From Babesia bigemina (lineage: Eukaryota): a stretch of 45,585 bases of DNA. This document shows positions 1-45,585 of this stretch, in pieces. Numbering within the stretch: the first letter of the stretch is position 1; every line of letters begins with the position of its first letter. Both the position numbers and the translations under genes were made by a program. The notes beneath the pieces are model-generated. The model ran no database searches, had not been told where the DNA came from, and was given only the letters and a program-made list of their open reading frames with translations. The stretch lies in NCBI RefSeq assembly GCF_000981445.1, contig NW_012237203.1, forward strand, positions 1 to 45,585, written 5' to 3'.

Positions 1-210
1 TAACATGGAGGAGTAAACATTTTTAAGCTCTTCAGTACTGTTAATTACAGCGATAATAGCCTTCACAACGGCTTTCTTAACACTCTCACTTTGACCAACA
101 AATCCGCCAAGCTGTGCAGCAAGGTGACCAAGGCTAATGAGCATGGAGTCAATGTCCTGCAAGGCTCTTCTAGTAGCATCGTCAGTGAGAGAATGGTCAG
201 TATCAGCAAG
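1..210 (-). pseudogene. ves1: 5' part of a ves1-like variant antigen copy (ves-0), runs off the window edge
   Basis: The minus frame 210->1 reads LADTDHSLTDDATRRALQDIDSMLISLGHLAAQLGGFVGQSESVKKAVVKAIIAVINSTEELKNVYSS, nearly the same as the N-terminus of the copy at 25530. There is an in-frame TAA at 211-213 and an apparent 1-nt deletion near position 8 relative to 25367-25383. Confidence 0.7.
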
Positions 211-396
211 TTATTATAAAGGTTTATAGAGGTCATAGCGTTAATAAGACGAAGTAATTCGAAAGATTTGGACTTAGGGTGAACATGGTCAGGGCAGTGG
301 CAAGAGGTGGAAGAGGGGAAGCGAAGGGTGACAAGGCACAAGTTATTATTGTGGTCTAAAGAGGTCATAGCCGTATTATAGCGAGGTAATTCGAGG
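211..396 (-). other. Shared leader between 22-bp satellite and ves ORF (long version, with internal ~55-bp duplication)
   Basis: Near-identical to 25579-25766. Its satellite-proximal ~100 bp recur at 8760-8873, 34700-34816 and 43620-43699. It contains the ATG of MTS(L/I)(D/N)HxNNLCL. Confidence 0.75.
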
Positions 397-1889
397 GATG
401 TGGAGTGGATAAAGGAGCGATGTGGAGTGGGTAAAGGGGCGATGTAGAGTGGGTAAAGGAGCGATGTAAGGTGGATAAAGGGGCGATGTAGAGTGGGTTA
501 AGGGGCGATGTAGAGTGGGTTAAGGGGCGATGTAGAGTGGGTTAAGGGGCGATGTGGAGTGGGATAGGGAGCGATGTAGAGTGGGTAAGGGGCGATGTAG
601 AGTGGGTTAGGGAGCGATGTAGAGTGGATAAAAGAGCGATGTGGAGTGTATTAGGGAGCGATGTAGAGTGGGTTAGGGAGCGATGTAGAGTGGATTAAGG
701 AGCGATGTAGAGTGGATAAAGGGGCGATGTGGAGTGGATAAAGGGGCGATGTGGAGTGGATAAAGGAGCGATGTAGAGTGGGTTAAGGGGCGATGTGGAG
801 TGGGTTAAGGGGCGATGTGGAGTGGGTTAGGGAGCGATGAAGAGTGGGTTAAGGGGCGATGTAGAGTGGGTTAAGGAGCGATGTGGAGTGGGTTAGGGAG
901 CGATGTAGAGTGGATAAAGGGCGATGTAGAGTGGATAAAGGGGCGATGTGGAGTGGATAAAGGAGCGATGTGGAGTGGGTTAGGGAGCGATGTAGAGTGG
1001 CTTAAGGAGCGATGTAGAGTGGCTTAAGGGGCGATGTAGAGTGGGTTAAGGGGCGATGTGGAGTGGATAAGGAGCGATGTAGAGTGGATAGAGGGGCGAT
1101 GTAGAGTGGGTTAAGGAGCGATGTAGAGTGGATAAAGGGGCGATGTAGAGTGGATAAAGGGGCGATGTAGAGTGGATAAGGGGCGATGTAGAGTGGATAA
1201 AGGGGCGATGTAGAGTACATTAGGGAGCGATGTAGAGTGGATAAAGGGGCGATGTAGAGTGGGTTAGGGAGCGATGTAGAGTGGGTAAGGGAGCGATGTG
1301 GAGTGGGTAAGGGAACGATGTGGAGTGGATAAAGGAGCGATGTAGAGTGGGTAAAGGGGCGATGTGAGCGATGTAGAGTGGGTTAGGGAGCGATGTGGAG
1401 TGGGTTAAGGGGCGATGTAGAGTGGGTTAGGGAGCGATGTAGAGTGGATAAAGGGGCGATGTAGAGTGGGTTAGGGAGCGAGGTAGAGTGGATTAAGGGG
1501 CGATGTAAGGTGGATAAAGGGGCGATGTAGAGTGGGTTAAGGGGCGATGTAGAGTTGATAAAGGGGCGATGTAGAGTGGGTTAGGGAGCGATGTGGAGTG
1601 GGTTAAGGGGCGATGTAGAGTGGATAAAGGGGCGATGTGGAGTGGGTTAAGGGGCGATGTAGAGTGGATAAGGAGCGATGTCAGGTGGGTTAAGGGGCGA
1701 TGTAGAGTGGGTTAAGGGGCGATGTAGAGTTGATAAAGGGGCGATGTAGAGTGGGTTAGGGAGCGATGTGGAGTGGGTTAAGGGGCGATGTAGAGTGGAT
1801 AAAGGGGCGATGTGGAGTGGGTTAAGGGGCGATGTAGAGTGGATAAGGAGCGATGTCAGGTGGGTTAAGGGGCGATGTGGAGTGGATGA
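397..1889. repeat. 22-bp G-rich minisatellite array 1, consensus GCGATGTAGAGTGG(G/A)T(T/A)A(A/G)GG(G/A)
   Basis: Direct inspection: GCGATG recurs every 22 bp (e.g. 483, 505, 527), with some 21-bp variants. Confidence 0.97.
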
Positions 1890-1912
1890 TAAATACCACT
1901 TAGCCCACCACT

Positions 1913-2865
1913 GTCATCGCTGCTGTAACCATGTCATCGCTGCCGTAAGCATGTCATCGCTGCCGTGACCATGTCATCGCTGCCGTGACCATGTCATCGC
2001 TGCCGTGACCACCTCATCGCTGCCGTGACCATGTCTCCGCTGCTGTAACCATGTCATCGCTCCTGTAACCATGTCATCGCTGCCGTGACCGTGTCATCGC
2101 TGCCGTGACCATGTCATCGCTGCCGTAACCATGTCATCGCTGCCGTGACCATGTCATCGCTGCCGTGACCATGTCATCGCTGCCGTGACCATGTCATCGC
2201 TGCCGTGTCCATATCATCGCTGCCGTGACCATCAACTGTCATCGCTGCCGTGTCCATGTCATCGCTGCCGTTACCATGTCACCACTTAGGTCACCACTGT
2301 CACCGCTGCCGTGTCCATGTCATCGCTGCCGTAACCATGTCATCGCTTCCGTGACCATGTCATCGCTGCCGTAACCATGTCATCGCTGCCGTGACCATGA
2401 CATCGCTGCCGTGTCCATGTCATCGCTGCCGTGACCATGTCATCGCTGCCGTGACCATATCATCGCTGCCGTGACCATGTCATCGCTGCTGTGTCCATGT
2501 CACCACTGCCGTAACAAGTAACCATGTCATCGCTGCCGTAACCATGTCATCGCTGCCGTGACCGAGACATCGCTGCCGTGACCATTTCACCGCTGCCGTA
2601 ACCATGTCATCGCTGCCGTGACCCTGTCATCGCTGCCGTGACCCTGTCATCGCTGCCGTGACCAAGACATCGCTGCCGTAACCATGTCATCGCTGCCGTG
2701 ACCATGTCATCGCTGTTGTAACCATGTCATCGCTGCCGTGACCAGGCCATCGCTGCCGTGACCATGTCATCGCTGCCGTGACCATGTCATCGCTGCCGTG
2801 TCCATGTCATCGCTGCCGTGACCATGTCATCGCTGCCGTGACCATGTCATTGCTGCCGTGACCAT
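1913..2865. repeat. 20-bp minisatellite CATGTCATCGCTGCCGTGAC
   Basis: Dozens of tandem, slightly variant copies seen directly. Confidence 0.95.
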
Positions 2866-2869
2866 CAAC

Positions 2870-2992
2870 TTGGTCAGGTGCTTGGTCATGGCATTGGTCA
2901 GCACTTTGGTCAGCACTTTGGTCAGCACATTGGTCAACACGTTGGTCAGCACTTTGGTCAGCACTTTGGTCAGCACTTTGGTCACCACTTTA
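2870..2992. repeat. 12-bp repeat TTGGTCAGCACT / TTGGTCATGGCA
   Basis: About 10 tandem copies. Same family as 12295-12555, 27765-27980 and 36850-37660. Confidence 0.9.
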
Positions 2993-3113
2993 GTTAACTA
3001 TTACACAATCACATACAACAATTAATGAGTGATACGAAACATTAAAGCACAATTCATAAGTTAGGTGAGTAGGTGATGCTAGGTGAGTGTAGACAGTAAT
3101 CACGTGAGTACGA
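2990..3113 (-). other. Conserved 3' flank (putative 3' UTR) of NKLNRVFYLQP-type ves genes
   Basis: Highly similar to 37656-37780, directly after the stop codon of the other gene with the same C-terminus. Confidence 0.7.
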
Positions 3114-6100
3114 TTATGGTTGCAGGTAAAACACTCTGTTAAGCTTGTTAACACGAGCAGCGGCGAGTAGTGACTGAGCAGCGATACGATGCGATGATGG
3201 TGAGTGCAGATGCGATTTGATGTGGAGGAGGTCTAGGCGGATGACCATGATGTAGAGGAGGTCTAGGCGGATGACCATGATGTAGAGGAGGTAGAGGAAG
3301 GAGAGGAGCCAGAGGGCTAGAGTTAGTGACATGAAGGGGAATCGGATATAATATAGGAAGTTGTCACACTCTTCGAACAACTTTTGGAAATATTGCGAAT
3401 TCAAAACATTCTTCAACTGACTACAGAAATCAGAGCACTTCTTCGGCGATTGACTGTCATTCAGCGTCGACGCTTCGCCGAATACAAATCCATACTGGTA
3501 GAGCGTTGGTGCGACACCTTTGCAGTCGACGATAGAAGGGCATTGGCAATCAGCAGATGGCTTCTCTTTATCAACAACACCATGCTCCCCCTTCTTGCAC
3601 GAATCCCCCCTCAGACATCCACGGCATCCCCAGTCCTGGCAGTTGATGGAGCAGAAGGCGTTGTAGAGATTGTTGAGCAGATCCCAGAATGTCCATGGGA
3701 GGTAGATGGCCCAGGAGAGGTACGTATTGGAGTTCTTAAATGGCAGACATGTGTATGCGTTTCTGCTGAGTGGCGAGATATACGGAGCGCAGTGTTTCTT
3801 GCTTCCCTTACATGTGTCGAACGATGTGAGATGCAGCAGATGGTGATGCTCACAGCTGCGATGATTAGAGGACTCAGAACCGTACGCGTCACGAAGTGCA
3901 TCTGTGAGTTCGTTAGGTTTATCATATAGTTGGATAGACAGGCTTTCAGCGGACGCTTCGAAAGCATATTGAACATCACTTTTACCTACGCTGTTTGATA
4001 AATCAATCCAACCACGCACAAGACACGAAACGAAGTCAAAGTGTTCCGGCAGCGTTTTTGGTGTTGTAGGTGATAGGCCAAACAGGGTATGAATATTTGC
4101 GATACCTAAGAATTCCCCGATGACGGCGGACAGGTAGGAGCCTGTCTTGGTCGACCCGGAGAAGCCCCGGAAGCCGAGCGGAGTGATACAGGGCATTCCT
4201 GGCTTGCCCTTAGGACATGTATTACACTCAGCTCTGCAGCCGATGGACGTTACAGAATGTGGCAGATGGCCGGTAAGGGAGTCGGATAGGTAAGACTGAA
4301 GTGGAGACGTTGGCCGGCAATTTGGTTGGCACTTAGGTCCGCACGTTGGTTGACACTTTGGTTCGCACCTAGCTTTGCCCTTTGAGTGCTCCTTGCACGG
4401 CCACTTGGATGACGCTACATTCTTACCGTACAGGCACTTCAACCAACCATTTTCGGACGCTGGTTGACCGCACTGCATGAACAGGAATTTCAGCGGCGGG
4501 AAAATGCGACGGAGTATGTCCAGCAACGTGTCGAGGCAGTCGGCAGGGTTCGATGGATACTGCAAACCAAGGGAGTTGTTAGGGAACTCGCACGCGTAGT
4601 ACGTTGCCTCGTCACCGGTGCCGACGAAGGTGGTCAGCAGGGCGTACGAGGTTTCGCAAATTTCTTTGATGGCGATATTGACATCGTCATGTGTAATGCG
4701 ATGGGGAGATGCGTCAATGGACACAACTTTTTTGATGGACGGATCGATTTTATCAGCCACTTCGAACAACGATTTAACGTGCCCCTTCAGCTTCCCGTAA
4801 ACACCATTGTGCGGGAGACCGGTCAGCCAGCACAGCATCTCGTTAACGGAGCACGGGTGTCTCTTTGAGGGAGCGCCGAGGTGGCAGACGGCGAAGTAAT
4901 CGTAGAGGTAACTAAATAGGTCAGAGAGTCGACCTCCCTCCTCAACCTCCACGACGGATATGTCATCGGAATCGGAGCGAAGAGCAGGATGTGACTTTGT
5001 ACTAGTAACGAATAACTTATATGTTTGGTTATTAAGATGATCCAAAATACGTCCACCATCGCACTCCGTCCGGTGATTCAACTCGCCATGTTTAGAGCCG
5101 ACCGGCAGACCAGGATCGTAACCGTGCTCAGAGAAGAACAGCCGATGGAGGCTGTGATGGGATGCATCTTTATTATATATGTTGTACTTCTTCCACTTCC
5201 CGTCTTCGTTGTCAAGCTTCTCTTTGAGCTCACTTAGTGAGTCGGTCACCATAGGCACTATGCTCAGACATACTTTGGCGCACTTCCGGCCGTACTCGGT
5301 TAATGTGACTTTTGCGTCCTTGGTTGTAGTCAACGCATCTTTGAACGTTTCCATCGAATACCGCGATATGTACTGCTTCTGCAACTCGGTGACGAAACCG
5401 GTCATTCCATGTTTCAGTATGTCTCCCAACTCGGGATGGTGGGTGTTCTGAAATTGCTTAGGTGCGAATGACGTTAATTTGGTTGTAAGGTTTCCTAAGT
5501 TTCTACTGAAAGTGTGGTCAAATTGCTTCGAAGCGTAGAGGTCGTCGAGGAGCGTATGGGAAAGAAGGGAGATTGACCGGACGTCGCTTTTGAGTGCGCT
5601 GTCGCCGGAGACTTGGCCTTTGATATAATCCATGAGCGGGGTGAGGAACTTGTTGAGATTGAAGGACATTGATGCGAGATCATTGTCACGTGGAATTTGG
5701 GAAAACATATTTGAATGCCAGTACATTCGTTTCATCAAACCCTTGATGCCGGAGTCTTCGTCGGTTGTAATCGTAGTGATTATATTTTGGTTGTGGGTGG
5801 CGAACGTGGATTTCAACATCTCGTACAGCGCATCAATTTTTTCAAGGTATTTCGTCTGTATCTTCGTCCTCACAGCCTTCTCAGCTGCCGTGATTTTCTC
5901 CTCAAATTCCTTTTGAGTCTTGGTGATGTAGTCCACTGCTTGTTGCTCGGCTTCATTGAGAATGGTGTCAACATGGTTTCTTAAATTTTTTAAATGTGTG
6001 ACGTTCAAATCAAGCACGTAAGTATGAATCTTCTTAAGACCTTTAGCGGATGTGCCTTCCCAGACATCTTGATCACCGAAAATGCCATTGTCTCTTAGAT

Positions 6101-8723
6101 CTGTCAATCTGTTTATGACGTCATTCCTCTGACCTCCTGTGAGCTTTAATTCGCTTTGAAGGTTTTGAAGCTGTCGTCTAATTGATTGGATGCTTTCGGT
6201 TATATTACTGGTTTTGGGAAGACTACTTTTTTGCATACCGCTTATTTTCTCTTTAATCCCATCAAGGCATCTGTCATCTGTAATATCCTTTCCAATCTTT
6301 GCTCCCAGGCATCTCAATTTGTCGAGTACGCCTTCATTTGGTATATCATGAAGGTCTTCAGTTTTCAATAATTTCTTGAGCGCATCAGTGAACTCATCAA
6401 GCGCTGTCGTAACGGCGCTGTGCAAGTCGGCAATTTCTCTGTCAACAGTGACACTGGGATCTCCACTATATTTTCTGAAATCGGTCACTTTAAGTTCCTC
6501 CATCTTCTTAAAAATATCCTCAATCTGGTCGTTCAGTTTTGCTTTACCGCTGCCCTCATTTCCAATGCCAGCTTTTCCTTTGTAATTTATCATGAGACTC
6601 TGAACATTCGTAGGTCGTGTATGCGCATCGTTGAACGGCGTCGTAACCTGTTCTTCGATTGCCTCAACCTGATTGGCAAATGACCCGATGCCACCGCCTG
6701 GAAGAAGACCCTGCAAAATTTTTCCGGAAAGCGCCTCAGCTGTCTTCGTAGCAGTATGTAACTCTTTTACGATGCTGGTTGGTTTTTCGGTGCCCACCGT
6801 TTCTAGAATGAGCCAATCGATATCTGCAGCAGCGTGGTTAGCTCTACTAACGAGTCTCTGGAGTATATATTCGGAGGCTGCTTTAAGATCAGATTGAGAG
6901 AATCCAGCGCTAGGCGAATGCAAACCATCGCGGCTTTCAATGGCCTGAACTATAGCCTCAGCCAGCAATCTAAGTTGCGCAATCTCCCTAACCTTTTCCC
7001 CAAGTAAAGTTGCAAATTTAAGGCAGACATCCTTCATAGCTTGCAAATCTGATTCAACCGTATCTCGTCCGTCTGTGAAACCACCCATGGCATTTTTTAT
7101 GACATCTGCCTGAAGCACTTTTTTAATTGCTTTCTGCATCGTTTCATGCAATGTGAGATCTTTGCCATTCAGATATGAATCCACATCACCCTTGAAAATG
7201 CTACTATTTTCCTTAACATAACTTGTCAGCCTATTCCGCACCACAGCATCTTCCATAATAATGCCGGCAACCCATCCCTTCAAAACCTTATCGCCAAACT
7301 TATCATGAGTAAACTTCTTTGCATACTCTTTCACTGCTTCTTCGGTTAATTTCATACCATTGTTACCGCCAACCTCACCACTAACAATCTTAGTAACGTC
7401 CCCTTTAATGGGAGTGAGGATAGCATCCCTAACATGCTTCTTTAAACTCCTCGCAATATTGCCTCTCAAAGCATCCAGATCATCTTTAATCTTTGAATCA
7501 AGATCATTAAGCGTCAGCAGTGCAGCATTTTTCGCATCCTGAACGGCAATCCTTGCAGACTCATAACACTTCTTAAGCGTAATTGTTTTCGACTGCAATG
7601 ACCTGGCAGCGCTTTTAATCTTCTCCTTACGTCTATCTCCACCGTATGTACTGCCATTCACGATTTCCAGTGCCTCCATAGCCTTCTTCTCAGCTTCGGC
7701 ACGGAATCGTTCTGCTCCCTCAATGCAATCCTGTAAACGCGCAACAGTTTTGCCAAGTTCTTCATTTGCACTGGTAATGAATTGATTTGAGACTTCAATT
7801 TTCATTACTTCACCTCCCAGCGTATTATCAGCTTTTTTAGAAGCATCCAACGCTTTATGGACTTTCTCAGCAATTTTTATAGCTTCATCCACAACGCCTC
7901 CTGCCGTCTCAATCCATGACTTCAACGCCGTAATGGCCTCTTGTACTTTTCCCTCCACGAATTTAATTTTCTCATCAATCTGCTTCCCACAATCCTTTCT
8001 TAGCTCTCCAGCTTTCACTATGGCGTCTCCTGCAGTAAGTGTGATATCATTTCTCAAGTCATCAAACTTATTTTCCGCCAAGGTCAAAAGCGCGTGAAGT
8101 TCTGAGTTAGTTGCCGATGCGACAAATTTGTTAACATTAATATCTATAGCATTGTAATCGTCCTTTAACTTGTTTTTTAAGTTCTCATCGAGCGTTGAAA
8201 ATTTCTCTTCTACCCTGTTCATCTGCTCGGGAAACTGCTGAGCCGCCTGAATGCATAGGTGCAACCTACCAGCAACTTCAAATTCTTTACCTACATCGGC
8301 AGTCTTAAGCTCACCAATAACATTGTTAAACGGCTCAATATGTTGATTATTGAGCTTTTCTAACTCTTTTTTCAAACCGTCACTGTGCCCAGTAAACCCA
8401 TCAACATGGTAACTAATGCCCCTGGAGACAGTGCCAACAACACCTCGAAGGCCGGCTTTACCTTCCGCTGTTTTCAGCTTTCTAATTGCTTCAGATAGAG
8501 TGTAAAAATATTTTACGAGGTTTTTGTTTTTTTGGACATCCTTAAGCACCTGATACAAAAATCCCATCACTCCGTCACACAGCCTATCCAGGTCGGAGTA
8601 CACAATACCACTGCCGTCGTATCCTTTGGAGGATGGATTGAAGCCGAGGAAGGTTTCGAGGCCGGAACAGAGGTTATTAAGGATGTTAGTAGGGTTGTAA
8701 TTTGAGGTATTTTTAAGGTTCAA
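3114..8723 (-). CDS. ves1: ves1-like variant erythrocyte surface antigen (ves-A), ~1870-codon open frame; 5' start not intact
   Basis: Has the LCSGLETFLGF...GIVYSDLDRLCDGVM block, a long helical variable region, a Cys-rich region (CQPxCxPxSPLQSYL, CxTPLGFRGFSGS), a C-terminal TM (FMSLTLALWLLSFLYLL) and the tail HLHSPSSHRIAAQSLLAAARVNKLNRVFYLQP, recognised as Babesia VESA1-like. The track start is TTG. The upstream in-frame ATG at 8846 is cut off by TAA at 8727-8729. Confidence 0.8.
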   Translation of the reverse strand: MNLKNTSNYNPTNILNNLCSGLETFLGFNPSSKGYDGSGIVYSDLDRLCDGVMGFLYQVLKDVQKNKNLVKYFYTLSEAIRKLKTAEGKAGLRGVVGTVSRGISYHVDGFTGHSDGLKKELEKLNNQHIEPFNNVIGELKTADVGKEFEVAGRLHLCIQAAQQFPEQMNRVEEKFSTLDENLKNKLKDDYNAIDINVNKFVASATNSELHALLTLAENKFDDLRNDITLTAGDAIVKAGELRKDCGKQIDEKIKFVEGKVQEAITALKSWIETAGGVVDEAIKIAEKVHKALDASKKADNTLGGEVMKIEVSNQFITSANEELGKTVARLQDCIEGAERFRAEAEKKAMEALEIVNGSTYGGDRRKEKIKSAARSLQSKTITLKKCYESARIAVQDAKNAALLTLNDLDSKIKDDLDALRGNIARSLKKHVRDAILTPIKGDVTKIVSGEVGGNNGMKLTEEAVKEYAKKFTHDKFGDKVLKGWVAGIIMEDAVVRNRLTSYVKENSSIFKGDVDSYLNGKDLTLHETMQKAIKKVLQADVIKNAMGGFTDGRDTVESDLQAMKDVCLKFATLLGEKVREIAQLRLLAEAIVQAIESRDGLHSPSAGFSQSDLKAASEYILQRLVSRANHAAADIDWLILETVGTEKPTSIVKELHTATKTAEALSGKILQGLLPGGGIGSFANQVEAIEEQVTTPFNDAHTRPTNVQSLMINYKGKAGIGNEGSGKAKLNDQIEDIFKKMEELKVTDFRKYSGDPSVTVDREIADLHSAVTTALDEFTDALKKLLKTEDLHDIPNEGVLDKLRCLGAKIGKDITDDRCLDGIKEKISGMQKSSLPKTSNITESIQSIRRQLQNLQSELKLTGGQRNDVINRLTDLRDNGIFGDQDVWEGTSAKGLKKIHTYVLDLNVTHLKNLRNHVDTILNEAEQQAVDYITKTQKEFEEKITAAEKAVRTKIQTKYLEKIDALYEMLKSTFATHNQNIITTITTDEDSGIKGLMKRMYWHSNMFSQIPRDNDLASMSFNLNKFLTPLMDYIKGQVSGDSALKSDVRSISLLSHTLLDDLYASKQFDHTFSRNLGNLTTKLTSFAPKQFQNTHHPELGDILKHGMTGFVTELQKQYISRYSMETFKDALTTTKDAKVTLTEYGRKCAKVCLSIVPMVTDSLSELKEKLDNEDGKWKKYNIYNKDASHHSLHRLFFSEHGYDPGLPVGSKHGELNHRTECDGGRILDHLNNQTYKLFVTSTKSHPALRSDSDDISVVEVEEGGRLSDLFSYLYDYFAVCHLGAPSKRHPCSVNEMLCWLTGLPHNGVYGKLKGHVKSLFEVADKIDPSIKKVVSIDASPHRITHDDVNIAIKEICETSYALLTTFVGTGDEATYYACEFPNNSLGLQYPSNPADCLDTLLDILRRIFPPLKFLFMQCGQPASENGWLKCLYGKNVASSKWPCKEHSKGKARCEPKCQPTCGPKCQPNCRPTSPLQSYLSDSLTGHLPHSVTSIGCRAECNTCPKGKPGMPCITPLGFRGFSGSTKTGSYLSAVIGEFLGIANIHTLFGLSPTTPKTLPEHFDFVSCLVRGWIDLSNSVGKSDVQYAFEASAESLSIQLYDKPNELTDALRDAYGSESSNHRSCEHHHLLHLTSFDTCKGSKKHCAPYISPLSRNAYTCLPFKNSNTYLSWAIYLPWTFWDLLNNLYNAFCSINCQDWGCRGCLRGDSCKKGEHGVVDKEKPSADCQCPSIVDCKGVAPTLYQYGFVFGEASTLNDSQSPKKCSDFCSQLKNVLNSQYFQKLFEECDNFLYYIRFPFMSLTLALWLLSFLYLLYIMVIRLDLLYIMVIRLDLLHIKSHLHSPSSHRIAAQSLLAAARVNKLNRVFYLQP

Positions 8724-8873
8724 AATTTAGTCGAATTTCTTGTAAAGCTCCCTAGGCGGCACATGGTCAGGGCAGTGGCAAGAGGTGGAAGAGGGCAAGG
8801 GAAGGGTGTCAAGGCACAAGTTATTATTGTGGTCTAAAGAGGTCATAGCGGTATTATGGCGAGGTAATTCGAG

Positions 8874-11800
8874 GGATGTAGAGTGGGTTAAGGAGCGATG
8901 TAGAGTGGGTTAGGGAGCGATGTAGAGTGGGTTAAGGGAGCGATGTAGTGTGGGTTAGGGAGCGATGTAGAGTGGGTTAGGGGCGATGTAGAGTGGATAA
9001 GGGGCGATGCAGAGTGGGTTAAGGAGCGATGTGGAGTGGGTTAGGGAGCGATGTAGAGTGGGTTAGGGAGCGATGAAGAGTGGGTAAGGGGCGATGTGGA
9101 GTGGGTAAAGGGGCGATGTAGAGTGGATAAGGGGCGATGTGGAGTGGGTAAAGGGGCGATGAAGAGTGGGTTAGGGAGCGATGTAGAGTGGGTTAGGGAG
9201 CGATGAAGAGTGGATAAAGGGGCGATGTAGAGTGGATAAAGGGGCGATGTGAAGTGGGTTAGGGAGCGATGAAGAGTGGATAAAGGGGCGATGTAGAGTG
9301 GATAAAGGAGCGATGTAGAGTGGGTTAGGGAGCGATGAAGAGTGGATAAAGGGGCGATGTAGAGTGGATAAAGGAGCGATGTAGAGTGGATTAGAAAGCG
9401 ATGTAGAGTGGGTAAGGGAGCGATGTAGAGTGGATAAAGGGGCGATGTAGAGTGGATAAGGGAGCGATGTAGAGTGGGTAAAGAAGCGATGTAGAGTCGG
9501 TAAAGGGGCGATGTAGAGTGGATGAAGGGGCGATGTAGAGTGGATAAAGGAGCGATGTAGAGTGGGTTAGGGAGCGATGTGGAGTGGGTTAGGGAGCGAT
9601 GTGGAGTGGTTTAAGGGGCGATGTAGAGTGGGTTAGGGAGCGATGTGGAGTGGATTAGGGAGCGATGTAGAGTGGATAAGGGAGCGATGTGGAGTGGGTT
9701 AGGGAGCGATGTGGAGTGGTTTAAGGGGCGATGTAGAGTGGGTAAGGGAGCGATGTGGAGTGGATTAGGGAGCGATGTAGAGTGGGTAAAGGGGCGATGT
9801 AGAGTGGATAAGGGAGCGATGTAGAGTGGGTAAAGAAGCGATGTAGAGTCGGTAAAGGGGCGATGTAGAGTGGATGAAGGGGCGATGTAGAGTGGATAAA
9901 GGAGCGATGTAGAGTGGGTTAGGGAGCGATGTGGAGTGGGTTAGGGAGCGATGTGGAGTGGTTTAAGGGGCGATGTAGAGTGGGTTAGGGAGCGATGTGG
10001 AGTGGATTAGGGAGCGATGTAGAGTGGATAAGGGAGCGATGTGGAGTGGGTTAGGGAGCGATGTGGAGTGGTTTAAGGGGCGATGTGGAGTGGGTTAGGG
10101 AGCGATGTGGAGTGGGTAAAGGAGCGATGTAGAGTGGATGAAGCGGCGATGTAGAGTGGGTTAGGGAGCGATGTAGAGTGGATAAAGGGGCGATGTAGAG
10201 TGGATAAAGGGGCGATGTAGAGTGGGTTAAGGAGCGATGTAGAGTGGGTTAAGGGGCGATGTAGAGCGGATAAAGGGGCGATGTAGAGTGGGTTAAGGGG
10301 CGATGTAGAGTGGATAAAAAGGCGATGTGGAGTGGGTTAGGGAGCGATGAAGAGTGGATTAAGGAGCGATGTAGAGTGGGTTAGGGAGCGATGTGGAGTG
10401 GGTAAAGGGGCGATGTGGAGTGGGTAAAGGGGCGATGTGGAGTGGATAAGGGGCGATGTGGAGTGGATAAAGGAGCGATGTAGAGTGGATAAAGGGGCGA
10501 TGTAGAGTGGATAAGGGAGCGATGTAGAGTGGATAAAGGGGCGGTGAAGAGTGGGTTAAGGAGCGATGTGGAGTGGATAAAGGGGCGATGTAGAGTGGGT
10601 TAGGGAGCGATGTAGAGTGGGTTAAGGAGCGATGTAGAGTGGGTTAGGGAGCGATGTAGAGTGGACAAAGGGGCGATGTAGAGTGGGTTAGGGAGCGATG
10701 TAGAGTGGATAAAGGAGCGATGTAGAGTGGATAAAGGGGCGATGTAGAGTGGGTTAGGGAGCGATGTGGAGTGGATAAGGGAGCGATGAAGAGTGGGTAA
10801 AGGGGCGATGTAGAGTGGATAAAGGGGCGATGTGGAGTGGATAAAGGGGCGATGTAGAGTGGGTTAGGGAGCGATGTAGAGTGGATTAGGGAGCGATGTA
10901 GAGTGGGTTAAGGAGCGATGTGGAGTGGATTAGGGAGCGATGTAGAGTGGATAAGGGGCGATGTAGAGTGGGTTAGGGAGCGATGTAGAGTGGGTAAAGG
11001 GGCGATGTAGAGTGGGTAAAGGGGCGATGTAGAGTGGGTTAGGGAGCGATGTAGAGTGGATAAAGGGGCGATGTAGAGTGGGTTAAGGAGCGATGTGGAG
11101 TGGGTAAAGGGGCGATGTAGAGTGGATAGAGGAGCGATGTGGAGTGGGTTAGGGAGCGATGTAGAGTGGATAAGGGGCGATGTAGAGTGGGTAAAGGGCG
11201 ATGTAGAGTGGATAAAGGGGCGATGTAGAGTGGGTTAAGGGGCGATGTAGAGTGGATAAAGGGGCGATGTAGAGTGGGTTAAGGGGCGATGTAGAGTGGG
11301 TTAAGGGGCGATGTGGAGTGGGTAAAGGGGCGATGTGGAGTTGGTAAAGGGGCGATGTGGAGTGGATAAGGGGCGATGTGGAGTGGATAAAGGAGCGATG
11401 TAGAGTGGATAAAGGGGCGATGTAGAGTGGATAAGGGAGCGATGTAGAGTGGATAAAGGGGCGGTGAAGAGTGGGTTAAGGAGCGATGTGGAGTGGATAA
11501 AGGGGCGATGTAGAGTGGATAAAGGGGCGATGTAGAGTGGGTTAGGGAGCGATGTAGAGTGGGTTAGGGAGCGATGTAGAGTGGGTTAGGGAGCGATGTA
11601 GAGTGGATAAGGGGCGATGTAGAGTGGATAAAGGGGCGATGTAGAGTGGATAAGGGGCGATGTAGAGTGGATAAGGGAGCGATGTAGAGTGGGTTAAGAG
11701 GCGATGTAGAGTGGGTAAAAGGGCGATGTAGAGTGGGTTAAGGGGCGATGTAGGGTGGATAAGGGGCGATGTAGAGTGGGTTAAGGGGCGATGTAGAGTG

Positions 11801-12045
11801 GGTAAAGGGGCGATGGAGAGTGGGTTAAGGGGCGATGGAGAGTGGGTTAAGGGGCGATGGAGAGTGGGTTAAGGGGCGATGTCGAGTGGATAAAGGGGCG
11901 ATGTGGAGTGGATAAGGAGCGATGTAGAGTGGGTTAAGGGGCGATGTAGAGTGGTTAAAGGGGCGATGTAGAGTGGATAAGGAGCGATGTAGAGTGGGTT
12001 AAGGGGCGATGTAGAGTGGTTAAAGGGGCGATGTAGAGTGGATGA
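8874..12045. repeat. 22-bp minisatellite array 2 (~3.2 kb)
   Basis: Same unit as array 1, with internal block duplications. Confidence 0.97.
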
Positions 12046-12091
12046 TAAATACCACTTTAGTCACCACTTAGGTCAGGTGCTTGGTCACCAC

Positions 12092-12291
12092 TGTCATCGC
12101 TGTAGTAACCATGTCATCGCTGCCGTAACCATGTCATCGCTGCCGTGACCATGTCACCGCTGCCGTGACCATGTCATCGCTGCCGTGACCAGTCATCGCT
12201 GCCGTGACCATTTCATCGCTGCCGTGTCCATGTCATCGCTGCCGTAACCATGTCATCGCTGCCGTGACCATGTCACCGCTGCCGTGACCAT
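12092..12291. repeat. 20-bp minisatellite CATGTCATCGCTGCCGTGAC (~10 copies)
   Basis: Direct inspection. Confidence 0.92.
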
Positions 12292-12294
12292 AAC

Positions 12295-12555
12295 TTGGTA
12301 ATCACGTTGGTCAGCACATTGGTCAGCACTTTGGTCAGCACCTTGGTCAGCACATAGGCCACCACTTTGGTCGTGGCATTGGTCAACACTTTGGTCATGG
12401 CATTGGTCAGCACGTTGGTCATGGCATTGGTCAGCACTTTGGTCATCACCTTGGTCACCACTCTGGTCACCACGTTGGTCATCACTTTGGTCAGCACTTT
12501 GGTCATGGCATTGGTCACCACTCTGGTCATGGCATTGGTCAGCACGTTGGTCACC
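12295..12555. repeat. 12-bp TTGGTCA-core repeat
   Basis: Direct inspection. Confidence 0.9.
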
Positions 12556-12678
12556 TCACTGCTCATGTGACTGGTCATCAACGCGATCATTACTCTGTCT
12601 AGAACATTAGATGTCAGTTGCCAGTTACGTGATCATTGGGATTTGGATTACATTGTTTACGCTAACAAATCGCTGAGA

Positions 12679-12840
12679 TTAGCTGTAGAATGCGATGCAG
12701 AACGGTATCTTGCGTACGAGGAAATCGCGGATGTTGCGGCCCACCGGGAAGCGGAAGATGCACAGGTCGAGCAGGATGATGGCGACGATGATGGCAACGA
12801 TGACGGCGGCGATGGCGGAGTAGGGAGGGTCATGGTCACC
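12679..12840 (-). pseudogene. Orphan transmembrane-plus-tail coding fragment without start codon
   Basis: A frame not in the ORF track reads GDHDPPYSAIAAVIVAIIVAIILLDLCIFRFPVGRNIRDFLVRKIPFCIAFYS*, i.e. a clear hydrophobic helix followed by a basic tail. TGA lies immediately upstream. Confidence 0.6.
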
Positions 12841-12923
12841 TCACTGCTCATGTGATTTGTCATCAACGCAATCACTACTCTGTCTACAACATTACATGTC
12901 AGTGGCCAGTTCGGTTATTGTGA

Positions 12924-13058
12924 CTAGCTGCGCAGTAGATACCGCACCCTGTGGAACGGCCGAATGCGGAAGTAGATCATGACGCAGATGACGACGATGA
13001 TGAAAGCGACGGAGGCGATGATGTAAGGGGCGGGGGAGGTAGTCACCTCGCTGCTCAT
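12924..13058 (-). pseudogene. Duplicate of the TM/tail of the Cys-rich gene; forms a 44-aa mini-ORF
   Basis: Reads MSSEVTTSPAPYIIASVAFIIVVICVMIYFRIRPFHRVRYLLRS*, a copy of the 3' end of 13129-13599. Confidence 0.6.
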
Positions 13059-13128
13059 GCGATTGATCATCAACGCAATCATTACTGTCTATAACATTAG
13101 ATGTCAGTTGCCAGTTAGATGATTGTAA

Positions 13129-13599
13129 TCAGCTGCGCAGTAGATACCGCACCCTGTGGAACGGCCGGATGCGGAAGTAGATCATGGCGCAGATGACGAC
13201 GATGATGAGGGCGACGGGGGTGATGATGTAAGGGAGGGGATTAAAATTGGATGACGTAGAGTCATCGGTAGAAGATGCTCGAAGAGAGACGCTGTCAGAG
13301 AGCTGTTGAGTGGAGATTTGAGACAGAGCGCCGGGGGCAGAAGCAACAAACCGTTCACCGGTGGAAGTACGAACATAGACAGCAGGGCGTTTTGCCACAC
13401 AACAGTAACATTGACAGCTGGTGTCACATTTTTGACATCTCGAATGATCGCACAGCCATGCTCCACTCATGCGCGAAATTCGGAAACTGGCACATAGACG
13501 ACAATATTTGTTACATCCCCTACAACACCATGAACAGCATTTACAGTCACGCTTTGTACAGCTCTTGCCACACGTACACGGAGGAGTCCAATCACTCAT
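13129..13599 (-). CDS. Small Cys-rich protein with C-terminal TM anchor (156 aa), unknown function
   Basis: ATG at 13599 (MSDWTPPCTCGK). It has 18 Cys in the first ~67 aa, a Ser-rich linker, TM PYIITPVALIIVVICAMIYF and tail RIRPFHRVRYLLRS. The paralog at 28257-28730 keeps all 18 Cys while other residues diverge. Confidence 0.8.
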   Translation of the reverse strand: MSDWTPPCTCGKSCTKRDCKCCSWCCRGCNKYCRLCASFRISRMSGAWLCDHSRCQKCDTSCQCYCCVAKRPAVYVRTSTGERFVASAPGALSQISTQQLSDSVSLRASSTDDSTSSNFNPLPYIITPVALIIVVICAMIYFRIRPFHRVRYLLRS

Positions 13600-13606
13600 C
13601 TTCCCA

Positions 13607-14443
13607 CTCCCAGTCCCCTCAACCTGCAAACTTATCAATCACCTAGCAACGCACTCACCAACTGCAACACTTACACTGCCGCTCCCAGTCCCCTCAACTG
13701 CGAACATATCAATCACTTAAGCAGCACTCACCAACTGCAACACTACCACTGCCGCTCCCAGTCCCCTCAACCTGCAAACATATCAATCACCTAAGCAAGC
13801 ACTCACCAACTGCAACACTTACACTGCCGCTCCCACTCCCCTCAACCTGCAAACATATCAATCACCTAAGCAAGCACTCACCAACTGCAACACTTACACT
13901 GCCGCTCCCACTCCCCTCAACCTGCAAACATATCAATCACCTAAGCAAGCACTCACCAACTGCAACACTACCACTGCCGCTCCCAGTCCCCTCAACCTGC
14001 AAACATATCAATGACCTAAGCAGCACTCACCAACTGCAACACGTACACTGCCGCTCCCAGTCCCCTCAATCTACAAACATGTCAATCACTTCATCAAGCA
14101 CTCACCAACTGCAACACGTACTACTGCGGCTACCACTCCCCTCAACCTGCAAACTTATCAATCACCTAGCAACGCACTCACCAACTGCAACACTACCACT
14201 GCCGCGCCCAGTCCCCTCAACCTGCAAACATGTCAATCACTCAAGCAGCACTCACCAACTGCAACACTACCACTGCCGCGCCCAGTCCCCTCAACCTGCG
14301 AACATATCAATCACCAAGCAACGCACTCACCAACTGCAACACTACCACTGCCGCGCCCAGTCCCCTCAGCCTGCGAACATATCAATCACCTAACTAACGC
14401 ACTCACCAACTGCAACACTACCACTGCCGCGCCCAGTCCCCTC
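13607..14443 (-). repeat. ~74-bp tandem repeat, 11 units, each resembling an exon plus a ~34-38 nt GT-AG intron
   Basis: The minus-strand unit is GTTGAGGGGACTGGGAGCGGCAGTGGTAGTGTTGCAGTTG | GTGAGTGCTGCTTAGGTGATTGATATGTTTGCAG. Only 2 units occur at the paralogous position 28749-28905. Confidence 0.85.
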
Positions 14444-14956
14444 ATGAACACTTACCCTCACCCCTGTATCCCCCCAGCCCAGGCCACCGACACCCACGCT
14501 GCCCAGGATACCACAGCTCCACCTGACGCGACGCATGTGATTATCACCAACTGTCACTTTAAATTATTCACTATTCGCAACGCCATAAAAATTGCAGCGA
14601 CCCGTGCGCTCAACTCCCACAGTGCAGCAGCACCGTGCTACGAGCCGCGGTATCGGCGCCATACTGGCGGAGCGTGTCGGCTACGTGCCTAAATGTGATA
14701 TTAACAATCGCTACATCGCTGCCTATAAACGCCATTTAACCAGGCCAACGCGGATTACGCCACCCTGCCAGTGACTCGCAACACACTACTTGGGTCACCC
14801 GCCGCGGCCCTCACGACCGCCTACGTTAGCAACCAATCACCCAGCCTCACGTGACACCAACTCACTGGGCAACGCGGACACCTCTCACAGTCAACGCGTT
14901 ACTCAACGCACCAGGCAATCAACGTGCTACAACACCCACCATATTACGGTTCATCC
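14444..14956 (-). promoter_or_regulatory. Conserved non-repetitive block upstream of the Cys-rich gene (putative promoter/5' leader)
   Basis: Colinear and highly similar to 28905-29420. It contains CCAATCA and CACGTG (14848-14853) in both copies. Function is inferred from position only. Confidence 0.45.
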
Positions 14957-15447
14957 GCCAGCTTAGCACTTTGCCTGTGTGCTAGCTTATCACTTTGCCT
15001 GGTTGCTAGGTCAACACGTTGCCTGGTTGCCAGCTTAGCACTTTGCCTGATTGCCAGCTTAGCACTTTGCCTGGGTGCCAGCTTAGCACTTTGCCTGGTT
15101 GCCAGCTTACCACTTTGCCTGGTTGCTATGTTAGCACTTAGCCTGGGTGCTAGCTTACCACTCTGCTTGCGTGTAAGCTTACCACTTTGCCTGGTTGCCA
15201 GCTTAGCACTTTGCCTGGTTGCTAGCTTAGCACGTTGCCTGGGTGCTAGGTTACCACTTTGCCTGGGTGCTAGCTCAGCACTTTGCCTGCGTGCTTGCTT
15301 AGCACTTTGCCTGCGTGCTTGCTTAGCACTTTGGCTGGTTGCTAGGTTAGCACGTTGCCTGGTTGCCAGCTTAGCACTTTGCCTAGGTGCTAGTTTAGCA
15401 CTTAGCCTGGATGCTAGCCTAGCACTTAGCCTGGTTGCTAGGTTACC
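14957..15447. repeat. 24-bp minisatellite AGCTTAGCACTTTGCCTGGTTGCC (~20 copies)
   Basis: Direct inspection. It explains the SLALCLVA periodicity of ORF 14924-15466. Confidence 0.92.
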
Positions 15448-15611
15448 ATGTTACTTTGTCCTTTAGTCATAACCTAATCTAGGTGCTATTTAGTTCGCAG
15501 GTTGCCGCTAGAGAAATTCGAGACATTAGATTACGTTTGTCGGTTAGGTGAGTAGGTGATTCGCTAAGTGAGTAGTTACGTGAGTTGTGTGAATTACAAA
15601 TGTGACGATGA

Positions 15612-17117
15612 TCACGGTTGCAGGTACGATATCTTGGCAAGCCTTCCGACTTGCGCTGCCGCCAACAATGATTGCGCCGTTATCTTGTGCGATGACGGTG
15701 ATCGTAAGTGTGAGCGTATGTGGAGCACATCCAGTCTGCCAACCATGACGCAGATGAGGTAGAAGAGGGACAGTGACCAGAGTGCGACGGTCATCCACAG
15801 GAATGGTGCGCGGATGGTGAACAGGAATTCGTCGCACTCTTTGAACAATGCTGTGAAATGCGTCGATTGCAGTACATTTTTCAGTTGTATGTAAAAATGA
15901 TGGCAATAACTCTTACTGGTATCGCCGTGTAATTTAGTCGAATCGCGAAAAGTGAATCCGTAACTGTAAAAAGTACTACTTACACCGCGGCATTCGACAA
16001 TTCCGCGACACTGACAGTTCTCCATGCCGTGCTTACCGCGAGAACATTTCGTTCCATGAGTACAACGACTGCATCCCCAGTCGCGGCAGGAAATATTGCC
16101 GAATGAGTCCAGCAGTGATTTCAGGCAATCGTACAATGCCAATGGTAAATAGAGAGCCCATGAGAAATACAGTTCTGAATGCTTCTCGGCGAGATAGGTA
16201 TATGAATCGTCGCATAGAGCTCTGAGATAAGGAGCGCAATGAATCTTATCGCTACTAGCAAACGTACAATTCGTCTCCGCGGAGAGCGTAGACAGGTCGG
16301 CTTCTGAGTATGTTTTATGCTCTTCGAGACGGTGGCTGTGATATGCATCGCGAAGCGCATTCGTGAAGTCACTCGTGTCCTTGTACAGTTCGATGGACAT
16401 CTCCTTGGTAGCCGTTTCAAATGCTGTTTTGACTGCATTGCCATTGACGCCTTTACTATTGTCCAGCATACGCACCAATGTCGAAACAAACTGGTAGTGT
16501 TCTGGTAATGTAGACGGCGGTTTGGGCATCAAGCAAAGCAACGATGAATATTGCACATTGACGAAGAATTTAGTCAGCGCTTTGCATAGGTCCTCACCTG
16601 TCTTCATACCACCGGAAAAGCCACGGAAGCCGAGAGGCGTCAGGCAAGGTTGGCCGGGGAGAACCTTTGGACACGTCGCACATTTGGCCTTGCAACCGAT
16701 GCTGCTTACCTGGTGAGGCAAGTGGCCGGTAAGGCAATCGGACAAATAAGACTGAAGTGGCGATGTTGGTTGGCACTTTGCCAGGCACGTTGGTTGACCA
16801 TCTGCTTGGCACGCTGCTTTGCCCGTTGAGTGATCATTACACTGCGATTTAGATGACTCTACGCCTTTACCGTACCAACAGTCGGACCAACCGCGATGTT
16901 CGGCAGTCAACTTACACTGGCTGTGCAAGAAGTTGAGCGATGGCAATAAACTACGGAGGATGTCAAGCAGCATTTGTAGGCAGTCGTAGCCTTTGGACGG
17001 GTAGTGTAGATTTAGTGAATTACTGCAAAAGTCGACGGCGTACATGGAGTACGCGTCTCCTGTGCCGAGGATTGCAGTCAGCAGATCGTATGATCTCAGA
17101 CATAGGTGGCGCACTGC
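15612..17117 (-). pseudogene. ves1: 3' part of interrupted ves1-like gene (ves-B)
   Basis: AVRHLCLRSYDLL...TM...HLRSPSSHKITAQSLLAAAQVGRLAKISYLQP aligns with AVKRLCSRSHDIL... of ves-C. It joins in frame to 21454-25530 once the element and one TSD copy are removed. Confidence 0.88.
17105..17117. repeat. Target-site duplication, left copy (GGTGGCGCACTGC)
   Basis: Identical 13-mer at 21441-21453. The flanking bases differ on both sides. Confidence 0.93.
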
Positions 17118-17203
17118 TCTTGTTAAATTAAGTTATCTCATCTTATAGTGTGCTATGTGGCTACGTGCCTAGGGCCGGTTTTCGTGTTTGCGGGGCTAAC
17201 GCC

Positions 17204-18280
17204 TCACGCTGAAACCGGTTGCGGGATCCACGCCGGTCCATTGCCGGACGTCACTGGTGCCATCCATGCGGGCATCCATCCAGTTTGGGCTTGAGGGTCT
17301 TCTACGGAATCGTAGTCTTCTTTCGGCTTCATATCCCTCATCACTATTTTATGTGTTTCTTGGATCACTACCCTTTGTATGTGGGCTTCCATGCGATCCG
17401 ATATGCCCAGGTCCCGTCTATACTTGCTGTGTTCTTTCGTCACTATTCCCTCCCACGTCATAACGTAGGGGATAACCCTGATCTTGGTGTGCTGGTTAAA
17501 CTGTCGCGCCTTGAGGTCCTCAATAAGGTCTTCATACTTCTGCTTCTTGAACTTCTCCGTATCCACTAGGTTGTCTTGATTGGTGATTCCTATCTCCACG
17601 ATGGTTATGGTGTTCCTCCGCCGATCCGCCAGGATGATGTCTGGCCTGTTGTATTCCTTAGTCTTCTGAGTCTTGACCGTCTTGTCGTACGCGATCCATC
17701 CGTATTTTCCATGTACTTCACTCTCGATCTTGTGGGCGTCTATCTTCTCCTTGGGTAGTCCTATTTGCCTCCCGAGTACTGAGTGGACCCGTTTTGCTAC
17801 CTCGTTGTGCCTCTTCGTATATTCTAGGTGTAGTAGTTTCTGGCACTTCGTCGCGAGGTGATCCACGTTCTTGCCGTTGTTGCATCTTGTGCATTTCTTG
17901 GACGAAGACATCCATTGCAGATTCCTATCCTGGACTTCCGCTACGTTCGCTTCTTCTTCCGGAGTGAGTATTCCACACGTCAGGTACAAGGACGACGCCT
18001 CAATGTCCAGCTTGGGGTCCTCACGCTTGGCATACAGGACCTTATGAGTTGATTTTACGTGCATTCTGTTGTACAGCCATTTGTTTTGGGCCACCCTGAG
18101 GTCCCTGAGGCTCTTGTCCGTAGTGTCCTCCATTCCGAATTCCATTCCATATCTTCCTTCCAGGTGCATCTTGATGTGAGATATGTGCGCGTATGTGTCG
18201 CGAAAATGCTGCATGATCGCAGCTCTCCTGGTTGACGTCACCTCGTCTGCTGAAAGCGTCAACCACAGTCGTAGCAGCAT
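17204..18280 (-). CDS. C-terminal part of retrotransposon ORF: CCHC knuckle plus PD-(D/E)xK restriction-like endonuclease
   Basis: Motifs CTRCNNGKNVDHLATKC, YTKRHNEVAKRVH, NRPDIIL, IVEIGIT and KKQKYEDL occur in the canonical RLE order. Separated from the RT part by frameshifts. Confidence 0.88.
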   Translation of the reverse strand: MLLRLWLTLSADEVTSTRRAAIMQHFRDTYAHISHIKMHLEGRYGMEFGMEDTTDKSLRDLRVAQNKWLYNRMHVKSTHKVLYAKREDPKLDIEASSLYLTCGILTPEEEANVAEVQDRNLQWMSSSKKCTRCNNGKNVDHLATKCQKLLHLEYTKRHNEVAKRVHSVLGRQIGLPKEKIDAHKIESEVHGKYGWIAYDKTVKTQKTKEYNRPDIILADRRRNTITIVEIGITNQDNLVDTEKFKKQKYEDLIEDLKARQFNQHTKIRVIPYVMTWEGIVTKEHSKYRRDLGISDRMEAHIQRVVIQETHKIVMRDMKPKEDYDSVEDPQAQTGWMPAWMAPVTSGNGPAWIPQPVSA

Positions 18281-18375
18281 GCTTCCGCTCTAAATACCAT
18301 GCTGTGGAGCCCTCTCCCCATCTCTTTCCGGGGGAGGTAGAGCCTCTGTGTGTTCGCCCACTTCTTGTGTCCGCC

Positions 18376-21245
18376 TGCGCGTTAATTATTCTCCGTACTG
18401 CCAGGTCGATCTTGTCGACATGCGTGATGTCCATAGGGATCACGCCGATGTAGTAGTTGATGACGCTGAGGGCGTACTGGTTGATGGCCATCGAGAGGTT
18501 TTTCCCCGACAGCTTTGACGCAGCCAGTAGCTCCGTTCTCCTGCATATCTCCTGTAGTATTATGTCGAACATTCCGTCGCTTGTCAGTGAGTTTGAAGTC
18601 TCTGTGACTCCCAAGTACTTGTACGTTTCCGGGCCTTCCATCTGCTTGGCGATGCTGGCGCACGCCTCCGTGTTGGTTGCCGACTTGTCGCGGTTGATCC
18701 TGAGTCCTATGTCGTTGAAGAACTTCTCCACTTCTCGGCCCATTCCTCTCATCGTACTTTCCTCGTGGGCGAAGAACTTGAGGTCGTCAATATAGAGAAA
18801 GTGGTTTGTGGCGAATATCCTGCCGCCGGTCACGCTTAACTCCACCTTGGGGAAGATGCGAGTCAGGTGCCTGCTCAGCGGGTCCAAGCACAGCACGAAG
18901 AGAAGGGGCGATAGGCTGTCGCCTTGGAGAATGCCCCTCTCCACTTTCTTGTGCATGATTGTGTTCTTGTTCCACCGTATCTCTATATTCCACCTCTTGA
19001 TCGTCTGCTTGATGAAGTTTGATAACCACCCTGGTAGGTTAAGGTTGTCGATAACCCTTGCCAGGTACGCGTGGTCGATTGAGTCGTACGCCTTCATGAC
19101 GTCGACCCACGTTGCAAGTAACTTCCCCTTGTGCTTCTCGTTGAGCGCGATGTTCGCTAACGCGTGCTCCTTTGCACCCTGTACGTTGCTCCTCGTGCCC
19201 ATCTGGTTCTCGGACCGTAGTCCCCTGCCATCGACTTCTCGCTTAAGCGTCTCCGTTGCACAGCGGGTAGTTAGCTTGTATAGGTTGGACATGCATGTGA
19301 TAGGCCTGTACTGTGCGGCGGACTTTGGTTTCTTGTTCTTCGGTAGTAGGTACGTGATCCCACAGTAGAACCAGTCGTCCTGCACTTTGCCTTGCTGGCA
19401 TGCCTCCTCTACTAGCCTGTAAATGACTCTGTGAAGGGACGTGAGCCATTTAATGTAGTAGTTGTAGATCCCATCCGCACCGGGCGACTTCCAGTCTCGC
19501 AATTTCTTGACGATCGTGACGAATTCCTCGTATGTGGGAAAGCCTGCCTTGTTCTCTGCCGGTGGTCTTTCGACCAGATATCCTTCACCGTTGTGCGGTG
19601 CGTTTGGCTTCACCCACATTTGCGCCCAGTACTCTATCATCATCCCCTCGTTTATCGCCGACTCGTCCGCGTCCTGCTTGTTCTCCAGTGTCCTGTAGAA
19701 GTGTCCCGTGTAGAGCTCGAACATGCGGTTGTCGTTGTACAACTCCTTCTTGAACTTGGCGTTCTTGAGTTTGTCCTGCTCCTTTTGGAGCTCCTCTTGA
19801 GTCCTGCTGATCACGTATGACAGTTCCTGCGGCTTGTCCGCGATCATGTTGTACTTGTCCATTTGGCGATAAACGCGTTTCCTATCCTCCTTCTCCAGGG
19901 GGACCTTCTGCTTGTATTTCAGAAGTAATGCTCCTATCTCCTCCAGCTCCTTGATCCTCCTCTCAGCTGCCTCCTTCTTTCCCGAGGACGACGATGGTTT
20001 TGCGCTGTACTTGTCGTAGCAGTCCTGTGCCGTCTGATACAAGACGGCTAGCATCCCCATGTCAGTGACTGGGTTGTGCTTCACGTAGTTGTGGACCACT
20101 AGATCCAGCGACCTTATCGCCGTGAAGTCGAGGGAGTCCATGGTGTGTCTTTTGTTCTTTACTGTCCTAATCACACCAGGCTCCCTCAACCTCTGTGCCA
20201 TGATCCGGTCGAAATCCTCCTGCAGGGCGTTGTATGAGTCGACGTCGTGCAGCGATGCTATTTCTCCAACGTCCGTCGGTTGGCTCCGCGCTGCTTTGGC
20301 GACTACCTGTCTTGCCATCTGCTCCACCTCCTTGTGGGTCTTGTGGAATTCGAAATGCTCGTTGGCATATTCCGCGAGGACTTTCCATCCTCCTCGTGGC
20401 ATCCTCTGATACTTCGTCACTACTGCCTTGTAGACGTCCGGTACCCAATGACACCATGGTCCATCGATCTGACGCATGACACAGTGCAGGAACTGTAACT
20501 TGGCATTCAGCCTAGCGTAGTTCGGCGGCATTTGTGGCGTGTTCCCGGCCCGTTCAGCCTGCGGGGCGTGCCCTTCGGGTGCCCTCGGCAACGCAGCCGT
20601 CTCAGTGAGCGCCACCTCACTGGCGGTGCCCGGTGCTATACTGTTGTTTGATTCTCTCACAGGCCCGACTTGCTCAGGTTCCTCTTCGTCCACGTCCATA
20701 AAGTCATCCGACGATATGGAATACACGGTCGGAGAGCGGCAGCCACCGTTTCCGACAACCTCCCCTGCCGGTGGCTGCAGGGTAGACAGTGTCTGCACAC
20801 ACACGGGTGCGCGTTCCGAGGAACTCGGCCCGGCGTTGCAAACCACGACAGGCGGCGTTTGAGCCGTGTTTCCTGTCTTTTTGGCCTTCCGGTTGTTACC
20901 CTTTTGGCCCTGGGGACCGCCGTTCCGCGCTTTGTTTCCAGCGCCCTTCACAGCCGGAGTGGTTCCGGGCTGGTGTCGTTTCCGGCTTGCCTGCGGGATT
21001 GGCCGGCTTTCGCCGCCACGGCCGGCCCCCTTCGAATTTGTGGGTTTACCTTTAGGGCCCTGAACACCGCTTTGTACCGGTTTTCTGGATTCATGCCGCC
21101 TTTCGGGTTGCCGACACTCTCGGCGCCCCACGGTGGCAAGCGGAGCATCGATGTCCATCCCATCGGGGACGTCCACGTCAATAACCATGAGGTCTCCGTC
21201 CTCATCGATTTGACTGCTCAGCTGCACTTCTTGTGAGCTCTCCAT
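18376..21245 (-). CDS. N-terminal and reverse transcriptase part of retrotransposon ORF
   Basis: ATG at 21245. Motifs KSPGADGI, YRPITCMSNLYKL, NQMG, WVDVMKAYDSIDH, RGILQGDSLSPLLF, HFLYIDDLK, GLRINRDKS and YKYLG are non-LTR RT motifs in order. Meaningful sequence leaves this frame at ~18376. Confidence 0.93.
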
Positions 21246-21440
21246 TGGTACCTTGTTCGTCTATCCAGCGCGCCTGTGTGGCCGCCTTTCGCCTCGCGAT
21301 GTTGCCGCTTTAATTCCGCACTTTTGGCCTTCAATACACCCCCCAGTGACATCGGAAAATTTTCCTTTCTGTGATAAACCCGAGAAAACACGTTTCTCAA
21401 AGTTTCCCCCAAAATCACAGAAGATTCCAACTCCAACTCC

Positions 21441-21453
21441 GGTGGCGCACTGC
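21441..21453. repeat. Target-site duplication, right copy (GGTGGCGCACTGC)
   Basis: Identical to 17105-17117. Confidence 0.93.
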
Positions 21454-24400
21454 CTTTACGCTATTGTCATACGTGATGTTACTCGGGTACGCGTTCAGGC
21501 ATAATGCATCTGGCGTGACTAGCGTGAACTCATGGTCCTCGCCGGCCTCTGTCGTTTGCTTCTTTGGATCTTCGAATAAGTCACTCATCGTGTCACGCAA
21601 CAACGCATCATACACAGAATTGCACGGCAACCCACACAACCAGCACAGCATTTCGAACACGGAGGATGGCTGTCGCTTCGCCGCGAAGGTGGACTGGTGA
21701 CAGACTTCATAATATGTTTCAAGGCAGTTGTGTAAAGTTTTAAGTGGGCCAGTGTCTTTCTCAGCATCATGATGTTTGTAGACACGGCCATCGTCATTCT
21801 TAACGAGGCTTTTGTAGACATGCCAGCCTAACATACCATCTCCGTGACGCAAGTGACCGTCTTGTTTGTCCTTGGATACGACGTATCCGTTGTTGCCGAG
21901 GAATTGTCCAATTGGTGTCGATTGATGTATCTTGTCGGACCTCCACGTGGTAACGGAGTACTTTCTTACTGTGTTCAGCACATTGTATGACGTCGAAACT
22001 ACGGTCAAGCAGACCTTACTTAACTTGGTTCCGTACGCTGTTAGTTTATCTTTTTCGACGAGCTCAGCACCAAACCTCTCACTGTCGTAGGTCGAGATGT
22101 ACGCATTGTTGAGCTCCGTTGCCGAAGTCGTGAAACCGTTCTTCAGAGCATTGAGAAGCGAAGGGGTATTCCCTTCACCATATAATGAAGGCTTCAATTC
22201 ACTGAGCGTTACTTTCAGCGCCGATAGATTTCGAGAAAACTCGTGATTGAAGTACTCCGAAGTGACAAGATCTCCGAACAACTTAGCCAGCGCGTCACGT
22301 GTTGGCTTAATTTTTTCATAGTCCGTTTTGAAGTCCGGCTGCTTCTCTAGATCATGCAAAAACCTATTTAGGCTTCCAAAGAACTTTGCTGCCGCCTGAC
22401 TCATTGGTGATTTTTCTTGCGCAACGGGCTTAGGATTTATGTCTTTGATGGTCTTGATTGACTTTTCGTGCGTTACGAAGTGCTTCTCAAATTTCTTCAT
22501 GAACCCCTTGTAACCGATGTCCAGATCGTCGGTGATTTCCTTAGGTAGAAGCTCCAACTCCTTCTTGGTTTTTTCCGCAAACTCTAGCAGCATGTCTTGC
22601 ACCGAAGTGACGTAGTTCTTGTTGATCTTGGTGATGAGATCCTTCTGGGCTTCTTCGACGTTTGAGCTGACAAAAGATCCGATCGCTGTGATCGTAGCCT
22701 TACCGGTAGGTTCAGCGCTACTTAGGAAGTAGGTAGCCTTTTTGATGACGTCATTCAACTCTTTGTTACCTAGCTCACTGATTTCATATCTGATTCTATT
22801 AATGCTATCCTTCACATGTTCAGCCTTGTTGAAGAACTTGTCTCTCAAACTGATCAGATTCCCCTTCGCAAATTCGCCGTCACTCTTAACTAACTGACAG
22901 AGGTCATGAAGAGTGGCAGTGACTTTCTCCAATTCCTTTACTGCGTATTCCTTTTCACTGTCGATTTTATTCAAAGCAGACTTAACTTTCTCCCTAATAT
23001 CTTTGATCTTCTCCGGAAGGGTGCCTGCTAGCTGGTCAATGTCACCGCTTAACTTGCCTGGTGTTTGGTCGACGCACGTTGTGTAACCAGTGAATATACT
23101 AGCATCCATCTTCACTTTTGCAGGATCACTTGCTGGATCGCTGTCATCCTTTTTTAACTTCTCCCCAAGGACTCTCGTCACCCCCTCGATCGCGTTGTCG
23201 ACGGCGGCGGCGAACGTTTCTTCTCCATTTGTTTGCCCTTTTTCGTTAACGCCCAATGCCTTCTCCAATTTTCGAACTATCTCTTTTGCTGTTTTATAAG
23301 CGTTATCCACATTCTTAAAACTGCAATCTTTTAAAAGCTTGTCAATTTTTTCAGCGCCACCACGCGCACGTCCGATGAGTAAATTAAATGTAGCTTCCAC
23401 TGTTATTTTAAGATAGTATTCATAAGCTGTTTTGAATGTAGCTGAATCTTGATATCCTAATTTGAGATGTACTTGGTGAGTGAAAGATTCAACATCGCTA
23501 GCTTTCGTTTGTTTTTCAAGCGCCTCAGCCAGCTGCACGAGAAATGACGATGTGTATTTTAGATTCGTATCTATATCGCTGTTGGAGTCTTTCGGCGTCG
23601 GCGGTATTTTAATGCGTTTGACAATGCTAGTAGTAATCTCATTCGTTAGCGCCTTTATAACGTCTTGCAATTTTTCACCATTATTTTTTACATACCAATA
23701 TAGATACGTTCTCACCGGTTCTTTTTCAGCTAGCGTCGACGTCCACATCTTCAAAACCTTCTCCCCGAAAGTATTCTGATTGAACTCATCCAAATAACCC
23801 CTCACTTTGTACACAATTGCCGCCAGACCTGATGGTCTTGTTACATCTTCTCCTGCTTTGCCCCGTATGCCTGCAACTTCACTTTTTATCTGCTGAATAA
23901 CTTTTTCAATCTTCTTATCTTTTTCGGTTACTGCGCTGCCTGGTCTTTCATTTACCGTCTCGTACAACTTCCCAATCGCATCCTTAATCCCCGTCACCTG
24001 CCCCTCCACCGCGTGCTTCACCTTAAACAAATCCCCTTTAAGCGCGTCGTCCATGGATTTCACCTGCGCAAGGGCCTTAGTAACTTCTTCTTTGACGAAT
24101 CTACCAGCGTCCGATCCGGCTCCGTGCAGCATCAGTACGGCAGTGCTAATCTCCCTTACAGCGCCCTCAATTCTATACGGCTTCATACCTGAATCGCCTT
24201 CGTTAACCTCTTTCAGTAGTGATTCAACCTTCTCCAAAGCCGACGTTATAACTATCGTGACTGAGTCAATCCACGTTTGCAGCTCACTTACGTACCCCTT
24301 TAGCTTGCCACTAATGATGTTAAGCTGCTCTAAGATTTTCTGCACCCTCGACTTTAAGTCATTGACAAGTTTATCTATATCTTCACGAACTTTGTTATTT

Positions 24401-25578
24401 ATGCAGTTTTCGACGTTGGAAAATACAGATTTAATCTTTGCTGTCGTTTCCTGCAACTCATTTTGCCGGCTCTCTGCCATTCTATTCATTCGGTCGGTCT
24501 CATACTTAACACTCTTAATGGAATTCTTAACTCTAAGTGATAAGTCATTATTAAGATCATTGATCGCGTTTTTAATTATATTATCGGTATTGTCAATGTT
24601 CAACTGAGTATTAAATTTCGCTGCGTGCTTCTGACATTGTTGAAGCAGCTTGTCGATCTTCTCTACGGCGCTGCTGACCTGGAAGTCCTTGGCTTTAGAA
24701 AGTGTTTCTTGCGGTAGTATCTCGGTTACACTTCTCTTGAACCCTTCATTCACCTGCGAAAGTATGAGAGTCATCGGTTCACTCACCTTTTTATTACTGC
24801 CAGCAACACTCTCATTATACCCCCGCACCCCTTTAACCACACTTTCAATCGCAGCATTAAAACCTTTTTTACCGGCGTGTTTTTTCTCGTTAAGTATGTT
24901 AATTGCTTCAGTAATTTGCTCATTATGCTGCCCTAAATGCTCTTTGATGTTACTGAGAACACCACTCAAAAACGCCACCACCCCGTCACACAGCCTGTCA
25001 AGGTCAGAGTAGACAATCCCAGTGCCGTCGTAGCCTTTGGAAGTTGGATTGAAGCCGAGGAAAGTTTGAAGTCCATCACATAAATTAACTAAGAGATTTT
25101 TAGGCTCATTTTGTTGTTTATTAGAATTAGTCAAAGATCCACAAAGCTTCTCCACTTTCTCCAAAGCCTCCAACTTGGACTGCAATTTGGCTAGCTCAGC
25201 AGAGGAAGAGGGGGAAGGAGAGTTATGATTAAGGTTATTAGGCTTATTAAGTTGCGTAATTTGATAAGTAATTTCGGCAATTTTTTTAGACACTTCAAGT
25301 TGAAGTTGACCAATTACACCGGTGTCATCAGCCTTGCCAGCAGAGTTAACAGACTCAGAAAGCTTAGTAACATGAGAGGAGTAATCATTTTTAAGCTCTT
25401 CATGACTGTTAATTTTAGCGATAATAGCATACATAACGGCTTTCTTAACACTCTCACTTTGACCAACAAATCCTCCAAGTTGACCAGCAAGGTGACCAAG
25501 GCTAATGAGCTTGGAGTCAATGTCATCCAAGGCTCTTCTAGTAGCATCGTCACTAAGAGAATGGTCAGTATCAACAAG
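21441..25578 (-). pseudogene. ves1: 5' part of interrupted ves1-like gene (ves-B)
   Basis: Has the LCDGLQTFLGF...GIVYSDLDRLCDGV block and EMLCWLCGLP. Homology stops at NSVKAVRH, and translation runs 8 codons into the element (RSWSWNLL*). The frame opens after TAA at 25579-25581. Confidence 0.88.
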
Positions 25579-25766
25579 TTATTATAATGGTTTATGGAGG
25601 TCATAGCGTTAATAAGACGAAGTAATTCGAGAGATTTGAAGATAGGGTGAACATGATGGGACTTGGCAGTGGACGAGGTGGAAGATGGGAAGTGAAGGGT
25701 GACAAGGCACAAGTTATTGCTATGGTTTATAGAGGTCATAGCGGTATTATGGCGAGGTAATTCAAG

Positions 25767-27756
25767 GGATGTAGAGTGGGTTAGGGAGCGATGAGGAGAA
25801 GGTTAAGGGGCGATGAGGAGAAGGTTAAGGGGCGATGTAGAGTGGATAAAGGGGCGATGTAGAGTGGGTTAAGGAGCGATGTAGAGTGGGTTAGGGAGCG
25901 ATGTAGAGTGGGTTAAGGGGCGATTAGAGGAGGTTAGGGAGCGATGTAGAGTGGGTTAGGGAGCGATGTAGAGTGGATAAAGGGGCGATGTAGAGTGGGT
26001 TAGGGAGCGATGTAGAGTGGGTTAGGGAGCGATGTAGAGTGGATAAAGGAGCGATGTAGAGTGGATAAAGGAGCGATGTAGAGTGGATAAAGGAGCGATG
26101 TGGAGTGGGTAAAGGGGCGATGTAGAGTGGATAAAGGGGCGATGTAGAGTGGATAAGGGGCGATGTAGAGTGGGTTAGGGAGCGATGTAGAGTGGGTTAG
26201 GGAGCGATGTAGAGTGGATTAGGGAGCGATGTAGAGTGGTTAAGGGGCGATGTAGAGTGGATAAAGGGGCGATGTGGAGTGGGTTAGGGGCGATGTAGAG
26301 TGGATAAAGGAGCGATGTGGAGTGGGTAAAGGGGCGATGTGGAGTGGATAAAGGGGCGATGTGGAGTGGGTTAGGGAGCGATGTAAGGTGGGTTAGGGAG
26401 CGATGTAAGGTGGATAAAGGAGCGATGTGGAGTGGATAAAGGGGCGATGTGGAGTGGGTTAGGGAGCGATGTGGAGTGGATAAAGGAGCGATGTAGAGTG
26501 GGTAAGGGAGCGATGAGGAGTGGATAAAGGAGCGATGTGGAGTGGGTAAAGGGGCGATGTAGAGTGGATAAAGGAGCGATGCGGAGTGGATTAGGGAGCG
26601 ATGTAGAGTGGGTTAAGGAGCGATGTGGAGTGGATAAAGGGGCGATGTAGAGTGGATAAAGGGGCGATGTAGAGTGGGTTAGGGAGCGATGTGGAGTGGG
26701 CTAGGGAGCGATATAGAGTGGGTAGAGGAGCGATGAAGAGTGGGTTAAGGGGCGATGTATAGTGGAGTAAGGGGCGATGTGGAGTGGATAAAGGGGCGAT
26801 GTAAGGTGGGTTAGGGAGCTATGTAGAGTGGGTTAGGGAGCGATGTGGAGTGGATAAGGGAGCGATGTAGAGTGGGTTAAGGGGCGATGTAGAGTGGATA
26901 AAGGAGCGATGTAGAGTGGGTTAGGAGCGATGTGGAGTGGATAAAGGGGCGATGTAGAGTGGATAAAGGGGCGATGTAGAGTGGGTTAGGGAGCGATGTG
27001 GAGTGGGCTAGGGAGCGATATAGAGTGGGTAGAGGAGCGATGAAGAGTGGGTTAAGGGGCGATGTATAGTGGAGTAAGGGGCGATGTGGAGTGGATAAAG
27101 GGGCGATGTAAGGTGGGTTAGGGAGCTATGTAGAGTGGGTTAGGGAGCGATGTGGAGTGGATAAGGGAGCGATGTAGAGTGGGTTAAGGGGCGATGTAGA
27201 GTGGATAAAGGAGCGATGTAGAGTGGGTTAGGGAGCGATGTAGAGTGGGTAAAGGAGCGATGTAGAGTGGGTTAGGGAGCGATGTAGAGTGGGTTAGGGA
27301 GCGATGTAGAGTGGCTAAAGGAGCGATGTAGAGTGGATAAGGGAGCGATGTAGGGTGGGTAAAGGGGCGATGTAGAGTGGATAAGGGGCGATGTTGACTG
27401 GGTTAGGGAGCGATGTAGAGTGGATAAAGGGGCGATGTAGAGTGGATTAGGGAGCGATGTGGAGTGGATAAAGGGGCGATGTAGAGTGGATAAGGGAGCG
27501 ATGTAGAGTGGATTAAGGGGCGATGTAGAGTGGGTTAGGGAGCGATGTAGAGTGGATAAAGGGGCGATGTAGAGTGGATAAAGGGGCGATGAGGAGTGGG
27601 TTAAGGAGCGGTGTAGAGTGGATAAAGGGGCGATGTAGAGTGGATAAAGGGGCGATGAGGAGTGGGTTAAGGAGCGATGTAGGGTGGGTTAGGGAGCGAT
27701 GTAGAGTGGGTTAAGGGGCGGTGTAGAGTGTGTTAGGGAGCGATGTAGAGTGGATA
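25767..27756. repeat. 22-bp minisatellite array 3 (~2.0 kb)
   Basis: Same unit as array 1. Confidence 0.97.
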
Positions 27757-27764
27757 ATAATCAC

Positions 27765-27980
27765 CACTTAGGTCAGGTGCTTGGTCAACACGTTGGTCAT
27801 GGCATTGGTCAACACGTTGGTCACCACTCTGGTCAGCACTTTGGTCATGGCATTGGTCAACACGTTGGTCAACACTTTGGGCAGCACATTGGTCAACACT
27901 TTGGTCAGCACTCTGGTCAGGTGATTGGTCAGCAGTTAGGTCATGGCATTGGTCAGGTGCTTGGTCATCTCACTGGTCAT
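27765..27980. repeat. 12-bp TTGGTCA-core repeat
   Basis: Direct inspection. No 20-bp array at this junction. Confidence 0.88.
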
Positions 27981-28050
27981 GTGATTCGCCATCAACGCAA
28001 TCATTACTGTCTACAACATTAGATGCCAGTTGCCAGTTAGGTGATTGCGA

Positions 28051-28172
28051 TCAGCTGCGCAGTAGATACCGCACCCTGTGGAACGGCCGGATGCGGAAGT
28101 AGACCATGACGCAGACGACGACGATGATGAGGGCCACGGGGGCGATGATGTAAGGGGCGGGGATATGGTCAC
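28051..28172 (-). pseudogene. Duplicate TM/tail fragment of the Cys-rich gene
   Basis: Reads GDHIPAPYIIAPVALIIVVVCVMVYFRIRPFHRVRYLLRS* with no in-frame start. Confidence 0.6.
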
Positions 28173-28256
28173 CTCACTGCTCATGTGATTGATCATCAAC
28201 GCAATGCTTACGTAGTCTAGCACATTAGATGCCAGTTGCCAGTTAGGTGATTGCGA

Positions 28257-28730
28257 TCAGCTGCGCAGTAGATACCGCACCCTGTGGAACGGCCGGATGC
28301 GGAAGTAGATCATGACGCAGATGACGAGGAAGATGAGGGCGACGGCGGCGATGATGTAAGGGAGGACGTTTGTAGATGCTGAATCGGAGGCGATGGCAGC
28401 TGGGTGGTGATTGTCGGAGCGCTGCTGAACATGGGAGGAGGTGGAGGAACCGAGGGCACGGGAGGAAGCAAGGGACTTGGCGGCACGCTGGGCACGAAGA
28501 GAAGTATCATGGCGTTTAGTCCTACAACAGAAACATTGGCATTGTTCTTTGTCACAGTCTCCACATATTGTATCATTGCAATCCCCGAATCCCGTCATGC
28601 GCAAACCAGACAAATGGAGACATGGAAGACATCTCCTTGGCTTACATTTTGCACAACACCAGGGACAGCAATTACACACCACACGCTCTCGACACTGTTT
28701 GCCACAGTTACAGTCCAAGAGTCCGCTCAT
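28257..28730 (-). CDS. Small Cys-rich protein with C-terminal TM anchor (157 aa), paralog of 13129-13599
   Basis: ATG start, 18 Cys in the same spacing pattern, TM PYIIAAVALIFLVICVMIYF and an identical RIRPFHRVRYLLRS tail. Confidence 0.8.
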   Translation of the reverse strand: MSGLLDCNCGKQCRERVVCNCCPWCCAKCKPRRCLPCLHLSGLRMTGFGDCNDTICGDCDKEQCQCFCCRTKRHDTSLRAQRAAKSLASSRALGSSTSSHVQQRSDNHHPAAIASDSASTNVLPYIIAAVALIFLVICVMIYFRIRPFHRVRYLLRS

Positions 28731-28748
28731 CTTCCCGCTCCCCTCCCA

Positions 28749-28905
28749 GTCCCCTCAACCTGCGAACATATCAATCACTCAAGCATCGCACTCACCAACT
28801 GCAACACGTACCACTGCCGCTCCCAGTCCACTCAACCTGCGAACATATCAATCACCTAAGCAGCACTCACCAACTGCAACACTACCACTGCCGCTCCCAG
28901 TACCC
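28749..28905 (-). repeat. Two units of the ~74-bp exon/intron-like repeat
   Basis: Same unit as 13607-14443. Confidence 0.8.
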
Positions 28906-29420
28906 TCATCAACACGCACCCTCACTCCTGTATCCCCCCAGCCCAGGCCACCGACACCCACGCTGCCCAGGATACCACGGCCACGCCTGACGCGACGCAT
29001 GTTATAAGCAACTAACAATCAATTATAATCATTATTCACTCGATGTCTATAAAATTGCAGCGAACCCCGTGCGCTCGACTCCCACAGTGCAGCAGCACCG
29101 TGCTACGAGACGCGGTATCGGCGCCATGCTGGCGGAGCGTGTCGGCTACGTGCCTAAATGTGATACTAACGATCGCTACATTGGCGCCTATAAATGCCAT
29201 TTAACCGGGCCAACGCGGATTACGCCACCGTGCCAGTGACTCGCAACACACGACTTCGGTCACCCGCCGCGGCCTTCACGGCCGCCTACGTTAGCGACCA
29301 ATCACCCAGCCTCACGTGACACTCACTCAATGGGCAACGCGGACGCCTCTCACAGTCAACGCATAACTCAACGCACCAGACAATTAACGTGCCACAACAC
29401 CCACCAAATTACGGTTAATC
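28905..29420 (-). promoter_or_regulatory. Second copy of conserved upstream block
   Basis: Paralogous to 14444-14956. Confidence 0.45.
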
Positions 29421-29606
29421 CGCCAGCTTACCACTTTGCCTGATTGCTAGCTTACCACTTTGCCTGGATGCTAGGTTAACACATTGCCTGGTTGTTAGCT
29501 TACCACGTTGCCCGGCTGCTAGCTTAGCACTTTGCCTGGTTGCTAGCTTAGCACTTAGCCTGGTTGCTAGGTTAGCACTTCGCCTGGTTCCTAGGTTATC
29601 ACTTTG
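29421..29606. repeat. 24-bp minisatellite (~8 copies)
   Basis: Same unit as 14957-15447. Confidence 0.88.
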
Positions 29607-29753
29607 CATTGTCGTTCACTCATCACCTAATTTCAACGCTATTTAGTTCACAGGTTGCCGCTGGAGTAATTCGAGACATTAGACTACGTTTGTCAGTTAG
29701 GTGAGTAGGTGATATGCTAGGTGAGTTACTGTGAATTACAAATGTGACGATGA

Positions 29754-32700
29754 TCACGGCTGCAGGTACGATATCTTGGCAAGCTTTCCGACTTGCGCTG
29801 CAGCCAACAGAGATTGCGCCGTTATCTTGTGCGATGACGGTATCCTCAGGTGTGAGCGTATGTGGAGCACATCCAGTCTGCCAACCATGACGCAAATGAG
29901 GTAGAAGAGGGAGAGGAGCCAGAGCGCCAGCACTAGGTAGGTGAACGGTTCTCTGATGGTCCAAATGAAGTTGTCACATTCCTCAAATAATTTGGCGAAG
30001 TGTTGCGATTTCAGCAGATTACTCAGTTGTGTATGGAAACTGAGGCAGAATTTTCTGTTAGTTCCATACAGCGTTTTTGCGTTGCCAAAAGTGAACCCGT
30101 ATTGGTAGAACGTAGTCATCACTCCACGACAGCTTATCAATGCTTTGCACTTGCAGCTGTATTCGACACCATGCTTACCCGGCTTGCACGAACATTTCGT
30201 ACAACCGGAGCCTCCACAATCAATCTGCTGGAACGCATCGAGCAACGATTTAAGGTAACTGTAGAATGTCCACGGCAGATATACAGCCCATGACAGGTAG
30301 AGATCGGCGTGCTTTTTGGCGAGGTACTTGTACGCATCGGAAGCTGTGGAGCAGAGGTAGGGAGCGCAGTGAATATCCCTGTCATGAGGTAGATTGCATG
30401 ATTCTCTTGACAGGCTCCACAAGTCAGCTTCCGTAGATTTGGAATGGCCCGAGCTGTTGTGACCCGTTTGGTTGCGATATGCATTCTGCAGCGCACCTGT
30501 GAGTTTGCTTGTCTCCTTGTATAGCTCGATGGACAGCGCTTTCGTTTTTGTTACAAAAGCTAAGCTGACATCACCAGCGCCGTTAGCATAATCTAACATA
30601 CTACTTAACGTCAACGCAAATTGGAAGTGTTCGGGCAATGTAGACGGCGGCTTGGGCAGCAGACCGAACAGCGTGTTAATATTAGAATTGTCGAAGAATT
30701 TGGTCAGCACGTTAGAGATGTCCTTACCTGTCTTAGTGCTTCCGGAGAAACCTCTGAACCCAAGTGGTGTTATACATGGCGCACCGGGTAGACTTTTGGG
30801 ACACGTTTTACACTCGGACTTACACCCCGCTGAAACCAACTGGTGAGGCAGGCACCCGGGTAGGCAGTCGCGAAGATACGACATCAACGGTGATCTAGGT
30901 AGGCAATCGGTTGACTCGTCGGCGGGATGTTCACCGCATTGCCAATTGGAGTGTTTGACTCCTCTGCCGTACTGACAGCCGGACCAGCCGTGGTATGCAG
31001 CGCTTAGGCCGCATTGAGTATTCAAAAATTTAAGTGAGGGTAGTAGTCTGCGAAGAATGTCCAATAGCATCTGGAGGCAATCTTCGCCCTTGGATGGGTA
31101 GTGAAAGTTCAGCGAATTGGTGGAGTAGTCGACGGCGTACATGGAGTACGCATCCCCGGTTCCAGCTATTGTTGTGAGAATATCATGAGATCTTGAACAT
31201 AGGCGTTTCACTGCTCGCTGAGTATCATCCATCGCTATGTTTTGTGGATACGCTGCCAGGGGTTTGTCGCTGATATATGTGACGGGGATGCCATCGGCGT
31301 CTTCGGGCTGTTTAGTGGGATCGACGAACAGTTCACTGACAGTCTCATGTAACATTTCGTCAAACACGTTATTGCACGGTAGCCCGGACATCCAGCAAAG
31401 CATCTCGAAGATGTTACATGGACGTTTCTTCGCAGAGAAGGTGGCGACGTGGCAGACTTGGTAATATATCTGGAGACAGTCGTGCAGTGTATCCAGTGCG
31501 TTTTGCTTGGATTTATCAATGTAATACAAGTGGTGTTCATCACTTCCGAACATACGTTTGCAGATGAATAGTCCTGTCATGCCTTTACTGTCCTGCAGCT
31601 CCCAGTGCTTCTTCCCGTCCTCGGTAACCTTGTAGCCTTGAGTGGCGAAATATTTTCCGAGCTCTGTGTTTATGTTTATTTGATCGCTTTTACACCTTGC
31701 AACGCAGTACTTAAGTATAGTCTTGAACTCGGAATACAGGATGGAGAGCAGCGACAGGCACACTTTAGCGCACTTGTTGCCATCATCCGTAACTTTCGTA
31801 GTTCTTGCATCGACTAATATCATACCCTCCGAGCCTCCATCATATCTATTAATGTACGCCTTTCCAAGTTCACCCACCAGACCCCGGAGGCCGTGGGCAA
31901 TGGTTTCCAGCAGCGGAGTGTTCGGCTCAGAAAATGACTCAGGGTGGAGGCCATCGATCGCATCGGTCAGTCCGTTCAGCAGTCTGGGCACATGATGATC
32001 GTACCTGTTGCCGGCTCTGATTTGGTGGATTAATTTCTCGAGTTCATTTTGTACGCAAGTAACGGCGTCGGCGTAGTTGTTTGTTGGCCTCTGAGACGAA
32101 GGGTGTTTCTTGGCATGGTTGGCGTCGTTCTCTCTGCCGATCTCATCTTTGAGGTAGGCGTGGAGTGGTGAGCAGAAATTCTGGAAAGCCTCAGACAGAG
32201 TGTCGAGTTTTAAGTCATCTTTCTTAGGAACGATGTTGGTAGTCAATGTTTCATGCAATTTTCCCATAAAACCTTTATAGCCTTTTTGCAGGTCTTCATC
32301 GATATGGGTTGGCAGCGTATCTAGTTCGCTGTGAATCTTTTCCGCAAATTGTGTGAGCAGCATTTTAATGGACGAAACGTAATCTATACGGGCCTTTTTG
32401 GTGAGATGTTCCTTGGCTTCTGTCACGTTCGTGCCAACGTGTGCCTTAAGTCCGTCTATTGTTTTATTGCGTACATCATCGGCTCCGTTAACGAACTCCT
32501 TGGCTTTCTTAATGGCACGTCCCAAGTCACCAGTGCGGAGGTTGTGAAGATTGTCCTTGATTTCTTGTAGACTGCCTTTAACCACTTTCATATCAGTCGA
32601 CTTACCGATCGTTTTACTTTTAAGAGTCTGCAATAATTTGTTAACATCTGCAGCAGAACGGGCGAACTCCTCGGTGATTGCATCGAGACTTTTTTTTATT

Positions 32701-34664
32701 TTGGAAGACATACTACTGATGCCCGCTTTAATCTCATGAACCGTTATATCCTCAACTCTGTTTCTAACAGCTTCGATTGTTTCATCGAGTTTACCAGCAA
32801 AGTTCTCAGTTGTGTTAGATTTCCCGGTAGCTGTTTCAAGTTGACGATGTAGCTTTTTAGCATCTGACAGCGCTGTGTCTAAGGTTTGGGCGATGCTTTG
32901 GCGGCCACGAATACTGTTCCCCAGTGCAAATGAATGAAGTTCGTTAGCAACCTGCCTAGATTTACATGAGAGAAATGAGAGGGTGGCATAGATGGCCTCA
33001 GAAAGATTAGTAGTTTTAGTAATGGCGACGCCATTGTTTACCGCACTGTTGACTGCTCCGACAATGGATCCCACATTTTCATGTATCTTACTCTCTAGTT
33101 GTTCTGCGAAATTGTTACAACCGAGTTTGATGGCTTCGACATATTTTTCAACGTTATCAGTTGATTTGGGTTTATTTTCGACATTATCATTAATTTCTTG
33201 TTGAACCTTTTTACCGGTGATATCGATAATATTGGCGCCGGAGGTCTTGAGTTGATCCATAATCTTATCTTTAATAACCTTGTTTATATTTTCCTGACTG
33301 CCTTTGTCGGTAAACTTCCCAGTGTTTTCACCGCCTAAGTAATTGGCGATATACCCATTCACATAAGTTTGTAACCATCCTTTTCTACCCTTTTCCTCAC
33401 CCACGATGTCGTTTAGCCACCCTTCCACCGTCTTTTCAAATCCAGCGCCATACTGATAACTGTATGTGTTTAATACATTCAAAACACCCTGCAGGCCTTT
33501 CGTAGCTCTCGTGCTTCCCTGTCCTTTTATACTCACCATCTCATTTTTTATCTTATCGAAAATGTTATTAATGTCTTTCTGATTTTCAAATTGTTCTCCG
33601 AGCTCCGTAATAGTCTGATCAACCTGACCAGTCAAGGCTAAAAGGTCTCTCCAATAAGCGTCAAGCCTATCTTTCCACGCCGTTAATACGTCAGTCGACG
33701 TGTAAATTTCGTTAGTTGCCGATCTGCCAATCTCTTTTCTTTCCATCTTCTGCATCCCTTCCATTGCACTGTTAATCATACTGTCCGCACTATTGATACA
33801 TGCTTCCAATTCGCCAACATACTTAGTCAAATTCGTATCAATTTTTTCAAGCAAAACCAAAATTATTTTAACCGCCTCCTTTAATCTGTCCGCCAACAAT
33901 TTTACATCTTTATCTATATTATCATTCACGCAGCTTTTGACGTTTTCAAGTTTTGTCGATATTAATTCTTTCATTGTTCCCAAATCGTCAGACTCCTTTG
34001 CCGACAACTTGGTCAAACGCTCAGTCTCATATTTTATAACATTACGAGCAGTGTCTATTTTGTCACGCAGCTTGTAATTAAGATCGTTGAGTGCCTCTCT
34101 AATTTTTTTGTTTTGTGGCTTGTTTGTATCTATATCGCTGTTGAATTTTTTTATGTATGTAATGCAATTTAGCAGCAACTTTTCAGTCTGGTACACCTGT
34201 GCGTCGTTCCCAGACGTCCCAGTCACTTTATCAGCATCAATGCTTTTAACGCCTTTCATCAACGATCCGTCGGTTTTTGAGTAATCTATCAACTTCTCGA
34301 TTAGATTTTTCAAACTATCATTGCAATTCATAACACTCATATTGTATGCCGACACTTTACCGGTGACCTTTTGGATACACCTTTTAAAAGCTTCATGACC
34401 ATTCCAAATTTCTTTTCTAATCTCTTTAGTCGCACTAATTAACGTTGTTTTACCCACACTGTAAGGCTGTTTCTCGCTGACATTCTTAAGCACCTGATAC
34501 AAAAATCCCATCACCCCGTCACACAGCCTGTCAAGGTCAGAGTACACTATCCCACTGCCATCGTAGCCTTTGGTAGCAGAGTTGAAGCCGAGGAAAGTCT
34601 CGAGGCCGGAGCAGAGGTTAGTAAGGATGTTAGTAGGGTTGTTATTTGAGGTATTTTTAAGGTT
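29754..34664 (-). CDS. ves1: ves1-like variant antigen (ves-C), ~1636-codon open frame; 5' start not intact
   Basis: The frame is open from 34664 (NLKNTSNNNPTNILTNLCSGLETFLGF...GIVYSDLDRLCDGVM) to the tail QVGKLAKISYLQP. The upstream in-frame ATG at 34790 is cut off by TAA at 34665-34667. Confidence 0.8.
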   Translation of the reverse strand, partial: NLKNTSNNNPTNILTNLCSGLETFLGFNSATKGYDGSGIVYSDLDRLCDGVMGFLYQVLKNVSEKQPYSVGKTTLISATKEIRKEIWNGHEAFKRCIQKVTGKVSAYNMSVMNCNDSLKNLIEKLIDYSKTDGSLMKGVKSIDADKVTGTSGNDAQVYQTEKLLLNCITYIKKFNSDIDTNKPQNKKIREALNDLNYKLRDKIDTARNVIKYETERLTKLSAKESDDLGTMKELISTKLENVKSCVNDNIDKDVKLLADRLKEAVKIILVLLEKIDTNLTKYVGELEACINSADSMINSAMEGMQKMERKEIGRSATNEIYTSTDVLTAWKDRLDAYWRDLLALTGQVDQTITELGEQFENQKDINNIFDKIKNEMVSIKGQGSTRATKGLQGVLNVLNTYSYQYGAGFEKTVEGWLNDIVGEEKGRKGWLQTYVNGYIANYLGGENTGKFTDKGSQENINKVIKDKIMDQLKTSGANIIDITGKKVQQEINDNVENKPKSTDNVEKYVEAIKLGCNNFAEQLESKIHENVGSIVGAVNSAVNNGVAITKTTNLSEAIYATLSFLSCKSRQVANELHSFALGNSIRGRQSIAQTLDTALSDAKKLHRQLETATGKSNTTENFAGKLDETIEAVRNRVEDITVHEIKAGISSMSSKIKKSLDAITEEFARSAADVNKLLQTLKSKTIGKSTDMKVVKGSLQEIKDNLHNLRTGDLGRAIKKAKEFVNGADDVRNKTIDGLKAHVGTNVTEAKEHLTKKARIDYVSSIKMLLTQFAEKIHSELDTLPTHIDEDLQKGYKGFMGKLHETLTTNIVPKKDDLKLDTLSEAFQNFCSPLHAYLKDEIGRENDANHAKKHPSSQRPTNNYADAVTCVQNELEKLIHQIRAGNRYDHHVPRLLNGLTDAIDGLHPESFSEPNTPLLETIAHGLRGLVGELGKAYINRYDGGSEGMILVDARTTKVTDDGNKCAKVCLSLLSILYSEFKTILKYCVARCKSDQININTELGKYFATQGYKVTEDGKKHWELQDSKGMTGLFICKRMFGSDEHHLYYIDKSKQNALDTLHDCLQIYYQVCHVATFSAKKRPCNIFEMLCWMSGLPCNNVFDEMLHETVSELFVDPTKQPEDADGIPVTYISDKPLAAYPQNIAMDDTQRAVKRLCSRSHDILTTIAGTGDAYSMYAVDYSTNSLNFHYPSKGEDCLQMLLDILRRLLPSLKFLNTQCGLSAAYHGWSGCQYGRGVKHSNWQCGEHPADESTDCLPRSPLMSYLRDCLPGCLPHQLVSAGCKSECKTCPKSLPGAPCITPLGFRGFSGSTKTGKDISNVLTKFFDNSNINTLFGLLPKPPSTLPEHFQFALTLSSMLDYANGAGDVSLAFVTKTKALSIELYKETSKLTGALQNAYRNQTGHNSSGHSKSTEADLWSLSRESCNLPHDRDIHCAPYLCSTASDAYKYLAKKHADLYLSWAVYLPWTFYSYLKSLLDAFQQIDCGGSGCTKCSCKPGKHGVEYSCKCKALISCRGVMTTFYQYGFTFGNAKTLYGTNRKFCLSFHTQLSNLLKSQHFAKLFEECDNFIWTIREPFTYLVLALWLLSLFYLICVMVGRLDVLHIRSHLRIPSSHKITAQSLLAAAQVGKLAKISYLQP

Positions 34665-34816
34665 TTAAATTTTGTCAAATTTCTTGCCAAGCTCCCTAGG
34701 CGGCACATGGTCAGGGCAGTGGCAAGAGGTGGAGGAAGGAAAGTGAAGGGTGACAAGGCACAAGTTATTAGGATGGTTTATAGAGGTCATAGGGGTATTA
34801 TGGCGAGGTAATTCAA

Positions 34817-36704
34817 GGGATGTAGAGTAGATAAGGGAGCGATGTAGAGTGGATAAAGGGGCGATGTGGAGTGTGTTAGGGAGCGATGTAGGGTGGATTA
34901 GGGAGCGATGTAGAGTGGGTTAGGGAGCGATGTGGAGTGGATAAGGGGCGATGTAGAGTGGGTTAAGGGGCGATGTAGAGTGGGTTAGGGAGCGATGTGG
35001 AGTGGGTTAGGGAGCGATGTGGAGTGGGTTAGGGAGCGATGTGGAGTGGGTTAGGGAGCGATGTAGAGTGGATCAAGGGGCGGTGTAGAGTGGGTAAAGG
35101 GGCGATGTCGAGTGGGTTAGGGGGCGATGTAGAGTGGCTTAGGGAGCGATGTAGGGTGGGTTAAGGGGCGATGTAGAGTGGATAAAGGGGCGATGTAGAG
35201 TGGATAAAGGGGCGATGTAGAGTGGGTTAAGGAGCGATGTAGAGTGGGTAAAGGAGCGATGTAGAGTGGGTTAAGGAGCGATGTAGAGTGGTTTAGGGAG
35301 CGATGTAGAGTGGGTAAAGGGGCGATGTAGAGTGGATAAAGGGGCGATGTAGAGTGGGTTAAGGGGCGATGTAGAGTGGATAAAGGGGCGATGTAGGGTG
35401 GGTTAAGGAGCGATGTAGAGTGGATAAAGGAGCGATGTAGAGTGGGTTAGGGAGCGATGTAGAGTGGGTTAAGGGGCGATGTGGAGTGGGTTAAGGGGCG
35501 ATGTAGAGTGGATAGAGGAGCGATGTGGAGTGGGTTAGGGAGCGATGTAGAGTGGGTTAAGGAGCGATGTAGAGTGGATAAGGGAGCGATGTAGAGTGGA
35601 TAAAGGAGCGATGTAGAGTGGATAAGGGGCGATGTGGAGTGGATAGAGGAGCGATGTAGAGTGGGTTAGGGAGCGATGTAGAGTGGGTTAAGGGGCGATG
35701 TAGAGTGGGTTAGGGAGCGATGTAGAGTGGATTAGGGAGCGATGTAGAGTGGATAAAGGAGCGATGTACAGTGGGTTAGGGAGCGATGTAGAGTGGGTTA
35801 AGGGGCGATGTGGAGTGGGTTAAGGGGCGATGTAGAGTGGGTTAAGGGGCGATGTAGAGTGGGTAAAGGGGCGATGAAGGGTGGATAAAGGGGCGATGTA
35901 GAGTGGATAAAGGGGCGATGTGGAGTGGGTTAAGGGGCGATGTAGATGTGAGTGGGTAAGGGGCGATGTGGAGTGGATTAGGGGGCGATGTAGAGTGGGT
36001 TAAGGGGCGATGTAGAGTGGGTTAGGGAGCGATGTAGAGTGGGTTAAGGAGCGATGAAGGGTGGGTAAAGGGGCGATGTAGAGTGGATAAAGGGGCGATG
36101 TAGAGTGGGTAAAGGGGCGATGAGGAGTGGGTTAGGGAGCGATGTAGAGTGGATAAAGGGGCGATGAAGAGTGGATAAGGGGCGATGTAGAGTGGATTAG
36201 GGAGCGATGTAGAGTGGATAAAAGAGCGACGCAGAGTGGATAAAGGGGCGATGTGGAGTGGATAAAGGGGCGATGAAGAGTGGATTAGGGAGCGATGTAG
36301 AGTAGGTTAAGGGGCGATGAAGAGTGGATTAGGGAGCGATGTAGAGTGGGTAAAGGGGCGATGTAGAGTGGATTAGGGAGCGATGTAGAGTGGGTTAGGG
36401 AGCGATGTAGAGTGGATAAGGGGCGATGTGGAGTGGGTTACGGAGCGATGTAGAGTGGGTTAGGGAGCGATGTGGAGTGGGTTAGGGAGCGATGTGGAGT
36501 GGGTTAGGGAGCGATGTGGAGTGGGTTAGGGAGCGATGTAGAGTGGATCAAGGGGCGGTGTAGAGTGGGTAAAGGGGCGATGTCGAGTGGGTTAGGGGGC
36601 GATGTAGAGTGGCTTAGGGAGCGATGTAGGGTGGGTTAAGGGGCGATGTAGAGTGGATAAAGGGGCGATGTAGAGTGGATAAAGGGGCGATGAAGAGTGG
36701 ATAA
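34817..36704. repeat. 22-bp minisatellite array 4 (~1.9 kb)
   Basis: Same unit as array 1. Confidence 0.97.
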
Positions 36705-36722
36705 TAATCACCACTTAGGTCA

Positions 36723-36846
36723 CCATGTCATCGCTGCCGTGTCCATGTCATCGCTGCCGTAAGCATGTCATCGCTGCCGTGACCATGTCCTCGCTGCCGT
36801 TACCATGTCCTCGCTGCCGTTACCATGTCATCGCCGCCGTGACCAT
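36723..36846. repeat. 20-bp minisatellite (~6 copies)
   Basis: Direct inspection. Confidence 0.9.
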
Positions 36847-36849
36847 CAA

Positions 36850-37660
36850 CTTGGTCAGCACATAGGTCACCACGTTGGTCATGGCATTGGTCAACACGTT
36901 TGTCAGCACTTTGGTCACCACTTTGGTCATGGCATTGGTCACAACATTGGTCAGCACTTTAGTCATGGCATTGGTCACCACTTTAGTCATGGCATTGGTC
37001 ACCACTTTGGTCACCACTTTGGTCAACACATTGGTCAGCACATTGGTCAGCACATAGGTGAACACGTTGGTCAGCACCTTGGTCAGCACCTTGGTCAGCA
37101 CTTTGGTCATGGCATTGGTCACCACTTAGGTCGTGGCATTGGTCAGCACTTTGGTCACCACTTTGGTCACCACTTTGGTCAGCACGTTGGTCAACACTTT
37201 GGTCAGCACGTTGGTCAGCACGTTGGTCAGCACATTGGTCACCTCTTAGGTCATGGCATTGGTCACCACGTTGGTCAGCACATTGGTCATCACGTTGGTC
37301 ATCACGTTGGTCAGCACATTGGTCATCACGTTGGTCATCACGTTGGTCAGCACGTTGGTCAGCACATTGGTCAGCACATTGGTCAGCACTTTGGTCACCA
37401 CGTTGGTCATGGCATTGGTCAGCACTTTGGTCACCACCTTGGTCACCACGTTGGTCAGCATCTTGATCAACACGTTGGTCAACACTCTGGTCACCACTTT
37501 GGTCATGACATTGGTCACCACTTTGGTCAGCACATTGGTCAGCACCTTGGTCACCGCTTTGGTCAGCACATAGGTCACCACTCTGGTCATGGCATTGGTG
37601 ACCACGTTAGTCATGGCATTGGTCATGGCATTGGTCAGCACATTGGTCAACACTTTAGTT
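36850..37660. repeat. 12-bp TTGGTCA-core repeat (~67 copies)
   Basis: Direct inspection. It produces the GQH/VLTK/STLV periodic ORFs. Confidence 0.93.
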
Positions 37661-37780
37661 AACTATTACACAATCACATACAACGGTTAATGAGTGATAC
37701 AACACATTAAACAACAATTCATAAGTTAGGTGAGTAGGTGATATGCTAAGTGAGTGTAGATAGTAAACACGTGAGTACGA

Positions 37781-40700
37781 TTATGGTTGCAGATAAAACA
37801 CTCTGTTGAGCTTGTTAACACGTGCAGCAGCGAGTAATGATTGAGCGGCGATACGGTGCGATGAGGGACTATGCAAATGCGATTTGATGTGGAGCAGGTC
37901 TAGGCGGATGACCATGATGTGGAGGAGGTAGAAGAGGGAGAGGAGCCAGAGGGAAAGGACAAGGTAGGAGAAGGGTTGTCTGATGATCCAGAGGAAATTG
38001 TCAATATGCTTGAGCAAATCTGCAAGTAAGCATCCTTTACCAATAACTCTCTCTAAGGCTGTGCAAAAGTCCTTGCAGGTGCGTCTTGTTTTCGCGTGGT
38101 ATTGGCCACTGAGGTCATGCGGACTGCCGAATGTAAAACCATACTTATACAATGTGGGATGCGTATTAGGGCATTTGACGATGGAGTTGCAATTCGTATT
38201 GTGCTTTACATCTTCGAGTGTGTTTACGGTTGGTTCTTCAGCGGAGTACGTGACTTGGCAATTCGCAGTGCAGCACTTTTCGTAACATCTAGATCCAGGT
38301 GTCTTGCACTTCTTACAGCACTCATCATACAGCTTTTTGAGCAAATCGTAGAACGTGTCGGTGATGTACACGACCCATGACAGATATCTATCTGCGTGAT
38401 GTTTCGAATATATTTCGCGGGTTTGGAGATACAAAGGCTGCAGGTATGCTCCGCAGGGCGGAGTAGGCGAGACGTTTGAATTGCATTTAGTAAGGGTAAG
38501 AAGTTCACCTTTTAAGTGCTTGTCACTGTGAGTGTGTCCGCTTTGTATGCAAGCGACATCTAACTTCGTTTGCGCATTCCCGAAATTGGCTTTTTGGACG
38601 GCTTCTACAAAGGCCGCGTTTTTATGCTCACTACTCTTATCCCACTTGTCAAGGAATTTGTGGTAGAAAGCGAAGATGTCACCTAGTGTCTGCGGAGGCT
38701 TCTGGAGGAGACACGTCAGCATGGAGCATAACTTGGTGAGGCGTGGATCTACGGTACCACAGAATTTCTCAAGCACGTCCTTCAGATGCTTGCCCTGCTT
38801 CGTGTGAGAAGCTGCGATACCAATGTCCGTGAATCCCATAGGAGTCAGGCACGGTTTGCCGAAGTGATTCGGCACAGCGCATTCCAGCTTACAACCCGGC
38901 TTAGTGAACTGATGTGGTAAGAACCCTGGGAGGCCATCCTCAAGGAACGACTGAAGTGGCGACTTTACACCGCACTTGTAATGTTGGTCGGCCGTTTGGT
39001 CATGCTTTTGCTCACACTCTTGGTCGGGACATTGAAGGGTATTGCAGTTCCACGCTGACCCGGCGATGCCCCTGCCGTAGTGGCAGTCCGACCAACCGGA
39101 GCTCTGAGGACCGTTGTTGCACTGCTTGTAAAGGAATAGCATCTGGTGGTATACTCTGGATGCTACGTCGACGAGTAAATCGAAACATTGGCCGGGGTTA
39201 CTCGGGTACGACAGACCTTCGCTGTTAACGTAGAAGTCAACGGCATATACACCATCCGCGTGCCCGTGGCCCTGGATGGCAACCAGGACGTCAACGGAGT
39301 AGTTGCAAACTCTGCGAAGCATCGTGGTTAATTCCTCAGCGTTCAACTTCGTCTCAGTGGAATCAAGCTTGTACTCGGAATCCTTCTGCGCTTTGTCTCC
39401 TTCAGGTTTCTTGAACAGTCCCTTGAAGTGCCCGCATAGTGTCTCATACATGGGATTATACCGCAGTCCAGTGAGCCATTGCAGCATCTGATAGATATTG
39501 CACGGTGCTTTTGGCGATGGAATGTGGCGAAGGTGAGATGTCTTAAAATAGTCGAGCAGGTGCTCGTGGAAGAAGTCAAGTATGTCGAGGAGAGTGATCT
39601 GTGATGCAGCGTGGCTGCTTCGTGCAGCGGCGTTGTTTTTCGTTTTCTTCCACTCTTTGATGGCGTCATAGTTAAAATTCAGATGTTTATTTAGCAGATT
39701 GTCCGAAATTTCCTTTGCCGTAAACTTCGTTTTATTTCTCAACTCCCCCTCGTGGGAATCTGCCTCCTTGGATACCCGGTAACCGTTCTTTTGGAAAAAA
39801 GCTCCGAGCGGATTATCTACGCTTTTACGGTTTTCCAGCGCTTTCAAACTAATCTGCTTGGTTTGATGTTTACCGCATCCCTTCTTCAACCCATCCAACT
39901 CATGTGTAAGCACCTCTAGCAGCGTCAAAAAGACTTTCGCGCACTTCTCGCCGTACTTTGTCAATTCCTTAATCCGATCGACATTATTGCTGTAAACGAC
40001 ATCTTTGCCGGTGTCATGTATCAGCTCACTTTCAAACGTTTCTTTATCGTACGCGGAAATGTAAACTTTTCTCAACTCACCGACGAAGTGCGTAAGCCCT
40101 TCCGTTAGGCTGTCGATGACCGGACTGCTCGGCTTGGCAAAGCCGTCAGGTTTGAGGTTGGCAATTGCAGCGTCAACGTTGTCAAGCAGCTCGGGCAGGG
40201 TGTGGTCATATCTGTGCGTCTTATTGATGTGGGTAAGCGCTTCATTAAATGCGTCGTAAATTGCAATTAGCTGTCCGTGATAGTCATAGACATCCTTGAC
40301 AGCGGGATGCTTTTTGTCGTTTTCCTCTTCGTTAAGTCTGACGATCTCTTTGTTGACATAGGATGCGAGGGGTGACCAGAAGTGTTTGAATGCTTTCGAC
40401 AGATTTTGGAATGCTGTTCTCTTATCCGCCGAATCAACGGGGTCGGCTGCACGACTGCTAAGCTTCTCAATATTTTGGCCGATGTTTTTACCTTCCGTAA
40501 CTTCACCCTCGACAGCTTTCATGAAGCCCTTGAAGCCAATCGTCAAGTCGATGTCGATGAGTTTTGGCAATGGTGACAGTTCCTCTTGCGCTTTATCCGC
40601 GCACGCCTGGAGCAGGAGCTTTATGGAGTCGACGTACTGCCAGCGGACGTGGGAGGTGAGGGACTTTTCTGCGTTTTGAATGTCTTTTTCAACCTCCTTT

Positions 40701-43639
40701 TTCAGTTCATCGGCGAAGTGCTTTTCAGCATCCGAGGTGAATTTGAGTAACTTCTTGGTCAACTCGATTGGTTTGTCGACAAGCGTCTTTTGGAGTTCAG
40801 TGAGGTCATGCTTGATCTTCTTGATGCTATGCTCAGTGCCAGTTGCCTTTTCTTCGTGCTTCTTAAAGTATGTATCTCGCAGCTTGAGTAATTCCGTTTT
40901 GGCACTAGCAGGATCCAGTTCAGCGGCATATTGAATTGCACTGCACAGGTTGTTGAGGTCATTGGTAACGTCGGCATATTTCATGGCAACTTGACCGCTA
41001 AAGGTGTCGATATTAGACAAAGCATTCTGCACTTGCTCCCTAATCTCACCGATCGCCGCGGGGAGGGAGCCTTCATCGGAGGTGCCGGTTAGTTCAGTGC
41101 CGTTTTTAATGGGACCCGATTCTTGTATGACAAATTTATTGTATGTGTTAAACGTCGTTTCCGTTTCGAGCGTGACTGTTTGACTCGTTCCGTTCGGCAA
41201 CTTTCTTCCAATCTCATTCGTCACCTCGTCGATCGCGGTGTCTACGGCGGCGGCGTAGTTCGTCTCATCAGCGGAATTGCCTACGTTAAGTGCCTTATCA
41301 ATTTTCCCTACAAGATCATTTGCGTTGTTATGTATGTTGTCTAAGCTTATAAATTTACAGTCATTAAGCAATTTTTCGACTTGTTCTGCGGTTTGTTTAG
41401 CAGTTGTGTAAAGCGCTATGATCGTATATTCAATGGCAATCAGAAGTGAAGCGCTTTGTTCTGATGTCTTCTGACTTTTTAGCAGAATAGCTCTCTCAAT
41501 ATCACCGAGTATAGATTCGGCGGACTCATAAATGTCCGTTTCGTCGAATTTGGCATCAAGCAGTTTGACAAAATCATGGCAGGCTTGTTTGACAGCGTTA
41601 AGTGTGTTCTTTATGACTCCTTCTTCTGTTTTATGCTCCATTAGTTGTCGAACTCTTTCACCTGCTTGAGGAATTGCACTCGTCGTAAATTCTTTCTTAA
41701 TCATATCCCTTATTATTTTGTTGAGCGATGTATTGACGCCTGCTTTTCCACCAGTCTTGTAATCCGGGTTTAACTTATCATAATTAGCTGTATTATAGTC
41801 CCGTGTATAATCCTGCGCCGTCTTATCTTTCCTCAAAATATCATCTAACCAGGCATCCACAATCGTCTCGAAGCTCTTATACTTATTTCCATGATCTAGG
41901 ACGGCATTCAAAATAGCGGCAAGACCTTCTGGTCGAGGTGCTCCTTTTCCTCTAATGCTTGCAACTTGCCCTTTCAAATGTTTGATGACCTCCTGAAGCT
42001 GTTTCTTATTTTCCTTGCTTTTCAGACCTCTACCGTATGCATCAAATTTATCATACAACTTCCCAATCGCCTCCTTAATCCCCGTCACCTGCCCCTCCAC
42101 CGCTTGCTTCACCTTATACAAATCCTCTTTAAGCTTTCCGTCCATGTCTTTCACCTTCCCAAGCGCTGTTTTAACTGTCTCCGCTACTTTTTTCTTAGCT
42201 TCCTCTCCAGCGTCATATAACATATCAACCTGCTTCTTAAGCCCATCAGCAGCCTCATAAATTGAAGAAACTTTATTGAACGTAGAGCCCTGATTCACAT
42301 ACTCCAATATGTTCTCAACCTGCTTTAGCGCCGCCTCAACGGCGACTTCCGCCTGCTTAATCCATCCTTCGAATGCATCAAGGTGATGCAGCAGATTGCT
42401 ATTTATTGTGTTAAGTTCATCTGAAATTTTCGTAACTCGCTCATTAATGTTTTTAATCAACTCCTTCATTTGCGCATCAATTCTACAGTCCACGTTCACT
42501 TTCAAACTGCTCAACGTCTTCTTAATTTTATCTTCCGTTGCCTCTAAATCCTTACTCTCTTTACTCGACAACTCTTTAAGACGCTTACTCTCATGCTGCA
42601 TATTCTTACGCACGTTCTCAATTGTATCACGCAATTTGGGATTTAAGTCTTTTATCGCATTTTTTGTGGCGTCTGTTTTTGTTTTAATGTCAACAGCAGT
42701 AATAAAGTCTTTTGCATATTTTCGACAATCCTCCACCAAGGATTTTGCCTTCTCGACACTCTCTTGGGTGGAAGCCGTAGGCCTTTTTGGATCAATGCTA
42801 TTTGGCAATTTAGTTTGTAACTCTTCTTTTTTATAGTTTTTCATGCCTCTTTGAAGATTTTTAATTGCCGTCTTAACAAGGTCATTCGACTTTTTTACAT
42901 TACCATTATACCTCCCCACCCCTTCGACCACCTTTCCAATCGCAACATTAAAACCTTTTTTACCGGCGTGTTTATTTTGCTCAAGAAGCGTAATTGCTTC
43001 ATTTAAAGTGTTTTTATGCTGCCCTAAATGGCTGTAGATGTTACTGAGAACACCACTCAAAAATCCCATCACCCCGTCACACAGCCTGTCCAGGTCGGAG
43101 TACACAATGCCCTGGCCATCGTAGCCTTTGGAAGATGGATTGAAGCCGAGGAAAGTCTCGAGGCCAGAGCAGAGGTTTTCTAAAAGATTTTTGCAATTGT
43201 TTTTTTCAGTAAATCCAGTAAGACTCTCTTTAAGCTTTTCAAGCTGAGACAACTTGGACTCAATGTCCTTTATGGCAGGAGATGGAGGATGTTTTTTGTG
43301 AGCATTTATACACTCTTCTAGACATGTTTTATTAAACTTTATATTGTGATTTTCAGCGATTTCATTTTCTTTTTTCCCAGATTCTTTAAGCTTCTTAGTA
43401 GTGTCACTAATTTGCTTCTCGTAGTACTGACAGTAAGTCTCTTTATCAGAGTATTTGAAGGGGCAAGAAAGTTTCTTTTTTTCGGCTTGGAGGGACTTAG
43501 TAGCGCTACTTATAGCCTCCTCAATCAACTTTTTTAAAGCTTTAGCCAACTTGGTAAGACCCTCACCATCACCATTCCCATACCTAACCTGGATCAACCA
43601 GTCGATGGACTCAGTCAGAAGGGAAGTGAAGGGTGACAA
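37781..43639 (-). CDS. ves1: ves1-like variant antigen (ves-D), ~1950-codon open frame; no ATG in first ~190 codons
   Basis: Has ESIDWLIQV near the N-terminus, LCSGLETFLGF...YSDLDRLCDGVM, SPLQSFLED, a TM and the tail NKLNRVFYLQP. The track start is TTG, and the leader ATG at 43673 is out of frame. Confidence 0.82.
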   Translation of the reverse strand: MSPFTSLLTESIDWLIQVRYGNGDGEGLTKLAKALKKLIEEAISSATKSLQAEKKKLSCPFKYSDKETYCQYYEKQISDTTKKLKESGKKENEIAENHNIKFNKTCLEECINAHKKHPPSPAIKDIESKLSQLEKLKESLTGFTEKNNCKNLLENLCSGLETFLGFNPSSKGYDGQGIVYSDLDRLCDGVMGFLSGVLSNIYSHLGQHKNTLNEAITLLEQNKHAGKKGFNVAIGKVVEGVGRYNGNVKKSNDLVKTAIKNLQRGMKNYKKEELQTKLPNSIDPKRPTASTQESVEKAKSLVEDCRKYAKDFITAVDIKTKTDATKNAIKDLNPKLRDTIENVRKNMQHESKRLKELSSKESKDLEATEDKIKKTLSSLKVNVDCRIDAQMKELIKNINERVTKISDELNTINSNLLHHLDAFEGWIKQAEVAVEAALKQVENILEYVNQGSTFNKVSSIYEAADGLKKQVDMLYDAGEEAKKKVAETVKTALGKVKDMDGKLKEDLYKVKQAVEGQVTGIKEAIGKLYDKFDAYGRGLKSKENKKQLQEVIKHLKGQVASIRGKGAPRPEGLAAILNAVLDHGNKYKSFETIVDAWLDDILRKDKTAQDYTRDYNTANYDKLNPDYKTGGKAGVNTSLNKIIRDMIKKEFTTSAIPQAGERVRQLMEHKTEEGVIKNTLNAVKQACHDFVKLLDAKFDETDIYESAESILGDIERAILLKSQKTSEQSASLLIAIEYTIIALYTTAKQTAEQVEKLLNDCKFISLDNIHNNANDLVGKIDKALNVGNSADETNYAAAVDTAIDEVTNEIGRKLPNGTSQTVTLETETTFNTYNKFVIQESGPIKNGTELTGTSDEGSLPAAIGEIREQVQNALSNIDTFSGQVAMKYADVTNDLNNLCSAIQYAAELDPASAKTELLKLRDTYFKKHEEKATGTEHSIKKIKHDLTELQKTLVDKPIELTKKLLKFTSDAEKHFADELKKEVEKDIQNAEKSLTSHVRWQYVDSIKLLLQACADKAQEELSPLPKLIDIDLTIGFKGFMKAVEGEVTEGKNIGQNIEKLSSRAADPVDSADKRTAFQNLSKAFKHFWSPLASYVNKEIVRLNEEENDKKHPAVKDVYDYHGQLIAIYDAFNEALTHINKTHRYDHTLPELLDNVDAAIANLKPDGFAKPSSPVIDSLTEGLTHFVGELRKVYISAYDKETFESELIHDTGKDVVYSNNVDRIKELTKYGEKCAKVFLTLLEVLTHELDGLKKGCGKHQTKQISLKALENRKSVDNPLGAFFQKNGYRVSKEADSHEGELRNKTKFTAKEISDNLLNKHLNFNYDAIKEWKKTKNNAAARSSHAASQITLLDILDFFHEHLLDYFKTSHLRHIPSPKAPCNIYQMLQWLTGLRYNPMYETLCGHFKGLFKKPEGDKAQKDSEYKLDSTETKLNAEELTTMLRRVCNYSVDVLVAIQGHGHADGVYAVDFYVNSEGLSYPSNPGQCFDLLVDVASRVYHQMLFLYKQCNNGPQSSGWSDCHYGRGIAGSAWNCNTLQCPDQECEQKHDQTADQHYKCGVKSPLQSFLEDGLPGFLPHQFTKPGCKLECAVPNHFGKPCLTPMGFTDIGIAASHTKQGKHLKDVLEKFCGTVDPRLTKLCSMLTCLLQKPPQTLGDIFAFYHKFLDKWDKSSEHKNAAFVEAVQKANFGNAQTKLDVACIQSGHTHSDKHLKGELLTLTKCNSNVSPTPPCGAYLQPLYLQTREIYSKHHADRYLSWVVYITDTFYDLLKKLYDECCKKCKTPGSRCYEKCCTANCQVTYSAEEPTVNTLEDVKHNTNCNSIVKCPNTHPTLYKYGFTFGSPHDLSGQYHAKTRRTCKDFCTALERVIGKGCLLADLLKHIDNFLWIIRQPFSYLVLSLWLLSLFYLLHIMVIRLDLLHIKSHLHSPSSHRIAAQSLLAAARVNKLNRVFYLQP

Positions 43640-43699
43640 GGCACAAGTTATTGCTATGGTTTATAGAGGTCATAGCGGTATTATGGCGAGGTGATTCAA

Positions 43700-45585
43700 G
43701 GGATGTAGAGTGGGTTAAGGGGTGATGTAGAGTGGGTTAAGGAGCGATGTAGAGTGTATAAAGGGGCGATGTAGAGTGTATAAAGGGGCGATGTAGAGTG
43801 GATAAAGGGGCGATGTAGAGTGGGTAGAGGGGCGATGTGGAGTGGATAAAGGAGCGATGTAGAGTGGATAAAGGGGCGATGTGGAGTGGATAGAGGAGCG
43901 ATGTAGAGTGGGTAAAGGGGCGATGTAGAGTGGGTTAGGGAGCGATGTAGAGTGGGTAAAGGAGCGATGTAGAGTGGGTAAAGGGGCGATGTAGAGTGGG
44001 TTAAGGGGCGATGTGGAGTGGGTTAAGGGGCGATGTGGAGTGGATAAGGAGCGATGTGGAGTGGATAAAGGGGCGATGTGAAGTGGGTTAGGGAGCGATG
44101 TGGAGTGGATAAAGGGGCGATGTAAGGTGGATAAAGGGGCGATGTAGAGTGGGTTAAGGGGCGATGTAGAGTGGATAAAGGGGCGATGTAGAGTGGGTAG
44201 AGGGGCGATGTGGAGTGGATAAAGGAGCGATGTAGAGTGGATTAGGGAGCGATGTAGAGTGGGTTAAAGGGCGATGTAGAGTGGGTAAAGGGGCGATGTA
44301 GAGTGGATAAAGGGGCGATGTGGAGTGGATAGAGGAGCGATGTAGAGTGGGTAAAGGGGCGATGTAGAGTGGGTTAGGGAGCGATGTAGAGTGGGTTAAG
44401 GAGCGATGTAGAGTGGGTTAAGGGGCGATGTAGAGTGGATAAAGGGGCGATGTAGAGTGGGTTAAGGAGCGATGTAGAGTGGGTTAAGGAGCGATGTAGA
44501 GTGGGTAAAGGGGCGATGAGGAGTGGATAAAGGGGCGATGTAGAGTGGGTTAGGGAGCGACGTAGAGTGGGTTAGGGAGCGACGTAGAGTGGGTAAAGGA
44601 GCGATGTAGAGTGGGTAAAGGGGCGATGTAGAGTGGATAGAGGAGCGATGAAGAGTGGGTTAAGGGGCGATGTAGAGTGGGTTAGGGAGCGATGTAGAGT
44701 GGGTTAGGGAGCGATGTAGAGTGGATAGAGGAGCGATGTAGAGTGGATTAAGGGGCGATGTGGAGTGGGTTAAGGGGCGATGTAGAGTGGATAAGGGAGC
44801 GATGTGGAGTGGGTTAGGGAGCGATGTGGAGTGGGTTAAGGGGCGATGTGGAGTGGGTAAAGGAGCGATGTAGAGTGGGTAAAGGGGCGATGTAGAGTGG
44901 GTTAGGGAGCGATGTAGAGTGAGTTAAGGGGCGATGTGGAGTGGGTAAAGGGGCGATGTGGAGTGGGTAAAGGGGCGATGTGGAGTGGGTTAGGGAGCGA
45001 TGTAGAGTGGGTTAGGGAGCGGTGTCGAGTGGGTTAGGGAGCGATGTGGAGTGGGTTAAGGGGCGATGTGGAGTGGATAAAGGGGCGATGTAGAGTGGGT
45101 TAAGGGGCGATGTAGAGTGGGTTAAGGGGCGATGTGGAGTGGGCTAGGGAGCGATGTAGAGTGGATAAAGGGGCGATGTAGAGTGGGTTAGGGAGCGATG
45201 TGGAGTGGGTTAAGGAGCGATGTAAGGTGGTAAAGGGGCGATGTAGAGTGGGTTAAGGGAGCGATGTAGAGTGGGTTAGGGAGCGATGTAGAGTGGATAA
45301 AGGAGCGATGTAGAGTGGATAAAGGAGCGATGTAGAGTGGGTTAAGGGGCGATGTGGAGTGGATAAAGGGGCGATGTAGAGTGGGTTAAGGGGCGATGTA
45401 GAGTGGGTTAAGGGGCGATGTGGAGTGGGCTAGGGAGCGATGTAGAGTGGATAAAGGGGCGATGTAGAGTGGGTTAGGGAGCGATGTGGAGTGGGTTAAG
45501 GAGCGATGTAAGGTGGTAAAGGGGCGATGTAGAGTGGGTTAAGGGAGCGATGTAGAGTGGGTTAGGGAGCGATGTAGAGTGGATA
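43700..45585. repeat. 22-bp minisatellite array 5 (continues past window end)
   Basis: Same unit as array 1. Confidence 0.97.

What the first reader, a model, noticed from the sequence alone, without database searches (positions are those of the whole stretch)
17105..21453. R4/Dong-like non-LTR retrotransposon inserted in a piroplasm variant-antigen gene
Seen: a 4323-bp element with a complete set of non-LTR RT motifs (YIDD active site), a CCHC knuckle and an RHN/PD/E/KxxKY restriction-like endonuclease. It is flanked by a perfect 13-bp duplication, and excision restores ...DNSVK-AVRH-LCLRSY... in frame (~1860 codons). Established: this single-ORF RT+RLE layout defines early-branching clades (R2, R4, NeSL, CRE). 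Motifs such as QGDSLSPLLF, HxLYxDDLK and RLYLPRKExGRGL are typical of R4/Dong, and nematode R4 also makes a 13-bp duplication. Apicomplexans are generally described as nearly transposon-free, the exceptions I know being LTR/Gypsy types (e.g. Eimeria, avian Plasmodium). Inference: a genuine, recent target-primed insertion of a possibly uncharacterised piroplasm family. The TSD and seamless host frame argue against contamination. I cannot verify novelty without a search.
Basis: partly seen in the sequence, partly recalled or inferred. Interest (0 to 1): 0.95.

Follow-up and report, generated by a model that had tools for sequence, protein, structure and literature searches.

The report
Young retrotransposon splitting a Babesia antigen
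A 4.3-kb retrotransposon splits a surface-antigen gene of a cattle blood parasite (likely Babesia bigemina), is missing from this site in other samples, and belongs to a young family whose enzyme groups among those of microsporidia, so it likely jumped between two unrelated parasites.

Summary
Real. A 4,323-bp element (17118-21440, minus strand) lies between two copies of a 13-mer inside a ves1-family antigen gene. Contigs from two other runs carry the empty site. It encodes a reverse transcriptase, a CCHC knuckle and a restriction-like endonuclease whose predicted fold matches solved R2 proteins. This copy has two 1-nt gaps; Babesia bigemina records hold at least 8 intact 1,347-aa siblings, 1-4 residues apart. 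Relatives occur in B. ovata, B. caballi and B. divergens. The family is not unseen: a 2022 survey reported unclassified LINE-like elements in these species. Not found in my searches: its anatomy, a polymorphic insertion in ves1, and its origin. Babesia RTs form one clade nested among microsporidian RTs (about 50% identity; 100/99 support; microsporidian monophyly rejected, p=0.0002, or 0.015 after dropping biased rows); named animal elements sit near 30%. Best reading: horizontal transfer from a microsporidian into an ancestral Babesia, still or recently active. R4/Dong membership is plausible but untested against named references. No fixed target sequence was seen, and targeting of ves genes is not shown.

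The parts
17105..17117 (.). Target-site duplication, copy at the element's 3' end (13 bp)
   Evidence: single copy in the empty-site contigs
21441..21453 (.). Target-site duplication, copy at the element's 5' end (13 bp)
17118..21440 (-). Full-length non-LTR retrotransposon, 4,323 bp, 53% GC, same sense as the host gene, only copy in the window
   Evidence: a contig of run X1 covers 17122-21434 with 10 substitutions and 2 gaps
21246..21440 (-). 5' UTR, 195 nt; begins with a 6-nt unit present twice, whereas contigs of runs X1 and X2 stop matching at 21434
   Evidence: no Rfam family; folding z -1.5
18375..21245 (-). ORF part 1: low-complexity N-terminus without a zinc finger, then the RT (Pfam RVT_1 at about 18603-19328; YIDD 18783-18794); 3 differences from the intact sibling P0004 in 956 residues
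18280..18374 (-). Stretch between two single-base gaps that break this copy's ORF; holds the RLYLPRKEMGRGL motif in a third frame
   Evidence: (table 4)
17204..18279 (-). ORF part 2: linker, CCHC knuckle (about 17843-17893), restriction-like endonuclease (RHN about 17812 to KKQKY about 17534), stop codon; identical to P0004 over 358 residues
17118..17203 (-). 3' UTR, 86 nt, AT-rich end, no poly(A) tail
21454..25578 (-). 5' part of the interrupted ves1-family gene (long exon, 1,375 codons stop to junction)
15612..17104 (-). 3' part of the interrupted ves1-family gene: cysteine-rich region and one C-terminal hydrophobic segment

Best explanation
This is a full-length non-LTR retrotransposon with a restriction-like endonuclease that splits a ves1 variant-antigen gene and is absent from the same sequence in other samples; it likely inserted recently by target-primed reverse transcription, and its family likely entered an ancestral Babesia by horizontal transfer from a microsporidian. 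Shown: RT, CCHC and RLE domains, 13-bp duplication, empty allele, near-identical intact siblings, relatives in four Babesia species, tree position. Inferred from R2 biochemistry (established knowledge): protein from an intact copy binds element RNA, nicks one DNA strand, primes cDNA from the nick on the RNA 3' end, and a second nick 13 nt away leaves the duplication. Inferred: this copy as assembled would give a protein without the endonuclease, and the gene it hit would lose its membrane anchor; the parasite likely tolerates that because ves1 has many copies. Inferred: target choice is loose, and copies survive mostly where they do little harm. The tick, which can host both parasites, is a plausible but untested meeting place.
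For: Insertion. Domains: a profile of 65 relatives matches vertebrate R2 (E about 1e-52, through knuckle and endonuclease) ahead of L1 (1e-40, RT side only); the model of the C-terminal part (pLDDT 88.8) has 7 of 7 matches at E<=0.001 to R2 structures. Youth: 4 distinct 1,347-aa proteins under 8 listed GenBank accessions, 1-4 residues apart. Selection: 21 of 43 listed substitutions are synonymous against 21-27% expected (best-supported rows only). Transcription: in a published RNA-seq table the intact copy CDR71823.1 has 23/35/31 blood reads against 0/0/0 in tick samples, and five other family models have 143-640 blood reads (PMC9806345 supplement rows). Origin: after Babesia, every named hit above 35% RT identity that I could place is microsporidian, apart from Octopus sinensis scaffolds and bacterial MAG labels. 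In a 31-row tree, Babesia (6 rows, 100/99) joins 10 microsporidian rows (100/99) to the exclusion of Enteropsectra, Dictyocoela and Amphiamblys; AU p=0.000226. Without the 5 rows of odd composition the nesting holds, p=0.015 (quick tree). Copies lie on Babesia contigs of 2-4 Mb. Microsporidia occur in hard ticks (PMC8760655, search listing and start of abstract).
Against: Most of the closest non-Babesia relatives are unnamed metagenomic proteins, so the donor is not identified. No sister taxon of the Babesia clade is resolved. Microsporidia hold several paralogous lineages, so nesting among them is not a species-level signal. The rows of the named tree were hand-picked, and the group was tested after a first tree had been seen. 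The searches list only their best 120-150 rows. No tick microsporidian was sampled. No read spans a filled junction here. The empty-site contigs differ from the window at a few bases and may be a paralogous ves locus. RNA counts may be read-through or multi-mapped.
Confidence: 0.72

Rival explanations
1. The insertion is real, but the family came from an unsampled eukaryote that supplied both microsporidia and Babesia, or moved from a piroplasm into microsporidia.
For: Dozens of unnamed metagenomic rows and three Octopus sinensis rows of uncertain provenance sit inside or next to the clade. No single named sister to Babesia.
Against: The named rows branching below the Babesia-containing clade are microsporidian (Enteropsectra, Dictyocoela, the metchnikovellid Amphiamblys), and RT diversity is much wider among microsporidia than in Babesia.
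Confidence: 0.14
2. The lineage is ancient and was inherited vertically, kept in microsporidia and some piroplasms and lost elsewhere, as argued for Utopia elements.
For: PMC4640811 argues a pre-supergroup origin for Utopia (passages). PMC9141347 offers gain-and-loss scenarios for piroplasm LINEs.
Against: About 50% RT identity between Babesia and microsporidia, against about 30% between Babesia and animal elements, although animals are the closer kin of microsporidia. No other alveolate among the listed hits. Nested position.
Confidence: 0.08
3. On target choice only: the endonuclease actively prefers ves genes or their chromatin, using the antigen family as a safe harbour as R2 uses rDNA.
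For: Of 7 database gene models that fuse the element to an extra stretch, 3 are ves-like in 3 species: P0123 (B. bigemina), P0138 (B. ovata; collinear ves halves on both sides) and P0007 (B. caballi, VESA1_N). RLE elements often target multicopy genes (PMC4640811).
Against: The other 4 fused models have no ves match. Nine different 3' flanks among the listed loose ends show no shared motif by eye. The B. ovata and window sites are at different places in the gene. One chromosomal copy lies next to a housekeeping gene on one side. ves-like genes are 8% of coding sequences (PMC4066756) and tolerate loss, so survival bias alone could enrich them.
Confidence: 0.25
4. Assembly chimera or contaminating DNA.
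For: No listed contig spans a filled junction. The two 1-nt gaps could be consensus errors.
Against: Exact duplication at both ends, collinear host halves, empty allele in two runs of different studies, siblings on chromosome-scale Babesia contigs, relatives in four species.
Confidence: 0.02

Closest known systems
'LINE-like' elements of Babesia bigemina, B. ovata, B. divergens and Theileria equi (Rodriguez & Makalowski 2022, PMC9141347; read parts 1-3 of 5 and keyword passages)
   Same: Very likely the same family for the three Babesia species: same species distribution, 0.97% of the B. bigemina genome, three B. divergens copies called R2 by MGEScan.
   Different: The main text has no occurrence of Dong, microsporidia or horizontal, and the parts read give no anatomy, TSD, polymorphism or ves link. 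Their models could not be compared; whether the T. equi element is the same family is untested.
R4 clade (nematode R4, Bombyx Dong, fish Rex6; features recalled, original papers not held)
   Same: Single ORF, no N-terminal zinc finger, RT then CCHC then RLE, short TSD. The nearest named animal relatives are insect elements, as expected for Dong-like families.
   Different: Only about 30% RT identity to those animal elements; separate, fully supported branch shared with microsporidia. No rDNA or fixed target seen.
R2 retrotransposons (PDB 8gh6, 8ibw, 9dou, 9nl2, 9nl3)
   Same: RT-knuckle-RLE layout and fold; presumed TPRT mechanism.
   Different: No N-terminal CCHH finger, no 28S target, and single-sequence RT similarity no better than to L1.
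Microsporidian non-LTR RTs (Hamiltosporidium, Vairimorpha, Nucleospora, Astathelohania, Pancytospora, Nosema granulosis)
   Same: 42-50% RT identity and one clade with Babesia. Microsporidian TEs have a published record of horizontal exchange with animals (PMC4202319, title and passages).
   Different: Unnamed full-length relatives in this clade are about 1,140-1,150 aa against 1,347 aa here. No exchange with Apicomplexa is mentioned in that paper's main text (0 occurrences of Babesia or apicomplex).

Membership tests
RLE-type non-LTR retrotransposon (R2 group) | Non-LTR-type RT with YxDD | tested here: met
   RVT_1 E=1.2e-30, YIDD; best solved relatives are R2 and L1
RLE-type non-LTR retrotransposon (R2 group) | C-terminal CCHC knuckle and PD-(D/E)xK endonuclease | tested here: met
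   C136, H144, C149, R160, H161, P216, D217 invariant in 65 rows; profile and fold match R2
RLE-type non-LTR retrotransposon (R2 group) | Single ORF, no apurinic endonuclease, no LTRs | tested here: met
   Intact sibling is one 1,347-aa ORF with RVT_1 as its only Pfam hit; no internal repeat by self-blastn. This copy is broken by two 1-nt gaps.
RLE-type non-LTR retrotransposon (R2 group) | Target-site duplication and empty allele | tested here: met
RLE-type non-LTR retrotransposon (R2 group) | Target-primed reverse transcription activity | not testable with these tools
   Needs biochemistry; inferred from structure and TSD
R4 clade (R4, Dong, Rex6) | RT groups with named R4, Dong and Rex6 against R2, NeSL, CRE, HERO | not testable with these tools
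   No named reference was returned; the outgroup used is unnamed insect and sponge elements
R4 clade (R4, Dong, Rex6) | No N-terminal zinc finger (feature recalled) | tested here: met
   No CCHH pattern in P0004
R4 clade (R4, Dong, Rex6) | Specific repeated target such as rDNA or a microsatellite (common in the clade, not universal) | tested here: inconclusive
   Target here is ves1 coding DNA; 9 other listed 3' flanks differ, one is a short tandem repeat; many rows were not shown
R2 clade | Insertion in 28S rDNA and N-terminal CCHH fingers (recalled) | tested here: not met
Babesia ves1 family (host gene) | Conserved C-terminal domain with one transmembrane helix; similarity to VESA1 proteins | tested here: met
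   Hydrophobic 19-mer at 437 of 496; Atlas clusters with VESA1 names or VESA1_N (14-79% of members), all Apicomplexa, score 0.95-0.98; definition from PMC4066756
Babesia ves1 family (host gene) | Pfam VESA1_N domain | tested here: inconclusive
   No hit in the window's long ORFs; N-terminal exons were not located
Babesia ves1 family (host gene) | Assignment to ves1a or ves1b | not tested
   No labelled reference at hand

The most novel reading that the evidence does not exclude
A retrotransposon captured from a microsporidian, probably in a co-infected tick, invaded the ancestor of Babesia sensu stricto, is still jumping in B. bigemina, and uses the ves variant-antigen family as its preferred home. 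It would then prune and reshuffle the antigen repertoire and be the missing reverse transcriptase behind the proposed retro-origin of B. bovis ves1-alpha.
Probability: 0.25. Interest if true: 0.88.

Novelty: new member of a known kind. Interest (0 to 1): 0.62.

Why it matters
Apicomplexan genomes are nearly free of transposons, and the patchy LINEs of piroplasms have no explanation in the survey that found them. A transfer from microsporidia would explain them and be a rare case of a transposon crossing between two unrelated intracellular parasites. An insertion polymorphism inside ves1 shows a route, besides gene conversion, by which the antigen repertoire changes between strains. It also makes an old idea testable: ves1-alpha was proposed to be a retrocopy of a ves1-beta transcript (PMC4066756), and that paper's main text has no occurrence of 'transcriptase', so names no enzyme. 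The multicopy, polymorphic ends could serve as strain markers. Annotations that fuse the element to ves exons (4,034 and 2,412 aa models) need correcting.

Tried and rejected
Rfam over 17000-21600: one sub-threshold snoRNA match, no HDV-like ribozyme. UTR folding is not better than shuffles (z -1.5, +0.6, +0.7). No RNA holder listed among sequencing runs; run X4 is only guessed to be RNA and was not used as evidence of expression. Higher summed contig depth at the 3' end would fit 5'-truncated copies but is no copy number, so it was not used. Atlas search with the element gave only generic RVT_1 clusters. Original R4, Dong and NeSL papers are not held. A third homolog search from the outgroup returned unnamed insect proteins, no named Dong or R4. 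Neighbour genes of database copies: no rows in the B. ovata supplement, no ves labels in the Jackson supplement (file 1 not searched), and only expressed genes in the RNA-seq table. Earlier scan findings: none. The careful tree on the reduced set did not finish; the quick tree was used. Keyword passages of PMC5660447, PMC6715253, PMC6537212, PMC13627686 and PMC7313128 hold nothing on this element.

Full report
Setting. The window is a tandem array of four long minus-strand genes (3114-8726, 15612-25578 interrupted, 29754-34664, 37781-43660) separated by repeat blocks. The 3' part of the interrupted gene falls in Atlas clusters named or annotated as VESA1, all Apicomplexa, at scores 0.95-0.98, and ends in one hydrophobic segment, as described for ves1 (PMC4066756 passages). 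Pfam VESA1_N did not match the long ORFs. The element's protein is 99-100% identical to B. bigemina records, so the host is very likely B. bigemina.

The observation. A 13-mer occurs twice in the window, at 17105 and 21441, enclosing 4,323 bp. The host flanks share a codon register and align end to end on the paralog at 29754-34664: up to residue 1148, and from 1156. Of 24 runs listed, 9 hold part of the stretch; 6 were laid. One X2 contig joins 17104 to 21441 with 13 letters fitting either side, and two X5 contigs pass from 17117 into the far flank. X2 and X5 are from different studies. The uninserted form therefore exists in nature, at this locus or a close paralog. No listed contig spans a filled junction.

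Anatomy. A 195-nt 5' UTR leads to one ORF of 1,347 aa in intact siblings, then an 86-nt 3' UTR without poly(A). The RT matches RVT_1. The C-terminal part has invariant knuckle and RHN/PD residues in 65 aligned relatives. A profile of that alignment ranks vertebrate R2 first, through to the endonuclease, and the predicted structure (pLDDT 88.8) has 7 of 7 matches at E<=0.001 to R2 entries. There is no CCHH finger, no apurinic endonuclease and no LTR. This copy lacks one base at about 18373 and one at about 18280 relative to all 4 runs laid; outside that stretch it differs from sibling P0004 at 3 residues. Mutation and consensus error cannot be told apart.

The family is young. Two clusters hold 14 B. 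bigemina proteins. Four are distinct full-length sequences under 8 listed GenBank accessions, 1-4 residues apart. Of 43 substitutions listed in the read tables, 21 are synonymous, against 21-27% expected, and none makes a stop (289 further rows were not shown). In a published RNA-seq table the intact copy CDR71823.1 has 23/35/31 reads in blood and none in tick samples, and five other models have 143-640 blood reads; four accessions of identical copies are absent from the table (PMC9806345 supplement rows). Multi-mapping and read-through are not excluded.

Target choice. In sample S1 a 5' flank and a 3' flank share an 11-mer unrelated to the window's 13-mer, which reads as a second insertion with a shorter duplication (by eye, from two contigs). 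Nine different 3' flanks are listed over, with no common motif by eye; 113 and 15 rows were not shown. Seven database gene models fuse the element to an extra stretch, leaving aside five B. caballi rows where the extra stretch is the element's own N-terminus. Three are ves-like (P0123, P0138, P0007) and four are not matched (P0133, P0052, P0059, P0070). In B. ovata P0138 the two flanks are collinear on one ves protein, so a ves gene was hit there too, at another position. Repeated presence in ves loci is real; preference is not shown, since these genes are numerous and dispensable.

Origin. Relatives: B. ovata 77-79%, B. caballi 52-59%, B. divergens 56% over the RT; microsporidia and unnamed metagenomic proteins up to about 52%; then a step down to about 30%. 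B. rossi has a fragment 57% similar to a B. bigemina RT model (PMC12210458 passage). No tick, cattle, Theileria or other alveolate name appears among the listed rows (120 of 149, 120 of 451). A fast tree of 217 rows (229 passed a 315-residue cut; 12 near-identical B. bigemina rows dropped) gave one Babesia clade inside a group holding Hamiltosporidium and Vairimorpha, with Enteropsectra further out; a deeper row proved to be Dictyocoela, and the distant group contains insect elements. I then picked 31 named rows (6 Babesia, 15 microsporidia, 10 animals; Octopus, MAG-labelled and unnamed rows left out). Babesia is one clade (100/99) and joins 10 microsporidian rows (100/99), with 5 others outside. 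Microsporidian monophyly is rejected (p-AU 0.000226). After dropping the 5 rows of odd composition the picture is the same, with p 0.015. B. bigemina and one B. ovata lineage are sisters, as their hosts are; a second B. ovata lineage branches deeper. One entry into an ancestral Babesia from a microsporidian lineage is the simplest reading. Microsporidia occur in hard ticks (PMC8760655, listing and start of abstract), which makes the tick a plausible but untested venue.

What is known. PMC9141347 (parts 1-3 of 5 and keyword passages; its supplement as held showed only genome-list rows) reports LINE-like elements in B. bigemina, B. ovata, B. divergens and T. equi, absent from B. bovis, without clade, structure or origin. 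PMC10463595 (passages) notes an RT gene cluster in B. caballi. PMC4066756 (passages) does not mention the RT. Ten full-text searches listed no paper whose title or abstract start describes an R4/Dong-like element, a ves insertion or a microsporidian origin in Babesia. Subscription journals, Repbase, Dfam and the survey's GitHub models were not searchable, and supplements I could not see (Tables S2 and S6 of the survey) may classify the family.

Verdict. It is a new, well-defined member of a known kind, already glimpsed as 'LINE-like'. It works like R2/R4 elements; R4/Dong membership is plausible and untested. The interest lies in a polymorphic hit in a variant-antigen gene and in the likely transfer from microsporidia. 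Interest 0.62.

Noticed in passing
window 397-1887, 8875-12041, 25768-27753, 34819-36704, 43702-45582: A 1.5-3.2 kb array of a 22-bp unit with extreme strand skew (GC skew about 0.8) lies upstream of every ves1 ORF, followed on the + strand by 20-bp and/or 12-bp arrays. It may be intronic or regulatory, or a recombination aid.
   Followed up: no
window 12835-15445 and 27962-29607: The two ves1 genes that end in ...KISYLQP are each followed by a 24-bp, a 75-77-bp and a 205-bp repeat; the two that end in ...RVFYLQP are not. Two gene sub-types with their own downstream cassettes.
   Followed up: partly
window 3218-3292: A 30-bp in-frame tandem duplication in the C-terminal membrane region of the first ves1 gene.
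   Followed up: no
proteins P0123, P0133, P0138, P0007, P0052: Public gene models that fuse the retrotransposon ORF to host exons, up to 4,034 aa; likely annotation artefacts. P0123 has 9 peptides in a published proteome table; which part they come from is unknown.
   Followed up: partly
proteins P0054, P0062, P0076 (Octopus sinensis); P0026, P0158, P0159, P0068 (bacterial MAG labels): Members of this microsporidia-like RT group filed under an octopus and under bacteria; likely contaminating parasite DNA.
   Followed up: no
protein P0052 (B. ovata) and BBBOND_0200510/0200530 (B. bigemina): In both species an element copy lies near a myb-domain gene, apparently on opposite sides; shared locus or hot spot untested.
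   Followed up: no
window 17118-17150, runs X1, X2, X3: 3' ends of other copies carry a repeat of the terminal 13-mer or a run of 6-nt units resembling the element's end, which suggests template slippage at the start of cDNA synthesis.
   Followed up: partly

What the first reader, a model, noticed from the sequence alone, without database searches (positions are those of the whole stretch)
18280..18380. Hidden third-frame segment: the two retroelement ORFs are one ~1347-aa ORF broken by two 1-nt deletions
Seen: between the track's two ORFs a third minus frame (18375->18283) reads GGHKKWANTQRLYLPRKEMGRGLHSMVFRAE, containing the conserved post-RT motif RLYLPRKExGRGL (18345-18307). Adding one base at ~18376 and one at ~18281 gives a continuous frame 21245->17204 with no other stops. 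Inference: these are either long-read indel errors (the element is then intact and potentially active) or the first mutations of a very young copy.
Basis: partly seen in the sequence, partly recalled or inferred. Interest (0 to 1): 0.7.

Follow-up and report, generated by a model that had tools for sequence, protein, structure and literature searches.

The report
Young retrotransposon inside Babesia antigen gene
A young jumping gene has split a surface-antigen gene of the cattle parasite Babesia bigemina; its two frameshifts are missing from every sister copy that covers them, so they are likely sequencing errors in this one copy and not a special decoding trick.

Summary
Observation confirmed. 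The third frame (18375-18283) is the true coding frame: it matches 100 of 118 homologs, the other two frames 0. Four near-identical B. bigemina sister proteins are uninterrupted and exactly 1347 aa, and 5 of 5 runs that cover the site carry both missing bases. Programmed recoding or splicing is therefore refuted for the family. The breaks are private to this copy and cluster with three private substitutions in 140 nt, so base-call error is likelier (about 0.7) than real damage (about 0.28); no read from this exact locus was available. The element is a 4323-bp single-ORF non-LTR retrotransposon (reverse transcriptase, CCHC knuckle, restriction-like endonuclease; R2-like fold). It sits in a ves1-family antigen gene between 13-bp target-site duplications, and another sample holds the empty site. 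LINE-like elements in this species are already in print (PMC9141347); I did not find the intact structure, the insertion polymorphism or the ves link there. The frameshift oddity is ordinary; the recently mobile family is of moderate interest.

The parts
17118..21440 (-). Full-length non-LTR retrotransposon, 4323 bp, single ORF in the family
   Evidence: X1 contig covers 17122-21434 with 10 other letters and 2 gaps
21441..21453 (.). Target-site duplication, 5' side of the element (13 bp, exact)
   Evidence: empty-site contig has 13 letters that fit both sides
17105..17117 (.). Target-site duplication, 3' side of the element (13 bp, exact)
21246..21440 (-). 5' untranslated region, 195 nt; its first hexamer (21435-21440) is doubled relative to the X1/X3 copy
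   Evidence: no Rfam match, fold z -0.56
18378..21245 (-). ORF piece 1 (aa 1-956): low-complexity N-terminus, predicted helical domains, reverse transcriptase
18603..19328 (-). Reverse transcriptase domain PF00078 (aa 640-881), YIDD at 18794-18783
   Evidence: (E 1.2e-30)
18373..18377 (-). Break 1: one base missing plus two substitutions, private to this copy
18419..18419 (-). Private non-synonymous substitution (aa 943); the window's residue occurs in 0 of 90 aligned homologs
18283..18375 (-). Third-frame segment (aa 958-988) with the conserved post-RT motif; the real coding frame
   Evidence: X5's two changes here are synonymous in this frame
18280..18281 (-). Break 2: one base missing, private to this copy
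17204..18280 (-). ORF piece 2 (aa 990-1347 and stop): zinc knuckle and endonuclease
17843..17893 (-). CCHC zinc knuckle (C-x2-C-x7-H-x4-C, aa 1119-1135)
17534..17647 (-). Restriction-like endonuclease motifs (R-P-D ... E, K-x2-K-Y)
   Evidence: (P, D, K, K, Y invariant in 26 rows)
17118..17203 (-). 3' untranslated region, 86 nt, A/T-rich end, no poly(A) run
21441..25739 (-). 5' part of the interrupted ves1-family surface-antigen gene
15612..17117 (-). 3' part of the same ves1-family gene
   Evidence: 93% to the uninterrupted paralog P0150

Best explanation
This is one copy of a single-ORF, R2-like non-LTR retrotransposon of Babesia bigemina inserted in a ves1-family antigen gene, and its two frameshifts are likely base-call errors in this assembled copy, so the copy is likely intact. 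Shown: single 1347-aa ORF in sister copies, RT + CCHC + endonuclease motifs, 13-bp target-site duplication, empty site in another sample, breaks private to this copy. Inferred: the family moves by target-primed reverse transcription and moved recently; the errors would come from a short poorly covered stretch that could not be corrected because near-identical copies compete for the same reads.
For: Four distinct 1347-aa sister proteins differ from each other at 1-4 residues; one spans 4044 bp, so no intron. 12 of 14 sister proteins cross break 1 in frame, 11 of 14 cross break 2, 0 of 14 hold wrong-frame peptide. 5 of 5 covering runs, 4 samples, carry both bases at full depth. Against P0124 the window differs only at aa 943, 957-958 and 989. 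Against X1, all 5 coding differences outside 18280-18419 are synonymous, while those inside are 2 gaps and 3 substitutions that change the protein. Three independent damaging events within 140 nt of a 4044-nt ORF: p about 0.004 if uniform. Fold of a natural sister protein: pLDDT 85.8, best matches R2 proteins (E 3.6e-28; Z 31.8, rmsd 5.1, 741 aligned).
Against: No laid contig joins the element to this ves flank, so no read from this locus was seen; X1/X3 is another insertion. Logan contigs drop rare variants. If all differences to X1 are counted and the complex change is counted once, the clustering is not significant (p 0.26). The window's other long ORFs, about 22 kb, show no frameshift, so the contig is accurate elsewhere. 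No unusually stable hairpin explains a hard-to-read spot. Really damaged copies exist: X4 contigs show other 1-nt and 4-nt losses, and two gene models break off at aa 948.
Confidence: 0.7

Rival explanations
1. The changes are real: this copy was damaged at or soon after insertion by one local mutational event (error-prone reverse transcription or repair) and is dead, because its first ORF would run 111 residues out of frame and lose the endonuclease.
For: Contig otherwise free of frameshifts; damaged copies exist in the family; two gene models stop at aa 948, 9 codons before break 1; a single repair event can give clustered changes (general knowledge).
Against: No other amino-acid change in 1347 positions against P0124, so ordinary slow decay does not fit; three separate lesions 40-95 nt apart are hard to get from one event; no run shows any of them.
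Confidence: 0.28
2. Programmed frameshifting, splicing or editing restores the frame from a two-ORF arrangement.
For: Only the arrangement itself; the 18200-18400 RNA folds somewhat better than shuffles (z -2.49).
Against: 0 of 14 sister proteins and 0 of 5 covering runs share the arrangement; no slippery heptamer of the pattern searched near the breaks; the segment that would be skipped is conserved in 100 of 118 homologs; two shifts in 95 nt would be needed.
Confidence: 0.01
3. The element is contamination or a mis-join from another organism (its nearest named non-piroplasm relatives are microsporidian).
For: Microsporidian proteins at 38-50% identity among the best hits.
Against: Exact 13-bp duplication and colinear ves halves; empty-site contig; copies on 2.8-3.5 Mb B. 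bigemina contigs; a Babesia clade of 13 rows from four species with support 100.
Confidence: 0.01

Closest known systems
LINE-like elements of Babesia bigemina, B. ovata, B. divergens and Theileria equi (PMC9141347)
   Same: Same species; very likely the same family (0.97% of the B. bigemina assembly in that paper; three B. divergens elements classed 'LINE R2' by MGEScan).
   Different: In the passages and section 7 that I read there is no ORF structure, endonuclease type, target-site duplication, insertion polymorphism or ves link. I did not read its supplements.
R2 retrotransposon proteins (9NL2, 9NL3, 9DOU, 8GH6)
   Same: Single ORF; RT followed by CCHC and a PD-(D/E)xK-type endonuclease; best structural matches over model residues 212/319-1130.
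   Different: Only 15-16% identity; no N-terminal zinc-finger pattern; inserted in a protein gene, not in 28S rDNA; no ribozyme match in the 5' region.
RLE-encoding clades R4/Dong, NeSL/Utopia, HERO, CRE (PMC4640811)
   Same: RT + C-terminal zinc finger + RLE; target-site duplications occur in some.
   Different: Clade not determined: no reference elements were in my trees. That the post-RT motif and a 13-bp duplication resemble R4/Dong is recalled, not tested.
Microsporidian non-LTR elements (Hamiltosporidium, Vairimorpha, Pancytospora, Enteropsectra; families noted in PMC4202319)
   Same: Same motifs, collinear across the hidden segment, CCHC and RLE; 38-50% identity over RT.
   Different: Different host kingdom; Babesia copies form their own clade on a long stem.

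Membership tests
RLE-type non-LTR retrotransposon | Non-LTR reverse transcriptase with intact YxDD | tested here: met
RLE-type non-LTR retrotransposon | Single ORF carrying RT and C-terminal endonuclease | tested here: met
   met in sister copies; broken as assembled in this copy
RLE-type non-LTR retrotransposon | C-terminal CCHC knuckle and PD-(D/E)xK motifs | tested here: met
   motif patterns recalled, domain order as in PMC4640811
RLE-type non-LTR retrotransposon | No long terminal repeats; target-site duplication | tested here: met
RLE-type non-LTR retrotransposon | Target-primed reverse transcription activity | not testable with these tools
   inferred from fold and duplication
R2 clade (strict) | Insertion at the 28S rRNA gene site | tested here: not met
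   inserted in a ves1-family gene
R2 clade (strict) | N-terminal zinc finger(s) | tested here: not met
   no C2H2/CCHC-like pattern in aa 1-640 (pattern search only)
R4/Dong clade | RT phylogeny groups with R4 and Dong | not testable with these tools
   no reference sequences could be fetched; resemblance recalled only
Site-specific RLE elements | Shared target sequence at independent insertions | tested here: inconclusive
   four 3' flanks seen differ by eye and the two duplications differ; too few sites
Programmed recoding elements | Frameshifted arrangement conserved among copies | tested here: not met
   0 of 14 proteins, 0 of 5 runs
BbigVes1 (host gene) | Homology to annotated BbigVes1b over both halves, conserved C-terminus | tested here: met
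   both halves match P0164 (E 5e-34, 6e-68), named BbigVes1b in the supplement of PMC4066756; 1a/1b subtype not resolved

The most novel reading that the evidence does not exclude
B. bigemina carries a currently active R2-like retrotransposon family, transcribed in blood stages, that lands preferentially in ves antigen genes. It would knock out and reshuffle the antigenic-variation repertoire and supply the reverse transcriptase for the retro-origin of ves genes proposed in PMC4066756, and it may have entered piroplasms by exchange with microsporidia.
Probability: 0.2. Interest if true: 0.7.

Novelty: new member of a known kind. Interest (0 to 1): 0.35.

Why it matters
The flagged frameshifts matter only as an annotation fix: this is one gene, not two, and no recoding. 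The element around them matters more. Apicomplexa are poor in transposons, and the B. bigemina elements are in print only as 'LINE-like'. Here the family has at least 8 listed loci with a full 1347-aa ORF, near-identical copies, exact duplications and an empty-site allele, which is the signature of recent movement. If insertions favour ves genes, a mobile element takes part in immune-evasion gene turnover in a cattle pathogen, and insertion sites would be strain markers.

Tried and rejected
No genome is held for the window, so copies could not be counted at DNA level. No RNA holder listed. Rfam: one weak chance hit. 5' region not structured beyond shuffles. Hairpin as cause of a read error: windows at the breaks rank 38-149 of 212, rejected. 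Slippery heptamer: none. ESM Atlas on aa 240-420: best 0.85, unnamed, a lead only; a Myb-like role for the helices there is recalled and untested. Pfam VESA1_N does not hit the window's ves ORFs. One origin versus two for piroplasm elements: T. equi moves between trees and one clade is not rejected (p-AU 0.555); the microsporidia test did not finish and was not repeated, so horizontal transfer is unproven. Proteomics: the element-ves fusion model P0121 has 9 peptides, but I cannot tell from which part; 4 other element ids had no row. BBBOND_0001870 (1931-fold up in blood) could not be tied to this family. Earlier scan findings: none. PMC5660447: 0 occurrences of the RT terms.

Full report
1. 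Observation. The window shows two long minus-strand frames, 21260-18042 and 18289-17204. With X at each break the three pieces give 1347 residues. Over this stretch the third frame hits 100 of 118 homologs from outside B. bigemina; each of the other two frames hits 0 of 118.

2. Organism and family. A search with the RT region gave 903 proteins, of which the best 120 were listed; the top two are B. bigemina at 99-100%. Their two clusters hold 14 proteins. Four are distinct 1347-aa chains, listed under at least 8 accessions, that differ pairwise at 1-4 residues. 12 of 14 cross the first break in frame, 11 of 14 cross the second, none holds peptide from the wrong frames; the others end before or skip the site. 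One 1347-aa gene spans 4044 bp, so its model uses no intron. This sample is biased towards intact copies, as broken ones give other models.

3. Reads. Of 24 runs listed (9 holders) I laid 6, all as Logan contigs. Five cover the breaks (X1-X5, 4 samples). All five carry one more base at 18280/18281 and one at 18373/18374, at the full depth of the covering contig. None shows the window's form. None joins the element to this ves flank, so these are sister copies or other strains, not this locus. This refutes programmed recoding for the family but cannot by itself separate error from real damage.

4. Error or damage. Against P0124 the window differs only at aa 943, 957-958 and 989. Against the X1 contig there are 12 differences: 2 in the 5' region, 5 coding ones outside 18280-18419, all synonymous third positions, and 5 inside (2 gaps, 3 substitutions). 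The window's residue 943 is found in 0 of 90 aligned rows. X5's two changes inside the hidden segment are synonymous in the third frame. Three damaging events within 140 nt of 4044 have p about 0.004 under uniform decay; 5 of 12 within 140 nt, p 0.003; but counting the complex change once among all differences gives p 0.26. Against error: about 22 kb of ves ORFs in the window have no frameshift, no strong hairpin marks the site, and damaged copies do exist. The breaks are not in long homopolymers. I do not know the window's platform; the published reference for this species was capillary sequence polished with short reads (PMC4066756, passages), so errors other than long-read ones occur in public data of this kind. 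My odds: error 0.7, real damage 0.28, other 0.02.

5. What the element is. It spans 17118-21440 (4323 bp) between exact 13-bp repeats, with no terminal repeats. It has RT (PF00078, E 1.2e-30), a CCHC knuckle and restriction-like endonuclease motifs that are conserved in homologs. A natural sister protein (P0128, aa 183-1347) folds at pLDDT 85.8 and matches R2 proteins best (E 3.6e-28; Z 31.8, rmsd 5.1, 741 aligned; LINE-1 ORF2p within about 1.5 Z). It works like R2, by inference through target-primed reverse transcription, but fails two R2-clade features: no rDNA site and no N-terminal zinc-finger pattern. R4/Dong is my recalled guess and was not tested.

6. The host gene. The flanks are the two halves of one gene: they align to aa 4-1153 and 1150-1636 of a neighbour and to one uninterrupted paralog, P0150, at 97% over the searched region and 93% over the 3' half. 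Both match P0164, named BbigVes1b in a supplement of PMC4066756. One X2 contig skips exactly the element plus one repeat, so an empty site exists. Three gene models in three Babesia species fuse the element to ves-like sequence. This fits targeting, but also plain tolerance: ves1 has about 154 copies in this species (PMC4066756), four 3' flanks that I saw share no evident target, and fusions are a biased sample.

7. Expression. In the RNA-seq supplement of PMC9806345, 5 of 10 family ids that I looked up had rows, and a sixth was found by word; blood-stage raw counts were 23-640, and 5 of 6 were significantly higher in blood than in kinetes. Read-through from ves genes and multi-mapping are not excluded.

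8. Origin. In a tree of 118 of 123 rows (5 dropped for coverage under 72%), 13 Babesia rows form one clade with support 100. T. equi changes place between trees; a single piroplasm clade is not rejected (p-AU 0.555, 36 rows). Named neighbours are microsporidian, but most rows have unknown hosts and the root is arbitrary, so transfer is a lead only.

9. What is in print. PMC9141347 (passages and section 7; supplements not read) reports LINE-like elements in B. bigemina, B. ovata, B. divergens and T. equi. PMC10463595 (passages) notes an expanded RT cluster in B. caballi. PMC4640811 and PMC4202319 (passages) gave clade features and microsporidian background. PMC5660447 had no match to the RT terms. 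Eight searches listed no paper on intact structure, duplications, polymorphism or ves insertion; subscription papers and Repbase are not covered, and supplement file 1 of PMC4066756 could not be searched.

10. Verdict. The hidden frame is real and the one-ORF reading is right, but the breaks are a private defect of one copy, likely an artefact. The element is a new member of a known kind, in a family already noted in this species. Interest 0.35; the open point worth following is whether this recently mobile family is still active and favours ves genes.

Noticed in passing
window 17104-21441: A contig of run X2 joins 17104 to 21441 with 13 letters fitting both sides: the empty site of this ves gene or a very close paralog (one contig, depth 3.9).
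   Followed up: partly
window 21435-21440: The window copy has its first hexamer doubled; the X1/X3 copy starts at 21434 and has its own 11-nt string on both sides, a second, different duplication.
   Followed up: partly
P0121, P0148, P0005: Gene models in B. bigemina, B. ovata and B. caballi fuse the element to ves-like sequence, pointing to further insertions in ves genes. Fusions are a biased sample.
   Followed up: partly
P0122, P0130: Two sister gene models break off at exactly aa 948, 9 codons before break 1; possibly one internally deleted sub-lineage. Unexplained.
   Followed up: no
window 18583, 20780, 21026, 21165; 17737-17843: Other samples hold copies with 1-nt and 4-nt losses (X4) and a 105-nt skip (X2): decayed copies exist.
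   Followed up: no
P0058, P0136, P0141, P0143, P0144: Theileria equi holds five 1312-1314-aa members with RT, CCHC and RLE motifs; a second apparently intact family.
   Followed up: partly
one search hit list: Nearest named non-piroplasm relatives are microsporidian; some hits are filed under an octopus, a mite and bacterial MAGs, which may be contamination.
   Followed up: partly
window 17138-17186: X2 and X4 show variant 3' ends, one with short tandem repeats; a second subfamily is likely.
   Followed up: no
window 393-2991, 8875-12553, 25768-27983, 34819-37653, 43702-45582: The ves genes are tandem on the minus strand and separated by 22-bp, 20-bp and 12-bp tandem arrays in a repeated order.
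   Followed up: no
window 12835-14444 and 27962-28908: A duplicated block with a 205-bp repeat, a 75-bp repeat and a short cysteine-rich ORF ending in a hydrophobic stretch (13129-13638, 28257-28754).
   Followed up: no

What the first reader, a model, noticed from the sequence alone, without database searches (positions are those of the whole stretch)
21441..21453. Possible site preference: ves multigene family as retrotransposon safe harbour
Established: RLE elements commonly target multicopy sequences (R2/R4 in rDNA, CRE/SLACS in spliced-leader arrays, Dong in microsatellites). Seen: the target lies in the conserved C-terminal third of ves, in the sense orientation. The homologous empty site in ves-C (31202-31214, GGCGTTTCACTGC) matches 9/13, while ves-A and ves-D differ more. 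Inference: the element may specialise on redundant antigen genes, both inactivating copies and providing recombination homology. One insertion cannot demonstrate specificity.
Basis: inference. Interest (0 to 1): 0.75.

Follow-up and report, generated by a model that had tools for sequence, protein, structure and literature searches.

The report
Retrotransposon family crowds Babesia antigen genes
A young jumping gene has split one surface-antigen (ves) gene of the cattle parasite Babesia bigemina; its relatives sit at unrelated sequences yet cluster next to ves genes, likely because these redundant genes tolerate insertions rather than because the element reads a fixed target site.

Summary
The 13-bp duplication is real (17105-17117, 21441-21453). 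It flanks a 4,323-bp non-LTR retrotransposon (RT, CCHC, restriction-like endonuclease) inside a ves gene of Babesia bigemina, and two other runs hold the empty allele. A preference for this sequence or codon is refuted. The 9/13 match in ves-C equals background identity (mean 9.05/13). No other displayed junction carries the 13-mer. A second full-length insertion lies near the N-terminus of a ves-D-like gene, antisense, with a 10-11-bp duplication. The regional claim holds: in B. caballi 89 of 103 RT loci abut a VESA1_N-cluster gene (22 expected), and in B. bigemina 6 of 6 sampled copies lie within two genes of a ves1-module gene. Best reading: a weakly specific element whose survivors pile up in the largest dispensable territory of a compact genome (0.55); active regional targeting remains open (0.3). 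The family is catalogued as LINE-like; the ves association was not found in my searches.

The parts
17105..17117 (-). Target-site duplication, copy at the element's 3' end (13 bp)
   Evidence: Exact repeat; a contig of run X2 joins 17104 to 21441 with 13 letters fitting either side
21441..21453 (-). Target-site duplication, copy at the element's 5' end (the finding)
17118..21440 (-). Full-length non-LTR retrotransposon, 4,323 bp, GC 53.5% against 45% in ves; no other piece of it in the window
   Evidence: near-identical B. bigemina proteins
21435..21440 (-). 6-nt duplication of the element's first bases, peculiar to this copy; contigs of X1 and X2 stop matching at 21434
21246..21434 (-). 5' untranslated region, about 190 nt; no Rfam family at the gathering score, fold z -1.5
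17204..21245 (-). Single ORF (1,347 aa in intact copies). Broken in this copy by two single-base gaps near 18280 and 18373 relative to all 4 runs laid: an assembly error or a copy-specific lesion
   Evidence: (table 4)
18603..19328 (-). Reverse transcriptase domain, PF00078, YIDD
   Evidence: E 1.2e-30; the two Asp are conserved in 69/69 and 68/69 rows
17843..17893 (-). CCHC zinc knuckle, followed by the RHN motif
   Evidence: C/C/H/C in 59/64, 63/64, 63/63 and 63/63 rows of A2
17534..17644 (-). Restriction-like endonuclease motif PD..E..K..KY
   Evidence: D 62/63, E 48/61, K 61/61, K 60/61, Y 61/61; whole model nearest to R2 structures
17118..17203 (-). 3' untranslated region, 86 nt, A/T-rich end, no poly(A); tail length varies between copies
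21441..25578 (-). ves-B, part upstream of the insertion
   Evidence: ORF; similarity to ves-C and ves-A
15612..17117 (-). ves-B, part downstream of the insertion, with the conserved transmembrane C-terminus
31202..31214 (-). Homologous empty position in ves-C (9/13, equal to background)
43463..43472 (-). Position in ves-D (about codon 63 of the ORF) homologous to the second insertion, seen in sample S1 (runs X1, X3); empty in the window
   Evidence: (24 of 25 nt match, 0 of 100 shuffles)

Best explanation
This is one recent insertion of a young restriction-like-endonuclease (RLE) non-LTR retrotransposon family of Babesia bigemina whose copies have unrelated flanks; they cluster in ves territory, likely because insertions elsewhere in this compact genome are purged by selection. 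Shown: TSD, empty allele, domain motifs, different positions, orientations and TSD lengths, and clustering beside ves genes. Inferred from R2-type biology: the protein nicks the bottom strand with weak sequence preference (both complete sites read TGC then C at the 3' nick, n=2), primes reverse transcription there, and a second nick 10-13 bp away makes the TSD. Inferred: ves arrays (hundreds of long, mostly silent, redundant genes) are the largest space where a 4-kb insertion costs little, so they act as a passive safe harbour; duplication of ves blocks may add copies.
For: Insertion is polymorphic: an X2 contig joins 17104 to 21441 and two X5 contigs continue from 17117 into 21454. The family is young: 8 accessions encode 1,347-aa proteins at 99.7-100% identity, among 24 RT gene models in B. 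bigemina. No fixed site: none of 9 distinct 3'-junction rows and none of 11 distinct 5'-side rows shown carries the 13-mer (21 of 52 and 13 of 28 rows were shown). The second complete insertion is N-terminal and antisense, with a 10-11-bp TSD. In fused gene models the window's codon lies about 2,170 aa downstream of the element (P0121) or well downstream of it (P0136). Clustering: B. caballi 89/103 abut a VESA1_N-cluster gene against 22 expected (shift null 23, sd 5, max 41) and 100/103 lie within 3 genes; with strict cluster 01 it is 65/103 against 14.6. B. bigemina: 6/6 within two genes. Non-ves sites exist: between two 6-Cys-module genes, two genes from a Myb gene, and 3 far loci in B. caballi. 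T. equi holds a 13-member cluster although it has no ves family (recalled). Precedent: EhLINE1, an RLE element with only a GCATT preference and no insertion at 3,902 genic motifs (PMC1635306, passages).
Against: Other multigene families of B. caballi, presumably also dispensable, rarely have an RT neighbour: 2 of 123 genes against 72 of 450 ves1c genes (p 2.5e-6). Gene length and splitting of ves models confound this, but it leans towards a ves-specific bias. 100 of 103 stays improbable even if ves territory were 85% of tolerated space (p 6e-5, assuming independent loci). The protein keeps a conserved three-helix N-terminal domain that may bind DNA or chromatin (fold match inconclusive). All enrichment nulls count genes, not base pairs. 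Some rows counted as junctions may be diverged element tails rather than flanks.
Confidence: 0.55

Rival explanations
1. Active regional targeting: the element's protein is drawn to silent ves chromatin or to a ves-bound factor and inserts anywhere within it, in either orientation, as Ty5 does at yeast heterochromatin (recalled).
For: 100/103 B. caballi loci lie within 3 genes of a VESA1_N-cluster gene. RT neighbours are ten times commoner beside ves1c genes than beside other multigene families. The pattern recurs in B. bigemina, B. ovata and B. caballi, whose RT regions are about 50-78% identical. The N-terminal helical bundle has conserved tryptophans (W85 52/56, W105 37/56).
Against: Selection on a haploid, gene-dense genome predicts the same end pattern. 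Non-ves neighbours exist. B. bovis has ves genes but no detected element (PMC9141347). The N-terminal fold was not assigned (best Z 7.8, to an unrelated protein).
Confidence: 0.3
2. Hitch-hiking: few true insertions, multiplied by the duplication, transposition and gene conversion of ves blocks.
For: ves1 genes are routinely moved between loci (PMC4066756, passages). Some flanks recur across runs (17143 in X2, X4, X6, X7).
Against: The displayed junctions are mostly different from each other. The two complete insertions have their own TSDs and empty sites. Fused gene models show different positions.
Confidence: 0.1
3. Sequence-specific targeting of this ves codon, in the manner of R2/R4 in rDNA (the strong form of the first reader's idea).
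For: Enzyme class (RLE) and a clean 13-bp TSD.
Against: 9/13 is background and the site is 4/13 in ves-A and ves-D. No other displayed junction has the sequence. The second insertion differs in codon, strand and TSD length.
Confidence: 0.03

Closest known systems
LINE-like elements of Babesia and Theileria equi (PMC9141347); RT gene cluster 03 of B. caballi (PMC10463595)
   Same: The same family: 0.97% of the B. bigemina genome; the best BLAST subject of cluster 03 is XP_012770853 = P0128.
   Different: In the passages and sections I read, these papers give no ends, TSDs, insertion polymorphism or link to ves loci ('target site' has 0 occurrences in PMC9141347).
EhLINE1 of Entamoeba histolytica (PMC1635306)
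   Same: RLE non-LTR element of a parasitic protist with only a short nicking preference, no fixed target, and absence from genes.
   Different: EhLINEs are reported outside genes; this family sits inside and beside a variant-antigen gene family.
R2 retrotransposons (solved structures 9NL2, 9NL3, 8GH6, 9DOU)
   Same: Best Foldseek matches of the whole model (E 1e-28 to 3e-27, TM 0.54-0.56), ahead of LINE-1; RT-CCHC-RLE order.
   Different: No N-terminal zinc finger found, no fixed target, variable TSD.
R4/Dong/Rex6 and CRE/SLACS site-specific elements
   Same: RLE class; associated with multicopy DNA (PMC1635306 introduction).
   Different: Those read a defined sequence; here the link is regional. 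Clade membership was not tested against reference sequences.
Ty5 (silent chromatin), TRE (tRNA genes), ingi/RIME near trypanosome VSG and RHS genes (all recalled, from no call)
   Same: Retroelements concentrated in tolerant or antigen-gene territory without a long target sequence.
   Different: Different enzyme classes; targeting is shown for Ty5 and TRE (recalled) but untested here.

Membership tests
RLE-type (R2-group) non-LTR retrotransposon | Single ORF with non-LTR RT | tested here: met
   PF00078 E 1.2e-30; 1,347-aa ORF in intact copies; this copy has two single-base gaps
RLE-type (R2-group) non-LTR retrotransposon | C-terminal CCHC knuckle and PD..(D/E)..K endonuclease; no APE domain | tested here: met
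   Motif conservation in A2; model (pLDDT 85.4) nearest to R2; RVT_1 is the only Pfam family
RLE-type (R2-group) non-LTR retrotransposon | No LTRs; TSD; 5'-truncated copies | tested here: met
   Only a self-match in blastn; TSD and empty allele; more contigs and loose ends at the 3' end (contig evidence only)
Site-specific RLE elements (R2, R4, Dong, CRE/SLACS) | All copies at one target sequence | tested here: not met
   0 of 9 distinct 3' rows and 0 of 11 distinct 5'-side rows shown carry the 13-mer; second site unrelated
Site-specific RLE elements (R2, R4, Dong, CRE/SLACS) | Fixed orientation and junction geometry | tested here: not met
   Sense with 13 bp in the window; antisense with 10-11 bp in sample S1
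Site-specific RLE elements (R2, R4, Dong, CRE/SLACS) | Target conserved across the multicopy family | tested here: not met
   9/13, 4/13 and 4/13 in the three other window ves genes; background 9.05/13 for ves-C
R4/Dong clade | RT groups with R4, Dong, Rex6 and EhLINE in a tree | not tested
   No named reference of that clade was among the fetched proteins; the tree holds only hits and cluster members
R4/Dong clade | N-terminal Myb-like domain without zinc fingers (recalled feature) | tested here: inconclusive
   No zinc-finger pattern. Helical bundle with conserved Trp. No Foldseek hit at E 0.001; VIA Z 4.5-5.4 to trihelix, homeodomain and BEN folds, top row an unrelated protein at Z 7.8, rmsd 2.2, 61 aligned
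Regionally targeted (safe-harbour) retroelements | Copies enriched in one genomic compartment | tested here: met
   B. caballi 89/103 against 22 expected; B. bigemina 6/6 within two genes
Regionally targeted (safe-harbour) retroelements | Bias present at insertion, before selection | not testable with these tools
   Needs new insertions; only contigs and gene lists were available

The most novel reading that the evidence does not exclude
A still-mobile RLE retrotransposon lineage, possibly acquired from microsporidia, gave up sequence-specific targeting and now homes on silent ves chromatin across B. bigemina, B. ovata and B. caballi. It would knock out antigen genes differently in each isolate and seed near-identical 4-kb repeats that drive the ves transpositions and chromosome breaks reported in these genomes.
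Probability: 0.2. Interest if true: 0.8.

Novelty: new variant of a known kind. Interest (0 to 1): 0.5.

Why it matters
Most apicomplexan genomes carry few or no transposons, and the Babesia LINE-like family has been catalogued only as repeat models or RT genes in the papers I read. Here it has defined ends, TSDs, present/absent alleles between isolates and at least 8 intact near-identical coding copies, so it was mobile recently. Its copies sit almost wholly in variant-antigen territory. This gives a testable source of ves gene loss and of the ves-associated breakpoints reported by Jackson et al. (PMC4066756), a set of strain markers, and a natural case for separating targeting from selection in an enzyme class known for strict specificity. 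The specific claim of a preferred 13-bp site is ordinary chance.

Tried and rejected
No whole genome is held for the window, so the requested logo of all copies could not be built; junctions came from Logan contigs, with 21 of 52 and 13 of 28 loose-end rows shown. The search for longer RT fusions found none among 1,222 candidates, though two such proteins were already in hand, so the blank is weak. The non-RT tail of P0131 could not be identified as ves: 8 hits, mostly low-complexity; it is not counted as ves. Two other flanks have no match in the window at 3 mismatches; this says little, since the window holds 4 of about 270 ves genes. No RNA holder is listed; runs X4, X6 and X7 are only guessed to be RNA, so nothing is claimed on expression. 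No Rfam family at the gathering score and no unusual fold in the UTR stretches folded. Atlas search of the N-terminal part: best 0.84, a lead only. N-terminal domain: no Pfam family, no Foldseek hit, middling VIA scores. The Jackson supplementary spreadsheet is a proteome table, not a ves list (part 1 of 11); its docx was not read. The B. ovata main text has no 'transcriptase' or 'transpos'. The careful tree did not finish; the quick tree was used. Earlier scan findings: none. Rejected: a chance 13-mer repeat (empty allele seen); an assembly chimera (same evidence); the 9/13 match as evidence of a target (background).

Full report
1. Observation. The 13-mer at 21441-21453 recurs exactly at 17105-17117 and nowhere else in the window (0 of 100 shuffles). 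The 4,323 bp between are a minus-strand element with an RT domain (PF00078, E 1.2e-30). It splits a minus-strand ves-type gene 1,375 codons from the start of its ORF and about 500 from its end. The homologous ves-C position, 31202-31214, matches 9/13, and ves-A and ves-D match 4/13. But ves-B and ves-C are 68.6% identical there, the mean 13-mer match is 9.05, 60% of 13-mers reach 9, and ves ORFs fill 48% of the window. Nothing in the window alone indicates a target.

2. What the element is. The RT region is 99-100% identical to Babesia bigemina proteins; relatives follow in B. ovata, B. caballi, B. divergens, Theileria equi, microsporidia and metagenomes (170 hits, 120 listed). Two clusters hold 14 B. 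bigemina proteins; 8 accessions encode a 1,347-aa protein at 99.7-100% identity. A published cluster table lists 24 B. bigemina RT gene models, after I drop one Myb gene that joins through a fusion. The protein has RT, a CCHC knuckle, RHN and a PD..E..K..KY endonuclease motif, nearly invariant in a 70-row alignment. Its model (pLDDT 85.4) is nearest to R2 structures. No N-terminal zinc finger was found; a helical bundle with conserved tryptophans could not be assigned a fold. The window's copy lacks single bases near 18280 and 18373 relative to all 4 runs laid, so it is either broken or mis-assembled.

3. The insertion is real and recent. A 227-nt contig of run X2 joins 17104 to 21441 with 13 letters fitting either side, and two contigs of X5 run from 17117 into 21454. 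The empty allele therefore exists in two runs of different studies.

4. Test of site specificity. No whole genome was held, so I used contigs of 7 of the 24 listed runs; 21 of 52 and 13 of 28 loose-end rows were shown. Leaving out the empty-allele row and one row in the ves flank, there are 9 distinct rows at the 3' end and 11 on the 5' side. None shows the 13-mer (read by eye). Only 3 of the 3' rows end within 5 nt of the window's junction; the others may include diverged tails, and some 5'-side rows are diverged element sequence. One sample (S1) gives both ends of a second full-length copy. Its two flanks share a 10-nt word and match adjacent parts of the window's ves-D (24 of 25 nt, 0 of 100 shuffles). 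That insertion lies near codon 63 of a 1,959-codon ORF, is antisense to the gene, and has a 10-11-bp TSD. Fused gene models agree. In P0121 (labelled ves1ba) the element precedes 2,700 ves residues and the window's codon lies about 2,170 residues further on. In B. ovata P0136 it follows 634 ves-like residues that align to ves-C 348-638. In B. caballi P0005 it precedes a VESA1_N match. P0051 is fused to a Myb-annotated gene and P0131 to an unidentified tail. Such fusions can show only sense insertions and are not base-resolved. Sequence, codon, strand and TSD length all vary. The only shared feature is TGC followed by C at the bottom-strand nick in the two complete sites, a lead with n=2.

5. 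Test of ves enrichment. For B. caballi I took the gene lists of Table S2 of PMC10463595 (list sizes matched the paper) and used tag order as gene order. The 141 RT genes merge into 103 loci. Of these, 89 abut one of 866 VESA1_N-cluster genes (22 expected; circular-shift null 23, sd 5, max 41), 49 have one on both sides, 100 lie within 3 genes and 3 are far. The authors call only cluster 01 and a few others ves-like; with cluster 01 alone it is 65 of 103 (14.6 expected), and 90 within two genes (22.3 expected). For B. bigemina I sampled 6 of the 10 chromosome-type accessions, chosen because their neighbours share a number prefix, and saw the first 5 rows per prefix. Four abut a ves1-module gene and all 6 lie within two genes of one. 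Counting only rows labelled ves, 3 abut, 4 lie within two, 5 within three and 6 within four. Bounds are p 8e-5 to 0.012 if ves genes are 5.6-15% of genes. A seventh accession is itself the ves1ba fusion; 3 chromosomal and 14 other accessions were not examined. These nulls count genes, not bases; ves genes are long, and a split ves gene counts twice.

6. How it most likely works. By established R2-type biology (PMC2881922, passages) the protein nicks the target, primes reverse transcription at the nick, and a downstream second nick makes the TSD; incomplete copies are 5'-truncated. Inferred here: the endonuclease has only a short preference, like EhLINE1 (PMC1635306), and surviving copies collect where a 4-kb insertion is tolerated. 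In a gene-dense haploid parasite (recalled) that space is mainly the ves arrays, of which few genes are expressed at a time (PMC4066756 abstract; PMC10463595). I give this 0.55. Against it, other B. caballi multigene families have RT neighbours at 2 of 123 against 72 of 450 for ves1c, and the concentration is extreme, so active regional targeting keeps 0.3. Hitch-hiking on ves duplications gets 0.1 and a fixed target 0.03. A role in ves recombination is untested.

7. What is known. PMC9141347 (passages, section 3.2, one supplement search) reports LINE-like elements in B. bigemina (0.97% of the genome), B. ovata, B. divergens and T. equi, none in B. bovis, and no target analysis in what I read. 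PMC10463595 (passages, Tables S1-S3, 9 rows of S4) notes the RT gene expansion. PMC4066756 (passages, part 1 of one supplement) reports ves transposition and ves genes at breakpoints and has no occurrence of 'reverse transcriptase'. PMC5660447: passages and parts of one supplement. PMC4202319: passages only. Searches found no paper linking these elements to ves loci. The library omits most subscription journals and Repbase, and unread supplements could bear on this.

8. Verdict. Observation confirmed; interpretation partly supported. It works like a relaxed-specificity RLE element. It is not a member of the site-specific class, and R4-clade membership was not tested. The new point is a recently mobile, isolate-polymorphic family concentrated in variant-antigen territory in at least two Babesia species, cause undecided. 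Interest 0.5; new variant of a known kind.

Noticed in passing
RT tree of 65 proteins: The 11 Babesia rows form one clade (SH-aLRT 100) inside a group (98) of microsporidian (Vairimorpha, Hamiltosporidium, Pancytospora) and unnamed metagenomic RTs; T. equi stands apart in an open fork. Horizontal origin is possible; quick tree, no one-clade test, midpoint root.
   Followed up: partly
B. bigemina CDR94894/CDR94896 and B. ovata BOVATA_048210-048230: An RT copy lies next to a Myb-domain gene in both species, yet the B. bigemina copy is 98% identical to young copies: an old shared insertion kept homogeneous, or a reused site.
   Followed up: no
B. bigemina CDR96051-96053: An intact copy sits between two genes of the 6-Cys module, possibly splitting one.
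   Followed up: no
window 17132-17232, runs X6 and X7: A 101-bp diverged remnant of the 3' end lies inside contigs of 2,790 and 1,751 nt at depth 71-103; the runs are only guessed to be RNA.
   Followed up: no
window 21435-21440 and the X1 5' junction: The 5' junctions carry extra bases: a 6-nt duplication in the window, one extra base (G on the element strand) in X1, as expected from template jumping or cap copying (inferred).
   Followed up: no
window 393-1887, 8875-12041, 25768-27753, 34819-36704, 43702-45582: Each ves gene is bracketed by long 22-bp tandem arrays, with 20-, 12-, 24-, 75- and 205-bp repeats in a recurring order between genes; a candidate ves regulatory or recombination module.
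   Followed up: no
window 13129-13638, minus strand: A short Cys-rich ORF ending in a predicted transmembrane segment, in the spacer between ves-A and ves-B; no Pfam family.
   Followed up: no
ves-B 25700-25760 and ves-D 43620-43700: The two genes share a near-identical upstream stretch right after the 22-bp array.
   Followed up: no
ves-A 3218-3292: A 30-bp tandem duplication repeats ten residues just after the transmembrane segment.
   Followed up: no
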